Source: an uncultured Chlamydiales bacterium
GTDB taxonomy: Bacteria > Chlamydiota > Chlamydiia > Chlamydiales > Rhabdochlamydiaceae
Assembly (NCBI GenBank): GCA_963700985.1
Contig: OY969554.1
Span: 768,001 to 832,000 of the forward strand
Direction of reading: 5' to 3'
Length of the DNA: 64,000 nucleotides
A model generated the notes under the pieces. It was not told the origin of the DNA and did no database searches. It saw only the letters and a list, made by a program, of their open reading frames with translations. The translations under genes and the position numbers were made by a program. This document shows, in pieces, positions 1-64,000 of the stretch. How positions within the stretch are numbered: position 1 is the first letter of the stretch; every line of letters begins with the position of its first letter.

Positions 1-1361
1 CCTACAATTCAAACCCCAGTTTAGATAACTATTATCTCGATGGAAGTTTGGCCACATTAGATCTGGCTTCAGGAAAGATCACGCCTTGGGAAAAAAAAGG
101 GGAAAAAAAAGCCTATTATGAAGCGCTGCCGCGCTTCTCTCCAGATGGTAAATGGGTGGCCTATCTCAGCGCTGACTCAACGGAGAAGTATGCCTTACTT
201 AGAAAGGTAACCATACGCTCTGCGGATGGGAAAAATTTCCAGCAGCTGGCACCAAATGCTATCGAAGGGCCTCTTTTAGCCGGTCCCAGCCTTTTGGGGT
301 GGACTTCAGATAGCAAAAATGTGCTCTTCTACGAACCGAAGTGCACAAAATTTAGAATCGTAAGCTTATCTCTGGATGGTGTTTCCACAACTGACCTTGA
401 AGTTGATGAATATTTCATTAAAGAGCCGGTATTGAGCCCCGACCGCAGCCTACTCGGATTCGTCTATCAAGCCCCCTCCATTCCACCTGAAGTGTATATT
501 GCTAAACTGAACGAATTCAAACCTCACCAAGTTTCGCATCTCAACGATGCATTCCTGTCGTATCCGGAATTTAAAACTGAGTCAGTGCATTGGAAGTCGA
601 AGGATGGCTTAGAAATCGAAGGCCTGCTCACTTTCCCTCCCAATTACCAGAAAGGTAAAACCTATCCTTTACTACTCGTGATCCATGGCGGGCCTCAATC
701 TTTCTTCGATCAGACCTATTTAGGCATGTCTGCTGTTTATCCTCTCGCAGCTTTTGCTCAGCAAGGCTTTTTGATTTTCAGACCCAATCCGCGCGGTTCA
801 TGCGGTTATGGAAAAGCTTTCCGCTGTGCGAATTACAATGATTGGGGCGGCAAAGATTTTGAAGATATTATGTCGGGTGTGGATGCTCTGATCAGCCAAG
901 GCATCGCCGATAAAAACCGCACTGGAATTATGGGCTGGAGCTATGGAGGTTTTATGACTGCCTGGACTATTACCCAGACAGGACGCTTTAAAGCAGCATC
1001 CATGGGCGCGGGCCTAAGTAACCTGATTAGCATGTCCGGCACAACTGATCTAGTCAGTTTTATATCGGACTACTTCAGCGGTGAATTCTGGCAAAAATCT
1101 GAGCTCTTTCAAAAACGCTCGCCTGTCTATCATGTGCAGAATGTAACCACGCCTTGCCTTATTCAACATGGAACTGATGACAAGCGCGTGCCTGTTGCCC
1201 AAGCCTATGAATTTTATCATGCACTTGACAGGGCTGGGAAAAATCCCCTGTTGGTTCTCTATCCCGGTATGAACCACCGCATCTTCGATCCCAAAATGCT
1301 GCTCGAAGCCATGGAGCGCAACTTAGCCTGGTTCCAAAAACATCTCAGTGCTGAGAATTGA
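1..1361 (+). CDS. S9 family (prolyl oligopeptidase/acylaminoacyl peptidase-like) serine peptidase, 5'-truncated by window edge
   Basis: Beta-propeller-type PRFSPDGKWVAY repeat, IHGGP, nucleophile GWSYGG, HGTDDKRV Asp and GMNH His; the frame is open back to position 3. Confidence 0.9.
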   Translation, partial: YNSNPSLDNYYLDGSLATLDLASGKITPWEKKGEKKAYYEALPRFSPDGKWVAYLSADSTEKYALLRKVTIRSADGKNFQQLAPNAIEGPLLAGPSLLGWTSDSKNVLFYEPKCTKFRIVSLSLDGVSTTDLEVDEYFIKEPVLSPDRSLLGFVYQAPSIPPEVYIAKLNEFKPHQVSHLNDAFLSYPEFKTESVHWKSKDGLEIEGLLTFPPNYQKGKTYPLLLVIHGGPQSFFDQTYLGMSAVYPLAAFAQQGFLIFRPNPRGSCGYGKAFRCANYNDWGGKDFEDIMSGVDALISQGIADKNRTGIMGWSYGGFMTAWTITQTGRFKAASMGAGLSNLISMSGTTDLVSFISDYFSGEFWQKSELFQKRSPVYHVQNVTTPCLIQHGTDDKRVPVAQAYEFYHALDRAGKNPLLVLYPGMNHRIFDPKMLLEAMERNLAWFQKHLSAEN

Positions 1362-2253
1362 TGAGTTCTTCGATCCAATAGGCAAGGTACTCTTTACCTC
1401 GGATCTTGAGGAGCCAGCTTTCTGGGATTCCTTGGACACCGAAATGTGCTCCGAGCCAGGCGCCGAGCATGCCGCCGCGTCCTGCGCTGTCGCCGCCTGC
1501 GCGTACGTTAGTGAGCAGCGTCTTCTCGAAAGAGCTCTCGCTATGCAAAGCTAAAAAGACTGCTCCAGGAAAGGTGTCGCTAAGGTGGCAGGTCAGACCA
1601 AACTTCTGCAAAACTTCAAGCGGTGCCTTATCTTTTGAATTTAGTGCTGCTTGAATACTCTGGCCTGCAATAGGATCCTTACTCTCTTTTTCAAAACTTT
1701 CGCGCAAGCTCCCGCCTTTAAGCAAGCTTTCTAAAATACGTGCGTTGCATTGCATATATCCGATTGCTTTCGGGTTGTTTTGACTGACTGCTGTCGCTTC
1801 AAGAACCTTGTTCTTAAGTTCTGGGCTGCCTAAATAAAATGCCACTAGTGGTGCAAGACGTGATGCCGTGGCCATCTCATCATCATCCGTGCCAGATGGA
1901 AGCAGATTGCGTGCCATGTTTTCTAATGTGCCACGCGTTGCGGAGTCGAGATAGCCTTTATAAAAAGGCGATCCAAAAATCCCTTTAAAGCGCTTGGAAA
2001 AATCTGCCACCTCGAACTGCTTACGTTCGGCAATAGACATGAGCATCATACGGCAGCCTTCGCCATAATGCGTCGAATCACCACTGACTTTCCCTGCGTG
2101 GTAATGGCCAGCTTTAGGTGTTTCAAAACCCTTGATCTCAGGGAATTCTTGTCTCATCTTCTCTGCATCATAGATCCAATGTGCACCCAATGCCACGGCA
2201 TCGCCTACCAGCTGTCCCCAAATCGCGCCTTTAATCCGCTCTCTCTTATCCAT
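1345..2253 (-). CDS. ADP-ribosylglycohydrolase family protein
   Basis: RIKGAIWGQLVGDAVA N-terminus and GGDSAGRG..LGAWLGAHFGVQGIPESW C-terminus typical of the DraG/ARH family. Confidence 0.85.
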   Translation of the reverse strand: MDKRERIKGAIWGQLVGDAVALGAHWIYDAEKMRQEFPEIKGFETPKAGHYHAGKVSGDSTHYGEGCRMMLMSIAERKQFEVADFSKRFKGIFGSPFYKGYLDSATRGTLENMARNLLPSGTDDDEMATASRLAPLVAFYLGSPELKNKVLEATAVSQNNPKAIGYMQCNARILESLLKGGSLRESFEKESKDPIAGQSIQAALNSKDKAPLEVLQKFGLTCHLSDTFPGAVFLALHSESSFEKTLLTNVRAGGDSAGRGGMLGAWLGAHFGVQGIPESWLLKIRGKEYLAYWIEELINSQH

Positions 2254-2311
2254 AAACTAAACCTAGCCTCACTAAAATATTGTAGTAATTCTTGCCCAAA
2301 AGACCTAATCA

Positions 2312-2428
2312 AACCACAGAGGCACAGTGAACACAGAGGAAAAAACAATACCCTCTCGGCTTCGCTGAGGTTTGCGAGGCCGGAGAATGTCCTTTTCTTA
2401 ACTCTGTGTTCTCTGTGCCTCTGTGGTT
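2312..2428. repeat. Palindromic element with CACAGAG-type (8-9 nt period) inverted arms and an inner hairpin
   Basis: aaccacagaggcacagtgaacacagag (2312-2338) matches the reverse complement of 2402-2428 at 26/27 positions; inner hairpin tctcggcttcgc...gcgaggccggaga. Confidence 0.85.
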
Positions 2429-2549
2429 AAATTCTTTCTAGTGTGCACCCAAGCCACTAATCCGCTCTTTCTTATCCATAAAAAACCCCTATTTTTTAAC
2501 CGCTTTGCAGACTATCATAAGGCATTCAAAAGAGCTTATAAAAAATACT

Positions 2550-4152
2550 ATGACGACTGACCAAGACTCCATCCGCGAAGCCGTAGCTAAACGGCGCACC
2601 TTTGCCATCATCAGCCACCCCGATGCTGGTAAAACCACCTTAACCGAGAAGCTCCTGCTCTATTCAGGCATGATCCATACCGCGGGTATGGTAAAAGGCC
2701 GAAAAGGCCGTAAAGCAGCAGCTTCTGATTGGATGGCCATGGAACAAGAGAGAGGGATTTCGATCACCTCATCCGCCATGCAGTTCACCTACAAAGACAC
2801 CATCATCAACGTCTTGGACACACCTGGCCACGAAGACTTCTCAGAAGACACCTATCGCACCTTAACAGCCGCAGACTGCGCCATCATGGTGATCGATGCT
2901 TCAAAAGGCGTGGAAAAGCAGACCCGTAAACTCTTTGAAGTATGTCGCCTGCGAAAAATTCCTGTGCTCACCTTCATCAATAAAATGGATATGCCCGGCC
3001 GCGAGCCGCTTGAGCTGATGAACGAAGTAGAAAATGTGCTGCAAATTCACTCGTATGCGATGAATTGGCCAATTGGCAGCAGCAAAGAGTTTCAAGGCGT
3101 GGTCGATCGTGCGACAAATGAGGCTATATTCTTCACTAAAATCTCGCACGGCGGCGCACATAAAGCCGACATCTCGCGCCTGCCCTTAAATAGCGCAGAA
3201 GCCAAAGCGCGCATCGGTGAAGAGCAGTATAAAACAACTCATGGATGAGTTGGATCTTTTGGAATTGGCGGGCAACCCCTTTGCGCGCGATGAGTTTCTT
3301 TCAGGAGATGTGACTCCCGTCTTCTTTGCCTCGGCGCTCACCAACTTCGGAATTGAGCCTTTTTTCGACGCCTTTATTCACCTGGCCCCCTGCCCTCATT
3401 CACGCATGGCAAATCGCCTCGATGGAACAGAAATCGAGATCGACCCTGTAACTACACCCTTCAGCGGCTATGTATTTAAATTACAAGCCAACATGGATCG
3501 CCGTCATCGCGACAGCATGGCCTTCATCCGCATCTGTTCTGGACGTTTTGAACGTGACCTCGTGGTAAAAAATCAACGCCTGGGCCGAGAAATTCGCCTG
3601 TCACGTCCGCATGGAATGGTAGCCGGCGAAAGAACTACGCTCGATTTTGCCTATCCCGGCGATGTGATTGGCGTGATTAACCCTTCGCTCTTTGCCATCG
3701 GCGATACGATTTCAATTACGGGAGGCTTTACTTACAAACCCCTTCCCCAATTCCAGCCAGAGATCTTTGCACGCCTTCATCCCAAAGATGTAGGCAAACG
3801 AAAATCATTCGATAAAGGCATTTTGCAGCTCGTGGATGAAGGCGCCATCCAAATGCTAAAATCAGCCGATCGCGATGGGGATTTAATTTTTGCAGCCGTG
3901 GGCCAACTGCAGTTCGAAGTGATGCAATACCGTTTAAAAGATGAGTATGGCGTCGAGACGGTGCTCACACTCCTCCCCTACCATTGCAGCGCCTGGATTC
4001 TTGGAGACATTAAAACTTTTGTGAAATCTACCGACTCCAAAGTTGTGCAAGACAGACAAAACCGGCCGATGGTGCTCTTTACCAGCCAGTGGGAAAAACA
4101 GTACAGCATCAAGCAGAACCCTAAGTTGGAATTTGTCGACGTATTGGTTTAA
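2550..4152 (+). pseudogene. prfC: Peptide chain release factor 3, split by a +1 frameshift at ~3231-3234 (pseudogene, assembly error or recoding)
   Basis: ORF1 has [36 protein letters not shown] and NKMD; ORF2 continues with TPVFFASALTNFG, FKLQANMD..HRD and AVGQLQFEV; removing one A from TAT-AAAA-CAA fuses them. Confidence 0.9.
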
Positions 4153-4173
4153 GACTGCTTCTAAGGCAAAAAT

Positions 4174-4524
4174 ATGACACTTGAAGATAAAGTCAGAGCA
4201 TACAAAGAACTCCGCAGAAAAATCGAAGAGCTTGAAGAGCAGAAAAAACCACTTATCGAAGAGATCCTGCAACTTATGCCTGCCGATGCTAAGACGTTGC
4301 AAGTGGCTGGTTATCAGGTAAAACGCATGGTTCGCATCTCGATTCGAACCTCTCTGGAAACCGCCAAACTATTCGATTCTACCAAAATGGAAGAGGTCGT
4401 CGATAAAGAGCGGCTCAAACTGCTCTTTGAACAAGGCCATCCCATTCCCGATGTCACTCAAACTCAATTCATCAATGTAACCAAAATCAAAGAAGCTGAG
4501 AAAGCTCCTCAAGCAGATTTTTAA
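4174..4524 (+). CDS. Hypothetical protein, N-terminal coiled coil, weak resemblance to phage Gp157-like proteins
   Basis: 116-aa ORF with ATG start; VDKERLKLLFEQGHPIPDV segment. Confidence 0.55.
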   Translation: MTLEDKVRAYKELRRKIEELEEQKKPLIEEILQLMPADAKTLQVAGYQVKRMVRISIRTSLETAKLFDSTKMEEVVDKERLKLLFEQGHPIPDVTQTQFINVTKIKEAEKAPQADF

Positions 4525-4544
4525 AGCAGAATTAAACAAGAAAG

Positions 4545-5168
4545 CTATTCGCTTTTGCGAAGAGGCACGACAATTGCCTCACCCGTGTCAATAGAGACAT
4601 CTTGGCCGGATGCGATCTCGATTAGATCATCTGCAGGCATGGCATGCGTCACAACGAGGATGTTACCGCTAGTGTATTGTTTAACAATAGAGTTGTAGAA
4701 CCCTTGGATGCGGCTCATAAGGTGTTCTGCCGATTCTACACGGTATTTTTTCGTGTAGGAAGGCTGCCAGGTAGGAAACACTGGTTTGCCTTCGAGATCT
4801 CCCATTTGGATCTCAATTAGACGTTTATCAATCATGATCTTGTCTCTGGAAATAAGCCCTTCTTGCGCCAAGATGTCAGCAGTCTGTTTTGCACGAGGTA
4901 GAGGCGAAACAAAAACGGCCACGATATTTTCAGGATTAAACCCTTGTGAGAGCAGATTTTGCGCCGTCCGCACTACTTGCTGTTTACCTTTGGCAGTTAA
5001 GCTAACTAGCATGTAGTTGGGATGATCAGGATTGGAGTTATATACTCCCTCTGTATTGTTCACAGCTTCTCCATGACGAACTACAATTAGTTGTTGGATC
5101 TGCGCTTCTTGAGAAAATCCCTGAGTTGATGCAAATAGACTCAATATGAAAACCCAGAAATAACGCAT
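4545..5168 (-). CDS. Histidine phosphatase (phosphoglycerate mutase-like) family protein with signal peptide
   Basis: VVRHGE, SPLPRAKQTA and LVVTH motifs; hydrophobic leader from ATG 5168. Confidence 0.85.
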   Translation of the reverse strand: MRYFWVFILSLFASTQGFSQEAQIQQLIVVRHGEAVNNTEGVYNSNPDHPNYMLVSLTAKGKQQVVRTAQNLLSQGFNPENIVAVFVSPLPRAKQTADILAQEGLISRDKIMIDKRLIEIQMGDLEGKPVFPTWQPSYTKKYRVESAEHLMSRIQGFYNSIVKQYTSGNILVVTHAMPADDLIEIASGQDVSIDTGEAIVVPLRKSE

Positions 5169-5279
5169 CGCCCCTCTCCAATACATAAAAGACTATACCT
5201 GCTTTGTACTTCTGGGTGGATTTCTTGTCACGGCTAACCTAAAGTTTTGTGTTAAATCGCATCTTGATCCAAGGGAAAA

Positions 5280-5555
5280 ATGGCTAAAAAAACAGAATGG
5301 AAAGTCTACATTATCCAAGCAGAGTCTGGAAAACTCTACACTGGGATAACGACTAACTTAGAACGTAGGCTTGGAGACCATAAGAAAGGGCGAAAAGGCG
5401 CACGATTTTTTCGCTTTTCTCCCGTGGGAAGCATCGTCTTTCATGAATCTCATCCCAATCGCTCGGAAGCAACCAAGAGAGAGATTCAGATCAAAAAATT
5501 AAGTCGAAAAGAGAAACTCAACTTAATTAAATACTTCCCGTCAGCAGTAAAATGA
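5280..5555 (+). CDS. GIY-YIG nuclease family protein (YhbQ/YazA-like)
   Basis: VYIIQ..SGKLYTGITTNLERR..H..GA.F...RSEATKRE.QIKKL. Confidence 0.85.
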   Translation: MAKKTEWKVYIIQAESGKLYTGITTNLERRLGDHKKGRKGARFFRFSPVGSIVFHESHPNRSEATKREIQIKKLSRKEKLNLIKYFPSAVK

Positions 5556-5654
5556 TGATGATGATCAATACGATATCCAAAAGACCTGATTGACTCAGGT
5601 CAAACCTACAAGTAACAATCAATCTTATTCTTAAAAACGTGTGTAAACGGAGAA

Positions 5655-6143
5655 TTAATGCAGCTTTCTCGTCTTCTTTAAATGCTCATATTCTGCCCAA
5701 ATCACCAGGATTACAAGCGCATCAAACGCATTGAATAGCCAGAGAAAAAGCGAAGGAGAATAGAACATTTGCACGACTTGATAAACGAGCAATGCGAATA
5801 AAAACACCAGAGCGTAAGGAAATGCTCTTTTAATCCTTAAAAATAGACTTCCTGCAATGACAATTTTAATAAAACCATTGCAGACCAAAACCACGATTAT
5901 GAAGTTCTTGATATCCGTCTCAAATACTTTTGAGGCTGCATTTGCAAGTTTATGGAAAGTGTGGTTAGAGATGTTGAGAACGTTGTAGTGTGAGATCTTA
6001 GATATTAAATTTAGCAGGTGCTCTTTTTTTAAAAAGATAAAAGCCAATCCACCTGCAAGTTCGAAAAGACCATCGATGCCTTTTATGATCATTGACAAGT
6101 TGAAAAGAACTTGAAATAGCTTCTGCTTAGACCGATTTTTCAT
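5655..6143 (-). CDS. Membrane protein, DUF2127-like
   Basis: Four hydrophobic segments; KGIDGLFEL.GG and D..VI..IW.EY motifs; start placed at ATG 6143. Confidence 0.6.
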   Translation of the reverse strand: MKNRSKQKLFQVLFNLSMIIKGIDGLFELAGGLAFIFLKKEHLLNLISKISHYNVLNISNHTFHKLANAASKVFETDIKNFIIVVLVCNGFIKIVIAGSLFLRIKRAFPYALVFLFALLVYQVVQMFYSPSLFLWLFNAFDALVILVIWAEYEHLKKTRKLH

Positions 6144-6270
6144 TTTGCGCCCTTGCTGCATTCTTCCATATCGCATACTCGTGAACAATGCAACCAAAAC
6201 ACAAAACTATTAACTTGCGAGGAAATTTCTAAAAGCTAAGGATGAGATTAGGGACACAAGGAGAGATAGC

Positions 6271-6420
6271 ATGATTCGCAAGCTTAGATCAGGAGAATAT
6301 CGCTTATATTCTCGTAAAATAAATCCAAAAACAGGAAAGCGCCGCAATCTAGGTACGTTTAGTACAAGAGCAGGCGCTGAAAAACATGAGCGCGAAGTTC
6401 AGTACTTCAAACATCATTAA
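6271..6420 (+). CDS. Small basic 49-aa protein absent from the ORF track (MIRKLRSGEYRLYSRKINPKTGKRRNLGTFSTRAGAEKHEREVQYFKHH)
   Basis: AAGGAG Shine-Dalgarno upstream of ATG 6271, TAA at 6418-6420; resembles a small conserved hypothetical family I recall from diverse bacteria. Confidence 0.75.
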   Translation: MIRKLRSGEYRLYSRKINPKTGKRRNLGTFSTRAGAEKHEREVQYFKHH

Positions 6421-6425
6421 ATCAC

Positions 6426-6614
6426 TTATTTGCTCGTGCTCTTTTTAGGCACTTTTGCGCCTTTTTTTCTGGCTTCAGAAAGACCAATTGCAATAGCTTG
6501 TTTCCGGCTTTTCACTTTCTTTTTGCTCTTGCCAGATTTTAAAGTCCCCGCTTTCATTTTGTGCATTGCGGTCTTTACGCTTTTGGATGCTGCTTTTCCG
6601 TATTTTTTCGCCAT
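6426..6614 (-). CDS. Small Lys-rich protein, DUF6496-like
   Basis: MH.MK.GTLKSG....KVKSRKQAIAIGLSEARKKGAKVP signature; ATG 6614. Confidence 0.75.
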   Translation of the reverse strand: MAKKYGKAASKSVKTAMHKMKAGTLKSGKSKKKVKSRKQAIAIGLSEARKKGAKVPKKSTSK

Positions 6615-6796
6615 AAAATATCCTGTTAAATTTAGATCACACCGCAAATTTTTAAAATGATTAGCAAGCCGATTGGCACTCCAAGCAGCCACAAAATTAA
6701 CATCTTGCCTATAAACACACCTCTTTGTTGATACCGAATTCTGTTTTTTAGATATCAGGTTAGGACATTTATTAGGACGAGATTCTTATAAGAGGG

Positions 6797-7714
6797 CTAC
6801 TGAAGAATATCATTCAGTTGCGGCAATTTATGCAAAGATGAAGGCAATTCTAAGATATGATTTTCCCTGAGATTCAGCAGCGAAAGAAGCGATAAAGATC
6901 CGATTTCATCGGGAAGATATGTTAGCTGGTTTTTATTGAGCTGAAGACATAACAACTGTGTAAGCTCTCCTAAGCGCCTAGAAATACTTGTGAGTCGGTT
7001 TTGAGCAAGATGAAGCAATTCTAAACGTTTTAGCAACCATATCTCTTTAGGAAGATCTGTGAGCATATTAGCTTCGAGATACAGAAACTTTAGTCCTGTT
7101 AGAAGCCCAATTTGTGCAGGCAGCTGCCGCATACCAACATTCCTCAAAACGAGATCGCGAATTTGTTGCATCGCGCTGCCATTTATTTCCGACCAATTTT
7201 TCAAAGCTGCAGCTCGCACACATAAATCTCCTTCGGTTCTTTCTAAGATGGCTTTTGCAGAAGGTAGCTGTCGAGAAACTCCTCTAAAAAACGCCACAAA
7301 ATCTGCCGCCTCTGCAAATTTTGATAGCCTACAAGGATCGAGCGCATTAGGAATACCAGGTGTCGTACAACCACACTGTTTCAAACGCGCTAAAACAAGT
7401 GCATGTACAGCTTTAATCAGAGCTTCAGAATAGAGATCTGGAGCGCACTCTCTGAGATAAATTTTCAAAACGGGATCTCGCGTGTATGCATTCACGAGAA
7501 GTTGGTAGACTGCATCAGAAGTAATCGATGTAAGAGTCGCAAAGCCTTTCGATATCTGCGCAGTGATGTGCGGAGCACACAAAAATCCCAGAACCAGATT
7601 TGTTGGATCTATGCCAACTCGGCAAAAATTACCAGACAAAGTAACAACTGGCTTTTGCTCACATTCAGCACGAAATTTCTTAGATGAATCTGTCGCAGAA
7701 AGTCCGCATGCCAT
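6797..7714 (-). CDS. Leucine-rich repeat protein (putative effector)
   Basis: About five 23-aa LxxLxLxxNxLxxLPxxI repeats in the C-terminal half. Confidence 0.85.
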   Translation of the reverse strand: MACGLSATDSSKKFRAECEQKPVVTLSGNFCRVGIDPTNLVLGFLCAPHITAQISKGFATLTSITSDAVYQLLVNAYTRDPVLKIYLRECAPDLYSEALIKAVHALVLARLKQCGCTTPGIPNALDPCRLSKFAEAADFVAFFRGVSRQLPSAKAILERTEGDLCVRAAALKNWSEINGSAMQQIRDLVLRNVGMRQLPAQIGLLTGLKFLYLEANMLTDLPKEIWLLKRLELLHLAQNRLTSISRRLGELTQLLCLQLNKNQLTYLPDEIGSLSLLSLLNLRENHILELPSSLHKLPQLNDILQ

Positions 7715-7928
7715 TTTGCAAGTTCCTTAATTCAGAATTTTTAAATTGCAGAAACCTTAGCAAGATTGCAGTGCTTACGTCAAATAGATTGCACATGTTG
7801 CTGTCTTGCACAACTCACTAATCGTGTGTATTTGTGCGCGCAATTTTCTCTGCTTGTTTCGAAATCTGCAAAAAAAATAAAGTTCTGATCTGACTGTGAC
7901 AAGAAGCAAAAACAGGATATCTTCAAAG

Positions 7929-8468
7929 ATGACACTTCGATCTACAATTGCTAATCTCGCACCGATGGATGCTCAAGAAAAAGAGCAAATTGAATCTGTG
8001 TTAAGATGGATAGATTCTGATCGCGAAATATACCGCATATCAAAGCCTGCAACTCCGCCAATCCATTTAGCTGCATACTTTGTGCTGATCGATTCTGAAA
8101 AAAAACAAATCCTTTTGGCAAGACATAAAAAAGCTGCACACCTGTGGCTTCCAACCGGCGGACATGTAGAAAAAGAAGAGTCACCTCTTGAAACTGTAAT
8201 AAGAGAATGCGAAGAAGAATTGCGCATGCACGCAGAATTTCTGCAAGATGATCCTCTGTTCTTAAGCCTCACCAAAACGATCGGAGAAGCCGTTGAGCAC
8301 ACGCACATTTCGCTCTGGTATATTCTTAAAGCAAACGCTTCTTGTGATATCGACTTTGACAAAGAAGAGCTGCACGCTGTGCACTGGTTTGATTTAGATA
8401 AAATCCCCTTCGAACTTTCCTATCCAGACCTGCAGAAATTTTGCATTAAACTTGGAGCCATCTCTTAG
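7929..8468 (+). CDS. NUDIX hydrolase
   Basis: Nudix box GGHVEKEESPLETVIRECEEEL; start uncertain (GTG 7896 or ATG 7929). Confidence 0.85.
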   Translation: MTLRSTIANLAPMDAQEKEQIESVLRWIDSDREIYRISKPATPPIHLAAYFVLIDSEKKQILLARHKKAAHLWLPTGGHVEKEESPLETVIRECEEELRMHAEFLQDDPLFLSLTKTIGEAVEHTHISLWYILKANASCDIDFDKEELHAVHWFDLDKIPFELSYPDLQKFCIKLGAIS

Positions 8469-8684
8469 ATTTCTTCACAAATAGCGACCAAAGTCCATAT
8501 TGAGAAACCTTCCCCTATAACTCAATTTTATGCACAAACCTGAGTTATAGAATCATGTTCTATAACTCAAACTAAGAAAGACTTACTCTAACAGTCTGAT
8601 ATTAAGAATGTTAAGAAATAAAACCACCGCTATCACCACACAAACCATTTACTATCAGTTATTTAAATGATGATTTGGCTTAAA

Positions 8685-8746
8685 TGCGGAGAAAAAACCG
8701 ATTATTCTCCGCATTTTTGCGGAGAATATGATTGTTCCTGCGGAGA
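8685..8746. promoter_or_regulatory. Four TGCGGAGA boxes upstream of the Fic gene (putative operator)
   Basis: TGCGGAGA at 8685, 8718 and 8739; inverted TCTCCGCA at 8706. Confidence 0.55.
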
Positions 8747-8787
8747 TAACATGCTAAGATGAGAGAAACAGCTATAAAGCGCTTAAT

Positions 8788-9885
8788 ATGTACATATACG
8801 AACGTGAAAACTGGCCGGACTTTTTATGGGAGCAAGAAAAACTCTCAGATTTGCTTATTCAGCTACGTCATGAGCAGGGACGATTAATCGGTGGAATGGA
8901 ATCCATCGGCTTCCATGCGCGTGAAGAGACCATGTTACAAGTCTTAACACAAGATGTCGTTAAATCGAGCGAAATTGAAGGCGAGATTTTAGATCAAACA
9001 CAAGTGCGCTCTTCCGTTGCTAGGCATCTAGGAATGGATATTGCGGCTCTGGATGCCATAGATCGAAATATAGATGGCGTTGTTGAAATGATGCTCGATG
9101 CGACGCAAAATTTTGATCAACCGCTCACCAAAGAGAGGCTATTAAATTGGCGCGCATCCCTATTCCCAACCGGCCGCAGTGGCTTTACAAAGATTAGGAC
9201 TGGAGCGTGGCGCATAGGTCCCGTCCAGGTCGTCTCTGGTCAGATGGGCAAGGAGACAGTTCATTTCGAAGCCCCTCCTGCTGAACGAGTCGATCATGAG
9301 ATGAAGTTGTTTTTAGATTGGCTAAACACAGAGCGATCTCTTGATCTAGTTTTAAAAGCAGCTATTGCTCATCTCTGGTTCGTTACGATTCACCCCTTTG
9401 AAGATGGAAATGGCCGCATAGGACGCGCAATCGCAGACCTAATCCTAGCGCGTTCGGAAAATAGTTCACACCGTTTCTACAGCCTATCTGCGCAAATTCA
9501 AAAAGAGAGAAAACAATACTACGCCATTTTAGAGAAAACCCAAAAGGGAGCTTTAGACATTACACCCTGGATAGAGTGGTTTTTCTGTTGTCTTAGACAC
9601 GCAATCGAAGATGCATTGTCTACTCTTGACGCTATTCTACATAAGGCGCAGTTTTGGGAATCACTGGCAGAAGTTCCACTAAATGAAAGACAGCGAAAAG
9701 TTATCAATCGTTTGCTTGATGGCTTTGAGGGTAAATTAACCACATCCAAATGGGCCAAGATCACAAAGTGCTCTCAAGACACTGCCTATCGAGATATCCT
9801 CGACCTCACCAGCCTAGGAATACTCAAGAAAAATCCAGAAGGCGGCCGCAATACAAGCTATTCCCTTGTTATGAAAGAGATTTAG
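8788..9885 (+). CDS. Fic family protein (DUF4172-type N-terminus, C-terminal HTH)
   Basis: Fic motif HPFEDGNGRIGR; SSEIEGE motif; C-terminal KWAKITKCSQDTAYRDI helix-turn-helix. Confidence 0.92.
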   Translation: MYIYERENWPDFLWEQEKLSDLLIQLRHEQGRLIGGMESIGFHAREETMLQVLTQDVVKSSEIEGEILDQTQVRSSVARHLGMDIAALDAIDRNIDGVVEMMLDATQNFDQPLTKERLLNWRASLFPTGRSGFTKIRTGAWRIGPVQVVSGQMGKETVHFEAPPAERVDHEMKLFLDWLNTERSLDLVLKAAIAHLWFVTIHPFEDGNGRIGRAIADLILARSENSSHRFYSLSAQIQKERKQYYAILEKTQKGALDITPWIEWFFCCLRHAIEDALSTLDAILHKAQFWESLAEVPLNERQRKVINRLLDGFEGKLTTSKWAKITKCSQDTAYRDILDLTSLGILKKNPEGGRNTSYSLVMKEI

Positions 9886-10068
9886 CGCCCTCTTAGCTTT
9901 TTCGAAAAAAAAATCTCGCGGTTGCCATAGAATGCAGGCACGTCGAAGATATTGTGCCAATAAAAATAGGGCATATTTATTCCGAACTTAGATTCGACCT
10001 TTCCAGTTGAGAGAAAGCGACCTAAGTATGTAGTACTACCATCAAAATCGACGTATAATCCAAGCCTG

Positions 10069-10124
10069 GAAATGAAAAAGACACTCAAGGATTAATCTTG
10101 AGTGCCTCAAAAAGAAAGGTCTCC
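10069..10124 (-). repeat. Diverged direct copy of the tRNA-Asn 3' end and terminator (att-like scar)
   Basis: gaaatgaaaaagacactcaaggattaatcttgagtgcctcaaaaagaaaggtctcc aligns with gaaatgaaaaaggcactcaagaattatcttgagtgccttaaatagaagtctcc (11887-11939). Confidence 0.8.
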
Positions 10125-10219
10125 AGATACTGGGTACACTTAGGACTTTTGACTGGCTCAACCTCTCTCAAGAATTTTCAAGCCTATCGCTAATCATACC
10201 TATAACCAAGTCATAATTT

Positions 10220-10248
10220 TTGAACTTTTTTTGACATAACGGTATACT
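10220..10248 (+). promoter_or_regulatory. Putative sigma70/sigma66-type promoter of the monooxygenase gene
   Basis: TTGAAC-17 nt-TATACT. Confidence 0.45.
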
Positions 10249-10321
10249 AGTATTGTCGATAATCCGTTTGAAATTATCCGTTTTGCACTGAAAAGCAATT
10301 ACTTTAAAGAAGATTGAAAAA

Positions 10322-11764
10322 GTGAAAACTAAAGAGGCTTACTGGACTATTTGTCCGAAATGTTGTGGATGCGGCAAAAAAAACTTGAAGCTCCGCAAGA
10401 AAGCGAGACTCCGCTATCAAATAGCAATTAAGGAATTTGAAAAAGCTCAGCGTGAAGGAAAGGCTTCGGTTCGCCCTAAAGTTACTCAATATTTATGCGA
10501 TAATTGCAGTGGATCTGGCTTGATTTCTGCTACTAGTCACCCCATAGCAGACACAGAAAACTATCCACATGTAGCAATTATTGGTGCCGGTATAGGAGGC
10601 GTGGCGCTGGCTGTAGCTTGTTTGCATCGTGGTATTCCATTTACCCTTTATGAGCGCGATAGCAGCTTCGATGCACGAGCTCAAGGCTATGGACTTACCT
10701 TGCAACAAGCAAGCAACGCAATTAAAGGATTGGGTCTTTTCACTTTAAAAGACGGGGGTAGTTCCACACGTCATGTGGTGCATACTACAGAAGGAAAAGA
10801 AATTACTGAATGGGGAGTGAGGACGCATTCAAACATTAAAAAATCTCCAAGGCGTATAAATGCGCATATCCCGCGACAAGCCCTACGCTTAGCGTTGCTT
10901 GAGCAATTGGGCGAACATGATGCCGTGCAGTGGGGGCACCGTTTAGTTAGTTTTAAGCAATGTGAAGATAAAAGTGTTGAGCTACGCTTTCAAGTTAACG
11001 GAGAGATGAAGATTGCCAAGGTAGATTTGGTGGTGGGTGCTGATGGTATTCGTAGTGTTGTGCGCAGCTTGTTGATTGGCGAGGATATTACACCTTTGCG
11101 TTACCTGGGTTATGTAGTAATTTTGGGTATTTGTTCTTTAGAGGTTCTTAAGGGTGTTGAGAGTTCTTTGCTCGACTCAGCCACCGTGTTTCAAACCGTC
11201 AATGGCCATGAGCGAATCTACATGATGCCTTACTCGTTAGACTCGGTAATGTGGCAACTTAGTTTCCCCATGCCGGAAGAAGAGGCTAAGGCCTTGAGCG
11301 CACAAGGAGCTCAGGTGCTTAAAGAAGAAGCTTGTCGTAGAACACAGTGGCATAAGCCTATTCCTCAAATTTTATCAGCAACGCTACCGGCACAAATTTC
11401 AGGTTATCCCGTTTACGACCGAGAATTACTCAAGTCGGAATTATTGGAAAAAGCTGGGGCATGTACTTTGATTGGAGATGCAGCTCACCCTATGAGTCCA
11501 TTTAAAGGACAAGGTGCGAATCAGGCTCTGTTGGATGCGCTGGCACTGGCTCGTAACATATCAATAGCATGTACTCCCTTGTCTAAATGGCGAGAAACCG
11601 GAGTGAGAGAAATTGTACTAACTGACTTTGAAGAAGAAATGTTAGCACGTAGTGCTTCTAAAGTGAAGGATTCAGCTGAGGCTGCGGAGCTTCTACATTC
11701 CAAAGATGTGCTACGCGAAGGTTATGGACCTAAAGGACGGTCTTTACGAGGTAATACCCTGTAA
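10322..11764 (+). CDS. FAD-dependent monooxygenase with N-terminal CxxCxGxG zinc-finger pair
   Basis: IIGAGIGG, VGADGIRS and LIGDAAHPMSPFKGQGANQA motifs; CPKCCGCG and CDNCSGSG at the N-terminus. Confidence 0.88.
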   Translation: MKTKEAYWTICPKCCGCGKKNLKLRKKARLRYQIAIKEFEKAQREGKASVRPKVTQYLCDNCSGSGLISATSHPIADTENYPHVAIIGAGIGGVALAVACLHRGIPFTLYERDSSFDARAQGYGLTLQQASNAIKGLGLFTLKDGGSSTRHVVHTTEGKEITEWGVRTHSNIKKSPRRINAHIPRQALRLALLEQLGEHDAVQWGHRLVSFKQCEDKSVELRFQVNGEMKIAKVDLVVGADGIRSVVRSLLIGEDITPLRYLGYVVILGICSLEVLKGVESSLLDSATVFQTVNGHERIYMMPYSLDSVMWQLSFPMPEEEAKALSAQGAQVLKEEACRRTQWHKPIPQILSATLPAQISGYPVYDRELLKSELLEKAGACTLIGDAAHPMSPFKGQGANQALLDALALARNISIACTPLSKWRETGVREIVLTDFEEEMLARSASKVKDSAEAAELLHSKDVLREGYGPKGRSLRGNTL

Positions 11765-11892
11765 TTAGGGTCAATCCTAACATTCTGACGTTTTTAGGTT
11801 TATACCATCCTCTCCTCCAGTTGTTAATGAGATAGTTTACGTTGCTCTAAAACATTCAGACGCATGTTTTAGTAGATATAGAATTAGAAATG

Positions 11893-11925
11893 AAAAAGGC
11901 ACTCAAGAATTATCTTGAGTGCCTT
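11893..11925 (-). terminator. Intrinsic terminator of tRNA-Asn
   Basis: aggcactcaaga/tcttgagtgcct stem followed by a T-run on the minus strand. Confidence 0.75.
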
Positions 11926-11935
11926 AAATAGAAGT

Positions 11936-12007
11936 CTCCGGGTGTAGGATTCGAACCTACGACCAACGGATTAACAGTCCGCTGCTCTACCACTGAGCTA
12001 ACCCGGA
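11936..12007 (-). tRNA. tRNA-Asn (GTT), CCA not encoded
   Basis: TCCGGGTTAGCTCAGTGGTAGAGCAGCGGACTGTTAATCCGTTGGTCGTAGGTTCGAATCCTACACCCGGAG folds as a cloverleaf with anticodon GTT. Confidence 0.96.
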
Positions 12008-12082
12008 ATACAAAGCGAGAATCTTAGGAAAGAATACCAATTAAAGGCAATCTTTTCAGCGTTTTGAGATAAAGCAAGAAGC

Positions 12083-13339
12083 TTAGCTGCCTTCACTTTC
12101 GTCGCGTAATTTTTCAAAATAGACTACACGCTTTTTCATTTCTCGCTCAAAGCCGCGCTCTTGTGGATGATAGAAGGATTGACGGGCCATCTGATCTGGA
12201 AAATAGTTTTGACCGGAGAAACCTTGAGGGGTGTCATGGTCGTAAATATAGCCTTTTCCATAGCCCATTTTTTTCATCATGGTAGTAGGTGCATTCAGAA
12301 TGATGTAGGGCGGCGGCAGATGGGATGTTTCTGTGGCGGTCTCTTTCGACTGATTGTAAGCGGCATAGACAGCATTACTTTTTGGGGCAAGCGCGAGGTA
12401 GACGACGACTTGCGCCAGAGCTAACTCCCCTTCTGGCGAGCCTAGCATCTCAAAGGCATCACGTGCAGCCACGGCCAAGGTGAGAGCTTGCGGATCGGCC
12501 AAGCCAATATCTTCTGAAGCCATGCGGATCAGGCGTCTTGCGATAAAGAGTGGATCTTCACCGCCAATAAGCATGCGATTAAACCAGTAGAGCGCGGCAT
12601 CGGGATCTGAGCCACGCACAGATTTATGTAGAGCGGAAATAATATTGTAATGTTCATCGGTCGAACGATCAAAAAGAGGCGCTTTTTTCTGTAAAAAATT
12701 TTGCAGATCTTCAACGTTTAAAACTTCTTCAATTCCTTCTAGGTTTTCTACGAGGTTGAGAAGATAGCGGCCGTCGCCTTGCGCAAGATGTGTAAGGTAG
12801 TGGCGCGCTTCATCATTGAGTTTGAGTGGGCCTTTCTGCGCTTCAAAGCGTTGCAAGATATTCTCAAGCGAATTCTCATCTAAAAAATTTAGTTTCAGCA
12901 CGCGAACCCGCGACAAGAGCGCTTTGTTCAAATAGAATGAGGGGTTTTCAACCGTGGCACCAACGAGGACGAGCTTCCCGCTCTCTAAAAACGGCAAAAA
13001 AGCATCTTGTTGGGCTTTGTTAAACCTGTGGATCTCATCGACAAAAAGTAAAATAGGCCCAAAAAGTGGCGTGTCTTTCCCCTCTTTCAGCAGCTGCTTT
13101 AATTCAGCCACACCACTGAAGATAGCGCTCAAACTTTCAAAGCGCATCGAAAACGCTTTGGCATAGAGATGCGCGATGGATGTTTTACCTGTGCCTGGTG
13201 GCCCCCATAAGATAATCGAGAGGGGCTTCTTTTTTTCGAGAATTTTGGTAATGAAACCGTGCGGTCCTAAAAGATGTTGTTGTCCGACAATTTCATCGAA
13301 TTTTTTAGGCCGTAATTGTTCTGAAAGTGGAGCGTTCAT
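12083..13339 (-). CDS. rarA: Replication-associated recombination protein A (MgsA/RarA)
   Basis: [47 protein letters not shown]. Confidence 0.95.
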
Positions 13340-13432
13340 GATCTCTATTATATAACATAAAAGCAGTATAAATTGCGTCTCATTTTCAAGGCTGGTATTC
13401 TTGCTCGGATTATAGATTCAGAAGAGGGATAA

Positions 13433-15592
13433 ATGAGTGCAGCAAAACCGATTACATCAGGTACGTCTAAAACTAACCCAAGCTTAGCACCCCATCTAGA
13501 AGGAAAAGAAACTAAAGCAAATCCTCTAACTCAGATAGCTGTTAGCGCGCTGAGCCGTGATATGGCAAATCGAATGGGCCCTATTGTCGGCGATCCCAAT
13601 GCCTCAGCAGCCAAGAAAATGGAGTATATTCAGAAGGCATTGAACTTGGAAGAGTTCCAATTAAAAGAAACTTCGCGTCCTAAACCTAAACTCCAGCTTT
13701 CATTAAGCGAAAAAACTCTTTTAAATCGCATGCTTCGAGATTGTGTATTCGAACAAGGCCTTACCCTCTTAGATCTATGGGGTCTCGAGGTTTATAATCA
13801 TATGAAAGCACTTGCCAGAATCATAACCCCAAAAGATATGGCGGCTCTGAAGGAAAATCTCCAAATATTCTGTAAAACTTTTGCCAGAAAAGCCGTAGAA
13901 AGTTCAGCTAAAAATGCTGAAGAATATATTAAAAAATGGGTGAATCAGCTCGCTGAGCTCAAAAATGATTTACAGATAGTAGCTTCTTCAATCCCTAATG
14001 CTTTTAAAGAAAAGCAACAGGCTTTCGCTGCGCTTATTGATCGATTAAGTCTTGGCATTACCCTTTTGCGTAACAATAATATGCAAAAACTGCGCTCAAA
14101 TGTTGATTTATTTTTCACAGAAACCGTGAAGCCAGATACAGCGAATCCTGAAAAAACTCTCCAAGGACTAATTACCTATACGAAATTTCTATCGGAGGGC
14201 TTTCCGGTTGTTTGTAAAGTCCAGCCTCCACAACTCGATCTCACCATATTTTCCAAAATACACCAGCACTTAACGAATATTTTAGAGGCTGCTGATAAGC
14301 AAACGGCTATGAAAGCCTTAAAACGTGATCTTCACGTATGGTTTTCAAAATTTCCTGCCAATGATGAGGATCTAAAAGATGCAAATATGCGAGCTGCAGC
14401 TGGAAAGATAAACTACAAAGTCTACTGTGCAAAGTACGGCATTAAATACGAAAAAGAACCAACAGAAATTGAATTTTGCCAATCTCTATTTGTCAATTAT
14501 TTGCAAAATAGTTTTTTGAACGCCCGTGTTGATTTCTGCTTGAATCTTGTAGATGCGCAATACATGACACCTCTTTTTCCAGATACGTATGCATCTACTT
14601 ACCTGGGCTTTCGCCGACTTTATATGAATGTCAGCACGATAAATCAAATTGTTCTAGAAAAAAAGCCTGCTTCTGCTCCTGTTCATCCAGCTTTTCCTGG
14701 TTTATTGGCTTCCGCCCAGAAAAAAGAGATTAGCCAACTTTTAGACACAATCCATGCAGACACGGCCGCTTTAACACGCGCTGCGTTTCCTCCACGCAAG
14801 TTTTTTGAAACTGCGCACCTGATTCTCGATCAGAAGCAGTGTATCATATTCGATGAGGAGCTTATCTTCATCGAAGGATTTGAGCCTCTGCTAAAGCTTT
14901 TCGAAAAGCTGCCTCCTCAATTAAATGAGTTGCGTCTTAAGCATCTAAAACTTATCGAGGCATTTCTCAAAACATTAGATTTAAAAGAACTCGCAAAAAA
15001 CCGCGATCAGTGGATCGATTTCTTTCAAAAGGCGTGCCTGAATGCAACGATCGACTTTTGCCGTTTGAATATGATCGTCAAAGATTTGCAGGCCTGCGCA
15101 GAACTCGACACGGTGAATGGCGAAGAGCTCTTTCTAGATGAATATGTGGACTATGTTCTGCTGGATGGCATCGAGGGGCTTATCGATCACCTAATTAAGC
15201 CCGCACATCCCATGCGCGAAGAGCCAGAAGGCAGGCCTGAGAAACCACGACCTGTAACTATACGCATCTCCGCGGTTGCAAGCAGTGCACTTCCAGCTGC
15301 TCCAGCTAAACCCCCTGCAGAAAGGGTTGAACGAAAAAAAGAGCTGCCAGTTCCTAGAGTTACAGAAGCGCCCGCTTTAGATTTTCGTCGAATAAAAAAG
15401 CGCAAATTATTGCAGCTCTTGAAAGCACATGGAATTAATCTCGATGCCGGAAGACGTAGATCAACTGGTCATCAGCCTTATGTAGGTGAGGATGGAACAC
15501 GATACACCATTCCTTCTGGTAGTAAGCATGACATCTTGAGACCTAAAACTTTTAAAAGTTTGGCAAATAGAGTGGATTCAAAAGAAGGGTAA
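13433..15592 (+). CDS. Hypothetical 719-aa helical protein with Pro-rich linker and C-terminal HicA-like domain (putative effector)
   Basis: Long ORF with AGAGGG RBS; S/T/P-rich N-terminus; C-terminal KKRKLLQLLKAHG...STGHQPY...RYTIP...DILRPKTFKSL. Confidence 0.6.
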   Translation: MSAAKPITSGTSKTNPSLAPHLEGKETKANPLTQIAVSALSRDMANRMGPIVGDPNASAAKKMEYIQKALNLEEFQLKETSRPKPKLQLSLSEKTLLNRMLRDCVFEQGLTLLDLWGLEVYNHMKALARIITPKDMAALKENLQIFCKTFARKAVESSAKNAEEYIKKWVNQLAELKNDLQIVASSIPNAFKEKQQAFAALIDRLSLGITLLRNNNMQKLRSNVDLFFTETVKPDTANPEKTLQGLITYTKFLSEGFPVVCKVQPPQLDLTIFSKIHQHLTNILEAADKQTAMKALKRDLHVWFSKFPANDEDLKDANMRAAAGKINYKVYCAKYGIKYEKEPTEIEFCQSLFVNYLQNSFLNARVDFCLNLVDAQYMTPLFPDTYASTYLGFRRLYMNVSTINQIVLEKKPASAPVHPAFPGLLASAQKKEISQLLDTIHADTAALTRAAFPPRKFFETAHLILDQKQCIIFDEELIFIEGFEPLLKLFEKLPPQLNELRLKHLKLIEAFLKTLDLKELAKNRDQWIDFFQKACLNATIDFCRLNMIVKDLQACAELDTVNGEELFLDEYVDYVLLDGIEGLIDHLIKPAHPMREEPEGRPEKPRPVTIRISAVASSALPAAPAKPPAERVERKKELPVPRVTEAPALDFRRIKKRKLLQLLKAHGINLDAGRRRSTGHQPYVGEDGTRYTIPSGSKHDILRPKTFKSLANRVDSKEG

Positions 15593-15660
15593 AGGCATTG
15601 CAAAAAAATAAATCTACAACATAAAGTTTCTAAACGAGTTATTTTACCTTGAGCATAATT

Positions 15661-16326
15661 ATGGCTATAGACAACTCACCTAGATTTACTTCTCTTCTTT
15701 CTCCTTTGCCGCCACCAAATCCAGTAGAATTCAAAGAGCAGAAAGCTGAGGAGCCAGCTTTCATCCCTCCTGGGTTAATACCTATGCCGCAAGCAGATAC
15801 ACATTCTTCCGCAGCAAATGGCAAAAAACGCAAAATAGAGGTCTTAAATCTACTCTCATCAGAAATGCGTCGCTCTGAGGAGAGTGAAAAAACATTAATG
15901 GAAAGCAATCGCAAACTCGGAGAAGATTTCGCTGCCGCACAAGATCAGATACGCAAGCTTGAAAAAGAACTCGCTGCTGCACAAAGCAACATAATAAATT
16001 TAGAATTCTCATCAAAAACACATCAGCTTAATTCTGCTTTTTGGATAGCTGAGGTAAAGAAGATCCTAGTTGTTATTTCGCTTCTTAAAGCACAAAGAAT
16101 AATCGACATACACTCTATCTCAAACCTTAGCCGAATAATTTTTTCTTTAACACAAAATTTTACTCCTCCGCCACTCTCTGCTCCTTCTGAGATTTCACCT
16201 CTCTTACTCCCCATGAATGCAAATGCTCAAGTATCTCACTCTTCTTCGGCAATTTTACCTCTCTTAGAAGCCTTGAACAGCAACACTCAAGCTGTGAGCG
16301 ACCCCACAAAAGCTGGCCCTAGATAA
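15661..16326 (+). CDS. Hypothetical protein with coiled coil and Pro/Ser-rich termini
   Basis: Long ORF; heptad-like region ESNRKLGEDFAAAQDQIRKLEKELAAAQ; KKRK motif; start placed at ATG 15661. Confidence 0.55.
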   Translation: MAIDNSPRFTSLLSPLPPPNPVEFKEQKAEEPAFIPPGLIPMPQADTHSSAANGKKRKIEVLNLLSSEMRRSEESEKTLMESNRKLGEDFAAAQDQIRKLEKELAAAQSNIINLEFSSKTHQLNSAFWIAEVKKILVVISLLKAQRIIDIHSISNLSRIIFSLTQNFTPPPLSAPSEISPLLLPMNANAQVSHSSSAILPLLEALNSNTQAVSDPTKAGPR

Positions 16327-16365
16327 ATTTAGACTTTTGCAGCCACCTCTGTTAATTTAATTTGC

Positions 16366-18522
16366 ATGGACGAGATCTACGGCTATGTTGAGAGCATTGT
16401 TTTTACGGAAAGCGAACGCGGCTTTACAGTCGCTCGTTTAAAAGAGCCTAAAAAATTAGAGCTTACCTGCATTGTCGGTTACCTTCCCACTCTTCAACCC
16501 GGCGAAACATTGCGCTGTAAAGGCGTTTGGAAGCGCCATCCTCAGCATGGCAATCAATTCGAAGTGCAGAGCTTCGATCTTCAAGCTCCAGCGGATTTAA
16601 TCGGCATCCAGAAGTATCTAGAATCAGGCATGATTAAAGGCATCGGCCCAGTCTATGCCGAGCGCATTGTGAAGAAATTTGGCTTAGAGACGCTGCAGAT
16701 TCTCGAAGATCGCCCTGAAAAATTGCTTGAGATCGAAGGGCTGGGCTCTAAACGCATCGAAAAGATAGCCGAGTGTTGGCGCGAGCAAAAAGCCATTCGC
16801 CAAGTGATGATTTTCTTACGCGGCCACAATGTGAGCCCTGCTTATGCGCAGAAAATTTTCAAGACCTACGGCGACAAGAGCATCGAAAAAGTCACCGAGA
16901 ACCCCTATAGTTTAGCAAAAGAGATCCACGGCATCGGCTTCAAAAGTGCTGACACCATTGCTAAGGGCTTGGGTATTCCACAAGATGCGCCGCATCGTAT
17001 CGATGCCGGAATCGAGCATGTGCTTTGGGAGCTTTCAAATGAAGGCCATGTGTGCATGCCCGAAAGCGAACTCCTCCCTGCCGCTGAAGGGATTTTGCAA
17101 GTAGATACGCAGCTTATCGCTCAAAGACTCGATGCGCTAGTGACCAACGGTGTCATCGTCAAAGAAAATGGCCATTTTTGGGTTAAGCCGCTTTATTTAG
17201 CTGAGATCGGCATAGCACGCGAAATCTCACGCCTTGCTACCACTCCCTCACCCCTGCGCGCAGTTGATCTAGAAAAAGCCATTGAATGGGTGCAAGCCCA
17301 GCTGCGTTTGGATCTGGCACCAGAACAGAGCCAAGCTGTGTGTGCCGGCCTTAAAGACAAGCTGCTGATCATTACGGGTGGACCTGGTACAGGTAAGAGC
17401 ACCATCACCAAAGCAATCTTGGCCATCACCTCTAAAATTACCAATCGCATTTTACTTGCTGCACCTACAGGTCGAGCAGCCAAGCGCCTCTCAGAGATTA
17501 CGCGACACAGAGCATCGACTATTCATAGCATGCTCGAGATGGACTTCACCCAAGGCGGTTTTAAGCGCGGCAAAGACAACTTATTGCAGTGCGATCTCTT
17601 GATCGTAGACGAAGCGAGCATGATCGATACATTCTTGATGTATAACCTGCTTAAAGCCATTCCAAGCAGTTCGCGCTTAATCTTAGTGGGCGATATCGAT
17701 CAGCTGCCAAGCGTAGGCCCTGGAAATGTCTTAAAAGACATCATCCGCTCGCAACGCTTTCCAGTAAGTCAATTGAAAGAGATTTTCAGACAAGCTGCCG
17801 GCTCAAGCATTGTCACTAATGCTCACCGCATCAATCAGGGCATCTTTCCCGAGATTTACCCGAAGCCAAATAGCGATTTCATGTTTATCGAAGTTGAAGA
17901 ACCGGAAAAAATCCTCGAAGAGATCGTCAATCTTGTTGCCACACACCTGCCGCGAAGTCATCGCTTTCACCGCTTCAATGAAATTCAAGTGCTGGCTCCC
18001 ATGAAAAAAGGTCGAATTGGCATCGAGAATTTAAACACGGTGCTTCAGCACGCCTTAAACCCCTCTCCTTCGCCACTCATCCGCATGGGCAAATCTTTTC
18101 ATGTGGGCGATAAGGTAATGCAGATGCGCAACAACTATCAGAAAGTGGTTTTTAACGGCGACGTAGGCCGTATCTCAGAGATCGATATGGCCGAGCAGCA
18201 GATGCGCGTGCTCTTCGATGATAAACCTGTGGTATATGAGTTTTCAGAACTCGATGAGATCGCGCTGGCTTATGCAGTATCGATTCACAAATATCAAGGT
18301 AGTGAGTGTCCTTGCATCGTTATGCCCATCCACACTAGCCATTTCAAATTGCTGAATCGCAATTTACTTTATACCGGTATCACGCGAGGCAAAAGGCTTG
18401 TCGTGCTTGTCGGCACAAAAAAAGCCCTCGCCATCGCCGTCACGAATGAAGAAGTCAAAAAGCGCTATACAGGCCTTGCCGAAGCGATCTCATCACGCAT
18501 CGAAGCGCTAGTAGGAGGCTAA
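16366..18522 (+). CDS. recD2: ATP-dependent RecD-like DNA helicase RecD2
   Basis: N-terminal OB/HhH region (KGIGP), TGGPGTGKST, VDEASM, LAYAVSIHKYQGSE, LLYTGITRGK. Confidence 0.95.
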   Translation: MDEIYGYVESIVFTESERGFTVARLKEPKKLELTCIVGYLPTLQPGETLRCKGVWKRHPQHGNQFEVQSFDLQAPADLIGIQKYLESGMIKGIGPVYAERIVKKFGLETLQILEDRPEKLLEIEGLGSKRIEKIAECWREQKAIRQVMIFLRGHNVSPAYAQKIFKTYGDKSIEKVTENPYSLAKEIHGIGFKSADTIAKGLGIPQDAPHRIDAGIEHVLWELSNEGHVCMPESELLPAAEGILQVDTQLIAQRLDALVTNGVIVKENGHFWVKPLYLAEIGIAREISRLATTPSPLRAVDLEKAIEWVQAQLRLDLAPEQSQAVCAGLKDKLLIITGGPGTGKSTITKAILAITSKITNRILLAAPTGRAAKRLSEITRHRASTIHSMLEMDFTQGGFKRGKDNLLQCDLLIVDEASMIDTFLMYNLLKAIPSSSRLILVGDIDQLPSVGPGNVLKDIIRSQRFPVSQLKEIFRQAAGSSIVTNAHRINQGIFPEIYPKPNSDFMFIEVEEPEKILEEIVNLVATHLPRSHRFHRFNEIQVLAPMKKGRIGIENLNTVLQHALNPSPSPLIRMGKSFHVGDKVMQMRNNYQKVVFNGDVGRISEIDMAEQQMRVLFDDKPVVYEFSELDEIALAYAVSIHKYQGSECPCIVMPIHTSHFKLLNRNLLYTGITRGKRLVVLVGTKKALAIAVTNEEVKKRYTGLAEAISSRIEALVGG

Positions 18523-18523
18523 G

Positions 18524-20311
18524 CTATGAAGCTCGTGGAGGCGCCTTCTTCTCCTCTTTGCCTTCTGGTTTTCGGAGAGGGGCGCGATCTGCGCTCCAGT
18601 CCATCTCAGTAGAGGTTGGCTTATTTCGAATTTGTGCCACGATATTTGCAGGCAGCTCTCTTACTAAATATGCGAATAGTTGATCCCAGCTATTCCGAAA
18701 TTTATCATATTCTGAAATCAGAATTTCTGTGATCTCCCATCCAAGCGCTCTTAAAATTCTCTTACGCATTAACTCATCGCCTATGAGCGCCCCTGAAGAA
18801 AGAAAATGTGATCTACCGACCACCTCGAAACCCTGCTTTTCACCTAATATTGTATCGACAAAGAAACATCTGATAAATCGTTCTTTTTCAAGGCCGCGTC
18901 CTAGCATCCATTCTAATCCTTTGTGAATAAAGCTATGTGCACTAGAGGAGTCCGGCCTTAATTGATCAAGGGTCTCTTTATCGTGGAAAGCGCCTTCGAC
19001 CATCCCATGCAATCTCGCGTAAGCGCGAGGCTGGAAATACTCCTTATGAAAAAATTCTAGATAGGAAAATATCTGCGCCAATTGTCTAACCTGCATCAGA
19101 TAATGGTCATTGAGGCCAAGAGAGTCGATCTGAATGAGAAGTCCATGCACGAGCATTAACTCTTCCTTCGAGGGAGAGCCTAATTTAGAGACTTCATAGG
19201 AATTAAAAATATTGACTAAAGCCCATGTAATCGAAGAAAGAAGAGAAGAGGTTATCGAACGATCGCCTATTTTCTTCCTGATCACTTTGATAAGCTCTTC
19301 AAAAAACATCCGATTTGAAGCGTTGAAGTAGTGCAATCTGCTACAGCTTCCGAGAAGATTACTAAGGTCTTGAAGAGAAAAATCATCTATCTTTCTTACT
19401 CCCCGCGCAAGCTCCTTTAAACTCGCTTTTTGGACAGCTTGTAAAAGTTCATGATCATCGATTCGCACCCTTGAAAATGCCCATACAAGGTTAGCTAGAT
19501 CGTGAGCCGGGAAGTCACCTATCTTTCGTATCGACTCAGCTGCAATGGCTTTAAAGAATGGTACATCTTGCTTTTCTAGCTTTGCGTATATGCCCGCCGT
19601 CTGCGCAAGATCAATCGGAATAAAGTCCCTTAAGTCTCTGGCTTTAATTGCCTTAAATAAGCTGGGGGCTTCGAATTGCAATTGGGCAAACGTTGCTGTG
19701 ATACGGATCAGCTCCTTTAGCTTAAAATCCTCGATTTGCCTCATAGCATCTACAGTAATAGTCAAAAAGAGATCGGGATCTTTTACCTTAAAAAACTCAA
19801 AGGCTCGTGTAATCTGGCAAAGTCCCGCTGGAACAAATACCCCACGCCTAATTGATGCTCTTGGATTAGGCTCAAAATTGATAATCCGTTTTTGTACTTC
19901 TAGAGAAACATGCGCTAAGAGTTCATCGTCTCTTACATTAAATTTCTCGCAATTGAATACCATCACAGAAAGATGCTTAGCACTTTCTACACTTAATTTA
20001 GCTTTTACTCTCTGAATATACTCAAGGAGCTCTGTACGGCTTCTAAATGTTAAATTAGCATTAGACTCACGTGATGATACAAAGCCTGCTGTGTAGCTGC
20101 GACCGTTTCGGGTAGAGTGCGTACCTCTAGACTCAGAATCAGCATATTCCAAGCTTCTTTGCGAAGCTCGAGGCATAGATGCAGCAGGAGTGCGTGAAGC
20201 CTCTTTTCCCTCTCTCTCCATTGAAAAGCTGTAGTCTTCTTGGGTTACATTCATTAGAACTCTAGAACTTTCTGAAAGACGAGAATGAACTGGATGCATA
20301 AATAACCTCAT
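18524..20311 (-). CDS. Helical-repeat (HPR/OPR-like) protein with C-terminal RAP domain (FASTK-like)
   Basis: ~37-aa repeats such as F.AHDLANLVWAFSR and FSLQDLSNLLGSCS; RAP-like C-terminus FFVDT...FEVVGRSHF...LMRKRILRALGWEITEI. Confidence 0.75.
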   Translation of the reverse strand: MRLFMHPVHSRLSESSRVLMNVTQEDYSFSMEREGKEASRTPAASMPRASQRSLEYADSESRGTHSTRNGRSYTAGFVSSRESNANLTFRSRTELLEYIQRVKAKLSVESAKHLSVMVFNCEKFNVRDDELLAHVSLEVQKRIINFEPNPRASIRRGVFVPAGLCQITRAFEFFKVKDPDLFLTITVDAMRQIEDFKLKELIRITATFAQLQFEAPSLFKAIKARDLRDFIPIDLAQTAGIYAKLEKQDVPFFKAIAAESIRKIGDFPAHDLANLVWAFSRVRIDDHELLQAVQKASLKELARGVRKIDDFSLQDLSNLLGSCSRLHYFNASNRMFFEELIKVIRKKIGDRSITSSLLSSITWALVNIFNSYEVSKLGSPSKEELMLVHGLLIQIDSLGLNDHYLMQVRQLAQIFSYLEFFHKEYFQPRAYARLHGMVEGAFHDKETLDQLRPDSSSAHSFIHKGLEWMLGRGLEKERFIRCFFVDTILGEKQGFEVVGRSHFLSSGALIGDELMRKRILRALGWEITEILISEYDKFRNSWDQLFAYLVRELPANIVAQIRNKPTSTEMDWSADRAPLRKPEGKEEKKAPPRAS

Positions 20312-20422
20312 TTTTAATTAAAATCGCTAGAATTTTAACAAAATGGTAGTATTATGAATAGAATTATAAATTTTTTAATATAAAATTAAAAAATTATAAT
20401 AGTTATAGATCAATTGAACTAT

Positions 20423-22477
20423 TTAGGTAACAGGAGTTCCTGGCAAAGCGTTCTGGAAAGAAGGCAGCTCGATACCAAGCGTCGTGTCAGCAGCTAAGAG
20501 CATGCCTTGACTTTCGACACCCATCAGTGCAGCTGGTTTTAGATTAGCCACGATGATGATCGTTTTTCCAATGAGATGAGTAAGATCTTCCATCTTTTCA
20601 CCAATACCCGCCACGATGGTGCGTTTTTCAAAGCCGATATCGACGGAGAGTTTGAGCAATTTTTTGCTTTTAGGAATGCGTTCAACAGCTAAAATCTTAC
20701 CGACGCGTAGATCGAGTTTGCGCACTTCCTCGAAGCTGACCTGTTCTTTTAAAGGCACAACTACAACAGGGGTCGCAGGAGCGGGCGTAGATGAAGAAGT
20801 AAGTGTTTCCAATTTTTCAATCTCCTTTTGAATAAGCTCATCTTCTACTTTTGCAAAAAGATGGTCAGGTGCAGGAAGACTACGTCCTTCGGAAATCTCT
20901 TCCAACATAAGGTCGTGCCAGTTTTGTTTAGCGAGTATCGATGTGTAACCTAAAAGCTTCCAGAGATGTTGTGCTGCTTGAGGAATAATCGGCGAAGAGA
21001 CAAGCGCGAGAACTTTTAAGCAGTCTATGCAGCAGGCAATCGTGTTTAGCATCTCTTGAGCGCGCTCTGGATCTTTGCTCGCTTGCCAAGGCTTCTTTGC
21101 ATCGAAGTAGACATTTCCAACTTGAGCGAGTTCCATGATGAGAGCACTGGCTTTACGCAAATGGTAGCTTTCATATGCTTGCGCAATGTCATTTGCTAGG
21201 GTTTGAACTCTTTTTAAAAACTCTTGATCGATCTCTACCAGGGCTTTTTTAGAAGGAACTTTTCCCGCGGAGTGATTGGCAGCGAATACGAGAACGCGGC
21301 TGACTAAATTGCCATATTTACCGAGCAGCTCGCTGTTGCAACGTAGCTGAAAATCCTTCCAGGTGAATTCAGAATCTTGGGTTTCCGGTGCATTGGCGGC
21401 AATTGTATAACGAATCTGATCAGAAGTGAATTTCTGGAAAAACGTTTCTAAATCGATATACCAGCCTTCTGACTTACTAAACTGCTTGCCTTCGAGGTTA
21501 TAGAACTCATTAGCAGGCAGTTCGTTCACAAGCTTATAAGGCACATCTTGCCCCATCTCCATAGCAGGAAAGAACACTGCGTGGAAAGGAATGTTGTCTT
21601 TGCCGATAAATTGCACATATTTAGTGTTAGGATCTAACCAGTAGCTTTTCCATGCATCAGGATCGCCTTTTTTCTCGGCCCAGTCTTTGGTTGCCGAGAT
21701 ATAGCCAATAGGCGCATCGAACCAGACGTAGAAAACTTTACCCTCAGCACCCGGTAGTGGCACAGGTATGCCCCAATCGGAATCGCGTGTAATGGCTCGC
21801 GGTTTTAGATCATCGACATAGGATTTGGCAAAGTTAACAACGTTAGATTTCCAATGCTTACTAGCCAGCCATTCTGTGAGTTGTTCTTTGAAGCGATCGA
21901 ATAGCAGAAACCAGTGTTTTGTAGGTTTAAGCACCAAAGGTTTTCCAGAAACTTTGGAGCGTGGCTCTAGTAGATCAGTTGCTTCGTAACTAGCACCACA
22001 TCTTTGACACTCATCACCACGCGCTTCTTTAAATCCACACTTGGGACAGGTGCCCACGACATAACGATCTGCTAAAAAGCACTTATCTTCTTCAGAATAG
22101 AGCTGATTGGTCTCACGCTGATCGATATATCCATTTTTAAGTAGGTCTAAGAAAAATTGCTGAGTGGTAGGAACATGACCAGACCAAGTTGTGCGCGAGT
22201 AGTGATTAAAAGAAAAGTCGAGCTGCTTGAAAAAGTCCTCATTCACTTTGTGAAAAAGATCCACATGCTCTTTAGGCGTTCTTCCAGCTAGTTGTGCGCT
22301 GAGTGTAATAGCTACACCATGCTCATCGGAGCCGCAGATATAGAGAACATCATTGCCTCTTAAGCGCTGAAAACGCGCATAACAATCTGCGGGAAGATAA
22401 GCGCCTGCGATATGGCCAAAATGCAAAGGACCATTAGCATAGGGAAGAGCAGAGGTAATGAGAATCTTTTGTGACAT
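20423..22477 (-). CDS. metG: Methionyl-tRNA synthetase with C-terminal tRNA-binding domain
   Basis: TSALPYANGPLHFGH, zinc knuckle, YVWFDAPIGY, KQFSKS, C-terminal ESQGM. Confidence 0.97.
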   Translation of the reverse strand: MSQKILITSALPYANGPLHFGHIAGAYLPADCYARFQRLRGNDVLYICGSDEHGVAITLSAQLAGRTPKEHVDLFHKVNEDFFKQLDFSFNHYSRTTWSGHVPTTQQFFLDLLKNGYIDQRETNQLYSEEDKCFLADRYVVGTCPKCGFKEARGDECQRCGASYEATDLLEPRSKVSGKPLVLKPTKHWFLLFDRFKEQLTEWLASKHWKSNVVNFAKSYVDDLKPRAITRDSDWGIPVPLPGAEGKVFYVWFDAPIGYISATKDWAEKKGDPDAWKSYWLDPNTKYVQFIGKDNIPFHAVFFPAMEMGQDVPYKLVNELPANEFYNLEGKQFSKSEGWYIDLETFFQKFTSDQIRYTIAANAPETQDSEFTWKDFQLRCNSELLGKYGNLVSRVLVFAANHSAGKVPSKKALVEIDQEFLKRVQTLANDIAQAYESYHLRKASALIMELAQVGNVYFDAKKPWQASKDPERAQEMLNTIACCIDCLKVLALVSSPIIPQAAQHLWKLLGYTSILAKQNWHDLMLEEISEGRSLPAPDHLFAKVEDELIQKEIEKLETLTSSSTPAPATPVVVVPLKEQVSFEEVRKLDLRVGKILAVERIPKSKKLLKLSVDIGFEKRTIVAGIGEKMEDLTHLIGKTIIIVANLKPAALMGVESQGMLLAADTTLGIELPSFQNALPGTPVT

Positions 22478-22491
22478 GATTCAGCCTTCTG

Positions 22492-22722
22492 CTACTTGCC
22501 GTCCTCTTCATCGTTCGATTTTCTTTCATTAGCATCCATCTCTTGAAGATCAGTTAGATAATCTTCACCAGGATGTTTACGGATCTCTTCTAAAAGATCA
22601 TCGATGTTGAGCTCTCTTCCAGATCTAATGTAGTATCGGCCTAAACGGATTGCGTGTCTTGCAAGCTCAAAATTGCTCTTAAACAGCCCCTTTAGCTTCT
22701 CATTCGTCAATAGGTCTTTCAT
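22492..22722 (-). CDS. rpoZ: Chlamydial RNA polymerase omega subunit
   Basis: Directly downstream of gmk; LTNEKLKGLFKSNFEL resembles the N-terminus of the chlamydial gmk-linked omega (CT031-like). Confidence 0.7.
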   Translation of the reverse strand: MKDLLTNEKLKGLFKSNFELARHAIRLGRYYIRSGRELNIDDLLEEIRKHPGEDYLTDLQEMDANERKSNDEEDGK

Positions 22723-22723
22723 C

Positions 22724-23326
22724 TTATTTCTCTCTTTTTATTCTATGTTCTTCTGCAATGACAATGCTTCTTAAAATGTCGTACGCATTGGCTAAATTTT
22801 CATTCACGATATGATAATCATAGCGTAGAGCTTGTTCCATCTCATTTTGCGCCCAAGAAAGCCTACGCTGAATCGATTCTTCAGTTTCAGTTTTTCGCTT
22901 AATCAAGCGTTCTCTTAGTTCTTCCAATGAAGGTGGGCTAGCAAAAATATAAGTCGCTGGAAAATGTTCAGCTTTTAACTGCATGGCACCTTGTGTATCA
23001 ATTACGAGAAAGACATGCTTTCCTTCTTCCTGTTGTTTAAGCACAAAGGCCTTCGAGGTCCCATAGTAGTGTCCGAACACTTCAGCATACTCTAGGAAAT
23101 CGCCGCTTTTAATCCTCTTCTTAAACTCATCTTCAGAAAGAAAGTGGTAATCTTGTCCATTGACCTCACCATGTCTGGGAAGTCTTGTCGTACAAGAAAC
23201 ACTCTCTGTCACTGTTAAAAACTCATCACGTAGCATGCGCACAAGCGTCGTTTTTCCAGTGCCTGCAGGCGCGCTCAGGACGAAAACTAGTCCCCGCGGT
23301 AAATTTCCTAAAATTTTTCCAGCCAT
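22724..23326 (-). CDS. gmk: Guanylate kinase
   Basis: SAPAGTGKTT, SCTTR.PR.GE.NGQDYHF, YYGT. Confidence 0.96.
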   Translation of the reverse strand: MAGKILGNLPRGLVFVLSAPAGTGKTTLVRMLRDEFLTVTESVSCTTRLPRHGEVNGQDYHFLSEDEFKKRIKSGDFLEYAEVFGHYYGTSKAFVLKQQEEGKHVFLVIDTQGAMQLKAEHFPATYIFASPPSLEELRERLIKRKTETEESIQRRLSWAQNEMEQALRYDYHIVNENLANAYDILRSIVIAEEHRIKREK

Positions 23327-23329
23327 GCC

Positions 23330-24208
23330 CTACTCGACGTTTTGGACTTGCTCACGGATCTTTTCACACTCACTTCTCATCATCACAGTGAGATGAGAAA
23401 CATCATTTTCAAGCGCCTTTGCCGAAAGCGTATTTATCTCGCGCTGCATCTCTTGCGTCAAAAAATCTAAAGTTCTGCCCACGCTTTTTTCTTTCGAGGC
23501 TAGATAGTGCCGAAACTGGTTAATGTGCGAATCAAGCCGTGTTAACTCTTCCGTCACATCTCCCTTCTCGGCAAAAAATGCTAGCTCTCTAAAAAGACGC
23601 TCTTCATTTTCCCCTGTAAGGGCCAGCGCAGCTTGCGCCCGTTCGATCAGCTTCTTTTTAAAACTCTCGATCATCTCAGGCGAGCGCTTTTTCACCGTCG
23701 CAACAGCCTCTTCGATCCCTTGAAGTCGTTGCAAGATATCTTCCGCAAGATGCTTTCCCTCGCGTACTTTCATCGCCATCATCTCTTCAAGAGAAGTCTC
23801 AAGGGCAGCCTTCAATGACTGCTTTAACTCATCATCTTCATCCACTTGCTCGAGTGCATTCAGACTCGGAGCTCTGGCCAACAAAAAGGGCAAATCTATC
23901 GCTTGGGCTGGATCGTAATCCAAGGCGCGCGCGATCTTTTCCCAGTTTGTTTTTAACTGCTTCAAAGCCTCAAGCGACGCAGGAGCAAGTTCTTCACTTG
24001 TCTCATGCTGAATGCGCACAGTGATCTGACCACGCTGCAGCTGATCCGCAATCCATTTCCGGACATCGAGATCAAAACGCAGAAACTCCTTCGGCATGAG
24101 CAGGTGTATATCGAGCATCTTCCGATTAACAGAGTGGAGCTCGACGAGCCAGCGTCCAAATGAAGTCTTTTTCTGACTACGGCCATAGGCCGTCATGCTT
24201 TTGACCAT
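23330..24208 (-). CDS. yicC: YicC/YloC family endoribonuclease
   Basis: SMTAYGR, SVNRK, DVTEELTRL.SH, GRTLDFLTQEM.REINT, EKIREQVQNVE. Confidence 0.93.
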   Translation of the reverse strand: MVKSMTAYGRSQKKTSFGRWLVELHSVNRKMLDIHLLMPKEFLRFDLDVRKWIADQLQRGQITVRIQHETSEELAPASLEALKQLKTNWEKIARALDYDPAQAIDLPFLLARAPSLNALEQVDEDDELKQSLKAALETSLEEMMAMKVREGKHLAEDILQRLQGIEEAVATVKKRSPEMIESFKKKLIERAQAALALTGENEERLFRELAFFAEKGDVTEELTRLDSHINQFRHYLASKEKSVGRTLDFLTQEMQREINTLSAKALENDVSHLTVMMRSECEKIREQVQNVE

Positions 24209-24264
24209 TGGGACAATAAAAATTTATTAGATCATATAAGAATAGAGCATTAAACGATTGGGGG

Positions 24265-24933
24265 TCAAGAAGAAATGGCTCTTGCCAACATCATCGTTTT
24301 AATCGGCTCAAAAGTAACCCGGTGAATCGGACAAGGCCCATACTTTTCCAAGGCCAAAAGATGCTGCTGGGTTCCATAGCCTTTATGCTTATTAAAGCCG
24401 TAAACGGGCCAAAGTTCATGATATTGATTCATCAGCGCATCCCGCGTTTCTTTGGCGATAATCGAGGCAGTAGCTATGGAAATCGATAGAGAATCGCCTT
24501 TAACAATGGCTTTGGCCGGAATTGAGGTCTTTGGAAGCATATGACCATCGACTAAAAGATAGTCTGGTTTTTGAGCCATCTGAGCCACGGCAATCAGCAT
24601 CGCTTCGAAGGTCGCGCGCAGGATATTGATTTGATCGATAATTTGAGCGTCGATGACACCAACGCCATATAAAATACTTGGATTGTGAGTGATTCGCTTA
24701 AAAAGTTCAGCGCGCTTGGCAGGGGTCAATTTTTTACTATCATCAACCCCATCAAGCATAACTCCTTCTGGAAGATGGCATGCAGCTGCCACTACGGGCC
24801 CTGCAAGAGGTCCCCTTCCAGCCTCGTCTACCCCAGCTATATATTTATAACCTTGGCTACGAGCCGCATTTTCAAAGAGAGTGAGACCCTGCAGCCGAAC
24901 CAATTCGGCCGCTTGATCTGCTATTTCTCTCAT
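24265..24933 (-). CDS. rnhB: Ribonuclease HII
   Basis: GVDEAGRGPLAGPV, DDSKKL, KGD..S.SIA.ASIIAK, HKGYGT. Confidence 0.96.
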   Translation of the reverse strand: MREIADQAAELVRLQGLTLFENAARSQGYKYIAGVDEAGRGPLAGPVVAAACHLPEGVMLDGVDDSKKLTPAKRAELFKRITHNPSILYGVGVIDAQIIDQINILRATFEAMLIAVAQMAQKPDYLLVDGHMLPKTSIPAKAIVKGDSLSISIATASIIAKETRDALMNQYHELWPVYGFNKHKGYGTQQHLLALEKYGPCPIHRVTFEPIKTMMLARAISS

Positions 24934-25340
24934 GTCGCTGCAGGAGCGTCTTCTACAGCAGAAGCTTGAGCCTTAGAAGCTTTTAAAGGCCCCATCTGCT
25001 CTTTAACTTTTGAAGCTTTACCAGAAGTTCCACGTAGATAGTAGAGCTTGCTCTTGCGCACTTTACCAATCTTCATGACTTCGATTTTGGAAATTCTTGG
25101 GCTGTGGAGCATAAAAACTCTCTCCATTCCAGCGCCGTGTGAAAAGCGATAAATAGCTACTGTTTCTGACAATCCACTGCCACGTTTAGCAATTACAGTG
25201 CCTGAAAAGAGCTGAATACGCTCCTTTTCGCCCTCTGCAATGCGTGTGTGGATATTGATCGTATCGCCTACACGAAATTTAGGGATATCTGTCTTTAGCT
25301 GCTCGCTTTCGACAGCTTGAATAACTTGATTCTGTTTCAT
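24930..25340 (-). CDS. rplS: 50S ribosomal protein L19
   Basis: FRVGDT, EGEKERIQ.F.G.VI, VRKSKLYYLR. Confidence 0.95.
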   Translation of the reverse strand: MKQNQVIQAVESEQLKTDIPKFRVGDTINIHTRIAEGEKERIQLFSGTVIAKRGSGLSETVAIYRFSHGAGMERVFMLHSPRISKIEVMKIGKVRKSKLYYLRGTSGKASKVKEQMGPLKASKAQASAVEDAPAAT

Positions 25341-25342
25341 GG

Positions 25343-26011
25343 TCAAACTCCTAACTCTGGTCGTACTCTTCTAGTTTTTTCATGCGCTCTTTGTTTGCGC
25401 CAACTTTCTATGTCTGCATGATTTCCACCACGCAATACTTCAGGCACTACATGCCCTTCAAACTCTACCGGCCGCGTATATTGCGGGGCATCGAAGATGC
25501 CATTTTGGAACGAGTCTTGCGCTGCCGCCTCTTCATGCCCCAAAACACCCGGAACAAAACGGGAAATGGCATCGACCAATACAATCGCCGCCACACACCC
25601 ATTGGTTAAAACGTAATCCCCAATGCTAATCTCTTCGTCGATCTCTTGATCGATCACTCTCTCATCGACGCCTTCATAATGTCCGCAGACAAGAATGAGG
25701 TGCTCTTCTTTCGCAAGCGCTTCGCATTTGGCTGCTGTTAGCAGCGAACCCTGCGGCGACAACAAGATAACTCGAGAGCCCTCTCTTTTCTTGCTACGAA
25801 TCGCTTTTGTCAGCGGTCCTGGCATGAGAACCATTCCTGGCCCTCCACCAAAGGGGCGGTCATCTACTTTGCGATGCTTATCCTCTGCAAAGTCTCGTAT
25901 GTCGGTCTGCTCAATCTGAATAAGCCCTTTTTCTTGAGCACGCTTAAGCATGCTGACATTAAAAGGCCCATCAAAATAGGCAGGAAAAAGAGAAAGAATG
26001 TCAAATTTCAA
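25343..26011 (-). CDS. trmD: tRNA (guanine-N1)-methyltransferase
   Basis: VDDRPFGGGPGMV, CGHYEGVDER, SIGDYVLT.G, PQYTRP. Confidence 0.97.
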   Translation of the reverse strand: MKFDILSLFPAYFDGPFNVSMLKRAQEKGLIQIEQTDIRDFAEDKHRKVDDRPFGGGPGMVLMPGPLTKAIRSKKREGSRVILLSPQGSLLTAAKCEALAKEEHLILVCGHYEGVDERVIDQEIDEEISIGDYVLTNGCVAAIVLVDAISRFVPGVLGHEEAAAQDSFQNGIFDAPQYTRPVEFEGHVVPEVLRGGNHADIESWRKQRAHEKTRRVRPELGV

Positions 26012-26013
26012 AA

Positions 26014-26337
26014 CTAAGCTTTCTTCTTTGCTTCTCTGCGTTTTGCGACGCGTTTCACACGAACTGCAAAGCGTTTTTCGTTGTAATTCTTCATTACGTC
26101 CGGAGCGCTTTTAGCAACCAGTGATTTAGCTTGATCGGAGATCTCTGCTCCTTTTTCCAGCCAATAAGCAACACGCTCAGCATTTACGCTCAAGCTGTTT
26201 TGCTCTTCAAACGGATTGTACCAGCCCAAATTCTCTAGATACTTACCATCGCGCTTAGAGCGACCATCGATAAGCACCAGACGATATGTCTGACGATTCT
26301 TTTTCCCTTGCTGACGCAAACGGATCTTTACTGCCAT
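26014..26337 (-). CDS. rpsP: 30S ribosomal protein S16
   Basis: MAVKIRL...YR.V..D.R..RDG.Y.E.LG.YNP; start at ATG 26337. Confidence 0.95.
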   Translation of the reverse strand: MAVKIRLRQQGKKNRQTYRLVLIDGRSKRDGKYLENLGWYNPFEEQNSLSVNAERVAYWLEKGAEISDQAKSLVAKSAPDVMKNYNEKRFAVRVKRVAKRREAKKKA

Positions 26338-27650
26338 AAGAAATTCTCCTTGCCTTTCATCATACTCGGCATGTCTTTGCACATTTTTTTTAGTGTCTTA
26401 AAACTCTTAACCATACGATTCACATCATCGATCGAAGTCCCACTGCCTTTAGCGATGCGTCGTCGTCGGCTTGGAACGAGATCTACTCTCTCGTCTCGCT
26501 CGACTTCTGTCATCGATAAGATCATCGCTTCTGTCTTTTTGAACTCTTTCTCACCATTTTCCATCTCATCTTCCATTTCTGAGAAGCCAGGGAGCATTTT
26601 AAAAAGGCTCTTAAAAGAACCCATCTTTTTAATCATGCCCATCTGCTTGAGATAGTCGCCGTAAGTAAAGTTCGCCTTCTTAAATTTTTTCTCGAGCTTT
26701 TTGCTCTCTTCTTCGTCTAGGTGCTCTTCCGCGCGCTTCACCAAGTTGATCACATCGCCCATGCCCAAAATGCGATCGGCCATGGATTGCGGATTAAAAA
26801 CTTGGAAGTCCGCGAGCTTCTCACCTATCCCTTCAAACTTCAAGGGCTTTTGCGTCACCTCTTTAATCGAAAGAGCGGCTCCGGCACGCGCACTACCATC
26901 TAACATAGTTAGAATCGTGCCCGTAATGGAAACGCGCTTATCAAACTCGGCAGCTACTTTAACAGCGTCTTGTCCGGTTGCAGCACTAGCTACAAAGAGC
27001 ACTTCATGTGGCAGCACCTGAGCTTTAATCTCTTGAAGCTGCTGCATCAGTGCATCATCGAGATGCAGACGCCCAGCTGTATCGACAATTAAAACATCGT
27101 AATCTTTAGCTTTCGCTTCTGCTAAGGCCAGCTTCGCGACTTTTACCGGATTTGTCTCACCGTCGATTGAGAAAACCGGAACTTCAATCTGCGCACCTAA
27201 GCGTTTCAGCTGCTCAATGGCCGCAGGTCTTTGCAAGTCACAAGCAGCGAGAAGAGGCCTCTTATTAAACTCTTTTTTCTTTAGGTAAGCCGCAAGTTTA
27301 GCGCACTGCGTTGTCTTTCCACTCCCCTGTAATCCACAGAGAAGGATCACCGCTGGATTGCCTTTTAACTCAAGCGGCGCTTCATCCATTCCCATTAAAG
27401 CAACTAGTTCATCGTGAACAACTTTGATGAACTGCTGATCAGGCGAAACAGATTTTAAGACCTCATCACCTAAAGCTTTCTCCTTAATCCGTTTGATAAA
27501 TTGGCTGGCAACGCTGTAATTAACATCAGCATCTAACAGCGCAAGTCTAACTTCGCGCACAGCATCTGTGATATTCTCTTCTGTGAGCTTCTTTTTGCCC
27601 ACCAGAGAAGAAAAAACTTGCTGGAATTTTTCAGTTAGCGCGCCAAACAT
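26328..27650 (-). CDS. ffh: Signal recognition particle protein Ffh
   Basis: ALLDADV, GLQGSGKTT, DTAGR, Met-rich M domain with SRRRRIAKGSG. Confidence 0.97.
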   Translation of the reverse strand: MFGALTEKFQQVFSSLVGKKKLTEENITDAVREVRLALLDADVNYSVASQFIKRIKEKALGDEVLKSVSPDQQFIKVVHDELVALMGMDEAPLELKGNPAVILLCGLQGSGKTTQCAKLAAYLKKKEFNKRPLLAACDLQRPAAIEQLKRLGAQIEVPVFSIDGETNPVKVAKLALAEAKAKDYDVLIVDTAGRLHLDDALMQQLQEIKAQVLPHEVLFVASAATGQDAVKVAAEFDKRVSITGTILTMLDGSARAGAALSIKEVTQKPLKFEGIGEKLADFQVFNPQSMADRILGMGDVINLVKRAEEHLDEEESKKLEKKFKKANFTYGDYLKQMGMIKKMGSFKSLFKMLPGFSEMEDEMENGEKEFKKTEAMILSMTEVERDERVDLVPSRRRRIAKGSGTSIDDVNRMVKSFKTLKKMCKDMPSMMKGKENFLWQ

Positions 27651-27691
27651 AATTTAAAAAGCTTTTAAGAGAGGAATACTACTACAAAAAA

Positions 27692-28540
27692 TCATTCAAA
27701 TTCAAGGAAAAAGAAGCGATCATGCCCAGCCCAATCCTTCTCGACTCTTTTGTTTTTCCAACATGGGGCGCTAAATAGATTTAATATCCCCTCTCCCTGC
27801 CCTGCACCAATTTCAAAAAAAAGTTGAGCCTTAGGATTTAAATAATCGGGAAACTCGCACGCCAACTTCGCATAAAACTCAAGACCGGTGACACCTGAAG
27901 TTAGCGCCATTTTAGGCTCAAAATCGCGCACCTCTTTATCTAAACAAGCATACTCGTCGGTGGTAATGTAGGGCGGATTGCAAAGTACAAAATCTGCCTT
28001 TTTTCCTGAAAATGGTTCGAGTAGATCACCTTGTAAAAAGGTCAACTCCAAATGATTTCTTTGCGCATTTAACTCAGCAAGCTTCAACGCCTCTTGAGAA
28101 AGATCAGAAAGAGTCACGTTTAGTGCAGGCAAACTTTTCTTTAAAGCTAACCCCAAACATCCCGAGCCACAACATAAGTCCCATGCCTGCTTACCCTCGA
28201 GCGGCAATTGAGAGAGCAGTTCAACGACCTTTGAAATTAATATTTCCGTCTCTGGCCTGGGAATTAATACGGCGGGAGTAATTTTAAGGCTGCAATGAAA
28301 AAACTCTGTTTCTGACAGCAAATAGCCAAGAGGCTCTCCCTTAGCACGCCTTTTCAACATCTGGCGATAGGGTTCAAGCTCTTCATTTAGGAGGGGTCGA
28401 TCAAAATTCAAATAGAGATCTAAGCGAGCACACTTCAAAAGATCAGCGAGAAGTTCTTCCGCTTGCAGCCGAGGAGCCTCGATTTTATGTTCTTCTAGAT
28501 ACTTGGTAGAAAGAGCGATGATCTCTGAAACAGTCTTCAT
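27692..28540 (-). CDS. prmC: Release factor glutamine methyltransferase
   Basis: [20 protein letters not shown]; follows prfA. Confidence 0.95.
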
Positions 28541-29616
28541 GATTTTTCTGTCTCAGCCGCCAGCCTCTGCTCATAGAAAAAAGTGACGAGCGCTTGCGTG
28601 AGATCTTCTAGATCCCCTTCCATCACGAAGTCGAGTTTATAAAGAGTAAGATCGATACGATGATCGGTTACACGGTTTTGCGGGAAGTTGTATGTACGAA
28701 TACGCTCGGACCTATCCCCTGAACCGACTTGTGTGGATCTAATCGAAGACATCTCTTCTTGGGCTTTACGCTGCTTTTCTTCAGTAATCTTTGCAGTTAA
28801 AAGACGCATAGCTTTGTCTTTGTTTTTATGCTGGCTTCGCTCTTCCTGGCAATAGACCACAGTGCCGGTTGGAATGTGAGTGATACGCACAGCTGAATCG
28901 GTGGTATTAACGTGCTGTCCGCCAGCTCCTGATGAGCGGTACGTATCGATCCTTAAATCCCTTTCATCGAGAACAATCTTCTCGTCTTCGTCAGGCTCTA
29001 CCAGAACCGCCACGGTAATAGCTGAAGTATGTACGCGACCTTGCGCTTCGGTATCAGGCACTCTCTGCACGCGATGCGTGCCGGCTTCGTATTGCATCAT
29101 CCTGAATACGTTTGGCCCAGAAATTCCCATGATATATTCTTTAAAGCCTCCACGCTCAGAGGGAGCACAGGAGAGAAGCTCATAACGCCAGCCTTTCTTA
29201 TCTGCATAGGCTTTATACATACGCACACAATCACCCACAAAGAGCGCGGCCTCATCTCCGCCCGTACCAGCACGAAGCTCTAAAATGATATTTCGATTAT
29301 CTCGAGGATCTGGGGGGACGAGAAAATTCTCTAGACGCACCTGTGCATTTTTTAGCGCAGCTTCTAAAGTTGCTATCTCTTCACGGATGATTTCTTGGAA
29401 ATTTGGATCTTTCTCTTCGCGTGCAAGGATGTGACTTTCGTCTAATTGCTTGCGAAGTTTTTCAGCTTCGTTCCAGACAGCTTTGACATCTGAAAGATAG
29501 GCGTGTTCTTGAGCCAAAGCGCGATATTGCTTTTGATCAGCAAGCACTTCGCTATGACCGAGAAGCTCCTCGACTTTTGAGAGCCGCTCGAGGAGATTAA
29601 GAACACGCTCACGCAC
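28537..29616 (-). CDS. prfA: Peptide chain release factor 1
   Basis: [17 protein letters not shown] (PxT), [15 protein letters not shown]. Confidence 0.97.
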
Positions 29617-29621
29617 TTAGC

Positions 29622-30023
29622 TTACTCTTCTTTCTTGGCTTTCTTAGCTGGGGCTTTCTTTTTCTCAGTAGCTTTTTTCTCTGGAGCAGCGGCTTTTTCT
29701 TTCACAGCTTCAGCTTTTTTTTCTACTTTCTTAGCGCCTTTTACTTGAACAGGCTCAGGAGCCGCTTCTTCTTTCTGTTCGAGTTTCTTGCTATAGCGTT
29801 TTTTGAACTTATCAACTCTTCCTTCGGAGTCGACAAACTGCTTGCTTCCAGTGAAGAACGGATGCGAAGCAGAAGAAACTGGCACACGAAAAACAGGATA
29901 TTCCTTGCCTTCGAATGTCTCTTTTTCTTTTGGTTGAAGTGTGGTCCCGCATACGAACTTAAATCCTGTCGAAGAATCGACAAAGAGAACGTCTTGATAT
30001 GGAGGATGTCCTTGTTCTTTCAT
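29622..30023 (-). CDS. rpmE: 50S ribosomal protein L31 (type B) with Lys/Ala/Glu-rich C-terminal extension
   Basis: [29 protein letters not shown]. Confidence 0.93.
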
Positions 30024-30146
30024 AATATATCCCTTGGAGAATAGTTAAGATGACGTCGATTAAAGCGAAACTTTTGATTAAGGTCAAGAACATCAAAAAG
30101 ATCGGAAGATATTTGCAAAGATTCTCGAAATCATTAAACTTCTTTT

Positions 30147-31052
30147 ATGACTTATTCTAATCCACACCGGCTCGGGCCTTCGCGCGCGCCACGCGCACTA
30201 AAGATTTTAGTGCTAGGCACATTCTTAATCAGCTTGCTAGCTGCGCTCTGTAATAATATCTTTCCGCATCTTTTCGGATTAGCCTCACCCGAACAACTTC
30301 TAGGACTATCCCCTTGGGGAGTCGACCATCTCTTTATATGGCAATTTTTTACTTATCTCTTCGTTCACCCTGTGGTGCACGGAATCTCATTCTCCTTTCT
30401 CCTCTCTTTGGGTTTCAGCCTATATCTCGTTTGGGTGATCGGCACCTCAATTATTGAGAGACGCGGCACAAACTCTTTTTTCCTACTTTATTTTTCCTCG
30501 GGCGTCATCATAGGACTGATCATCGTCTGGCTCCAGAGTCTCGCCCACACCACCGTCCCCTTTGCAGGCAACACTCCTACCCTTTACGCGATCTTAGTGG
30601 CCTGGATAATGCTCTACCCAGAAGCGCAACTCTTATTTTTGCTAGCACTTCCCTTAAAAGCTAAGTGGCTCGTCCTGTCTATCTTGGCAGCCAACTTGCT
30701 TATTGACCTCTCAGTAGGCGAGTGGTTAAACGCCATTGTCTATTCAAGCGGAGCTCTTTTTGGATATTTCTATTGTCTGATCTTCTGGAAAGTTAATGGA
30801 CCTTTTCAGGCCATTCGACCGTTTGAAGATAGTTTTATAAGACTTTTAGGAGGAACCCCCAAATCTTCTGGACATCACGCACATTCAAGCCGAGCCAAAA
30901 TCTATGATTTTAAAACAGGTCGTGCGATTTTGACTGATGAGGAGTTTCTAGAAGAGATGCTCTCAAAGATCTCTCTTCTTGGAAAAAGCAGCTTGTCTTG
31001 GAAAGAGCGTTTCCGCCTGCGCCGTATCTCCAAACGCCGAAAGCAAAAGTAA
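30147..31052 (+). CDS. Rhomboid-family membrane protein, apparently lacking the catalytic Ser/His
   Basis: WQFFTYLFVH, G..IIER.G...F...Y..SG; GNT and VYSSGALFGY at the catalytic positions. Confidence 0.7.
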   Translation: MTYSNPHRLGPSRAPRALKILVLGTFLISLLAALCNNIFPHLFGLASPEQLLGLSPWGVDHLFIWQFFTYLFVHPVVHGISFSFLLSLGFSLYLVWVIGTSIIERRGTNSFFLLYFSSGVIIGLIIVWLQSLAHTTVPFAGNTPTLYAILVAWIMLYPEAQLLFLLALPLKAKWLVLSILAANLLIDLSVGEWLNAIVYSSGALFGYFYCLIFWKVNGPFQAIRPFEDSFIRLLGGTPKSSGHHAHSSRAKIYDFKTGRAILTDEEFLEEMLSKISLLGKSSLSWKERFRLRRISKRRKQK

Positions 31053-31062
31053 GCTATAATTG

Positions 31063-31130
31063 GGAATAACAAGATGTCAGGATATTCTAACTATCCTGTG
31101 TATCCTACCTGATCCTACTCATCCTGTAAT
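31063..31130. repeat. ATCCT 9-10-nt period repeat with degenerate inverted arm between convergent genes
   Basis: ATCCT at 31093, 31102, 31112 and 31121; left arm gaataacaagatgtcaggat. Confidence 0.6.
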
Positions 31131-31150
31131 TTTTTCACTCAATTAGGAAG

Positions 31151-31837
31151 TTAGCCTTTCTTTTCGGCATCGCGCGCTAAGAAAGCCATTCTGGCTGTAA
31201 GCAAACCTTCTAATACGCCCTCTTCATAACGAAAAAGCGGGTGACATTCAAGCTGTGCAAAATCGTTGGGCTGCAATAGGTCCTCAGCTGTTACTTTTGG
31301 AACGATTCCTTGTGCACAAGAAAGAAGACGCTGCTTTTGAGAATGCACCAGTTCATCAAATAGCTCGTTGTTTTGTGCATTCTCCTTGCGTCTGGTCTGA
31401 AAAAAACGTCGCATAAGATCTGCCGATTCTTCTTGCAAAACACCCGCTTCGACTTTGAGTTGATGCGTAGGATGCTTTCTGGCCAAAAGATCGATAAAAC
31501 TTCCATCAGCTCCATGACGCAGATCTTTGGCACCCCAAACTAGCTTTTCGACACGCGATAGCAGAAGCGCTCCCGCACACATTGAACATGGCTCCAGAGT
31601 GCAGTAGAGCGTAGCTCCAGCAAGACGCCAGTTTTCGAAATACCGCGCACCAGCCTTTATACAGAGCATCTCTGCATGTGCAGATGCGTCTTTTTGTGTT
31701 TCCACTTCATTATGCGCTCTAGCTATGATCTTTTCTTCATAAACTAGCACAGCTCCAACCGGAACTTCGCCTTTTTCAAAAGCTTTTTGAGCTTCTTTTA
31801 AGGCCTCACGCATAAAAAATTCATGCTCTTCCAACAT
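31151..31837 (-). CDS. tadA: tRNA adenosine deaminase TadA with fused ~75-aa C-terminal domain
   Basis: EVPVGAV, AHAE, TLEPCSMCAG; extra tail EDLLQPNDF...PLFRYEEGVLEG. Confidence 0.9.
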   Translation of the reverse strand: MLEEHEFFMREALKEAQKAFEKGEVPVGAVLVYEEKIIARAHNEVETQKDASAHAEMLCIKAGARYFENWRLAGATLYCTLEPCSMCAGALLLSRVEKLVWGAKDLRHGADGSFIDLLARKHPTHQLKVEAGVLQEESADLMRRFFQTRRKENAQNNELFDELVHSQKQRLLSCAQGIVPKVTAEDLLQPNDFAQLECHPLFRYEEGVLEGLLTARMAFLARDAEKKG

Positions 31838-32038
31838 AGATCTCTCTTTAAATTAAGTCGTAAATGTAGCAGAATGGTGCCTTCGTATCTAGGGAGAATG
31901 GCGTTCAAACCTTAAATTCAAATTCGCTTACTTGAGTGGAACCGAATTTTGGGATTGAACGTTTAATGATGCTTATGGTATAAATCTGAGTAAAGTTTTT
32001 TATCTTCTCAACTCTCAATCATCAGGGAGATACAATAA

Positions 32039-32308
32039 ATGTCTTTAGACAAAGGTACCAAAGAAGAAATCACCAAGAAGTTCCAACTCCATGAGAAGGA
32101 TACTGGCTCGGCTGACGTTCAGATCGCTATTCTGACCGAAAGAATCGCTGAATTAACGGACCACCTCAAGTTGGCTCCAAAAGACCACAGTTCGCGTCTT
32201 GCCCTGTTAAAACTCGTTGGGCAGCGAAGAAAATTGTTGGATTACCTCAATTCGACAGATACAAAGCGCTATCAAACTTTGATTGTGCGCCTAAATCTCA
32301 GAAAGTAA
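32039..32308 (+). CDS. rpsO: 30S ribosomal protein S15
   Basis: [18 protein letters not shown]....[19 protein letters not shown]. Confidence 0.97.
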
Positions 32309-32355
32309 GTAGGAATAATTTTTCTTTCCGCTGTTTTCCCCTTCATGCTATGTTT

Positions 32356-32392
32356 ATGCTCCCTTTGTTTTCAGAGGGAGCATTGCTTTTTT
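32356..32392 (+). terminator. Intrinsic terminator after rpsO
   Basis: atgctcccttt-loop-agagggagcat followed by tgctttttt. Confidence 0.65.
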
Positions 32393-32397
32393 AACCC

Positions 32398-32462
32398 GAG
32401 GATGAAAGGTCCACTTTTGCTTAATAAAATATTTATATTGCAAAAGTGGTCAGTTCATCCTC
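32398..32462 (+). promoter_or_regulatory. Long stem-loop in the pnp leader (putative RNase III site)
   Basis: GAGGATGAA/TTCATCCTC and CCACTTTTGC/GCAAAAGTGG arms with an internal loop. Confidence 0.6.
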
Positions 32463-32494
32463 AAAATATTCTTTTTTTTAAGGAGAACCCCTAA

Positions 32495-34624
32495 ATGTTT
32501 ACTAAACATCATTCAAAAACAATTTCGATTGCAGGCAAAGACCTCACCTTTGAAACAGGCAAAATCGCAAGACAAGCCAACGGTGCAGTAACTCTTCGCG
32601 CTGGCGATACTGTTCTATTAGCCACAGCTTGTGCTTCTCCAAAAGCATCAGCTGACATCGACTTTTTCCCTCTACGTGTGGATTATCAGGAAAAATTTTC
32701 TGCCGCAGGTAAATCTCTCGGTGGATTTCTCAAACGCGAAGGCCGCCCTTCTGAGCGCGAGATCCTCACCTGCCGTTTAATCGACCGTCCTCTAAGACCT
32801 ATGTTCGTCGATGGCTATTATAACGAAGTACAAATCCTGGCTTACGTGCTTTCTTATGACAGTGCGCACACACCAGAGCCTCTTGCCATCTGTGCAGCTT
32901 CGGCCGCACTCGTTATCTCTGATATCCCCCTAATTAAGCCTATTGGTGCAGTGCGTGTGGGTCTTATCGACGATAATTTTATCATCAACCCAACACTCGA
33001 AGAGCAAAAGCGTTCAAAACTGGACCTGCTTTTAGCTGGTACTGACGATGCGATCCTCATGATTGAGGGATATGCTGACTTCCTCTCTGAAGAACAATTC
33101 CTGGATGCTATTGAAGAAGGCCATCAGGCTATTCAGAAAATATGCGAAGGTCTATCCGACTGGCAAAAAGAGATCGGCAAGCCTAAGCAAATGGGAGAAC
33201 TCCGCGTTGCTTCAAAAGAGCTCGAAAAAGAGATCGACCAGAGAGCTGCTAGCACGCTAATGGAAGCTTTCAAAATTAAAGACAAAATGGAACGTGACGA
33301 CAAGATCAGCGAACTTAAAGAAACTATTTTGGCTGCTCTTATGCCTGAAGGTGAAGAGCCGAAATATTCTAAAGTCGATATCATGATGTCTTTTAAAAAA
33401 ATTCACGCTCACTACCTCAGACACAAAATTGTTAAAGAGAATCGCCGTAGCGACGGAAGAACTTGCGAAGATATCCGCCAAATCAACGTTGAAACAGGCA
33501 TTTTGCCTCGCACACACGGTAGCGCCCTCTTCACTCGCGGAGAGACACAGGCTTTAGCTGTAGCAACTTTAGGCGGCGAAAGCATGGGCCAACGCTTTGA
33601 AACACTTGAAGGCGAAAGCGCTCACCGTTTCTACTTGCAATACTCTTTCCCTCCTTTCTCAGTAGGTGAAGTCGGCCGCATTGGTTCTGCCGGAAGAAGA
33701 GAAATTGGACACGGCAAACTAGCCGAGCGCGCACTGTATATGACAGTGCCAAGACACGAGAGCTTCCCTTATGTTATTCGTTTAGAATCTAACATCACAG
33801 AGTCTAACGGCTCTTCATCAATGGCTTCTGTTTGCGGATGCTGTCTTGCGCTGATGGATGCAGGCATTCCAATCCAGCGCCCGATTGCAGGGATTGCGAT
33901 GGGTCTGATTCTTGAAGAAGATGGCAAATTTGCGATTCTTTCTGACATTCTCGGGGAAGAAGACTTCCTCGGCGACATGGACTTCAAAATCGCCGGCGAT
34001 GCGCGTGGTATTACTGCTTTCCAACTCGATATCAAAATCGAAGGGATTAATAAGCAGATCATGAAAGCTGCAGTAGCTCAAGCTAAACAAGGCTTGGTAC
34101 ATATCCTGCAAAAGATGTTGGAAGTCTGCCCTAAATCGAAAGAGCATCTTTCAAACTACGCTCCACATATCGAAACCGTTCAAATCAAACCGAGCAAAAT
34201 CGGGATTGTGATTGGACCAGGTGGTAAGCAGATCCGTGCCATTGTTGAAGAAACAGGCGCAGAGATCGACATCAACGATAGCGGACTGGTTAGCATCACA
34301 GCCACCTCTAAAGAATCGATGGAAAAAGCTAAGAAGATCGTGCACGACCTCACAGCAGATGTTGAGATCGGCAAGACCTACACAGGCCGCGTCGTATCCG
34401 TGGTTGAATTTGGATGCTTCGTCGAAATCTTCCCAGGCAAGGAAGGACTTTGCCACATCTCTGAACTCGCACATGCACGCGTCCAAAACGTACGCGATAT
34501 CTGCAAAGAGGGCGACATGATGGAAGTGAAAGTTCTCGACGTTAACGACCGTGGACAGATCAAGCTCAGCCGCAAAGCTCTGCTTCCTCCCCCTGCTCGT
34601 CAAGAAGCTCCCGCCCAAAAGTAA
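32495..34624 (+). CDS. pnp: Polyribonucleotide nucleotidyltransferase
   Basis: [41 protein letters not shown] and S1 domains. Confidence 0.98.
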
Positions 34625-34645
34625 ACTCCCAAGTTACTCATAATC

Positions 34646-34683
34646 AAAAAGACTTCTTCCTTCGGGAAGAAGTCTTTTTTTTT
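34646..34683 (+). terminator. Intrinsic terminator after pnp
   Basis: aaaaagacttcttcc-ttcg-ggaagaagtc followed by a long T run. Confidence 0.85.
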
Positions 34684-34715
34684 GCATCATCATAACATCT
34701 TTTTTATCACTTACC

Positions 34716-34942
34716 CTATAGACATGTCGGGTGACTAAAGTCCCCCGCGACCCCTTGAGCTGTTCATGCTTTGATCAACATTCGCTTCGCTCATTATTGC
34801 GTCCTCGTCGCTGCGTCGTGACAAAGCACTGCCTCGCTCCTGCGGTGCAATTGCTCTTTGCCTGAAACAGCCTCGGGCTGCAACGAGCACTCCTTCCCCA
34901 AACCTACGGTTCGTGGCCCCTTCCATGTCGCGTTGCAGTATC
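34716..34942 (-). repeat. GC-rich structured arm, copy A (inverted relative to B and C)
   Basis: Begins CTATAGACATGTCGGGTGACTAAAGTCCCCCGCGACCCC; near-identical to the reverse complement of copy C over ~150 nt. Confidence 0.92.
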
Positions 34943-34970
34943 AACTTACTAATTTTTACACGAATGTATT

Positions 34971-35032
34971 TGCTCTCTTAAAAATAAATGAATGGTACTG
35001 CGAAGCGATTGGGGAAGAGCGCTAGTTGAAGC
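34971..35032 (+). repeat. Truncated, internally deleted copy of the 5' end of arm B
   Basis: tgctctcttaaaaataaat..atggtactgcga/agcgattggggaagagcgc.agttg.agc repeats 35408-35495 with a 26-nt deletion between GCGA microhomologies. Confidence 0.85.
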
Positions 35033-35098
35033 TGGAAGTAAATAACTCCAATTTACTTCATTGCAAAGAAGCCCTTGCCATCCATATCATTGGGTAAT

Positions 35099-35368
35099 AT
35101 GGGTATTTCGGTTCTAAAAACAGATGAACGAGTAGAGACAGTCTACTTCACTAGAGATTCATTAGTTGTCGATCTCAGGGATGGTCGCACTATCTCTGTT
35201 CCTTTAACTTGGTATCCCAAGTTGCTAAAAGCAGCTCAAAAACAAAGATCGAACTGGGAAATCTGCGGTGGTGGATACGGAATCCATTGGCCAGAAATTG
35301 ATGAAGATTTAAGCACCGAAGGACTATTGCGAGGATCTCCGGCTCCAAAAGTAAAAGTTCGATTGTAG
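35099..35368 (+). CDS. DUF2442 family protein (putative antitoxin), no partner gene
   Basis: L.DGRTISVPL.WYP.L..A...QR.NW.I.GGG.GIHWP.IDEDLS..GLL.G signature. Confidence 0.85.
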   Translation: MGISVLKTDERVETVYFTRDSLVVDLRDGRTISVPLTWYPKLLKAAQKQRSNWEICGGGYGIHWPEIDEDLSTEGLLRGSPAPKVKVRL

Positions 35369-35431
35369 AGACGCTTTTCTAACAATGTAATGCCATATAA
35401 ACTCATATGCTCTCTTAAAAATAAATAGATG

Positions 35432-35759
35432 GTACTGCGACGGGACGCGGAAGGGGTCCCCAGCGAAGCGATTGGGGAAGAGCGCCAGTTGCAGCCCGCG
35501 GCTGTTTCAGGCAAAGAGCAATTGCACCGCAGGAGAGCCCGGTAGGGCGTGCGGGCTGTTGAAGACATGAAAAGGTCCAGTGGACCTTTGTAATGCGAAA
35601 CAGGTGAGCAGAGCGAACCGGGCCCGGAGGGGTACTGTGTACACCCCGCCTTCGAGGACGCAATAATGAGCGAAGCGAATGCTGATCAAAGCATGAACAG
35701 CTCAAAGGGCCAGCAGGGGGCACGGACACATTTGTGCCGTGTCCCCGACATGTCTATAG
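35432..35759 (+). repeat. GC-rich structured arm, copy B (with 117-nt alternative central module)
   Basis: Shares caggcaaagagcaattgcaccgcaggag, cgaggacgcaataatgagcgaagcgaatg and cccgacatgtctatag with A and C. Confidence 0.92.
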
Positions 35760-35773
35760 ACCAAAGAAAAAAA

Positions 35774-35810
35774 TAAAAACGGAGAGGGTATTGAAAAACA
35801 CCCTCTCTTA
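35774..35810 (-). terminator. Intrinsic terminator of the autotransporter gene
   Basis: gagagggt...accctctc stem with an A-run on the left (T-run on minus strand). Confidence 0.7.
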
Positions 35811-35822
35811 TTTAAGAAGTGA

Positions 35823-38800
35823 TTAGAAGCGGTAGGAGAACTCGACGCCGGCGTTGTGGTCGGTGAAATGCTTGCCAAATTCGCCGTCGTAGAAGAGCGA
35901 CCAGATGAGCTTGTCATCCATGTGATAGCCAGTTAAAGCTGCGCCTGGGCTAAAGAGGCTGCGATTTGGTTTCATGCCTGAGACGGTAAAGGGAACATCG
36001 GTTCCGACAAACTCGGCTGTGTAATGTTTACCTTGGAAGCGAATTTCTCTTACCCAGCTGAACTTCACGTCAGGCACAAATTTCCAGGTCTTACGAGTAA
36101 AGCATCTTGCAAATCCTAATCCCAGCTCATTTCTGAGCATTTTAGATTCTTTAGAGCCCACATGCAGATCTAATGATTGCGCGCCTTTTTCGGTGAAGCT
36201 ATTTTCATGCAAGTAGATGTAATCGACTTGATCAAAGGGTCGGATTTCAATCCCTCCCAAGTTAAATAAGAAGCCTGCGCCGAGATCTGCATCGACTTCA
36301 AAACCATCGTGGGTATTTCTAGCTGTGCGATCAAAGATGGGCGAAACGAGCTTACGTGAAGCTTCATAAGAGTTATAGGCACCTAACACCGCGGTGTTAA
36401 CGTAGAAGTAATCGTTAAAATAGCCTCCGTATGCTCCACCGTAATAACTATCGATATCGCCATGCGCTCTCGATACGCTCCAGCGTACGTCGGTATGTGT
36501 GTAACTCAAGGCTGTTCCAAAGAAGAAGTTAGAGAAACAACCGAAATCCATTCCAAGAACGGCACCGCCTGATCTTGTATGGAAACCGCTTTGTCCTTGA
36601 ATACCATCTTCTGCTGAATAATCGCCGATGCCGGTTGCCCAGAGGTCTACTTTATCTTCCGGACTGCAATATTTGATGCAATCGGCGAGATAGAACTCAT
36701 CCATGCGATGCGAGATAGCTTCTCTCACTCTAGTTGTGATGTTTTCTTGAGCCAGAGCTAACCCTTTAAATATCGAAGGTTGCATCTGATTTAAAGCAGC
36801 TTTAATCTCAAGCAGAGGAAGGAAGCGAAGCTCTGCCTCGATGTTGCCTAAGTCTGTTCCAGCGGCTGGATTAATTTCATCGAGCGCCACCGCAACAGCT
36901 TGAGGATTACCCGTAAACCCTAACTCTGCCAAATCCACTTTAGTGACTGAGCCAAAGAGTAGATCGTCAGGCGTATAGATCAAAGTTGCTTTGAAGGTTG
37001 GGAATGTATCGACGACGTTCGTAAAGGTTCCAGTCAACCCACCAAGTGTGTCAATAATGGTGAAGGAAACATTTTTTGGGTAAGAGCCAGGTGTGGGTGT
37101 AATCTCAATCGTGGTATTATTCTCGATAGTGGCGGTTCCCGAGATTATAATTTCGTCCGAAGCCGTTGGGCTAACCTCAATTAAAAGTGTCGAACCCGAA
37201 CCTTGGGTGTAATTTCCATCAATATTTATCGTGCCGATAGAATTACCAGGTGACATCACACCACCGTTTCCTATCGTGACGTCTCCGACAATCGTGCCAG
37301 TTCCACCTAGAGTTCCAGTTCTGCCAAAACCTCCAACTACAGAGACCGGGCTAGTCAGTGTGTTATTTACAAGCAGCGTAGATTGGACATTGGTTTGTGC
37401 TTGTGTAACGCTTCCTGGGAGTGCAAGGGTAAGGCTTGCGGGATTAAGGCCCCCTCCACTTTGTATGTTTAAAGTACCGCTTCCCGTAATTGTTCCCGTA
37501 TATGTGCCGGACGAATGCTGAGTAAAGTTTAAGACGTTGGTGTTCGATACCAAGCTTGTGCTTGGTAAGCTAGAGGTGTCTACAGTTAAAGTTGAAGAGT
37601 TGGTGGTAGGTCCTGAATAGGTATTTGTTCCACCAACAAGATTGAGAGAGCCCGCGTCGGTCACTGTTAATCCGCCGCTTCCTCCGGTAATATTGCCTGA
37701 GAAAGTTCCGAAGCCTGAAGCATCGATGTTTAAGATGTTATTGCCCAGTACAACAGCTGAACCGTTCACGCCATTTAGATTACCGATGGAAGGACCTCCA
37801 ATCACTGTGCTTGCGCTAATATCTAATGTGCCGCTGCCGGTGTCTGCTGTGATATCCGAAGAGATCAAATTGCCATTCCCCGAAAGAGCTAGCGTTCCTG
37901 AATTAATCGTTGTTGAGCCATAGTTGTTAGCAGCTTCAAGTGTAAGCGTATTTGGTCCTATTAAAGTCAGGCCGCCACTCCCTGTAATCGCTGTTGAGAC
38001 TGTGAAGTCAGATTCCACATCGATAGTTGAAGCAGAAGTCAAGGTGATTGTACGTCCTGTTGTTACTGGATTAGTTGCCACCTGAAGAGTTCCACCAGCA
38101 AGTGTGAGGGGATTGGCTGTTAAGCCGAGGTTATTATCTGCGGAGATGCTGATTACCCCAGCATTGATGCTTGTTCCACCTGTATAGGTATTGCTTCCAC
38201 CAAGAGTTAGCGTTCCTGTTCCTTGCATAGTAAGAGATCCGCCTGTGCTGCTTATCACTCCAGAAAAAGTGGTGCTATCGGATGTGCCAACAGTGAGATC
38301 AGTTGGTCCCAATACTAGCAGACCTCCCGAAACTCCCGACAGATCACCGATCGTTTGAGGTGCGCCAGCATTTGTGAGGTCAAGCTTAGCTCCAGAGGCT
38401 GTGATGTTCACGCTGCCAGTAGAAGGGAAAGCCGTGCTTGAGTTGATCTGCAGCGTACCTGCGTTAATATTTGCGCCAGTGAAAGTGTTTGTTCCAGAAA
38501 AGATAGCGATGCCGCTGCCTTGCTTGGTGATCCCAGCTGTGCTGGTTAGATTTCCAGCAAAGGTTGTAGAAGTAGTAGCTGTACCGAAGGTTAGGGCATT
38601 TGCACCCATGGTGAGAAGAGCGCCAGAAACTCCCGAAAGATCGCCGATAGTTTGTGCTGAGCTGCTATTACTGAAATCAAGCGTAGCCCCAGAAGCAGAG
38701 ATATTCGCACTAGCTGTAGAGGGGAAAGCCGTGCTCGCATTGATCTGCAAAGTACCTGCAGAAATGTTTGCACCAGTGAAAGTATTTGTTCCAGAAAAGA

Positions 38801-41800
38801 TGGCGATGCCACTACCTTGCTTGGTGATTCCACCTGTGGCCGTGCTGCTGATATTTCCAGCAAAAGTAGTCGTTGCAGTGGCTGTACCGAAGGTCAGAGC
38901 GTTCGCCCCCATGGTGAGAAGACTGCCAGAAACTCCCGAAAGATCGCCAATGGTTTGTGCTGAGCTGCTATTGCTAAAGTCGAGCTTAGCTCCAGAAGCG
39001 GAGATATTTGCATTAGCTGTAGAGGGGAAAGCCGTGCTCGCATTGATCTGCAGCGTACCTACGTTAATAGTTGCGCCAGCGAAGCTATTTGTTCCAGATA
39101 AGATAGCAGTGCCCGTACCTTGTTTTGTAATCCCTCCCGAACCACTTATGTTTCCTGCAAAGGTTACAGGGGTAGTAGCTGTCCCGAAGGTCAGGGTATT
39201 TGTTCCTAGAGTAACAGATGTGCCTGAAACACCTGTTAAATCGCCTATTACAACTCCCCCAACAACACTGCTCCCGGAGATATCAAAGGTCGAAGTGCCA
39301 GATAAAGATACAGGAGCAGTAGAAGCAAGTGTGCCTCCTACAGAAAGAGCCAGGGTAGAAGAACCATTAAGGTTTGTACCACCAGCGTAGCTATTAGTTC
39401 CTGTTAAGATTAATTTATTGGAGCCAAAGATATTTAATACCCCACCTGTGCCAGAAATCGCTCCTGCGTAGGTATCTGTGGCTGTGGGTGTAATTAACAA
39501 TGGTACGCTTCCAAGTCTTACAAAAGTTCCAGAGGCGCCATTTAAATCGGTAATAGATGCTGAGCCACCAGTATAAGCGCTGACATCAAAGGCGGAAGTT
39601 CCATTCAAATCTAGAGGACCTGAAAAAACGGCTGAAGCTCCAGAAAGCGCAAATGTTGCGGAATTGTTAAGGGTTGCTCCAATGCCAGAACCAACACTAC
39701 CAGTCAATAAGGTCTCTCCAGTTCCACCGATTACGAGTGCCGCCCCAGTAGATCCAGAAATTGTGCCGGCAACTGTGTTTGTTGAACTGGTTTGTATGTT
39801 GAGGGTATTTGTCCCTAAAGAGACTTGGCTGCTTGCCACGCTACTCAAATTGCCGATGGTGGGGCCATCTGTTACAGTACTGCCTGTAATATCAAAAATA
39901 GACGTGGAAGAGTTTACGCTTACAGGGCTTGGTGTTGCGCCACCATTTAAATTACCCGCACCAGTTAGGGCGAGCTCGCCACCATTGATTGTAGTAGTAC
40001 CAGTGTAAGCATTCACGTTGCTAAAACTGATGGTGCCTGTGTTTTGCTTTGTAAAACCACCTGTACCGCTCATGACGCCGGCAAAAGTTGTCGAGTTTGT
40101 GGTACCAGCGGTAAGCGTATTAGCTCCCAAGGTAACAATAGAGCCCGAAGCACCGGTTAAATCGCCAATAACAGGGCTTCCAGTGCTTGCGGAGATATCG
40201 AAGGTACCATTTAAAGTCACAGCTCCTGTAGAGGCAAGTGCCCCGCCTGCTGAAAGGGCAACTGTTGCATTGACTGTCGTTCCACCTGTATAAGTATTAA
40301 CGCCTGTCAGAATGGTTTTACCCGATCCAGTTACAGTCAGTGAAGCGGTGTTTGAAGTGCCGGAAATTACCCCTGCAAAAGTATTAGTTGAACTCGTTTG
40401 TACATTAAGGTTATTCGCGCCTAACGTTACGCTGCTGTTCGCTACCCCGCTTAAGTCACCGATGGTAGGCCCGCCACTAACAGTGTCTGTTGAAATATCA
40501 AAAACAGAGGTGGAAGAGTTTACACTTACAGGACTGGGCGCAGTACCGCCATTTAAACTACCTGCACCAGTTAGAGAGAGCTGGCCACCATTGATTGTGG
40601 TCGTACCAGAGTAACCATTCTGATTGCTAAAAGTGATCGTGCCTGTGTTTTGTTTTGTAAAACCACCCGTACCGTTTATTACGCCAGAAAAGGTGGTTGA
40701 ATTTGCAGTTCCTGCAGTCAGCGTATTGGCTCCTAAGGTAATGATACCCGCGCCAGAGAGATCTCCTACTGTGGGTGCGCCATTATATACGGAGAAGTTC
40801 GTTGTTGTTCCTGTGCCTACAGTTAAGTTGCTTCCCGAAGGGAGGTTACCAGTACTAAGAAAGTTTAAAGTTCCGTTGGTGACTAATGTTCCTCCGGTAT
40901 AGTTATTGGCTGAGCTGCCTAGAGTCAAGGTGCCAATCCCACTTTGAGTCAAAGATCCAGCGCCAGTGATCGGATTAGATAGGGTATGGGTATCTCCGCC
41001 TGCTTGCTGAGCAAATATTCCACCACCTGTTCCTAAAGTGACATTGCGGGCAGAGGTAGTCGTGGCAGCGGTTGTAAGCAGAGTGGATCCATTTTGAATC
41101 GTGAGGGGTGCCCCGGCTGACCCTAAACTCCCATCGCCTGCGATAGATAAGGTTCCTGTGGTTGTGGCTGTACCAATGGTTGTGCCGCCTGAATAGGTAT
41201 TAGAAGTGTTCGTGAGGCTTAGAGTCCCAGGACCGCTTTGGACAAGAAGTCCGCTAGTTGTCGCATTGGCAATAAGGCCGCTGATGGTGTGAGTTACAGC
41301 TGATGACGCCTGGGAGAATGAGCCGCCCCCGCCAGTATTAATACCTAAAGTGAAATTGCGAGAGGAGGATGTTGTTGCCTGAGCATTCAGTGTAGCTCCG
41401 CCGGTAATTGCGACAGCTCCTAAGCCCAAGCTGCTATCGGCGCCGATCGATAGAGTTCCTCCGGTAATTGAGGTCCCGCCAGAATAGATGTTAGGTGTAG
41501 AAAAGGAGGTATTCGTGAGGCTCAAAATACCAGGACCGCTTTGCGTAAGAGAGCCGGGTGTGGAAGCATCGGAAATTATGCCACTGAGCGTATGCGTAAT
41601 GGCTGATGATGATTGGGAAAATACGCCGCCTCCACCAGTGCTTGGTCCTAAATCTATAGGGCGAGCAGATAACGTAGTGCTGGCTGCATTCACAGCTGCC
41701 CCATTGTTAATCGTAAGGGGTCCCCCTACTGCACCTAAAGGATCTAGCGAACTTGTGCCTGTGATTGACAGTGTCCCTGCATTGACGGTCGTTCCGCCTG

Positions 41801-44048
41801 AATAGCTATTAGAGGTATTCGTAAGGCTAAAAGTGCCCGTTCCATCTTTTGTTAAAGTTCCACCACCCGTATCAGAGATCACGCCAGAAAATGTGGAGAC
41901 CGGATTTGTTAGGATCAATCCCTTCGCACTACCTAAAGTCACAAATCCAGAACCAGAGAGATCGACGATACTCGCTGTCGAGCTTGAAATACCGCTAATA
42001 TCAAATGTTCCAATTGCATTTACAAGAGAACTAGTTGCGATAGTTCCTGAACCGGAAAGGCTAAGTATGTTGCCACTGTTGACTGTTGTCTGGCCCGTAT
42101 AAGTATTAACTTCCGTCAAAATCAAAGGATCTGTGCCAGAGGAGATGAGTGCTCCTGCGCCAGAAATGACCGAGTTTACCGTAAAAGGTCCGCTGGTCAG
42201 ACTAAAAGTACCAGTGCCAGCTAAGGTGATAGCTCTCGTCGTTGATTCTGCGTTTGCGGTAGTTGGTGCAAGAGTGCCCCCATTAAAACTTAATGGGTTT
42301 GCCGCAGCTCCTAAGTTGCTATCTGCACTGTATGTGAGCGTTCCACCATTCATCGACGTTGTGCCTGTATACGAGTTCGTACCCGATAGTGTTAACGTTC
42401 CCGTTCCGTTCATCGTTAGACCGCCGGTAGCGGTGCTGCCGCCACCAGTGCCATTATCACTAGCGATGTTTGAGGAAAGGGTAAAGTTGCCGGCTTGACT
42501 AAAGGTAAGTTGAGAGCTCGACATCATAAAAATATCAACACCTAAGGCTACTCCATTCGAGCCTACAGTACCGTTGCCACTGAGTGCGCCGCCTGTCCCA
42601 GCAGTGAGACTGCTTCCCGTAATAGAGGTGACACCGCTTCCGACAGAAGCGCTGTCCTGTATAATCAGAGTTCCTCCGCCGGTAGATCCTCCGTAGAGAA
42701 AAATAGCTCCGCCAAGCGCGGCTCCGCCTCCGCCTCCGCTACCAGCTGTAGCACCAGCGATTACACCGCCTCCACTGCCTCCAAAACCAGCGGTGTCGAC
42801 GCCTCCCGATGCTGCTGTGCTCGTTGTCGTGCGTACAAATGCTCCCCCACCTCCTGCTCCAAAACCAGAATTGGCTCCCGCACCACCACTTGACGCATTT
42901 GAGGAGGCTCCTCCTCCTCCGCCGCCAAAGCCGCCTGCGCCTGGTGAATTTGGAGTTCCATTATTACTATTTGATGCTCCGGAGCCTCCTCCGGCAAAGC
43001 CTCCTGATCCAGCACCACCGGGACCACTACTTGTGCTTGACCCTCCGCTTCCACCACCACCAAAAAGTCCTCCGGATCCACCTCCTGCGCCACCACTAGA
43101 AGTTGAGCTGCCACCTCCTCCGCCTCCCTGGAAGCTAGCACCGCCTTGACCGCCGCCCAAAGTACCCAAAGATCCGCCGCCTCCTGCTCCTCCTGGTTTT
43201 CCTCCTGTTCCTGTGCTCGAACCTCCACCTCCTCCACCAGCGCCAGATGAGCCTCCGCCATTCCCATTAGGAGAGCCGCCTGGAATATTGCCACCACCAC
43301 CACCGCCTCCCCCAAATGATGGATTTCCACCACCGCCAGCTCCGTTACCTAACATTCCTCCGCCACCACTTCCTCCAACGCTACCATTACCTCCATTTCC
43401 AAATAAGCCACCACCAGCTCCTCCAGATGGCACGCTAGAATCTACCCCATTTCCTCCATTACCTCCCATACCAGCACCACCGCCACCTGATATGTTAGTA
43501 CCGCCAGCACCTCCCGTGCCCCCTATCGCTTGTGCATTCGCAATTGTAACGCCATTCAGGGTAACAATGGCTCCAGGTCCCACAAAAAGAGCGCCTCCAG
43601 CAGCCAAACCGCCACCACCGCCGCCGCCGCCAGTTCCCCCATTTCCTCCTTTGGCGATCATGCTTTGTAAAGTCATGTTGTTAATGGTTACATTACCTGA
43701 ATAGGCATAGAAGCCTCGAAAAGTAGATGAGCCAGTGCCGGCAGTGCTGCCATTGAAGCTTGTTCCTCCCGTTACACCATTAATAGTCAAACTATTGGCG
43801 TTGCCGATATTGAAGACGGGTAAGTTAAAGGGGGTCTGTGTTGTGCCCCAGGTTAGCGCACTAAACGGGATAGAGATGATATTTCCTGTGGGATCTGGAG
43901 TTGTATTGATTGAATTAATCGCAGCGCGCAATCCACCTGCAAGCTCGATATCGGCATTGGTTAAGGTAACAGTGGTCACTCCCCATATTGGGTTGGAAAT
44001 GGAAAGTAGGTAAAGGGACCCTAGGATGGATAAGGTTTTCTTGTTCAT
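35823..44048 (-). CDS. Large autotransporter/adhesin (~2740 aa): signal peptide, Gly-rich region, passenger-associated beta-strand repeats, C-terminal beta-barrel
   Basis: MNKKTLSILGSLYLL signal; many G.GTLTLSG.N.Y.G.T.I..GTL repeats; SPGNSIG junction; barrel ending GVEFSYRF. Confidence 0.93.
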   Translation of the reverse strand: MNKKTLSILGSLYLLSISNPIWGVTTVTLTNADIELAGGLRAAINSINTTPDPTGNIISIPFSALTWGTTQTPFNLPVFNIGNANSLTINGVTGGTSFNGSTAGTGSSTFRGFYAYSGNVTINNMTLQSMIAKGGNGGTGGGGGGGGLAAGGALFVGPGAIVTLNGVTIANAQAIGGTGGAGGTNISGGGGAGMGGNGGNGVDSSVPSGGAGGGLFGNGGNGSVGGSGGGGMLGNGAGGGGNPSFGGGGGGGGNIPGGSPNGNGGGSSGAGGGGGGSSTGTGGKPGGAGGGGSLGTLGGGQGGASFQGGGGGGSSTSSGGAGGGSGGLFGGGGSGGSSTSSGPGGAGSGGFAGGGSGASNSNNGTPNSPGAGGFGGGGGGASSNASSGGAGANSGFGAGGGGAFVRTTTSTAASGGVDTAGFGGSGGGVIAGATAGSGGGGGAALGGAIFLYGGSTGGGTLIIQDSASVGSGVTSITGSSLTAGTGGALSGNGTVGSNGVALGVDIFMMSSSQLTFSQAGNFTLSSNIASDNGTGGGSTATGGLTMNGTGTLTLSGTNSYTGTTSMNGGTLTYSADSNLGAAANPLSFNGGTLAPTTANAESTTRAITLAGTGTFSLTSGPFTVNSVISGAGALISSGTDPLILTEVNTYTGQTTVNSGNILSLSGSGTIATSSLVNAIGTFDISGISSSTASIVDLSGSGFVTLGSAKGLILTNPVSTFSGVISDTGGGTLTKDGTGTFSLTNTSNSYSGGTTVNAGTLSITGTSSLDPLGAVGGPLTINNGAAVNAASTTLSARPIDLGPSTGGGGVFSQSSSAITHTLSGIISDASTPGSLTQSGPGILSLTNTSFSTPNIYSGGTSITGGTLSIGADSSLGLGAVAITGGATLNAQATTSSSRNFTLGINTGGGGSFSQASSAVTHTISGLIANATTSGLLVQSGPGTLSLTNTSNTYSGGTTIGTATTTGTLSIAGDGSLGSAGAPLTIQNGSTLLTTAATTTSARNVTLGTGGGIFAQQAGGDTHTLSNPITGAGSLTQSGIGTLTLGSSANNYTGGTLVTNGTLNFLSTGNLPSGSNLTVGTGTTTNFSVYNGAPTVGDLSGAGIITLGANTLTAGTANSTTFSGVINGTGGFTKQNTGTITFSNQNGYSGTTTINGGQLSLTGAGSLNGGTAPSPVSVNSSTSVFDISTDTVSGGPTIGDLSGVANSSVTLGANNLNVQTSSTNTFAGVISGTSNTASLTVTGSGKTILTGVNTYTGGTTVNATVALSAGGALASTGAVTLNGTFDISASTGSPVIGDLTGASGSIVTLGANTLTAGTTNSTTFAGVMSGTGGFTKQNTGTISFSNVNAYTGTTTINGGELALTGAGNLNGGATPSPVSVNSSTSIFDITGSTVTDGPTIGNLSSVASSQVSLGTNTLNIQTSSTNTVAGTISGSTGAALVIGGTGETLLTGSVGSGIGATLNNSATFALSGASAVFSGPLDLNGTSAFDVSAYTGGSASITDLNGASGTFVRLGSVPLLITPTATDTYAGAISGTGGVLNIFGSNKLILTGTNSYAGGTNLNGSSTLALSVGGTLASTAPVSLSGTSTFDISGSSVVGGVVIGDLTGVSGTSVTLGTNTLTFGTATTPVTFAGNISGSGGITKQGTGTAILSGTNSFAGATINVGTLQINASTAFPSTANANISASGAKLDFSNSSSAQTIGDLSGVSGSLLTMGANALTFGTATATTTFAGNISSTATGGITKQGSGIAIFSGTNTFTGANISAGTLQINASTAFPSTASANISASGATLDFSNSSSAQTIGDLSGVSGALLTMGANALTFGTATTSTTFAGNLTSTAGITKQGSGIAIFSGTNTFTGANINAGTLQINSSTAFPSTGSVNITASGAKLDLTNAGAPQTIGDLSGVSGGLLVLGPTDLTVGTSDSTTFSGVISSTGGSLTMQGTGTLTLGGSNTYTGGTSINAGVISISADNNLGLTANPLTLAGGTLQVATNPVTTGRTITLTSASTIDVESDFTVSTAITGSGGLTLIGPNTLTLEAANNYGSTTINSGTLALSGNGNLISSDITADTGSGTLDISASTVIGGPSIGNLNGVNGSAVVLGNNILNIDASGFGTFSGNITGGSGGLTVTDAGSLNLVGGTNTYSGPTTNSSTLTVDTSSLPSTSLVSNTNVLNFTQHSSGTYTGTITGSGTLNIQSGGGLNPASLTLALPGSVTQAQTNVQSTLLVNNTLTSPVSVVGGFGRTGTLGGTGTIVGDVTIGNGGVMSPGNSIGTINIDGNYTQGSGSTLLIEVSPTASDEIIISGTATIENNTTIEITPTPGSYPKNVSFTIIDTLGGLTGTFTNVVDTFPTFKATLIYTPDDLLFGSVTKVDLAELGFTGNPQAVAVALDEINPAAGTDLGNIEAELRFLPLLEIKAALNQMQPSIFKGLALAQENITTRVREAISHRMDEFYLADCIKYCSPEDKVDLWATGIGDYSAEDGIQGQSGFHTRSGGAVLGMDFGCFSNFFFGTALSYTHTDVRWSVSRAHGDIDSYYGGAYGGYFNDYFYVNTAVLGAYNSYEASRKLVSPIFDRTARNTHDGFEVDADLGAGFLFNLGGIEIRPFDQVDYIYLHENSFTEKGAQSLDLHVGSKESKMLRNELGLGFARCFTRKTWKFVPDVKFSWVREIRFQGKHYTAEFVGTDVPFTVSGMKPNRSLFSPGAALTGYHMDDKLIWSLFYDGEFGKHFTDHNAGVEFSYRF

Positions 44049-44346
44049 AAAGGCCAAATTCCTTTGCATATTAAAAAATGCAGTAGAAACTATTAGGATT
44101 TTATTATCAAAAAAAAATGCACCATCAAGCGATGTTTTTTTCCAGATGAGCGATTACGCTATGCAAAGAATACAATCAGATATACTTGGCAAACATGTTT
44201 GGCAGCTCTATTTGGAGTTACTATGACTTTCAGAAATTGAATTAGACCTCCCTCCTAACACTCATTGGCGTATTGAACTTACATTCTCATTTTCGATAGC
44301 AGCTTCACCAATGGCACTTTTAAAACACTACGGATTTGCCCATAAA

Positions 44347-44571
44347 ACTGCGATGGAACGCGGAAGGGGTCCCCAGCGAAGCGTTGGGGGAAGAGCGCCA
44401 ATTGCAGCCCACGACTGCTTCAGGCAAAGAGCAATTGCACCGCAGGAGCGAGGCAGTGCTTTGTCACGACGCAGCGACGAGGACGCGATAATGAGCGAAG
44501 CGAATGTTGATCGAAGCATGAACAGCTCAAGTGGGGTCGCGGGGGACTTTAGTCACCCGACATGTCTATAG
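44347..44571 (+). repeat. GC-rich structured arm, copy C
   Basis: actgcgatggaacgcggaagg...gggactttagtcacccgacatgtctatag; 5' part resembles B, 3' part resembles A. Confidence 0.92.
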
Positions 44572-44600
44572 ACGAAAACAAAAAGAAAGAATGGCGAAAT

Positions 44601-44636
44601 AAAAAAGAGAGGGTGTTTTTTAACACCCTCTCTTTT
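44601..44636 (-). terminator. Intrinsic terminator of ftsH
   Basis: aaaagagagggtgtt/aacaccctctctttt perfect stem flanked by A/T runs. Confidence 0.85.
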
Positions 44637-44657
44637 GTGTGTGTAGACTCTCAGCGC

Positions 44658-47402
44658 TTAGATTTGCTGGAGAGTAGGATTGTCCGAAGAGGGCTGAATG
44701 CCGCCGCGGGTTGGAGCAGGTGGAGGAGGAGGAACTTTGCGTTGCAAGTCTTCTGTTGCTTTAACGCGTTTTTTCTTCTTCTCTGCATCCCACTTCTCAT
44801 TCATGATCTCAAGCACGTCCTCGCGATCTAAAGTTTCAAACTCGATGAGCATATCTGTCATGAGCTGCACTTTATCGCGGTTGGCATTTACAATTTCGAC
44901 GGCTTTAGCGTGCGCTTCATCCAATAGCTTCTTGACTTCTTCATCGATGAACTTAGCTGTCGATTCAGAATAGTTTTTATCGTGATAAGAAGGCGCACCA
45001 AGGTATTGCCCATTTTCAGAGCGTTCGTCATAAGCCACTGTTCCAAGAACATCGCTCATACCCCATTCGCAGACCATGCTGCGCACAAGGCGCGTAGCTT
45101 GCGAAATATCCATCTGAGCACCAGAAGAAATATCACCTACAAAGATCTCTTCAGCCACACGACCGCCCATAAGAACAGCGAGCTGATCTAAGATCTCTTT
45201 GCGCCAGTAGCTAAGGCGATTCTTTTTCGGCATAAAATGTGTAGCCCCTAAGGACATTCCACGTGGGATAATAGTTACTTTGTCTACAGGGTCAGCGTGT
45301 TTAACCACGAGTGCCACCACCGCGTGACCAGACTCATGGAAAGCTGTGGTCTTGAGCTCGTTTACATCGATCTCAAGGCTACGGCGCTCTTTACCATAAC
45401 GCACTTTATCGCACGCTTCGGCTGCATCTTGGGCAGTTACAGCACTTCGGCCGCGTCTTGCTGCTAAAAGAGCTGCTTCGTTTAAAATATTGGCTAGATC
45501 GGCACCGGAAGAACCTGGTGTGTTTCTAGCGATATACATGAGGTCGACTGAAGGATCTAATTTGATTTTTTTAGCGTGGACTTTCAGAATCTCATAGCGC
45601 CCTTTAATATCTGGAAGATCGAGCACTACACGTCGATCAAAACGACCTGGACGAAGCAGCGCTTTGTCCAACACGTCCGGACGGTTTGTAGCGGCAATCA
45701 GAATAATGCCTTCGGTCGTGTCAAAGCCATCCATCTCAACGAGTAGTTGGTTCAATGTCTGCTCACGCTCATCATGACCGCCGCCAATGCCAGCGCCACG
45801 ATGACGACCCACCGCATCGATCTCATCCATGAAGATGATGCAAGGCGCATTCTTTTTAGCCTCTGAGAAAAGATCACGTACGCGGCTTGCGCCCACACCC
45901 ACGAACATCTCTACGAAATCCGAACCGGAGATCGAGAAGAATGGACGATCAGCCTCACCTGCTACAGCTTTGGCGATTAAGGTTTTACCAGTTCCGGGAG
46001 CTCCGATGCACAACACGCCTTTTGGGATACGTGCACCTAGCGCGGTAAATTTAGAAGGATCTTTTAAGAAGTCGACGATCTCTTGAAGCTCTTCTTTGGC
46101 TTCATCACAACCTGCTACATCTTTAAAGGTGATCTTGTTGCGTTCTTTGGTCAACAGGCGTGCAGGTGACTTACCAAAAGTCATCGCACCTGAACCCGCA
46201 CCCTTCATCTGGCGTGAGAATCCAAAGTAGATCAGCAGCACAATCACAAGCAGCGGCAGAATCGGTAATAGATAGCCGAGGTAGTTAGGAGCGGGCTCTT
46301 CGCTTTTAAATGTTCTTTCCAGAACCGTATTGCGTGGTTGATCAGGAGCTTTAAATACTGCGCCTTTATTCGTGTTGAAATTTTCCCACTCTTGTTTAGC
46401 TTGCAAGAACCAGTGATTATATAGTTCTGGATCTTGTTTTTCTAAAGCACGTGTAGACAATTCTTGGTTATTGAAGAACCAGATTACGCTAGAAACTTGC
46501 TGTCTGGCTTTTTCGAGTTGTGCATCGTTTTTCTCAAGTTCATCAGCAACTTGAGCGTAGCTTTCGATTTCCGTCTTATAATTGCGCACACTGCGTAAGT
46601 CATTTAAGCGAATCCCTTGATCTTCTTGATCGAGGTCAGTGACAACCTTAGATAAAGAGCCAAGAGCTGTGCCATAAGCCGCAAGCGCTGTTTTCTGCTG
46701 GCTTGAATCTGTAATTGAAGCGGAAACCTTTTGCTCTAAGTCACGTAAGTTTTGTTTGATCGTCTCACTGCCAATTCCCAGGTTTGGTGAACGGAAGCCT
46801 TGAATTAGAATTAAAAGGTCTTTGCCAAAGGCATTCAGCTCAGCTGGGCTGCTTGAAGCAGATAGAGCAGCATAACGCTTCTCGAGATCTTTAAGGTTAA
46901 CGACATTTCGATCTGATAAAGATTTGATTACAACCGAGTTTGCGTTATCTGTTGTGTCATAGATAGGATCTACAACTTTATACCCAGTTTTGGGAATTGC
47001 GATTCCACTGAGGTGAAGGAACCAGTCGGCAGCATCTTTAACATTTTGACGTAAAGAGTTTATGCCTTGCTCTAAGCTCGTCTTTTTCTCAGTAAATTCA
47101 TGATTTTGATAGAGCAGATCTAAATAACGAAAGCGCGCTTTAGCTTCGTCTGAAAGTCTGTCTTTAAATTTACCGCTAAAAGTGACGAGGTTATCGTTGA
47201 GGGCAGTCTTACGGCTATCTTCTTTCTGGAGTAGATCCAAGTTGACGAGATGTTCAGTCTGGTGACTGAATGCAACCTTGGCTGTTTTCTCAGAAGAGAG
47301 ATTTTGAATTGAGAAAACAGCTAAGACGGTCGCAACTAAGATGATGAAAAAGCCTCCTGGGAGACCTTTCTTGGAATCTGGTTTTTTATTATCGTTAGCC
47401 AT
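44658..47402 (-). CDS. ftsH: ATP-dependent zinc metalloprotease FtsH (long periplasmic domain, chlamydial type)
   Basis: [48 protein letters not shown]. Confidence 0.98.
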
Positions 47403-47567
47403 GATGATTTTCTATAATTGTAAGTTTGATGCCCTCTATCCTACCATAGGAAAAAAGAGGTTTCGCGGGACGAGTTCACAAGCAAATCACTTCTCAACCA
47501 TTTACGTAAAGATAAATTCTAAACCTTTAAAACAGTAATCGATTGAGAAAGAGTAGTTTGTTCTCTT

Positions 47568-47595
47568 GAACCTATCTAAATAGTAAGATAGATTC
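47568..47595. repeat. Collapsed 28-bp palindrome carrying the same ends as the 48983 element
   Basis: GAACCTATCT-aaatagta-AGATAGATTC. Confidence 0.5.
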
Positions 47596-47644
47596 TTAAT
47601 CCCCTCCATTCGTAATAGTAGCATGTTTGTTTTTTCCGTGCATG

Positions 47645-48964
47645 CTAATTATTTATTAGTTTAAATTTTAAACATATTCGATATAAAGAATTACAAGAGG
47701 AAAAACTAATTTTCTTTCCTGTTAAAAATTCGTGCACAACTTTTCCATTTATTCCAATAACTGGGATCAAAGGGCGCAAAAAGGCCGGAACATAATGCTC
47801 TTGCCACCAGTCTTTGATGGGTGATCCACCTGGAAAAAGGTGTGTAGTCTCTGGAGAAATTAACTCGTAGTCCCCCTGAGGCAATACAACCTCGGCCTTC
47901 CCCTGCCAAATATCTCGCCAAGTAGAAGCAGATGCAAGAATTGAACTCGTTGGCTCAAATGTATATTCCCAATTTGTCCATGAATGACCCTCAGAGGGAA
48001 TAAATAAAATGCCGCGATCGACTATTATTTTTTTATTTTTAGGCCCATTAGATATAAAAATCCGGTTAGCGGCGCCGGCTTCCAAATGAGTGAGTAGTGC
48101 ATCGTAACTCTCATGGGAGAGTAGAATCCCTTCTTGGTTAAGGTATTTTTTAACAAGCGCATCTTTTTTCAGGGATGAGAGGGTTTCGGGAATTTCTAAA
48201 TAAGACCCCAGAACGCCTCGTTGGATATTTTTTAACCAGAGATCCGCTTCACTTTCAATCTCGGCCGCCAGCTCGCCTAATGTATTTCCGAGCCGAATTA
48301 AGTTAGCCGAGATCTCCTTGCCAAAACTTTCAGTCAATTGAGGAATAATCTGGATGCGCATCCGGGCCCTAAGAAAGCGCGGGTCATAGTTTGTTTTATC
48401 ATCGATGGCCAAATGCCCCTTCAAACGCCCTTTATCATTCAGCCAAGTTTGCAGCTCCTCTTTGCGCGCAGAAAGAAGCGGCCTCCAGATCTGCATCCCG
48501 TCTAATTGTCCGACTTCTTTCATCCCATGCAAAGAGAGCAGATGCGAACCTTCTAACACCTTTTTCAAAATTGTCTCGGCTAGGTCATCTGCCTGATGGG
48601 CGAGCAAAAGCGCTTGAGCATCGATCTTCGTGTAGATTTCAGAAAAAAATTTTAAACGCTCTTCTCTCCCTTTTGCCTCTAAATTACTAACGCTTTTATC
48701 CTCAAGCCGATGTAAGTGGAAAGGTAGCTTTTGCTTTTCAGCATATTGAGCTAGAAGCTCCGCTTCTTGCGCGCTCTCCGGGCGCCAGCCATGGTCGATG
48801 TGGGCAAGGTGTAGGTTGAGTGAAAGATCGGGAGCGCACTCCAGCAGAAGATGCAACAGAGCTAGAGAATCCGGCCCTCCAGAAAAACCTAATAGTAAAG
48901 GTCTGCCGGGCGTTAAACGCTGTCCCAGAAATTTTTTCACTAAGCTTATGAGAGAATCATGCAT
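47645..48964 (-). CDS. tilS: tRNA(Ile)-lysidine synthetase
   Basis: GFSGGPDS PP-loop, HIDHGWR, AHQADDLAET, RPLL, D.TN; start at ATG 48964. Confidence 0.93.
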   Translation of the reverse strand: MHDSLISLVKKFLGQRLTPGRPLLLGFSGGPDSLALLHLLLECAPDLSLNLHLAHIDHGWRPESAQEAELLAQYAEKQKLPFHLHRLEDKSVSNLEAKGREERLKFFSEIYTKIDAQALLLAHQADDLAETILKKVLEGSHLLSLHGMKEVGQLDGMQIWRPLLSARKEELQTWLNDKGRLKGHLAIDDKTNYDPRFLRARMRIQIIPQLTESFGKEISANLIRLGNTLGELAAEIESEADLWLKNIQRGVLGSYLEIPETLSSLKKDALVKKYLNQEGILLSHESYDALLTHLEAGAANRIFISNGPKNKKIIVDRGILFIPSEGHSWTNWEYTFEPTSSILASASTWRDIWQGKAEVVLPQGDYELISPETTHLFPGGSPIKDWWQEHYVPAFLRPLIPVIGINGKVVHEFLTGKKISFSSCNSLYRICLKFKLINN

Positions 48965-48982
48965 AGGGACAATATAACATAA

Positions 48983-49161
48983 GAACCTATCTAGATATTC
49001 CAATTTTTGATGTTTTTAGAGATTTTTGAGCAGATTTTTAACCCGCGATTAGCAGGCAGGCGTCTTTTTGAGGACAATGTGGAAGCACATGGCCGAAAAA
49101 AGACGTTAGAAAGATGCCAAAAAGATCAAAAACAGGAAAATTCGAATATCCGGATAGGTTC
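48983..49161. mobile_element. Palindromic MITE/RPE-like element (179 bp) between divergent tilS and lptF
   Basis: Ends gaacctatctagatattccaatttt / aaaattcgaatatccggataggttc; apex gacaatgt-ggaagc-acatggccga shared with the 60457 element. Confidence 0.75.
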
Positions 49162-49206
49162 AAATCATCTACAATGCTGAGCAAAAAGTTCAATGGTGAA
49201 CGTGCG

Positions 49207-50310
49207 ATGCCTATCCTATGGCGCTACCTACTTAAAAGTTATTTTCAGGTCTTTGGTCTCTGCGTCAGCAGCTTTATCGCTGTTCTCTTAGTCACACGTT
49301 TTCAAGAGATTGCGCGCTTTGCGACCTCGGGCAGCGGACTTGGGCCCGTGCTGCTTTTTACGCTCTATCAAATCCCTTATGTATTACCTATCTCCATACC
49401 CATCTCCTGCCTCATTGCATCTATGCTTCTCTATCAGAGACTCAGCCATACACATGAGCTGACCGCCTTGCGCAGCACAGGATTTGGTCTCTATCCCTTG
49501 ATCACGCCCTTAATTCTGGCTGGCTCTCTTTTGAGCATCTTAAATTTTTCAGTCGCATCCGAAATCGCCCCTCGCTGCCGAATCCTCTCACGCGAGCTAA
49601 TCTCTCAGGTCACTGCGAAAAACCCGCTCTTTCTCTTGCAAAAAGAAACACTGGTAAGACTCAAAGACACCTACATCGACATGAAAACATTAAAGTCGGG
49701 CAGACGTGCTGAAGATGTGATCTTTGTTTTGAATAACGCCTCTTCCAAACGCCTAGGTTTAATGGTCGCTCAAGAGCTCTTTTTGGAAAATGAGATGCTC
49801 ACGGGAAAGAATGTGACCATTATCTCTTCTGTCGACCCTAAAAGCCCAGAGCGCTTCGATCATTTGGTGATTGAAAACCAGAAAACGATGAGCACCAAGG
49901 CTTCAAATTTAGCCCAATTTGTGCAGAACTATGAATGGTATTCTAACCTCGACTATTATCCTCTGCGAATGATCTTGGCAAAAGAGAAGGTCGATAAGGG
50001 ACAGATCGGCTTCCTACCCGCTCCTCGTGCACGTATGGAAATCGCCCGACGTATTTCTTTGGGATTTGCAGCTTTTACGTTTACGTTTATCGGAGTGGCT
50101 TTTGGAATGGAGATTGGACGCCGTCAATCCAAAAAAGGCCTAATGTGGGCCATCGGACTGGCATCGCTCTTTATGATCTCTTTTATCGCAGCCAAATCTT
50201 TCCGAGACTCCCCTGGCTTGGCCTGCTTAATCTACCTCATCCCTCATCCGCTAATTGTTCTCATCTCGCTGAGGTCTTTAAAAAGAGTTTCTGAGGGCAG
50301 AGAATCATGA
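49207..50310 (+). CDS. lptF: LPS export permease LptF/LptG family (LptF-like)
   Basis: ILWRYLL, P.S.LIAS...Y.RLS...ELTAL.S.G; paired with the downstream paralog; start at ATG 49207. Confidence 0.8.
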   Translation: MPILWRYLLKSYFQVFGLCVSSFIAVLLVTRFQEIARFATSGSGLGPVLLFTLYQIPYVLPISIPISCLIASMLLYQRLSHTHELTALRSTGFGLYPLITPLILAGSLLSILNFSVASEIAPRCRILSRELISQVTAKNPLFLLQKETLVRLKDTYIDMKTLKSGRRAEDVIFVLNNASSKRLGLMVAQELFLENEMLTGKNVTIISSVDPKSPERFDHLVIENQKTMSTKASNLAQFVQNYEWYSNLDYYPLRMILAKEKVDKGQIGFLPAPRARMEIARRISLGFAAFTFTFIGVAFGMEIGRRQSKKGLMWAIGLASLFMISFIAAKSFRDSPGLACLIYLIPHPLIVLISLRSLKRVSEGRES

Positions 50311-51404
50311 AAATCTTCAAAGAATTGATGTTTTCAAAGATCTGGGAGCGCTACTTTCTAAGAGAGATATTCAAGGTGTTTGGCCTCTTTCTCTTCGGAT
50401 TTTTCTTCTTATATGCCGCGATCGACTATTCGCTGCATATGCAAGACTTCCTTAAAGACAAAAGGCTCCAGATCACAGATCTCTTCGTCTATTACGGCTT
50501 CCAATTTATCAAGCGCGCGCCTCTGCTGCTGCCGCTAGCTCTTCTAGTTTCTACAATTAAAGTCCTCACCTCTTTTAATGCGCACCGAGAGCTTGTGGCT
50601 CTGCAAGCGTCGGGATTGCCCTTCAAAAAATTGATGAAACCCTTCTTTTTTGTAGCTGCACTCTGCACCCTTTTTAATGTGGTCTCCTCGGAATTCTTCT
50701 TACCTAGATCCCTCACCTATCTCGATAGGTTCTACGATAAGCACCTCAAGCATACCAAATATACGCAAAAGAGACATCCGATTCACATCTTGACTCTGAA
50801 AGATAGCTCCAAGCTGATCTACCAAACACATGACAAAGAAAAAGAGCTCTTTATCGATGTGATCTGGCTACAATCCGCCAATGAAATCTGGCGCATGCGC
50901 TATCTCTCGGCTAATCCAGAGGCACCTGAAGGAAAGTTTGTCGATCATCTTGTGCGCACACCGGACGGACTCTTAGAAAAGAAAGAGAGCGTAGAGAAGA
51001 AACTCTTTAAAGAGATGAGCTGGGATAGAGATCCTCCACGTAAGGGTTTCATTCCTCTTGAGAATAGAAGCATCAGCCAGCTTTACCAAATGGGCTTTAG
51101 ACAGAAGTGCACGGCCTTTGTAAAAATGGAACTTCTCACCCACCTCTGCTATAAATCTGCCATTCCTTTTCTCTCGCTGCTGGTAGTCGCTGCCGCCTCA
51201 CCTTTCTGCGTACGCTATGCGCGAAGAACGCCGCTTTTCCTTCTCTATGCTGTTGCACTTTTTGGCTATATCTCTTTTTTCACACTCATGGATGCCGCGG
51301 TAATCTTGGGAGAGAATCGAGTGGCTCCCCCACCTATAGCTATTTTTGCACCGCTTCTCCTTTGCGGATTCCCCTTCATCTGGAACTATCATAGGCAACA
51401 ATAA
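50307..51404 (+). CDS. lptG: LPS export permease LptF/LptG family (LptG-like)
   Basis: IWERYFL, LPLALL, ELVAL.ASG; multi-TM architecture. Confidence 0.78.
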   Translation: MKIFKELMFSKIWERYFLREIFKVFGLFLFGFFFLYAAIDYSLHMQDFLKDKRLQITDLFVYYGFQFIKRAPLLLPLALLVSTIKVLTSFNAHRELVALQASGLPFKKLMKPFFFVAALCTLFNVVSSEFFLPRSLTYLDRFYDKHLKHTKYTQKRHPIHILTLKDSSKLIYQTHDKEKELFIDVIWLQSANEIWRMRYLSANPEAPEGKFVDHLVRTPDGLLEKKESVEKKLFKEMSWDRDPPRKGFIPLENRSISQLYQMGFRQKCTAFVKMELLTHLCYKSAIPFLSLLVVAAASPFCVRYARRTPLFLLYAVALFGYISFFTLMDAAVILGENRVAPPPIAIFAPLLLCGFPFIWNYHRQQ

Positions 51405-52168
51405 TGGATGCGATCTCTCCACCTGGCGTTTGGAAGCCCAAACAGTTTCTCTTTTGGCTGATCATCATGGGCCTTATTATCGGCACTTTTGTGCTGCCTG
51501 CCACGAAAGTTTATTGGGAGATGCTCGACCATGCATTTTTTCGTTTTTTTAATGGAAGCTTGCGCGGACATCCGATCTGGCAAGCCTTTTGGGCGCTTGC
51601 TAACCATAAATACGCCGACTGGCTAGAAGATCTCTGTATTTTAGGCTTTTATACCCTTTACATTCGAAAAGTGCATAAACAGCTGCGCCTTCAAAAGGCG
51701 TCCGAGCTTGTTTTCTGTCTCATCTACATCGGTTTGGTCATCTATTTTATTAATCGGATGCTCTTCCGCACCTATTGGCACATCCCTCGAGAAAGCCCGA
51801 CTCTAGTGATTGATGGAAGCGTGCGCTTATCGGAAGAGATCTCTTGGCTGAAAATCAAAGATGACTCTAATAAGAGCTTTCCAGGAGATCACGCCACGAC
51901 GGCCCTTCTGTTTGCGGCCAGCTACTTTTACTTTGCAGGTTGGCGCTTAGGGTTGGTGGCTGCATTTTATGGCGCATTTCTCTGCCTACCTCGCCTCGTT
52001 ACAGGCGCACACTGGCTGTCTGACGTGATTGTAGGCGGCGGCTCGATTACGATTTTGTTCTTAAGCTTAGCCTTCTGCACCCCCTTCATGCGCTTCTGCA
52101 GCGCTAAAGTCGAAAAATTCCTAAGACTTTTCATTCGCAAAGAGAAGCCAGTCCAAGCGCAAAATTAA
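51404..52168 (+). CDS. PAP2-family membrane phosphatase/phosphotransferase (LpxT/YeiU-like)
   Basis: R.SP, SFPGDH and PRL..GAHWLSD motifs. Confidence 0.82.
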   Translation: MDAISPPGVWKPKQFLFWLIIMGLIIGTFVLPATKVYWEMLDHAFFRFFNGSLRGHPIWQAFWALANHKYADWLEDLCILGFYTLYIRKVHKQLRLQKASELVFCLIYIGLVIYFINRMLFRTYWHIPRESPTLVIDGSVRLSEEISWLKIKDDSNKSFPGDHATTALLFAASYFYFAGWRLGLVAAFYGAFLCLPRLVTGAHWLSDVIVGGGSITILFLSLAFCTPFMRFCSAKVEKFLRLFIRKEKPVQAQN

Positions 52169-52213
52169 GAATAACAGGATCCGCGATCCTGCAAATCCTG
52201 TTATTTCTATCCT
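52169..52213. repeat. Short ATCCTG palindromic repeat between convergent genes
   Basis: aataacaggat/atcctgttatt stem with additional ATCCT copies. Confidence 0.55.
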
Positions 52214-52244
52214 CTCCAATAGCTGTGTAGAAATTCTACTCTAA

Positions 52245-52676
52245 TTAGGATTGCTTAGCTTGGGAGGTACGGGCGGCGAGCAAGAAGAGCGCAATCAGCA
52301 AGAAAGCTGCGAGGCTCAGCATGGGTGGGGTGATAAATCCAAAATAAGTGAGCAGCTCTTTCGAACACTCTACTTTTCCTGTGCAGAGCTTGGGAATAAA
52401 CGGCAGATTAAACTTCTGAATCACTAGATGATAAAGCGCCACCAAGCCTCCGCCGATCGCGAGCGGCAGGGCATAAGTCAGCACCGAGCGATCCTGTCTA
52501 TACGTAGCGATGCCAAGAATAATGGCCAGAGGGCAGAAAAAAAGCCTTTGAAACCAGCAGAGAGCACACGGCTCAACATGCAACCGCTCGCTCCAATAAA
52601 AGCTCCCCAAAACTGCCATTAAAGCGATTAGCCAAGCGAAATAGAGCCCGTAATTGAAGAGAAGCTTGCGTAGCAT
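52245..52676 (-). CDS. dsbB: Disulfide bond formation protein B (BdbC/DsbB type)
   Basis: PCALCWFQR, second Cys pair CTGKVEC, four TM segments. Confidence 0.92.
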   Translation of the reverse strand: MLRKLLFNYGLYFAWLIALMAVLGSFYWSERLHVEPCALCWFQRLFFCPLAIILGIATYRQDRSVLTYALPLAIGGGLVALYHLVIQKFNLPFIPKLCTGKVECSKELLTYFGFITPPMLSLAAFLLIALFLLAARTSQAKQS

Positions 52677-53314
52677 TAGTTGTTTACCTTAAGGGCTTTT
52701 TCAATAGTCGTATTGAGTGAGCCCAATGAGTAGCTTTTGGTTTTAACGCCATTAATAAAGACGGTCGGTGTAGCAAAGTCATCATGCATGAGCGTCCAAC
52801 CTAAATTCTCATGCTTATCGATAAGCGCCTTTAGATGCCCATCTGCTAGAGCCTCTTTCAAGCGAGTTACATCGATACCTGAAAACTTCTCGATGAGCAG
52901 CTGCACCTGCAGCTCTTCAGAATCTGCTACAGGTAAATCAGCATATAACTCATTTAAGAAAGGAAAGAAGCGTTCGGGTTGCTGTTCAAAAACTGCATAG
53001 CTAGCAAGCGCGAATGGCTCGGAGTTTTCCAGAAATGAGAGCATCACCACAGTACATTGAACTTTGCCCGTGTCGATGAACCGTTCTTTTAATAAGGGAA
53101 GGGTTTGCAGGTGGAAGTTTCTGCACGAGGTGCATTGAGGCTCTTCGAAGATGATCATCTGCACGGGCGCAAGTCTGCTTCCTAATGTCGGGTAGCCAGT
53201 TACATCGACATGCCCCACAAGCATCGGAGGCTTTTCAGGAAAAAGGATCCCACCAGCTAGTGCTGTCAAGAATAGAACCAGGGTAGAAAGGACTACGAGT
53301 TTTGGTCGGCGCAT
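52676..53314 (-). CDS. dsbA: DsbA/BdbD-type thiol-disulfide oxidoreductase
   Basis: PTLG...APV, FEEPQCTSC, ATPTVFING; coupled to dsbB. Confidence 0.85.
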   Translation of the reverse strand: MRRPKLVVLSTLVLFLTALAGGILFPEKPPMLVGHVDVTGYPTLGSRLAPVQMIIFEEPQCTSCRNFHLQTLPLLKERFIDTGKVQCTVVMLSFLENSEPFALASYAVFEQQPERFFPFLNELYADLPVADSEELQVQLLIEKFSGIDVTRLKEALADGHLKALIDKHENLGWTLMHDDFATPTVFINGVKTKSYSLGSLNTTIEKALKVNN

Positions 53315-53387
53315 ATCCTAATCATAACATGCGTCGAAAAAAAATGAAACCAATGATAAGCTGACACAACAACAGGGAAAATTTTCT

Positions 53388-54899
53388 ATGAGCGATTATG
53401 ACAAACTACATGAGCTTTCAAAAAATGCGGCTCTATTGACCACCATCTGTCAGCTATTGGAATGGGATCAAGAGACCTACATGCCTCCCGATGCCATCGG
53501 CATTCGCGCACTTCAAAATGAACTTCTGGCAAGCCTTACCCACAAACAGAAGACAAGCCCCGCCTTTACTAAGGCTTTGGGTAAATTAATCGATCTGTCC
53601 ACAGGCACCGTGATCGATAGCTCGCTTACACCCCCACAGATTGCAGCCCTGCGAGAATGGAGACGCAGCTATTTAACCGACAAAAAACTTCCCGCCGCTT
53701 TTGTGAAGAGCTTTGCCAAAACCACTTCCCATGCAACTCACGCCTGGGCAAAAGCCAAAGAACATAACAACTTTCGCGAATTTGCTCCCTTCCTTGAAAA
53801 GATCGTTAAACTATGCAGAAAAAAAGCCGACCTTCTAGGCTATCGAGATCACCCTTACGATGCTCTGCTAGACCTTTACGAACCAGAAATGACCGTAGCT
53901 TCTCTTACGCCTCTTTTTGAAAGATTAAAAATCTCTCTGACCCAATTACTAAAAACAATCACCACCCGTCCCGTGCCGGATCAGAGCTTCCTGCATGGAA
54001 ATTTTCCCAAAGAAAAACAGCTGCATTTTGGACAATTGTTGCTAAAAGCGATGGGCTTTGATCCTCGCTGCAGCCGCCTAGATCAAACTGTCCATCCGTT
54101 CTGCCTCATGCTGCATCCAAAAGACACCCGCATGACCACGCATTTGCACCCAGATTATGTGATGTCCAACATCTATTCGGTGATTCATGAAGGTGGACAT
54201 GGCCTTTACAATATAGGCTTCAAAGAGGAAAACTTCGGTTCACCCCTAGCAGAAAGCATCTCTTTGGGCTTTGATGAGAGTCAATCACGCTGGTGGGAGA
54301 CGTTAATCGGACGCAGCCTCCCCTTTTGGAAATACTTTTTTCCCATTTTGCAGCAGCAATTCCCAGAACAGCTTGGGGCGATCTACCTCGATGATTTTTA
54401 CCGCGCCATCAACATCGCTAAAGCCTCGCTGATTCGCACAGAGGCCGATGAAGTGACCTACTCACTGCATGTGATCGTGCGTTTTGAGATTGAGAAAGCC
54501 TTAATCGAAGGCTCTTTACGCGTAAAAGATCTTCCAGATGCTTGGAGTGCCAAAATGCGTGAATATTTAGGTGTGGCTCCAACTAACCATGGCGAAGGCT
54601 GCCTGCAGGATATCCACTGGTCTATGGGAGGGTTTGGCTATTTCCCCACTTATACTTTAGGCAATCTCTATGCCGCTCAACTTTTTCAGGCTTTTGAAAA
54701 AGGCCAACTCGACTGGAAAGAGAAAGTTGCCAAAGGCCAACTCGACTTTATACGCGAGTGGCTGCGTGACAACATCCATCAGTATGGAAAACAGTACACC
54801 GCCAATGAGACTCTTATACGTATTACCGGGCAGCCCCTATCCGAAAAGCCTTTTGTGGACTATTTAGAGCATAAATACAAACACCTCTACCATCTGTGA
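53388..54899 (+). CDS. Carboxypeptidase M32 (Taq) family
   Basis: WDQET.MP, HPF, HEGGH, IRTEADE, GCLQDIHW, GYFPTY.LG. Confidence 0.95.
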   Translation: MSDYDKLHELSKNAALLTTICQLLEWDQETYMPPDAIGIRALQNELLASLTHKQKTSPAFTKALGKLIDLSTGTVIDSSLTPPQIAALREWRRSYLTDKKLPAAFVKSFAKTTSHATHAWAKAKEHNNFREFAPFLEKIVKLCRKKADLLGYRDHPYDALLDLYEPEMTVASLTPLFERLKISLTQLLKTITTRPVPDQSFLHGNFPKEKQLHFGQLLLKAMGFDPRCSRLDQTVHPFCLMLHPKDTRMTTHLHPDYVMSNIYSVIHEGGHGLYNIGFKEENFGSPLAESISLGFDESQSRWWETLIGRSLPFWKYFFPILQQQFPEQLGAIYLDDFYRAINIAKASLIRTEADEVTYSLHVIVRFEIEKALIEGSLRVKDLPDAWSAKMREYLGVAPTNHGEGCLQDIHWSMGGFGYFPTYTLGNLYAAQLFQAFEKGQLDWKEKVAKGQLDFIREWLRDNIHQYGKQYTANETLIRITGQPLSEKPFVDYLEHKYKHLYHL

Positions 54900-55771
54900 A
54901 AAGATTAAAAACTAGACTCCTATTTCTTCTGCTTATTCCCCTCACAGTGCTGTTTGTGCTTATCTTAAACTATCTCTGGAATCTTAAAAGCCTGGCTTTT
55001 GCTCCAGAAAACTTGCTGAGAATCTTCCCTCAAGGCCTAGCTAATCGACGCAACATCTCTAACGAAGAGCTCGAGCAGATTTTTAATCAGCGCTTTATCT
55101 TTTTGGATGAAGGGGCCCAGTGTTTTGCTTGCGCAAGCGAAGATGGTCGCTATGTTATCAAGCTTTTCAAAGCAAAACACATGCGCAAAAAAGAATGGCT
55201 CCGAGATGGTCCACTTTTCCGTTCTTTTGTGCCCGCCGCCCAAAGAGAACAACATAAACGTAGATGGTTACAGAAATTTCAAGAAACTTGCGCTTGCTAT
55301 TTCTTAGCTTACGATGAGCTTGCAGATGAAACCGGCCTTTTGCATTTGCACTTTCAAACAGAAAGTTTGCAGGCAAAGCTTAAAGTTCAGAACTTTGAAA
55401 TCGAACTAGATGGCCTCCCCTTTCTTATCCAAAAAAAGGGAGAGCTCGTGCCGAAAAAAATTGCCTCGCTGATTGAAAATAGCGGCTCTCCTGCTGCCAT
55501 CACAGCACTTATCGACCTGCATGATCTGCTAGTAAAACGCGCCAAGAAAGGCATTACTGACCCACGCCAGTGCTTCAGCATTAACTACGCCTTTTGTGGC
55601 AGTGCTCCCCTACAAATCGATGTGGGCAGAATTGTTAAAGAAGCTGCCATTGCTTCCGCACCACAAGATGAGATCGACCGAGTAACCGCTAACCTTAAAG
55701 CCTGGGTTGGCCGTCACTTCCCCGAACTTAGCTCCGACTTCGAAGCCTCCCTTCTCGCCCACCCAAAATAA
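54896..55771 (+). CDS. Membrane-anchored hypothetical protein with protein-kinase-like motifs
   Basis: N-terminal TM; FLDEGAQCFA..SEDGRYVIKLF; GITD.....NY; IDVGR. Confidence 0.55.
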   Translation: MKRLKTRLLFLLLIPLTVLFVLILNYLWNLKSLAFAPENLLRIFPQGLANRRNISNEELEQIFNQRFIFLDEGAQCFACASEDGRYVIKLFKAKHMRKKEWLRDGPLFRSFVPAAQREQHKRRWLQKFQETCACYFLAYDELADETGLLHLHFQTESLQAKLKVQNFEIELDGLPFLIQKKGELVPKKIASLIENSGSPAAITALIDLHDLLVKRAKKGITDPRQCFSINYAFCGSAPLQIDVGRIVKEAAIASAPQDEIDRVTANLKAWVGRHFPELSSDFEASLLAHPK

Positions 55772-56072
55772 AAACAGTGTTCCCTATATCTTGATAGATA
55801 ACGTTGCGCAGCCCTGGTTTGAACAGCTGACTTTGCAGAAAAAAACGAACTCTTTTAGTAAATCATTCATATCCTGTTTTCTTTAGAATTTTAGAGCTGT
55901 TTAGTGAGGCGTTTTAAGACCTCTTCATCGCTTAGCCACTCTTAGGCTTGAAGCAGATGATTAAATAGTGCCCAATAAAATGGGCGCATGATAAAGTGCT
56001 CACTTATTATAGAGCTCTATTTTTATCGAGTAGGACGTACGACTATACGGTTGTTAATAGGAGGAATGAAAA

Positions 56073-56402
56073 ATGGCCAAAAACAAGACATCAAAAAGGC
56101 AAAAATTCTGCTTGGAAGACATGCCCATTTTGAAGAATAAAAAGCAGGCTCTTTCATTCGACCACAAACCAAGAGACTTCTTCAAATCTCATCAGAAAGT
56201 AGCTTTAGCTCTTTTAACAAGTTTGGAGGAGAATGATGCTGGTGCTTTCCTGGAAATTTTGGATGTCTATTTGAGAGTCAATCGCACAAAAGTTGCAAAA
56301 GAAACCAAGCTTTCTAGAACAACAGTTCAAAACGCCTTATCTAAAAAAGGAAATCCCACGATCCGCACTATAGCAAAAATCGTGCACCAGTCTGTTGCCT
56401 AA
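56073..56402 (+). CDS. Putative addiction-module antidote (HI1420-like HTH)
   Basis: L...LEE.D...FL..L....R...TKVAKETKLSR......LSK.GNPT..TI.KI; AGGAGG RBS. Confidence 0.75.
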   Translation: MAKNKTSKRQKFCLEDMPILKNKKQALSFDHKPRDFFKSHQKVALALLTSLEENDAGAFLEILDVYLRVNRTKVAKETKLSRTTVQNALSKKGNPTIRTIAKIVHQSVA

Positions 56403-56489
56403 AGAGTTAGTGTTTTACATCTTTCTTGTGCCGTCCGTTTAGCCTATTTCGCACTCCTACGTTCTCTCCCCATGGCATTTCCACACAAA

Positions 56490-56573
56490 AGAAAAGACCT
56501 CTTGCGTAATTCCAAGCGAATTACGCAAGAGGTCTTAAAAAAAAGAGCCTTGTGGGAAAACCCACAAGACTCT
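56490..56573. terminator. Tandem hairpins/terminators between the antitoxin gene and rpsI
   Basis: aagacctcttgcgtaatt/aattacgcaagaggtctt and agagccttgtggg/cccacaagactct. Confidence 0.7.
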
Positions 56574-56602
56574 CAAACAACAAGGAGGAAAATTTAAAAC
56601 GA

Positions 56603-57001
56603 TTAACGTTTAGAGTACTGACCGCGTTTACGTGCGCCGGCAAGACCTGGTTTCTGACGCTCTCTCTTACGCGGATCGCGTGTGAGGAAGCCGACAGTTT
56701 TTAAGTCGTGTCTGCGTGTTTCGTCTTCTTGAACGAGTGCGCGAGAGATGCCGAGGCGTGTCGCAACTGCTTGTCCGCCAATTCCACCACCTTTAACACG
56801 AATGATGATGTCGTAGTTATCGCGTACGGAGAATTTCTCAAGTGGAGAGACGATCAATTTGCGGTGTAGTTCTTCTAAGAAATACTCTTCGAACTTACGG
56901 CCGTTGACGTCAATTTTGCCAGTCCCTGGGCGCAATCTTACAGATGATACTGCTGTCTTTCTGCGTCCGGTACCAAGATTTTCTTTGGTCATACTTTGCA
57001 T
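56603..57001 (-). CDS. rpsI: 30S ribosomal protein S9
   Basis: GTGRRKTAV, GGG..GQA.A, LTRDPR, ARK..QYSKR. Confidence 0.97.
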   Translation of the reverse strand: MQSMTKENLGTGRRKTAVSSVRLRPGTGKIDVNGRKFEEYFLEELHRKLIVSPLEKFSVRDNYDIIIRVKGGGIGGQAVATRLGISRALVQEDETRRHDLKTVGFLTRDPRKRERQKPGLAGARKRGQYSKR

Positions 57002-57013
57002 TACTCTTAAGCG

Positions 57014-57469
57014 TTAGATGTTCACTGAAATAGGTTGTTGAGCTTCCATACCATGTTGGTCACCAGCAAAGATACGCAATTTTTTGATCTGCGCTTCTGA
57101 GAGGCGGGTTTTGGGCAGCATTCCTTTAATAGCACGTCTGAGGATGAAAGTAGGTTTCTTCGCTTTCATTTCGCGATAAGGAACCTCGCGCATCCCGCTC
57201 ATCGCACCAGTGTGGTAACGATAGATCTTTTGAGCTTCTTTAGCACCTGTAACTTCGATCTTTTCTGCATTGATGATAATTACACCATCTCCGCAATCCA
57301 CGTTAGGTGTGAAGTCTGGTTTGTGCTTTCCCCTTAGAATCTTTGCGATTTCTGACGCAAATCTGCCCAGAGTTTTCCCTGAGGCGTCTACGAGGATCCA
57401 TTTACGAGCAGCTAATGCTTCTTCTTTTGTCAGAAGGGCTGTGCTCTCTTTGTTCTTCTTAGTATGCAT
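57014..57469 (-). CDS. rplM: 50S ribosomal protein L13
   Basis: W..VDA..KTLGR.AS, GKHKP.FTP.VD.GD, KGMLP, H..EAQQP. Confidence 0.97.
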   Translation of the reverse strand: MHTKKNKESTALLTKEEALAARKWILVDASGKTLGRFASEIAKILRGKHKPDFTPNVDCGDGVIIINAEKIEVTGAKEAQKIYRYHTGAMSGMREVPYREMKAKKPTFILRRAIKGMLPKTRLSEAQIKKLRIFAGDQHGMEAQQPISVNI

Positions 57470-57612
57470 TGTCTGCCTACGAAATTTTTAAGAAAGCACG
57501 ATAATACTTCTCTTCTCAATTTTTTCAAAGTCTTTTGTCGGGCTTTCTTAGATTCTTGCTAAAAGCTTCAGGAATTAGTAAACTCCTTCTACATTACCCT
57601 AAAAATTATTTT

Positions 57613-58974
57613 ATGCGTGAACTAAAAACATTCTTCCTTCGTACCTACGGCTGCCAGATGAACGAGCTAGACTCGGAAATTATGGTAGGTCAGCTCGAAA
57701 AAAGAGGCCTTAAACGTATCGAGGAAGAGGATAATGCGGATCTTCTAATTTTCAATACCTGTTCTATCCGTGACCTGGCCGAACGTAAGGTTATGGGCAA
57801 ACTAGGCCAGCTTGGAAGAGCTCGTTCAAGAAAATCTATTATTGGGGTCACCGGCTGTATGGCCATGGCCAAAAAAGAGTCGCTTTTCCGTAAACTCCCC
57901 CACGTAGATTTCGTTATCGGCACCAACAATATCGGGGATTTAAACTGCGTGCTCGATGAGGTGCTTGAGACTGGCCGCCAGACCATCCGTACCCAAGATG
58001 AATTCGAAGAAAATTTAGATTACCTAGTTGCAAAGCGCGACGATCCTTATAGAGCATATGTCTCAATTATCCGTGGCTGCGACAAGTTCTGCACCTACTG
58101 CGTCGTCCCCTATACCCGTGGTCAAGAGGTCTCCCGCCCGCCTGAGAGCATCGAAGAGGAGTGCCGCAAGCTGGTTGATGCCGGATATAAAGAAGTTACG
58201 CTGCTGGGCCAGAACGTCAATAGCTATGGCAAAGATAAACCTGAATGGAACTGCCTTTTCCACGACCTGCTCTATCGCTTAGATAAGATTAAAGGCCTAG
58301 AACGCATCCGCTTCATGACTAGCCACCCCGTTGACATCACGGTGCAGCTCATGGAAGCGATTCGCGATCTCCCCTCCCTTTGCGAATTTGTACACTTCCC
58401 GCTGCAAGCTGGCTCTAGCCGCATCTTAAAAAAAATGCACCGCATCTACACTGTGGAACAATATTTAGAAAAAGTAGCCCTCTTGCGTCAGATTGTCCCG
58501 AATGTGGCATTAGGCACGGATATCATCGTAGGCTTTCCTACTGAGACTGAAGAAGAGTTCCAAATGACCTACGACCTCCTCAAACAGATCCGCTATTCTG
58601 TAGCATTTGTCTTTGCTTATAGCGCACGCAAGGGCACACCCGCTTTCCGTTGGAAAGATGATATCCCCGAAGAAGTTAAACAAGAGCGCTTGCAGCGCTT
58701 GCTTACGCTTCATCAAGAGATTGGCGCTGAAGAAAGGCAAGAGATGCTGGGCCAAGAATTGGAAGTGCTGGTAGATGGACGCAAAGATGAGACACTACTT
58801 AAAGGACGTACACGCTGCTGGAGAACGGTGATTTTCCCTGGAGACGCATCGCTGATGGGCACACTCCAACCTATCAAAATTCACAGCTACAACAACCAGA
58901 CTTTCTTAGGTGAACTAGCCCGTGCACCTACCGAGCTGAATCTGGCAAAGCCTAAAGCTCTCGCAATTCTTTAA
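57613..58974 (+). CDS. miaB: tRNA-i(6)A37 methylthiotransferase
   Basis: TYGCQMN..DSE, NTCSIR, GCDKFCTYCVVPYTRG, TRAM tail; start at ATG 57613. Confidence 0.96.
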   Translation: MRELKTFFLRTYGCQMNELDSEIMVGQLEKRGLKRIEEEDNADLLIFNTCSIRDLAERKVMGKLGQLGRARSRKSIIGVTGCMAMAKKESLFRKLPHVDFVIGTNNIGDLNCVLDEVLETGRQTIRTQDEFEENLDYLVAKRDDPYRAYVSIIRGCDKFCTYCVVPYTRGQEVSRPPESIEEECRKLVDAGYKEVTLLGQNVNSYGKDKPEWNCLFHDLLYRLDKIKGLERIRFMTSHPVDITVQLMEAIRDLPSLCEFVHFPLQAGSSRILKKMHRIYTVEQYLEKVALLRQIVPNVALGTDIIVGFPTETEEEFQMTYDLLKQIRYSVAFVFAYSARKGTPAFRWKDDIPEEVKQERLQRLLTLHQEIGAEERQEMLGQELEVLVDGRKDETLLKGRTRCWRTVIFPGDASLMGTLQPIKIHSYNNQTFLGELARAPTELNLAKPKALAIL

Positions 58975-58999
58975 TTTACTTAGAAAGAAATTTAAGAGT

Positions 59000-60325
59000 T
59001 TAACGCTTTTCTGCAGCTTCTTTTTTTTCTTCTCGGACTTCTCGAAGAGAAGATAAAAAGAGTCCAAGCTTCTTAACTGAATCACCTGGAGGCACGAAAG
59101 GCAAAATTGCCCGGATGGCTTGATTGGATCTTTCCAGTGGGTTTTTTCGCAGATCAACTAACCTTAAGCGCACGCACTGAGCTAACTCAGCAGGAATATC
59201 TTTTATCTTACAATGGCGCACAGAAAGCATTCTGAGAGAGGTCAAGCGTCCAATTCCTTTAGATAGACTTGTGAGAGAGGTATAAGATAGGCGTAACCTT
59301 TGTAAGCTGGTTAAATTCCAGAACTCTTCCGGCAGATTTGCAAGTCTGGAATTTTTGTTAAGACAAAGCCTTGTTAATGTAGTTAAATTGCCAAACTCGG
59401 ACGGTAAACTTTCAAGATCATTGCCATCCAATCGGAGTATTTGCAACTCTTCCAACTGTCCAATTTCTGGTGGTAAAATGGTGATCTTATTGAAAGCTAA
59501 ATTTAGAGATTCCAAGCGCCTACAGTTTAGAAGAGGAAGAGGAATGCTCTCAAACATATTGTGGCATAAATCTGCTTCTCTCAGATTGGTGCAGAATTGA
59601 ATTTCCTGAGGTAGGTCTCTGAGCCATATAGTTCCTCTTTCTTCCACTTTCTCATTCATATCGCCATAAGAAATACGCTCTAAACCTCTTAATAATCCCA
59701 CTAAAGGAGGAATGTGCGCGAATCTATGTTTCAAGCCCGTAAATTCATCAATATCGACGCTATTTGTTTGAATAGTCTCTAAAGCGCTTATGTTATATGT
59801 CATCCAGCGCGATACCTCTATTGCAAAGCTCTGTATATTTTGTTGTTCTAAAGGCAACAGCTTAACTATCTCAAAGAGGTGTGGCACTGCAGCATTGGCT
59901 AGGGGTAAATTCGCGGCTATGTCCTTGAAAAAATTAATGATATCGATCGCTCGGGCGAGCTCGGATAAGCTTCTTCGCCCATAACAAAGTTGCGGCTTGG
60001 AAGAGAAAAAAAAGAAGCCAGGTGCTCTTAAGGCCCTTGAACGGATGACCCCAGCGATTTTTTGCACCGCCTTATCGGCTTTTAGAGGCCCATTTAGGCT
60101 ATAATGGCAAACCGTGTCTTTTACCAGACCGCCAATGATGGGATCTGGGCCTTCTTGCAACCGGCTCAGATACATCTTCCATGTATTGGCGAACAACATC
60201 TCTTTTTTGTCTGAAAAGTGATGCGACACCTGTTCCAAAGCATGAGGATAAGGCAAAAAGCCCGCTACACGATCAATCACGGGATTGGGAAGTCTGGGGA
60301 GAATGGAATTTTGAATTGCTGACAT
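59000..60325 (-). CDS. F-box-like/LRR protein, paralog 3
   Basis: LPRLPNPVIDRVAGFL...LEQVSHHF F-box-like N-terminus; 23-aa LRRs; ATG 60325 after AAAAGG. Confidence 0.85.
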   Translation of the reverse strand: MSAIQNSILPRLPNPVIDRVAGFLPYPHALEQVSHHFSDKKEMLFANTWKMYLSRLQEGPDPIIGGLVKDTVCHYSLNGPLKADKAVQKIAGVIRSRALRAPGFFFFSSKPQLCYGRRSLSELARAIDIINFFKDIAANLPLANAAVPHLFEIVKLLPLEQQNIQSFAIEVSRWMTYNISALETIQTNSVDIDEFTGLKHRFAHIPPLVGLLRGLERISYGDMNEKVEERGTIWLRDLPQEIQFCTNLREADLCHNMFESIPLPLLNCRRLESLNLAFNKITILPPEIGQLEELQILRLDGNDLESLPSEFGNLTTLTRLCLNKNSRLANLPEEFWNLTSLQRLRLSYTSLTSLSKGIGRLTSLRMLSVRHCKIKDIPAELAQCVRLRLVDLRKNPLERSNQAIRAILPFVPPGDSVKKLGLFLSSLREVREEKKEAAEKR

Positions 60326-60456
60326 AACTTTACCTTTTAGGCAAAAAATTATATCCAAACTTAAACTACATATCAATAATACAATAATTATTAAACGTAT
60401 TAATAATAAATTTTATTTATAAATAAATAAGACGCTCTCTAATTGAAAGCGCCTTA

Positions 60457-60610
60457 GAGATTGTCCACAAACTAGGCCTTTTAGAGATTTGCGGAGCTTT
60501 TCGATGAGATTTTTTCTCCCTCGACGAAGACAATGTCGGGACGGTGACATGGCTGAGGAAGGGGAGGAAAAAGATCTCAAAGATCGAAGGTCTAGCTTGT
60601 GGACAGTCTC
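60457..60610. mobile_element. Palindromic MITE-like element (154 bp) with TTA target duplication
   Basis: Terminal repeats match at 21/24 (gagattgtccacaaactaggcctt vs reverse-complement gagactgtccacaagctagacctt); TTA on both sides; the paralogous site at 63619-63621 has a single TTA. Confidence 0.85.
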
Positions 60611-60622
60611 TTATATGAAAAG

Positions 60623-60677
60623 ATATGTTCTATTTTCTAGCGAGTTTAGCGATGACAAGACCGCCTAAGAACTAGCC
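60623..60677 (-). pseudogene. Duplicated 3' tip of the DUF1761-like gene (63638+)
   Basis: Reads G*FLGGLVIAKLARK* versus GWFLGGLVIAKLARK* (TGG>TAG). Confidence 0.85.
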
Positions 60678-60720
60678 TAGGAAGACATGTAAGTGGAAAT
60701 CGCTGAATTGTTGCCATAAT

Positions 60721-62094
60721 TCAATCTTGTTTTACGTTTTGTGAAGGTAGCTTAAAGCTTTCGGTGCGCTGGTGCTTATGCACACCACCTTTCTTTTCTT
60801 CACGAGGAGATAAAATGAGTCCGGTTCTGGAAGCAAGATCACCTGGAGGCAAGAAAGGCACAATAGATCGAATTGCTTTATGGGACATTTGTAGCTGGTT
60901 CTCTCGTAGATCAAGCAATGTTAATCTGATGCACGCCGCCATCTCAGCTGGAATCTTCTTTATCTTGCATTGGTGAAGGCTGAGAGTTTCAAGCGAGGTC
61001 AAACGTCCAATCCTGCTAGACAGACTAGTAAGAGCAGTTTTAGATAGATTAAGAGTTCGCAGGCTTGTTAAGCACCAGAACGCTATAGGCAGATTTGCAA
61101 GCCTAGGATTTGAGTTGAGTGAAAGTTTTGTTAACGCAGTTAAGCTGCCAATCTCAGATGGCAATCTTTCAAGATCATTGCCAGATAACCAGAGTGTTTG
61201 TAGCGCTCTCAATTGCCCAATTCGGGGTGGTAAAACGGTGATCTTATTGTAAGCTAAATTTATATGTTCCAAACGTGTGCAATTTAGAAGAGATAGGGGT
61301 ATGCTCTCAAACATATTGCGGCTTAAAATAACTTCTCTCAAGTAGGTACAAGATTCAATTTCCTGGGGTAGATCTTTGAGCCATGTTTTCCCCTTGTCCC
61401 GCATAATCCCCTGTATCACCTGTTCATCATCATGACCGTAAGAAAGTTTTCTTAAGCCCGTTAACAGTCCCACTAAAGGAGGAAGATGAGTGAATTGTGT
61501 TTGATCACGGGTACGGGAAGTAGTTGCATTCAGAGTTATCTGAATACCCCCTAACTGGCCAATGTTAGATACGAGCCAACGAGACACCTCCGCTGCCACA
61601 CCAAGTATGTTCCTCCGCTGCTCAGGCAAAAATCTGACTATGTCCGGAAGTCTTCGAGATGTCACTGCAGCCTCTGCTGAGAAGGTGCCTATGTTCAGGA
61701 AAAAGTTTGTGATATCAGCTGCTCGGGCAATCTCTGATAAACTCCTTCGATCATAAGGACCGCGTGGCAGAGGAGGAAAAGAGAGCGTTATGATTCTTGC
61801 CTTTGAAATGATGGTCGCGCTGATCTGTTTTACAACCAGATCTGTTTTTAGAGGCACATTTTTGCTGTAATGTTGAACAACTCCATTTACTAGACCGCCT
61901 ATGATGAGATCTGGACCTTCTTGCAGGCGCTTCAAAAGCATCTTCCACGTACCGCCAAACAACTTATCCCTATTATCTGAAAAGTAGTGTGACACCCGCT
62001 CCAGATTATGAGGATGAGGCAAAAAGCTCGCCACGTGATCAACATGAAAATAGGGAAGTCTTGTCAGTAGAGATCTTTGAATTGTTGAGGACAT
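60721..62094 (-). CDS. F-box-like/LRR protein, paralog 2
   Basis: LLTRLPYFHVDHVASFL..LERVSHYF; shared RLQEGPD.IIGGLV; LRRs. Confidence 0.85.
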   Translation of the reverse strand: MSSTIQRSLLTRLPYFHVDHVASFLPHPHNLERVSHYFSDNRDKLFGGTWKMLLKRLQEGPDLIIGGLVNGVVQHYSKNVPLKTDLVVKQISATIISKARIITLSFPPLPRGPYDRRSLSEIARAADITNFFLNIGTFSAEAAVTSRRLPDIVRFLPEQRRNILGVAAEVSRWLVSNIGQLGGIQITLNATTSRTRDQTQFTHLPPLVGLLTGLRKLSYGHDDEQVIQGIMRDKGKTWLKDLPQEIESCTYLREVILSRNMFESIPLSLLNCTRLEHINLAYNKITVLPPRIGQLRALQTLWLSGNDLERLPSEIGSLTALTKLSLNSNPRLANLPIAFWCLTSLRTLNLSKTALTSLSSRIGRLTSLETLSLHQCKIKKIPAEMAACIRLTLLDLRENQLQMSHKAIRSIVPFLPPGDLASRTGLILSPREEKKGGVHKHQRTESFKLPSQNVKQD

Positions 62095-62114
62095 AGTTTC
62101 TCTTTATTTAACTT

Positions 62115-63494
62115 TTAAGAAGAAGAGCCTAATTCATTAATTCGAGAATGCTTGGCTGCTGGTTCTGCGGGTGCAGCTTCTTTCTTTTCTTCCTGAACTT
62201 CTAGGCGAGGAGATAAAAGGAGCCCAGTTTTAGCAGCCTCATCACCTGGAGGTAATGAAGGCAAAATCGCCTGAATCTCTTCATCAGACATCTCGAGTGG
62301 ATTACTTCGTAGATCAAGAGTTGCTAAACTCACACACTTTATCATCTCAGCGGGAATATTTTTTATCTTGCACTGATTTACATAGAGAAATCTAAGAGCG
62401 GTCAAGCTCCCAATTCTGCTAGACAGGCTTGTGAGAGCTGTATCGGCTAGGTGAAGGAATTGCAGGCTTGTTAAATTCCAAAATTCTTCCGGAAGCTCTG
62501 CAAGCCTAGGATTTGAGTTTAGTGAAAGTTTTGTTAACGCAGTTAATGCACCAAGCGCAGGCGGCACGCTTTCTAAATCATTGTCATTCAGCCAGAGTGT
62601 GTGCAGCGCTCTCAGCTGTCCAATTTGAAACGGCAAAGTAGTGATCTGATTGCAACCTAAATTTATTTGTTCTAAACGTCTGCAATTTAGAAGAGCTAGA
62701 GGTATGTGCTCAAACATATTGCGACATAAAACAGCCTCTCTTAGTTCAGTGCAGGATTGAATATCCGGAGGTAGAGCTCTGAGCCATGTGTTTCTCCACC
62801 CACTCCATCCTGCTCCCCTCTCAGGCAGATGGCTATAAAAAATTACCCTTAGGCCCGTCAATAACCCCACTAAATTAGGAATGTGCGTGAATTGTCTTGT
62901 AATGCGCAAACTCTCATTATCCCCGATTCCGTTTGCTTGAACAGCTCTCAAAGCAGCTATATTACATGTCATCCAATGCGATATCTCCATTGCAAGGCTA
63001 AGTATGTTTTGCTGTTCTTCTGGCAACAGGCCAATTGTGTATAAAAGGTATGGTGCCGCTGCCTTAGCCAATGGCGAATTCGCCGCTACGTTCGAGAAAA
63101 AATTAACGATATCGGTTGCTCGAGCGAGCTCTGATAAACTTCTTCGGTCGTACCAGCCTAGCGGCATAGAAGGAAGAGAAAGAGCACTTGCTGCCATTTT
63201 TGCCTTCTTTAGGATGATTCTGCTGATCTCTTTTACAACCAGATCAGCTTTAGTTGGCCCTCTTTGTCTGTAAGCTTGAATTATGCCTTTGACTAGACCA
63301 CCTATGATGGGATCCGGGCCTTCTTGCAACCGTTTTAAATGCATCTTCCATGTGTTAACAAATAGATTATCTCGATTAGCTGAAAAGTATTTTGATACCC
63401 GTTCCAACTCATGAGGATGAGCCAAATAGTTGGCCACATAATCAATCATGCTATTGGGCAGTTTGTAGAGAATGGATCCTCGAATTGCTGACAT
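62115..63494 (-). CDS. F-box-like/LRR protein, paralog 1
   Basis: ILYKLPNSMIDYVANYL..LERVSKYF; LRRs; ATG 63494 after AAAAGG. Confidence 0.85.
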   Translation of the reverse strand: MSAIRGSILYKLPNSMIDYVANYLAHPHELERVSKYFSANRDNLFVNTWKMHLKRLQEGPDPIIGGLVKGIIQAYRQRGPTKADLVVKEISRIILKKAKMAASALSLPSMPLGWYDRRSLSELARATDIVNFFSNVAANSPLAKAAAPYLLYTIGLLPEEQQNILSLAMEISHWMTCNIAALRAVQANGIGDNESLRITRQFTHIPNLVGLLTGLRVIFYSHLPERGAGWSGWRNTWLRALPPDIQSCTELREAVLCRNMFEHIPLALLNCRRLEQINLGCNQITTLPFQIGQLRALHTLWLNDNDLESVPPALGALTALTKLSLNSNPRLAELPEEFWNLTSLQFLHLADTALTSLSSRIGSLTALRFLYVNQCKIKNIPAEMIKCVSLATLDLRSNPLEMSDEEIQAILPSLPPGDEAAKTGLLLSPRLEVQEEKKEAAPAEPAAKHSRINELGSSS

Positions 63495-63590
63495 AATTTC
63501 ACCTTTTAGGCAAAAAAATATATCAAAAACAGAACTATTTATCAATAATCATTTAATAAAAAACATTAATTATAATTTTATTTATAAATA

Positions 63591-63620
63591 AAAAAGGCGC
63601 TTTCTATCTGAAAGCGCCTT
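63591..63620 (-). terminator. Intrinsic terminator of the DUF1761-like gene
   Basis: aaggcgctttc/gaaagcgcctt stem plus T-run on minus strand; decayed copy at 60429-60455. Confidence 0.75.
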
Positions 63621-63637
63621 ATGCGAGAAAATATGTT

Positions 63638-64000
63638 CTATTTTCTAGCGAGTTTTGCGATGACAAGACCGCCTAAGAACCAGCCAATGATTAGATCAAG
63701 CATACATACGATCGTGAAGCCGAAAGCCGCTCCGCCCCAAATCAAATCTGGCACGTAAGTGATTATCCCTGCAATGAGAGCAATTGTGGTTACAAACCCC
63801 ACTTGTCTCATGTAAGGCATCACTTTGGTCATCAGCAAAAGCCAAGTGATTAGATAAGCCGCAATAATTTGTACAATCAAGGCGAGCACAAAAGGAAGTG
63901 GGCCTTCCATTTTCATGCCATTTTTTTGAACTGTAGCAAATATAACTGGGCCTGTCTTCATCATCTCTTTGCCATGCATAACCGCTTCATTCTTCTCACT
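63638..64000 (-). CDS. Membrane protein, DUF1761-like, 5'-truncated by window edge
   Basis: Three hydrophobic helices ending DLIIGWFLGGLVIAK. Confidence 0.55.
   Translation of the reverse strand, partial: SEKNEAVMHGKEMMKTGPVIFATVQKNGMKMEGPLPFVLALIVQIIAAYLITWLLLMTKVMPYMRQVGFVTTIALIAGIITYVPDLIWGGAAFGFTIVCMLDLIIGWFLGGLVIAKLARK

Follow-up and report, generated by a model that had tools for sequence, protein, structure and literature searches.

The 64,000-nucleotide stretch analysed here (the window) contains a gap between the genes pnp and ftsH that is bracketed almost from end to end by long inverted arms. This raises the question whether the 9.9 kb at 34716-44571 are one mobile element with passenger genes, as the sequence-only reading had proposed, or several separate things. 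The inverted arms, A at the left and C at the right, are real, but most likely they are not the ends of a single 9.9-kb element. We consider it probable that pnp and ftsH, which are convergent, enclose a variable intergenic hotspot, in which an autotransporter gene specific to the lineage lies together with two distinct foldback copies (E1 and E2) of a genus-wide, non-coding, palindromic MITE/REPIN-like family.

On the left the segment is bounded by pnp, encoding polynucleotide phosphorylase (32495-34624, plus strand; Pfam RNase_PH, PNPase, KH and S1), followed on the same strand by a terminator-like hairpin with a 15-bp stem and a T run (34646-34679). The right boundary is ftsH (44658-47402, minus strand; Pfam AAA and Peptidase_M41) with its terminator hairpin termX (44603-44636, minus strand). 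Most of the space between is taken up by a gene for a protein of 2,748 amino acids (35823-44069, minus strand), behind which lies termX' (35782-35814, minus strand), with a terminator-like hairpin at 35807-35782; termX and termX' are the sole two copies of that hairpin in the genome. The protein comprises an N-terminal signal-like segment, a Gly-rich region, a passenger with 13 PATR and 11 TIGR02601 repeats, and a C-terminal beta-barrel, with the autotransporter beta-domain PF03797 matching the last 399 amino acids (E 1e-43). The protein thus has the C-terminal barrel domain and the repetitive passenger that define type Va autotransporters. The cargo is as the sequence-only reading had described it, an orphan DUF2442 gene plus a large autotransporter, and Pfam found no recombinase domain in the scanned ORFs of 34716-44571.

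The outer 39 nt of arms A and C (34716-34754 and 44533-44571) are indeed 100% complementary. Similarity continues inward, over 167 nt at 88% and over 211 nt at 89.6% (blastn), but at this level the arms are similar and not, as had been stated, near-identical. Over 244 aligned columns A and C share 82.8% identity, compared with 77.0% for A and B, and are the best-matched pair; they also have a common terminal variant, which the other copies in this genome lack. The match and the common variant are also compatible with two ends of one unit, or with a very recent copy. The description of the arms as structured lacks significance for A and C singly (z -1.0 and -1.8), but holds for whole foldback copies, for which -279 to -302 kcal/mol were calculated (z -13 to -21; all values with RNA parameters and 30 mononucleotide shuffles). 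Arm B is a mosaic with an extra module of ~117 nt (about 35536-35652) and a different terminal hairpin, and a fourth arm piece, a partial right arm, is located at 34996-35032.

The arms proved to be non-coding, transposase-free members of a dispersed repeat family, as had been supposed. The core ends of the family, AGACATGTCGG...CCGACATGTCT, are terminal inverted repeats; they were observed in copies here as well as in 25 that were fetched from congeners. With at most one mismatch, the 14-mer TATAGACATGTCGG has 14 occurrences in this genome and 53 in the congener G004; in the order's remaining 149 genomes there are 0-2 each, which is the level of a reversed-pattern control. Counts of the 13-mer ATAGACATGTCGG were 74 in G004, 68 in G001, 27 in G002, 15 in G003 and 1 in G005, and a single 516-bp copy was matched 96 times by blast in G004. 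The family is therefore dispersed in many copies whose number varies among related genomes (14 ends here, 1-74 in five congeners). A typical copy consists of a compact left (L) and right (R) hairpin of about 300-520 bp in total. With the arm profile, 15 arms were detected here; compact L+R foldbacks occupy four further loci (at 320, 1000, 1194 and 1580 kb), and L and R arms lie near each other in 11 of the 12 arm-bearing copies profiled from relatives. One copy in G003, L059, measures 1,333 bp and has an HNH-like ORF in the loop between intact arms; its ends are intact, and it is centred in a perfect palindrome of 18-20 bp. The dinucleotide AT stands beside 15 of 15 copies, a circular count, as AT was part of the search pattern. 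No direct repeat was present in the flanks of 10 copies selected for a deviating end. A description of this family was not found in literature searches, and its ends, sizes, modular arms and copy numbers seem to be undescribed for the genus, which is probably chlamydial; a match to the Hc1 histone-like family agrees with what the sequence-only reading had assumed.

Arm A (34716-34944; nhmmer arm profile E 8e-50), which begins CTATAGACATGTCGGG, is the left arm of E1. Next come the loop of E1 (34945-34995) and, 51 nt past A, the start of a right arm, which breaks off at 35032 after 37 nt (34996-35032). The next 372 bp (35033-35404), unique in the genome, carry the orphan DUF2442 gene on the plus strand (Pfam E 8e-24; ORF 35075-35368, likely start ATG 35099). 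Behind this insert the loop end and the right-arm start return at 35405-35495 as the direct repeats D20 (88%) and D12 (94%), and repeat comparison, sequence and arm profile place arm B in the remainder of 35405-35759, which ends CCCGACATGTCTATAG. Since A is immediately followed by the loop and right-arm start (34945-35032), and these recur as a duplicate ahead of B, B is the partner of A. The proposed nested unit around DUF2442, closed by arm B, is a real one (1,044 bp, 34716-35759), with a parallel in the HNH-bearing copy L059. E1 would be a single foldback whose right arm was interrupted by the 372-bp fragment, and 65-91 nt of the element appear to have been duplicated at both sides of it.

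DUF4160/DUF2442 gene pairs are putative toxin-antitoxin systems. Homologues of DUF2442 were found in G017 (82%) and G001 (77%). In G001 the homologue is paired with an overlapping ORF of 78 amino acids, which we take, by eye, to be DUF4160-like, and arms are absent nearby; no DUF4160 partner is present within the window. No empty site for E1 was found, and contigs of X1, a near-identical strain in a metagenome, cover 35006-35440 inside E1 with 0 differences.

E2 (44190-44567) is a second, half-sized copy, which would have come to lie between the autotransporter upstream region and the ftsH terminator. It consists of 157 nt (44190-44346) and the right arm C (44347-44567; arm profile E 6e-48), which is followed by ATAG at 44568-44571. 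The 157 nt begin with a degenerate end-like motif and are unique in the genome, with no source there and no match in E1. The left boundary at 44190 was defined by an X1 contig that joins 44189 straight to 44568 and thus shows the autotransporter upstream region without the 378-bp unit. This contig of 457 nt (depth 4.8) runs over 43786-44189, with 6 differences in 404 nt, and then over 44568-44620; the two sides of the joint have no letters in common, no target duplication is visible at it, and the right edge of the skip is the exact terminus of the repeat. The X1 depth over 44186-44596 is 0.46, compared with about 4-5 alongside. E2 is thus polymorphic for presence and absence in a comparison of short-read contigs from three runs, in which the E2-less form is represented by one low-depth contig of one run, placed at 90% likeness; this form might have arisen by deletion and need not be an empty site. 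The sequence-only reading had named mostly solitary, randomly oriented arms and an armless autotransporter at this site in relatives as observations that would speak against it. The former is not seen, arms being mostly paired; the latter is seen in part, in that the near-identical strain has the upstream region without arm C.

The genes pnp and ftsH are convergent neighbours in all eight relatives in which the contig reaches past pnp. Their gaps measure 529-4,747 bp and contain other lineage-specific genes (orphan ORFs, VWA, SBP_bac_5 and EamA). With blastn, the gaps of seven relatives (all but G003) gave no match to the segment or to this genome, and the G003 locus matches the segment solely at the 3' end of ftsH. 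As the sites in the relatives are occupied by other genes, there is no unit-wise empty site, and no second copy of the segment was found in this genome. The autotransporter has paralogues here with 51% and 47% identity in the barrel region. Its best relatives are two copies in G003 (79-80% in the barrel) at other loci, around which no repeat ends were detected in the 14 kb fetched per copy. Since its DNA identity to these copies (66-76%) is close to that of flanking housekeeping DNA (69-78%), the autotransporter bears no mark of recent import. The two G003 copies, inverted to each other, end a segment of ~31 kb that is itself inverted relative to this genome, indicating that inversions between inverted repeats occur in the genus.

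Arms B and C end 22-35 nt from termX' and termX, respectively, which could point to a block duplication linked to the arrival of the autotransporter. Because G003 too has two copies of the hairpin, bracketing its different cargo, we read the two hairpins, short of proof, as older.

The sequence-only reading had suggested mobilisation in trans, for which a copy of the arm might adjoin a transposase or recombinase. No such copy, and no autonomous relative with the same ends, was found among five transposase families searched in 5-6 genomes of the genus. DDE_3 was absent from all six genomes and DDE_Tnp_1_2 from all five; the one DDE_Tnp_1 gene (G002) and the rve genes (G002 and G003) are without family ends. 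Y1_Tnp was detected in G001 only, where the two Y1 genes of the genus are flanked by a different repeat family, and it is absent from G004, a genome rich in the foldback family. With neither a cognate transposase found in these searches nor a target duplication visible, we infer the mobility of the family from its distribution and the one polymorphism.

How, then, are the matched arms A and C to be explained? If they ended a composite, MIC-like 9.9-kb non-autonomous element that moved into the gap as a unit by a transposase acting in trans, the perfect 39-nt ends around nearly the whole gap, the passenger genes without an internal transposase, and the lack of a homologue of the segment at this site in eight relatives would all be accounted for; moreover, cassettes lacking a transposase and composites flanked by repeats are established types of element in the sections of PMC5444012 and PMC4133298 available. 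We nevertheless regard this as quite improbable. The usual form of the family is the compact L+R copy, and the partner of A is B. The unit with C is missing alone from a strain that retains the autotransporter upstream region, so that ends and cargo are not gained or lost together, nor does the whole recur elsewhere in this genome. The flank-like divergence of the autotransporter and the failure to find a transposase with these ends in 5-6 genomes of the genus point the same way. A somewhat different history, which begins with A and C as the two arms of one compact repeat by the ftsH terminator and continues with the insertion of DUF2442, B, termX' and the autotransporter into its loop in at least one step, is unlikely. 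The colinearity of A and C, which have the 39-nt perfect end, an internal module and deletions relative to other copies in common, fits such a history, as do the mosaic nature of B, whose module and terminal hairpin are found in other copies, and the capacity of foldback copies to hold a gene in the loop. It conflicts with the pairing of B with A, with the X1 boundary at 44190, which lies 157 nt outside arm C and not at its inner edge, and with the lack of any match in E1 to those 157 nt.

It is very improbable that recombination between A and C flips a 9.8-kb segment bearing the autotransporter. Although 211 nt of inverted homology with a perfect 39-nt core and the inverted ~31-kb segment of G003 would favour such an event, no invertase or site-specific recombinase gene was found in the scanned ORFs in or beside the segment, and, as the promoter region would flip along with the gene, the sequence gives no indication of an expression switch. 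We give equally little credence to the idea that the arms are not mobile DNA and were selected as cis-acting hairpins (terminators, insulators or mRNA stabilisers) for the convergent genes. E1 and E2 do lie 23-37 nt from terminator-like hairpins, whole copies fold into very stable structures, and the available part of PMC3733652 describes bacterial MITEs and REPs with such roles; yet just 2 of 10 genome copies, both at this locus, are within 60 nt of a terminator-like site, the number of ends ranges from 1 to 74 among congeners, and no such arms occupy the same site in relatives. The reading as two independent copies, E1 and E2, is itself weakened by the terminal variant exclusive, in this genome, to A and C as the best-matched pair and by the degenerate left end of E2. 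A and C would be expected to resemble a matched pair, because left and right arms are reverse complements of each other in every member of the family, and because one local subfamily includes both E1 and E2.

With E1 and E2 as separate copies, the repeats would have spread in trans by an enzyme encoded elsewhere than in the segment, and their main role now would be that of substrates for recombination and of spacers that form hairpins. A more active role is doubtful, though conceivable: foldbacks would pick up a small gene of the selfish type in the loop and transport it as a cassette that lacks a transposase (DUF2442 in E1, the HNH-like ORF in G003), the family would move without target duplication by a kind of enzyme not yet linked to such long-armed elements, and paired copies could then at times mobilise larger genes, for example the autotransporter. 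A single palindromic family can, through two independent copies, mimic a striking long inverted-repeat pair around cargo genes, which calls for caution in naming composite elements from a single genome. The direct and inverted repeats around the gene of a 2,748-aa surface protein are ready substrates for deletion, duplication and inversion, and repeat-driven change there could be relevant to surface variation.

Correia/NEMIS of Neisseria, RUP of Streptococcus pneumoniae and ERIC are examples of bacterial MITEs, and all three are named as such in the available part of PMC3733652. Like them, the foldback family is short, non-coding, dispersed, mostly intergenic and hairpin-folding, has terminal inverted repeats, and differs in copy number between related genomes. 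In contrast to MITEs, its arms measure about 230 nt each and have exchangeable hairpin modules, so that whole copies are near-perfect foldbacks of 300-520 bp; a target duplication is not visible, and a parent insertion sequence was not found. REPINs and the REP/TIR families, linked in the same excerpted source to the HUH tyrosine transposases RAYT and TIRYT (PMC3733652), are alike in that inverted doublets of palindromic units form one hairpin, target duplication is lacking, single and dimeric forms occur, and persistence is possible in genomes that lack a matching transposase gene. The foldback units are much longer, however, and without a GTAG or CGTC tag, and the Y1 genes of the genus keep company with different repeats in G001 and are missing from G004. 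Bacillus MIC231 is an example of a mobile insertion cassette. E1 and L059 resemble such cassettes and the repeat-flanked mosaic non-autonomous transposons, as far as the accessible sections of PMC5444012 and PMC4133298 describe them, in being bounded by inverted repeats and carrying a passenger gene without a transposase. There is, by contrast, no evidence of movement for the cargo-bearing foldback copies, and the 9.9 kb from A to C do not behave as a unit. Finally, eukaryotic Foldback (FB) transposons combine very long inverted arms with modular internal repeats and occasionally enclose cargo, a likeness to the present family that is one of form only.

The segment between the convergent genes pnp (32495-34624, + strand) and ftsH (44658-47402, - strand) extends over 9.9 kb (34716-44571) and holds a DUF2442 gene (ORF 35075-35368, probable start ATG 35099) and, on the - strand, a gene for a 2,748-aa autotransporter (35823-44069). 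Terminator-like hairpins were located downstream of pnp (34646-34679) and, on the - strand, behind the autotransporter gene (35807-35782) and behind ftsH (44636-44603). The inverted repeats that a sequence-only reading had described here were confirmed in position: the outermost 39 nt of arms A and C (34716-34754 vs 44533-44571) are perfectly complementary, further in they remain 88% alike over 167 nt (89.6% over 211 nt with blastn), and arm B stops at 35759 with the common terminal motif, which closes a unit of 1,044 bp. No recombinase domain was found among the segment ORFs scanned, in agreement with the earlier view of the arms as non-autonomous. An Rfam search of 34000-45500 (E ≤1) gave a single match, to the L20 leader (24.5 bits, far below threshold), and left the arms unexplained; likewise, a whole copy of the repeat (L049) had no match at gathering score.

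Arm A is followed by a 51-nt loop and then by a right arm that starts at 34996 and is interrupted at 35032. The end of the loop and the start of this arm are repeated at 35405-35495, before B (D20 88%, D12 94%). Since the start of the right arm both adjoins A and is repeated before B, the stretch 34716-35759 is one foldback element (E1), and the proposed nested 1.04-kb unit stands. The interruption is a 372-bp fragment (35033-35404) with DUF2442, placed inside the right arm of E1 with 65-91 nt of the element duplicated on either side. Homologues of DUF2442 were found in G017 (82%) and in the congener G001 (77%). In G001 a 78-aa ORF, by eye presumably DUF4160-like, lies before the homologue and overlaps it, and arms are absent nearby; given this partner, the DUF2442 gene of the window is an orphan. 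A parallel to E1 exists in the congener G003, where a 1,333-bp copy (L059), centred in a perfect palindrome, keeps both arms intact (92% over 86 nt, plus additional blocks) on either side of a 239-aa HNH-like ORF (Pfam HNH_2, E 4.5e-4, below cut-off). This ORF was rejected as the enzyme of the family and is regarded as cargo, since among 31 genomes it is restricted to G003 and one weak match in G004.

In an alignment with other copies, A (as reverse complement), B and C form a subfamily of their own, with a common 17-nt insertion as an example. Identity is 82.8% for A/C (202/244 columns), 77.0% for A/B and 73.9% for B/C, compared with 56-65% to most other copies; B is 71-74% identical to two copies that have its extra module. 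B is a mosaic, while A and C are colinear. The RNAcofold energies of A+C and A+B (-407 vs -386 kcal/mol) were uninformative as to pairing.

Parts of the stretch were found as contigs in three soil-metagenome runs of one study. In the run with a near-identical strain (X1), a 457-nt contig (depth 4.8) matches 43786-44189 with 6 differences and then 44568-44620, with neither shared nor intervening letters at the joint 44189/44568 (404 + 53 = 457). The 378 nt skipped, which we term E2 (44190-44567), comprise 157 nt unique in the genome and arm C; their right edge lies exactly at the repeat terminus (...GTCT) and their left edge is a degenerate end motif. The depth in X1 is 0.46 over 44186-44596 vs 4-5 on both sides, and an X1 contig over 35006-35440, inside E1, shows 0 differences. 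Based on the joint, the drop in depth and the coverage of E1, the near-identical strain appears to possess E1 and the upstream region of the autotransporter and to lack E2, as seen in one low-depth contig of one run. The joint would fit either an insertion or a deletion of E2. The sequence-only reading had taken A and C as the ends of one 9.9-kb cargo element. As C appears to be missing alone in the X1 strain and the partner of A is B, the 9.9-kb segment as a single cargo element is not supported. Inversion between A and C, the other option in that reading, may occur.

The core ends of the repeat family are AGACATGTCGG...CCGACATGTCT. Elsewhere in the genome the terminal motif occurs in facing pairs at short spacing, namely at 320125-320598 (474 bp), 858582-858661 (80 bp), 1193912-1194425 (514 bp), 1215805-1215872 (68 bp), 1580593-1580896 (304 bp) and about 1000086-1000597, and incomplete copies were located at 721 kb, 1733 kb and 2058 kb. 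The 80-bp mini copy (L095) precedes one of the two 16S rRNA genes by about 280 nt. An arm profile found 15 arms in the genome; at four loci besides, a right arm that is the reverse complement of the left comes immediately after it. Whole copies fold into long hairpins (MFE -279 to -302 kcal/mol, z -13 to -21; 30 mononucleotide shuffles, RNA parameters), while arms A and C folded singly are unremarkable (z -1.0 and -1.8). Arms are assembled from exchangeable modules, the terminal hairpins differ, a module of ~117 nt is optional, and copies range from 44 to 1,333 bp across the family.

The family extends across the genus. With ≤1 mismatch allowed, the 13-mer ATAGACATGTCGG has 74 occurrences in G004, 68 in G001, 27 in G002, 15 in G003 and a single one in G005, and a 14-mer version has 0-2 occurrences in each of 149 other genomes of the order outside the genus, the same as a reversed control. 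A 516-bp G004 copy used as a blast query gave 96 matches in G004 and 55 in G001, corresponding to fewer places because a foldback matches on both strands. Left and right arms lie close together in 11 of the 12 arm-bearing copies profiled from relatives. A metagenome scan with the 14-mer returned 119 stretches; three of the 80 examined have real arms, and all three contigs, from related organisms, carry single partnerless arms without a transposase. Terminator targeting was not supported as a rule of the family, with 2/10 copies near terminators, both at the pnp-ftsH locus.

The mode of spread was considered from the copy ends and from the transposase genes of the genus. AT adjoins 15/15 copies, but this count proves nothing because AT was built into the search pattern. 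In 10 copies with one deviating end, the bases beyond the core are subfamily-specific (e.g. GTCTCT in 5/5 G001 copies), and no direct repeat was found in the flanks of these copies or at the E2 site. An IS630-type reading, with a CTAG target and a TA duplication, was rejected, as the bases at these positions vary in congener copies and DDE_3 was found in 0/6 genomes. DDE_Tnp_1_2 was found in 0/5 genomes, DDE_Tnp_1 in one G002 gene without family ends, and the rve genes of G002 and G003 have neither family ends nor arms. Y1 (HUH) transposases occur in G001 only, flanked by other palindromic repeats. Thus, none of DDE_3, DDE_Tnp_1, DDE_Tnp_1_2, rve and Y1 provided an enzyme candidate in the genus genomes searched. 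Since a duplication is not visible, we infer that an HUH-type, REPIN-like spread would fit better than a cut-and-paste DDE enzyme.

A second palindromic family (units like GGAGTGCGGCG...CGCCGCACTCC), unrelated to the arms, flanks one of the two Y1 genes of G001 (HUH, RAYT-like; L101, G001:C4:149198-152461), and together they look like a REP/RAYT system; the other Y1 gene (L100, G001:C1:322386-325715) is flanked by another palindromic repeat. Between pnp and ftsH, the second family is present in G001 (L021) and G004 (L022) as well. No insertion sequence was found among the multi-copy repeats inspected in this genome: a 1.85-kb repeat pair of 99.3% identity is 16S rRNA (856658-858509 vs 1825382-1823531), and a 1.4-kb repeat present three times encodes a 734-aa protein family. 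The genes of the latter, of unknown family, lie at 1576826-1578244, 2059733-2061150 and 2062793-2064053 (93-94% identity), and incomplete copies were further noted around 1806 kb and 2064 kb.

In 8/8 relatives whose contig extends beyond pnp, the pnp and ftsH genes lie next to each other and converge; G002 was left out, as its contig stops just after pnp. The gap measures 2,080 bp in G001, 1,401 bp in G004, 4,747 bp in G007, 529 bp in G009, 1,360 bp in G014, 3,434 bp in G013, 4,293 bp in G018 and 3,116 bp in G003. With blastn, the seven gaps other than that of G003 gave no match to the segment or to this genome, and the G003 locus matches at the 3' end of ftsH only. Neither the autotransporter nor DUF2442 is encoded at any of these eight loci, which instead hold orphan ORFs and the genes of two SBP_bac_5 proteins, a VWA protein and an EamA transporter. 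The site is a hotspot. The genome has this terminator hairpin only twice, behind the autotransporter gene and behind ftsH (35782-35814 and 44600-44632). G003 has two copies as well (L087 4612-4644 and 7684-7716; 30 nt, 93%, E 1e-9), and the duplication at the gap ends is clear in this genome and G003 only, the similarity in G001 not being significant. Because the G003 pair brackets different cargo, we take the hairpin pair to be older at the site than the repeats and the autotransporter. The G003 pnp homologue (L087, G003:C2:580000-596000, about 7728-9828) has about 10 stop codons and runs through several frames, and is either a pseudogene or the product of an error-rich assembly. Two autotransporter genes of G014 stand immediately upstream of its pnp (G014:C11:185821-193157); large surface-protein genes cluster near the pnp neighbourhood in more than one lineage.

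The label autotransporter given by the earlier reading proved right, as the protein has 13 PATR repeats, 11 TIGR02601 repeats and a C-terminal beta-domain (PF03797, E 1e-43). The Chlam_PMP model, which is very short (19 positions), had no match in the genome, and a search for loci related to the autotransporter in a collection of genome contigs gave two distant, uninformative matches. Relatives of the C-terminal 799 aa were found in 16/18 genomes of the family and 0/12 of other families (E ≤1e-30). The closest are two inverted G003 copies, 79-80% alike in the barrel and 88% alike mutually, which form the ends of a ~31-kb segment inverted vs genome 1482-1525 kb (L085 G003:C2:1922000-1936000 and L086 1960500-1974500); this inversion was likely repeat-mediated. 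No repeat ends were found within the 14 kb fetched around each copy. The corresponding sites of this genome are occupied by other small genes, and at one of them (1517791-1518517) two small adjacent ORFs look toxin-antitoxin-like by eye. Nothing in the sequence comparison marks the autotransporter as a recent import, since its DNA identity to the G003 copies (66-76%) resembles that of neighbouring housekeeping DNA (69-78%). X1 contigs differ from the passenger repeats (36900-40000) by 1.3-4.8% (16/1,201 nt; 25/525 nt), and the X1 pieces at 35006-35440 and 41569-41916 are identical to the window; these patchy differences reflect either uneven divergence or a strain mixture.

A match to the Hc1 histone-like family agrees with a chlamydial origin of the genome. 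Full-text literature searches did not turn up an account of repeats of this kind in chlamydiae; the Waddlia genome paper, in the sections available, mentions many repeats >200 bp and does not describe them there. What emerges is a repeat family delineated here for the first time, together with a cautionary example, and not a new kind of system. The A-C model of the sequence-only reading resembles repeat-flanked mosaic transposons (PMC5444012, PMC4133298), and E1 and the cargo copy of G003 are similar to mobile insertion cassettes. In form, the family is nearest to bacterial MITEs and REPIN/TIR repeat families, as portrayed in PMC3733652.

Follow-up and report, generated by a model that had tools for sequence, protein, structure and literature searches.

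Three arms between pnp and ftsH probably belong to a transposase-less mobile element of environmental chlamydiae with a conserved strand-specific fold

Three related stretches of DNA, named here arms A, B, and C, are located between the genes pnp and ftsH in the window, which is the whole stretch of 64,000 nucleotides (64 kb) that was analyzed and which comes from a single-contig 2.07-Mb genome. They raise the question of what kind of sequence was repeated at this locus, whether its folding pattern has been maintained, and how it may have reached a site between convergent genes. The arms are copies of one non-coding module of about 235 nt. Arm A (34716..34938, minus strand) is a full module of the short-module subtype, which reads outward to pnp and was matched by the covariance model R1 with 148 bits (E 8.8e-39). 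Arm B (35435..35759, plus strand) is a full module with a 117-nt expansion at 35536-35652 (146.6 bits, E 2e-38), and arm C (44348..44571, plus strand) is again a full module, reading outward to ftsH (141.3 bits, E 5.3e-37). These three were the only R1 matches in the 64-kb window (141 to 148 bits, E around 1e-37), and the same helices covary in 120 distinct copies of other genomes, so that the likeness of A, B, and C is not due to chance. In a repeat search, A and C were 88% complementary over 167 nt and 100% complementary over the terminal 39 nt. All three arms terminate in the invariant 3' end CCGACATGTCTATAG, which is at 35745-35759 in B. The z value of the RNA fold was −3.7 for B, and for C it was −1.9 in sense and +0.3 in antisense.

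The sequence-only reading had described the arms as a structured single-strand family with compensatory changes and exchangeable modules, and the parts it had named were found again in the window sequence. Stem 1 reads CTGCAAC/GTTGCAG in A and CTGCGAC/GTTGCAG in B, and C has CTGCGAT/ATTGCAG at this place, with a G·T wobble in B and C and an exchange of a C-G for a T-A pair from B to C. Stem 2 contains the CTGTTTCA/TGAACAG helix (CTGCTTCA in C) above a base of GCCC/GGGC in B and CCCAC/GTGGG in C. The inner helix ATTGC/GCAAT, with GCGAT and a wobble in C, surrounds a variable module between CCGCAGGAG and CGAGGAC. The length of this module is 117 nt in arm B, compared to 29 nt in each of the other two arms, as had been claimed. 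The terminal hairpin differs between the arms as well, being longer in B than in A and C according to the alignment. The 117-nt module of B is also present in a degenerate copy 480 kb away, and C combines an A-like interior with B-like flanks.

The surroundings of the arms indicate where this sequence was placed. The pnp gene (32495-34624, identified by Pfam) is located to the left and is followed by a terminator-like hairpin (34646..34679, plus strand), a 15-pair stem with a subsequent T run, and arm A ends 37 nt away from it. To the right are ftsH (44658-47402, Pfam) and tilS; the terminator-like hairpin after ftsH (44603..44636, minus strand) is positioned 32 nt beyond arm C. Between B and C, a gene for 2,748 amino acids (35823..44069, minus strand) contains PATR repeats, with PF12951 found in 13 stretches (E 7.7e-42), and possesses its own terminator-like hairpin (35782..35807, minus strand), which is homologous to the hairpin after C (91% complementary, 81% identical). 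Taken together, the arms end 22 to 37 nt from terminator-like hairpins of convergent genes. The large open reading frame itself has internal repeats of about 300 nt (38246-39145 and 39754-40659) and resembles an autotransporter passenger.

An AT-rich central spacer (34939..34999, no strand assigned) lies between the 5' end of arm A and that of a stub of the 5' domain of an arm (35000..35032, plus strand), which is 94% identical to 35463-35495. Positions 34968-35008 are 88% identical to 35405-35445, and the stub with its upstream 32 nt (34968-34999) thus duplicates the start of B plus its 5' flank. A DUF2442 gene (35099..35368, plus strand; PF10387, E 6.3e-24) follows the stub. The direct duplication of 65 to 90 nt, composed of the spacer end and the arm start (34968-35032 and 35405-35495), brackets this gene, and it looks as if the DUF2442 gene had been inserted or recombined into the start of arm B.

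The genes pnp and ftsH are neighbors in Chlamydia trachomatis. Arms A and C would be the outermost arms of a unit inserted between these two genes, and B, the arm stub, the DUF2442 gene, and the giant PATR-repeat gene would be enclosed between them. In the loci that surround the end of pnp in five genomes of the same genus, no arm was present; the genes after pnp differed in the two same-genus genomes read, and no clean empty site could be aligned among these same-genus loci. The R1 model revealed no partner arm adjoining C.

Evaluation of the fold was based on a larger collection of arms. A total of 44 distinct full-length arms were collected, 36 of which were aligned and checked by hand (alignment A3), and a structure of 57 pairs in 11 helices was derived from recurrent minimum-energy folds and RNAalifold. 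In A3, 89.3% of the cells form a pair, compared to 33 to 45% when the partners are slid, and changes on both sides of a pair occur at 38 of the 57 pairs, with none of 500 shuffles attaining the observed values. The covariance model R1 aligned 129 matches from 75 loci, 120 of them distinct. In this R1 alignment, which is biased towards the input structure because it was fitted to a model built with that structure, 91.7% of the cells pair versus 27 to 50% with slid partners, and two-sided compensatory changes are present at 50 of the 57 pairs, again with 0 of 500 shuffles as high. The covariation that had been proposed from three copies thus persists in a larger alignment. In helix 8, a tandem G·A often replaces the Watson-Crick pairs.

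The same data indicate which strand folds. The paired columns contain 244 G·U or U·G cells versus 67 A·C or C·A cells, and when 70 arms drawn from the 110 arms of at least 180 nt were folded, the sense strand was more stable than the antisense strand in 67 of them, with a mean difference of 6.8 kcal/mol. The excess of G·U pairs and the stability of the sense strand mean that a single strand, the sense strand, folds, and the preference of the wobbles for the strand first reported was therefore borne out. The two arms of a head-to-head pair share 74.6% identity on average (44 pairs), and at 369 of 538 differing helix positions both arms are still paired. Since the arms differ and each nevertheless stays paired, it is the own fold of each arm that is conserved and not the pairing between the arms. 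Each arm folds alone and strand specifically, and this fold is kept by compensatory changes.

Conservation is not limited to the helices. The unpaired stretches GCAGCC, CGCAGGAG, CGAGGAC, and GACAUGUCUAU are invariant, and it is the end motif that shows the highest conservation over five families. The long-range helices join strands about 130 nt apart. A helix that closes the arm by pairing its 5' leader (TGGYN) with its 3' trailer (RGRRGCC) is tentatively assigned: at least four contiguous Watson-Crick pairs are possible in 33 of 103 arms, compared to 17.9 ± 3.7 arms after shuffling, and none of 500 shuffles reached 33, with a fixed-register test giving a weak result. An extra junction helix GCC/GGC is uninformative because its columns are invariant. 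Columns 506 and 649 of alignment A4 (around 35711 and 35743 in B) are T and A in 44 sequences and C and C in 34. The T at column 506 precedes the terminal hairpin and occurs together with an unpaired A in the 3' strand of this hairpin, and the C-C sequences have a perfect hairpin. This correlation may reflect a tertiary contact or solely a subfamily signal.

A protein-coding function of the arms was rejected, the lengths of 110 arms being evenly spread over the residues modulo 3 (34, 38, and 38); open frames alone are uninformative because 41 of these 110 GC-rich arms are free of stop codons in some frame. The scan for an already described RNA family, which the sequence-only reading had suggested, yielded no match for the arms: at the gathering thresholds of Rfam 15, the whole window contained only tRNA, and at E ≤ 10 nothing of likely meaning was positioned on the arms in the region 34600-35900, where a few weak matches overlapping B remained far below the gathering scores. 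Neither HEARO nor another Rfam family matched the arms, and collections of plasmids and phages contained no match to arm C. Literature searches yielded no description of this element; an IS982-derived MITE of Cardinium is unrelated (PMC9769881).

Signals for an own transcription unit were sparse. No sigma-70-type promoter was found upstream of A, B, or C or in the spacers of two recent elements, and a position count over 107 arms revealed a weak TAAnnT at −10 to −5 before the arm. The recent elements contained no terminator of their own in the form of a hairpin with a T run beyond the arms, all such matches being inside the arms or the spacer.

The distribution of the arms is patchy. The 15-mer end motif was matched exactly in 117 stretches, mostly by chance, and the full-length arms identified were in chlamydial genomes, in records labeled Chlamydiae, Rhabdochlamydiaceae, Verrucomicrobia, or Verrucomicrobiae, or at loci without a displayed title. 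The genome of the window contains 10 arm loci, several of them truncated and two consisting of termini only. In a survey of the family, 57 of 129 genomes, belonging to 22 of 40 genera, contained arms, and 72 genomes were without a copy; the number of arms per genome reached 102, 64, 52, 34, and 27 in five relatives. A class-wide sample contained arms in 21 of 151 genomes, 10 of which belong to four other families (5 of 18, 2 of 17, 2 of 19, and 1 of 14 genomes, respectively), and a small-genome family (f28) had arms in none of 27 genomes. Many copies are truncated or decayed.

The arms are nearly always arranged head-to-head, with a distance between their 5' ends that ranges from a few bases to a few hundred and with the 3' motif directed outward, so that they form imperfect palindromes of about 500 bp; in 44 pairs from other genomes, the spacer between the 5' ends was shorter than 400 nt. 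The unit may be viewed as two outward-facing modules of about 235 nt around a short spacer, each ending in a hairpin followed by CCGACATGTCTAT, and in some lineages this unit is wrapped in short outer inverted repeats of different transposon types. Cargo within the pairs comprised genes for DUF2442 and HNH_2 (both by Pfam), a 291-aa open reading frame that we take from its translation to be a short-chain dehydrogenase, and a four-gene block that was likewise assigned from its translations. There was no transposase among these cargo genes inside the pairs.

Several local arrangements accompany the arms. At one locus (L048, 601-813), a 99-nt 3' part of an arm, composed of the terminal hairpin, CCGACATGTCTATAG, and about 30 nt, is present three times in tandem. 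In genome G009 (loci L184, L189, L193, L198, and L201), every arm is followed by about 25 A-rich bases and then by a GC hairpin of the GGGCTC-GAAGA-GCCC type, which covaries between the copies and could represent either an outer end particular to this lineage or a REP-like site that is targeted. The genome of the window contains duplicated segments that are 93 to 99% identical, C1:856658-858509 with 1823531-1825382, and C1:1576826-1578244 with 2059733-2061150 and 2062793-2064053. They adjoin degenerate arm loci at 858582, 1580594, and 2058471 and may be cargo that was copied together with the arms.

The unit is mobile in relatives of the organism. Two copies in genome G082 are nearly identical along about 860 bp, their unit extends about 60 nt past the arm and ends with CAGGG, and both copies are flanked by perfect 10-bp duplications, TGCGGCTGCG and TAATAACCCG. 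In G200, which belongs to another family, copies are 99% identical, possess GGCATGGTTCAAAAT ends, and have a perfect 8-bp duplication in three of four cases. This means that two kinds of ends exist, CAGGG with 10-bp and GGCATGG with 8-bp duplications, and the same module within differing ends indicates that it rides in at least two kinds of shell. In G200, the GGCATGGTTCAAAAT end motif was counted 59 times, the derivatives that contain it being 176 to 679 bp long, and in most copies there one arm is complete and the other is reduced to a stub of 61 nt. Because these one-armed variants are the most common ones, two arms are not needed for movement. Genome G004 harbors 53 exact termini, paired at a spacing of 45 to 598 bp, with no pair of the size of an insertion sequence. 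Both ends are still present in the deletion derivatives (45 to 320 bp), and units of 45 to 79 bp (in G004, G000, and G002) retain exactly the terminal hairpin and the motif.

Evaluation of the copies in the window needs to consider their age. No target duplication, searched as a direct repeat of at least 7 bp, was found at nine loci of the own genome, including A..B and A..C, in a test that is weak because these copies look old. At 18 pair loci from other genomes, perfect 10-bp duplications were present at two and none at 14, and at L158 and L162 there was solely a 7-bp candidate, which was not accepted. The copies in G004, which is of the same genus, are 73 to 87% alike, which indicates that the own genus holds old copies, and the mobility of the copies in the window is inferred from the relatives.

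A source of the transposase was sought among known families. Genome G082 contains at least 13 copies of an ISAs1-family element of about 1,305 bp; four of them, when aligned, were near-identical with CAGGGCC ends (CAGGGCCATTTAAC), and the two that were read have 10-bp duplications, which looks like an active burst of an insertion sequence in an environmental chlamydia. For the ISAs1 member ISArsp11, inverted repeats with CAGGG and a direct repeat of 10 bp have been published (PMC6305408), so that the arm element of G082, the two resident copies read, and ISArsp11 share CAGGG ends and the length of the duplication. Beyond CAGGGC and a few more bases, the ends of the G082 element and of the resident insertion sequence are only loosely similar, and no arm sequence is present within the four aligned copies. 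No ISAs1 transposase was found in G000, G004, G001, and G088 or in any of five genomes of the own genus, that of the window included, and another lineage has other ends with 8-bp duplications. Of the 129 genomes of the family, 43 have ISAs1 and 57 have arms. The two do not go together across the family, both being present in 15 genomes versus about 19 expected by chance.

Other enzymes did not fit either. The Y1/HUH transposase PF01797 (RAYT) was absent from G000, G004, and G088, and TnpB (PF07282) was absent from G000, G004, and G001, all of the own genus, and present in the arm-less genome G066. As candidates for a transposase of the own genus, TnpB, Y1_Tnp, DDE_3, and ISAs1 were all rejected; they are absent from G000 and G004. 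The own genome contained no multi-copy insertion sequence, no partner insertion sequence of the G200 shell was located beside the two solo ends read, and no recombinase or nuclease gene recurred beside or inside the pairs. Genome G001 possesses a Y1 (RAYT-like) gene at L227, 1278-2235 (G001:C1:323577-324534), between 176-nt inverted arms, each of which is a palindrome of 84 + 84 nt. These flanking palindromes are unrelated to the arms described here, no arm or terminus motif was found near this gene, and the locus looks like a separate REPIN-type system in the same genus.

The number of copies is variable and these are dispersed, inverted ends and target duplications are present in relatives, no transposase is located inside, and the deletion derivatives keep the ends. 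With a probability of about two in three, the three arms are parts of a mobile MITE-type element that lacks a transposase, occurs in environmental chlamydiae, and has a conserved structured passenger. Hairpin MITEs such as Correia/NEMIS, ERIC/IRU, RUP, bcr1, and the QMITEs of Coxiella are likewise non-coding, transposase-less, intergenic, and dispersed, with inverted ends, target duplications, and deletion derivatives, often beside terminators, and with a copy number that varies among relatives. The two halves of these elements pair into one long hairpin. In contrast, each half of the chlamydial element is a separate, strand-specific fold of 235 nt and 11 helices that covaries independently of its partner, and the module is conserved over five bacterial families and occurs in shells with two kinds of ends. 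The pneumococcal BOX elements, which are modular A-B-C repeats, resemble the arms in their modularity, in internal modules that can be absent or exchanged, and in the stable fold predicted for them. The sequence-only reading had tentatively placed motifs of the arms in BOX and in the RPE elements of Rickettsia; evidence of a relationship in sequence to BOX was not found, the named records with full arms being chlamydial or verrucomicrobial by label or without a displayed title.

Two further systems resemble the element in part. REPs are defined by a GTAG or CGTC tag. Inverted hairpin doublets connect the chlamydial element with the REP/REPIN-RAYT systems, and the shortest derivatives (45 to 79 bp) look REPIN-type, but a REP has about one tenth of the length of a full arm, G000, G004, and G088 have no RAYT, and the sole RAYT examined in the genus has its own unrelated palindromes. 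The omega-RNA of TnpB and the bridge RNA of IS110 are structured non-coding modules at a transposon end that read outward, as the arms do, whereas the chlamydial arms have no partner protein gene and no Rfam match and are mirror-imaged at both ends.

If A, B, and C are arms of such a MITE-type element, the function of its passenger has to be considered. The upkeep of the fold, which is unusual among such elements, may point to an RNA with its own function. The fold would be a passenger acting as RNA, and this RNA would be made by read-through from the neighboring genes; read-through is the likeliest source since the search for internal promoters gave nothing beyond a weak −10-like signal. Due to the palindromic layout, one sense copy would enter the transcript from either side. 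The sense arm might then serve as a compact 3' structure or as a site for binding or processing, and such a role may lower the cost of the insertion or aid the persistence of the element. Considering the invariance of the unpaired stretches, specific recognition is more plausible than mere stability.

Other explanations assign a different origin or meaning to the fold. The arm could be a functional RNA in its own right, protein-binding or catalytic, with invariant junction bases and a palindromic GACAUGUC tail, riding in unrelated transposon shells. This is a possible but not a probable reading; if true, it would be the bacterial counterpart of a structured-RNA hitch-hiker, with selection acting on the RNA and not on the transposon, and the mirror pair would guarantee a sense copy for either direction of transcription. 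The complex junction with invariant unpaired GCAGCC, CGCAGGAG, CGAGGAC, and GACAUGUCUAU, the weak −10-like TAAnnT at −10 to −5, and the occurrence of the module in shells with two kinds of ends would also agree with ordinary divergent pairs of small-RNA genes that are transcribed from the spacer and that MITEs of a few lineages have captured secondarily. Such genes are an improbable explanation considering the 72 of 129 family genomes without any copy next to others with up to 102, the lack of an arm at the pnp site in five genomes of the same genus, the many truncated copies, and the lack of a sigma-70-type promoter or an own terminator in the recent elements. A guide-type RNA, similar to omega-RNA or bridge RNA, whose 3' flank directs a nuclease or recombinase encoded elsewhere, would have the geometry of the TnpB right-end RNAs, a structured scaffold inside the end that reads into the flank. 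This is very hard to reconcile with the absence of TnpB from three genomes of the own genus and its presence in a genome without arms, with the lack of a recurrent recombinase or nuclease gene at the pairs, and with the lack of a match to HEARO or another Rfam family, so that little credence is given to it.

The fold may alternatively act as single-stranded DNA in transposition or replication, the terminal hairpin and GACATGTCTAT being a site for a strand-specific enzyme, as in IS200/IS605 or REP-RAYT. In favor of this, the strand that bears the sense arm always has its 3' end directed outward from the element, and what remains in the shortest derivatives (45 to 79 bp; G004, G000, and G002) is precisely the terminal hairpin plus the motif. 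In addition, the recent elements yielded no internal promoter, and no other stretch is as conserved across five families as the end motif. Such a site would require the terminal hairpin alone and not 11 helices, however, and the recent copies carry ordinary inverted ends with 8- or 10-bp duplications, which are the mark of a DDE cut-or-copy reaction. One-armed variants still spread, PF01797 is absent from G000, G004, and G088 with the copy in G001 having other palindromes and no arm nearby, and TnpB is absent from G000, G004, and G001, all of which makes an action as single-stranded DNA unlikely. A fold without any function, with matched changes from template switching at quasi-palindromes and gene conversion, would be a by-product of a palindrome-rich selfish repeat. 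Modules are visibly swapped, as seen for the module of B in the copy 480 kb away and for C with its A-like inside and B-like flanks, and many copies are decayed. Template switching gives perfect pairs on both strands and leaves the 244 G·U versus 67 A·C cells unexplained, as well as the long-range helices with strands about 130 nt apart and the unpaired junction bases that are invariant across five families, and a functionless fold has accordingly a low probability.

The MITE-type element with a structured passenger, if correctly assigned, differs from the usual picture of MITEs, which are seen as decaying transposon stubs that are constrained only at their ends. Here, the interior is the conserved part, a large strand-specific fold of several helices with matched mutations in at least five chlamydial families and in two kinds of shells. 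If this fold works as RNA, it would represent a new class of structured RNA in environmental relatives of Chlamydia that was spread by transposition and not by descent, and it would provide a handle on how intracellular bacteria tolerate or use repeats between convergent genes. The model R1 flags palindromes of about 500 bp that break assemblies and confuse annotation in these genomes.

Another repeat is located in the window at some distance from the arms. Positions 59039-63690 comprise three diverged copies, 68 to 73% identical, of a unit of 1.4 to 1.8 kb with conserved short blocks, and this unit contains a repeated segment of 48 to 73 nt with 90% identity.
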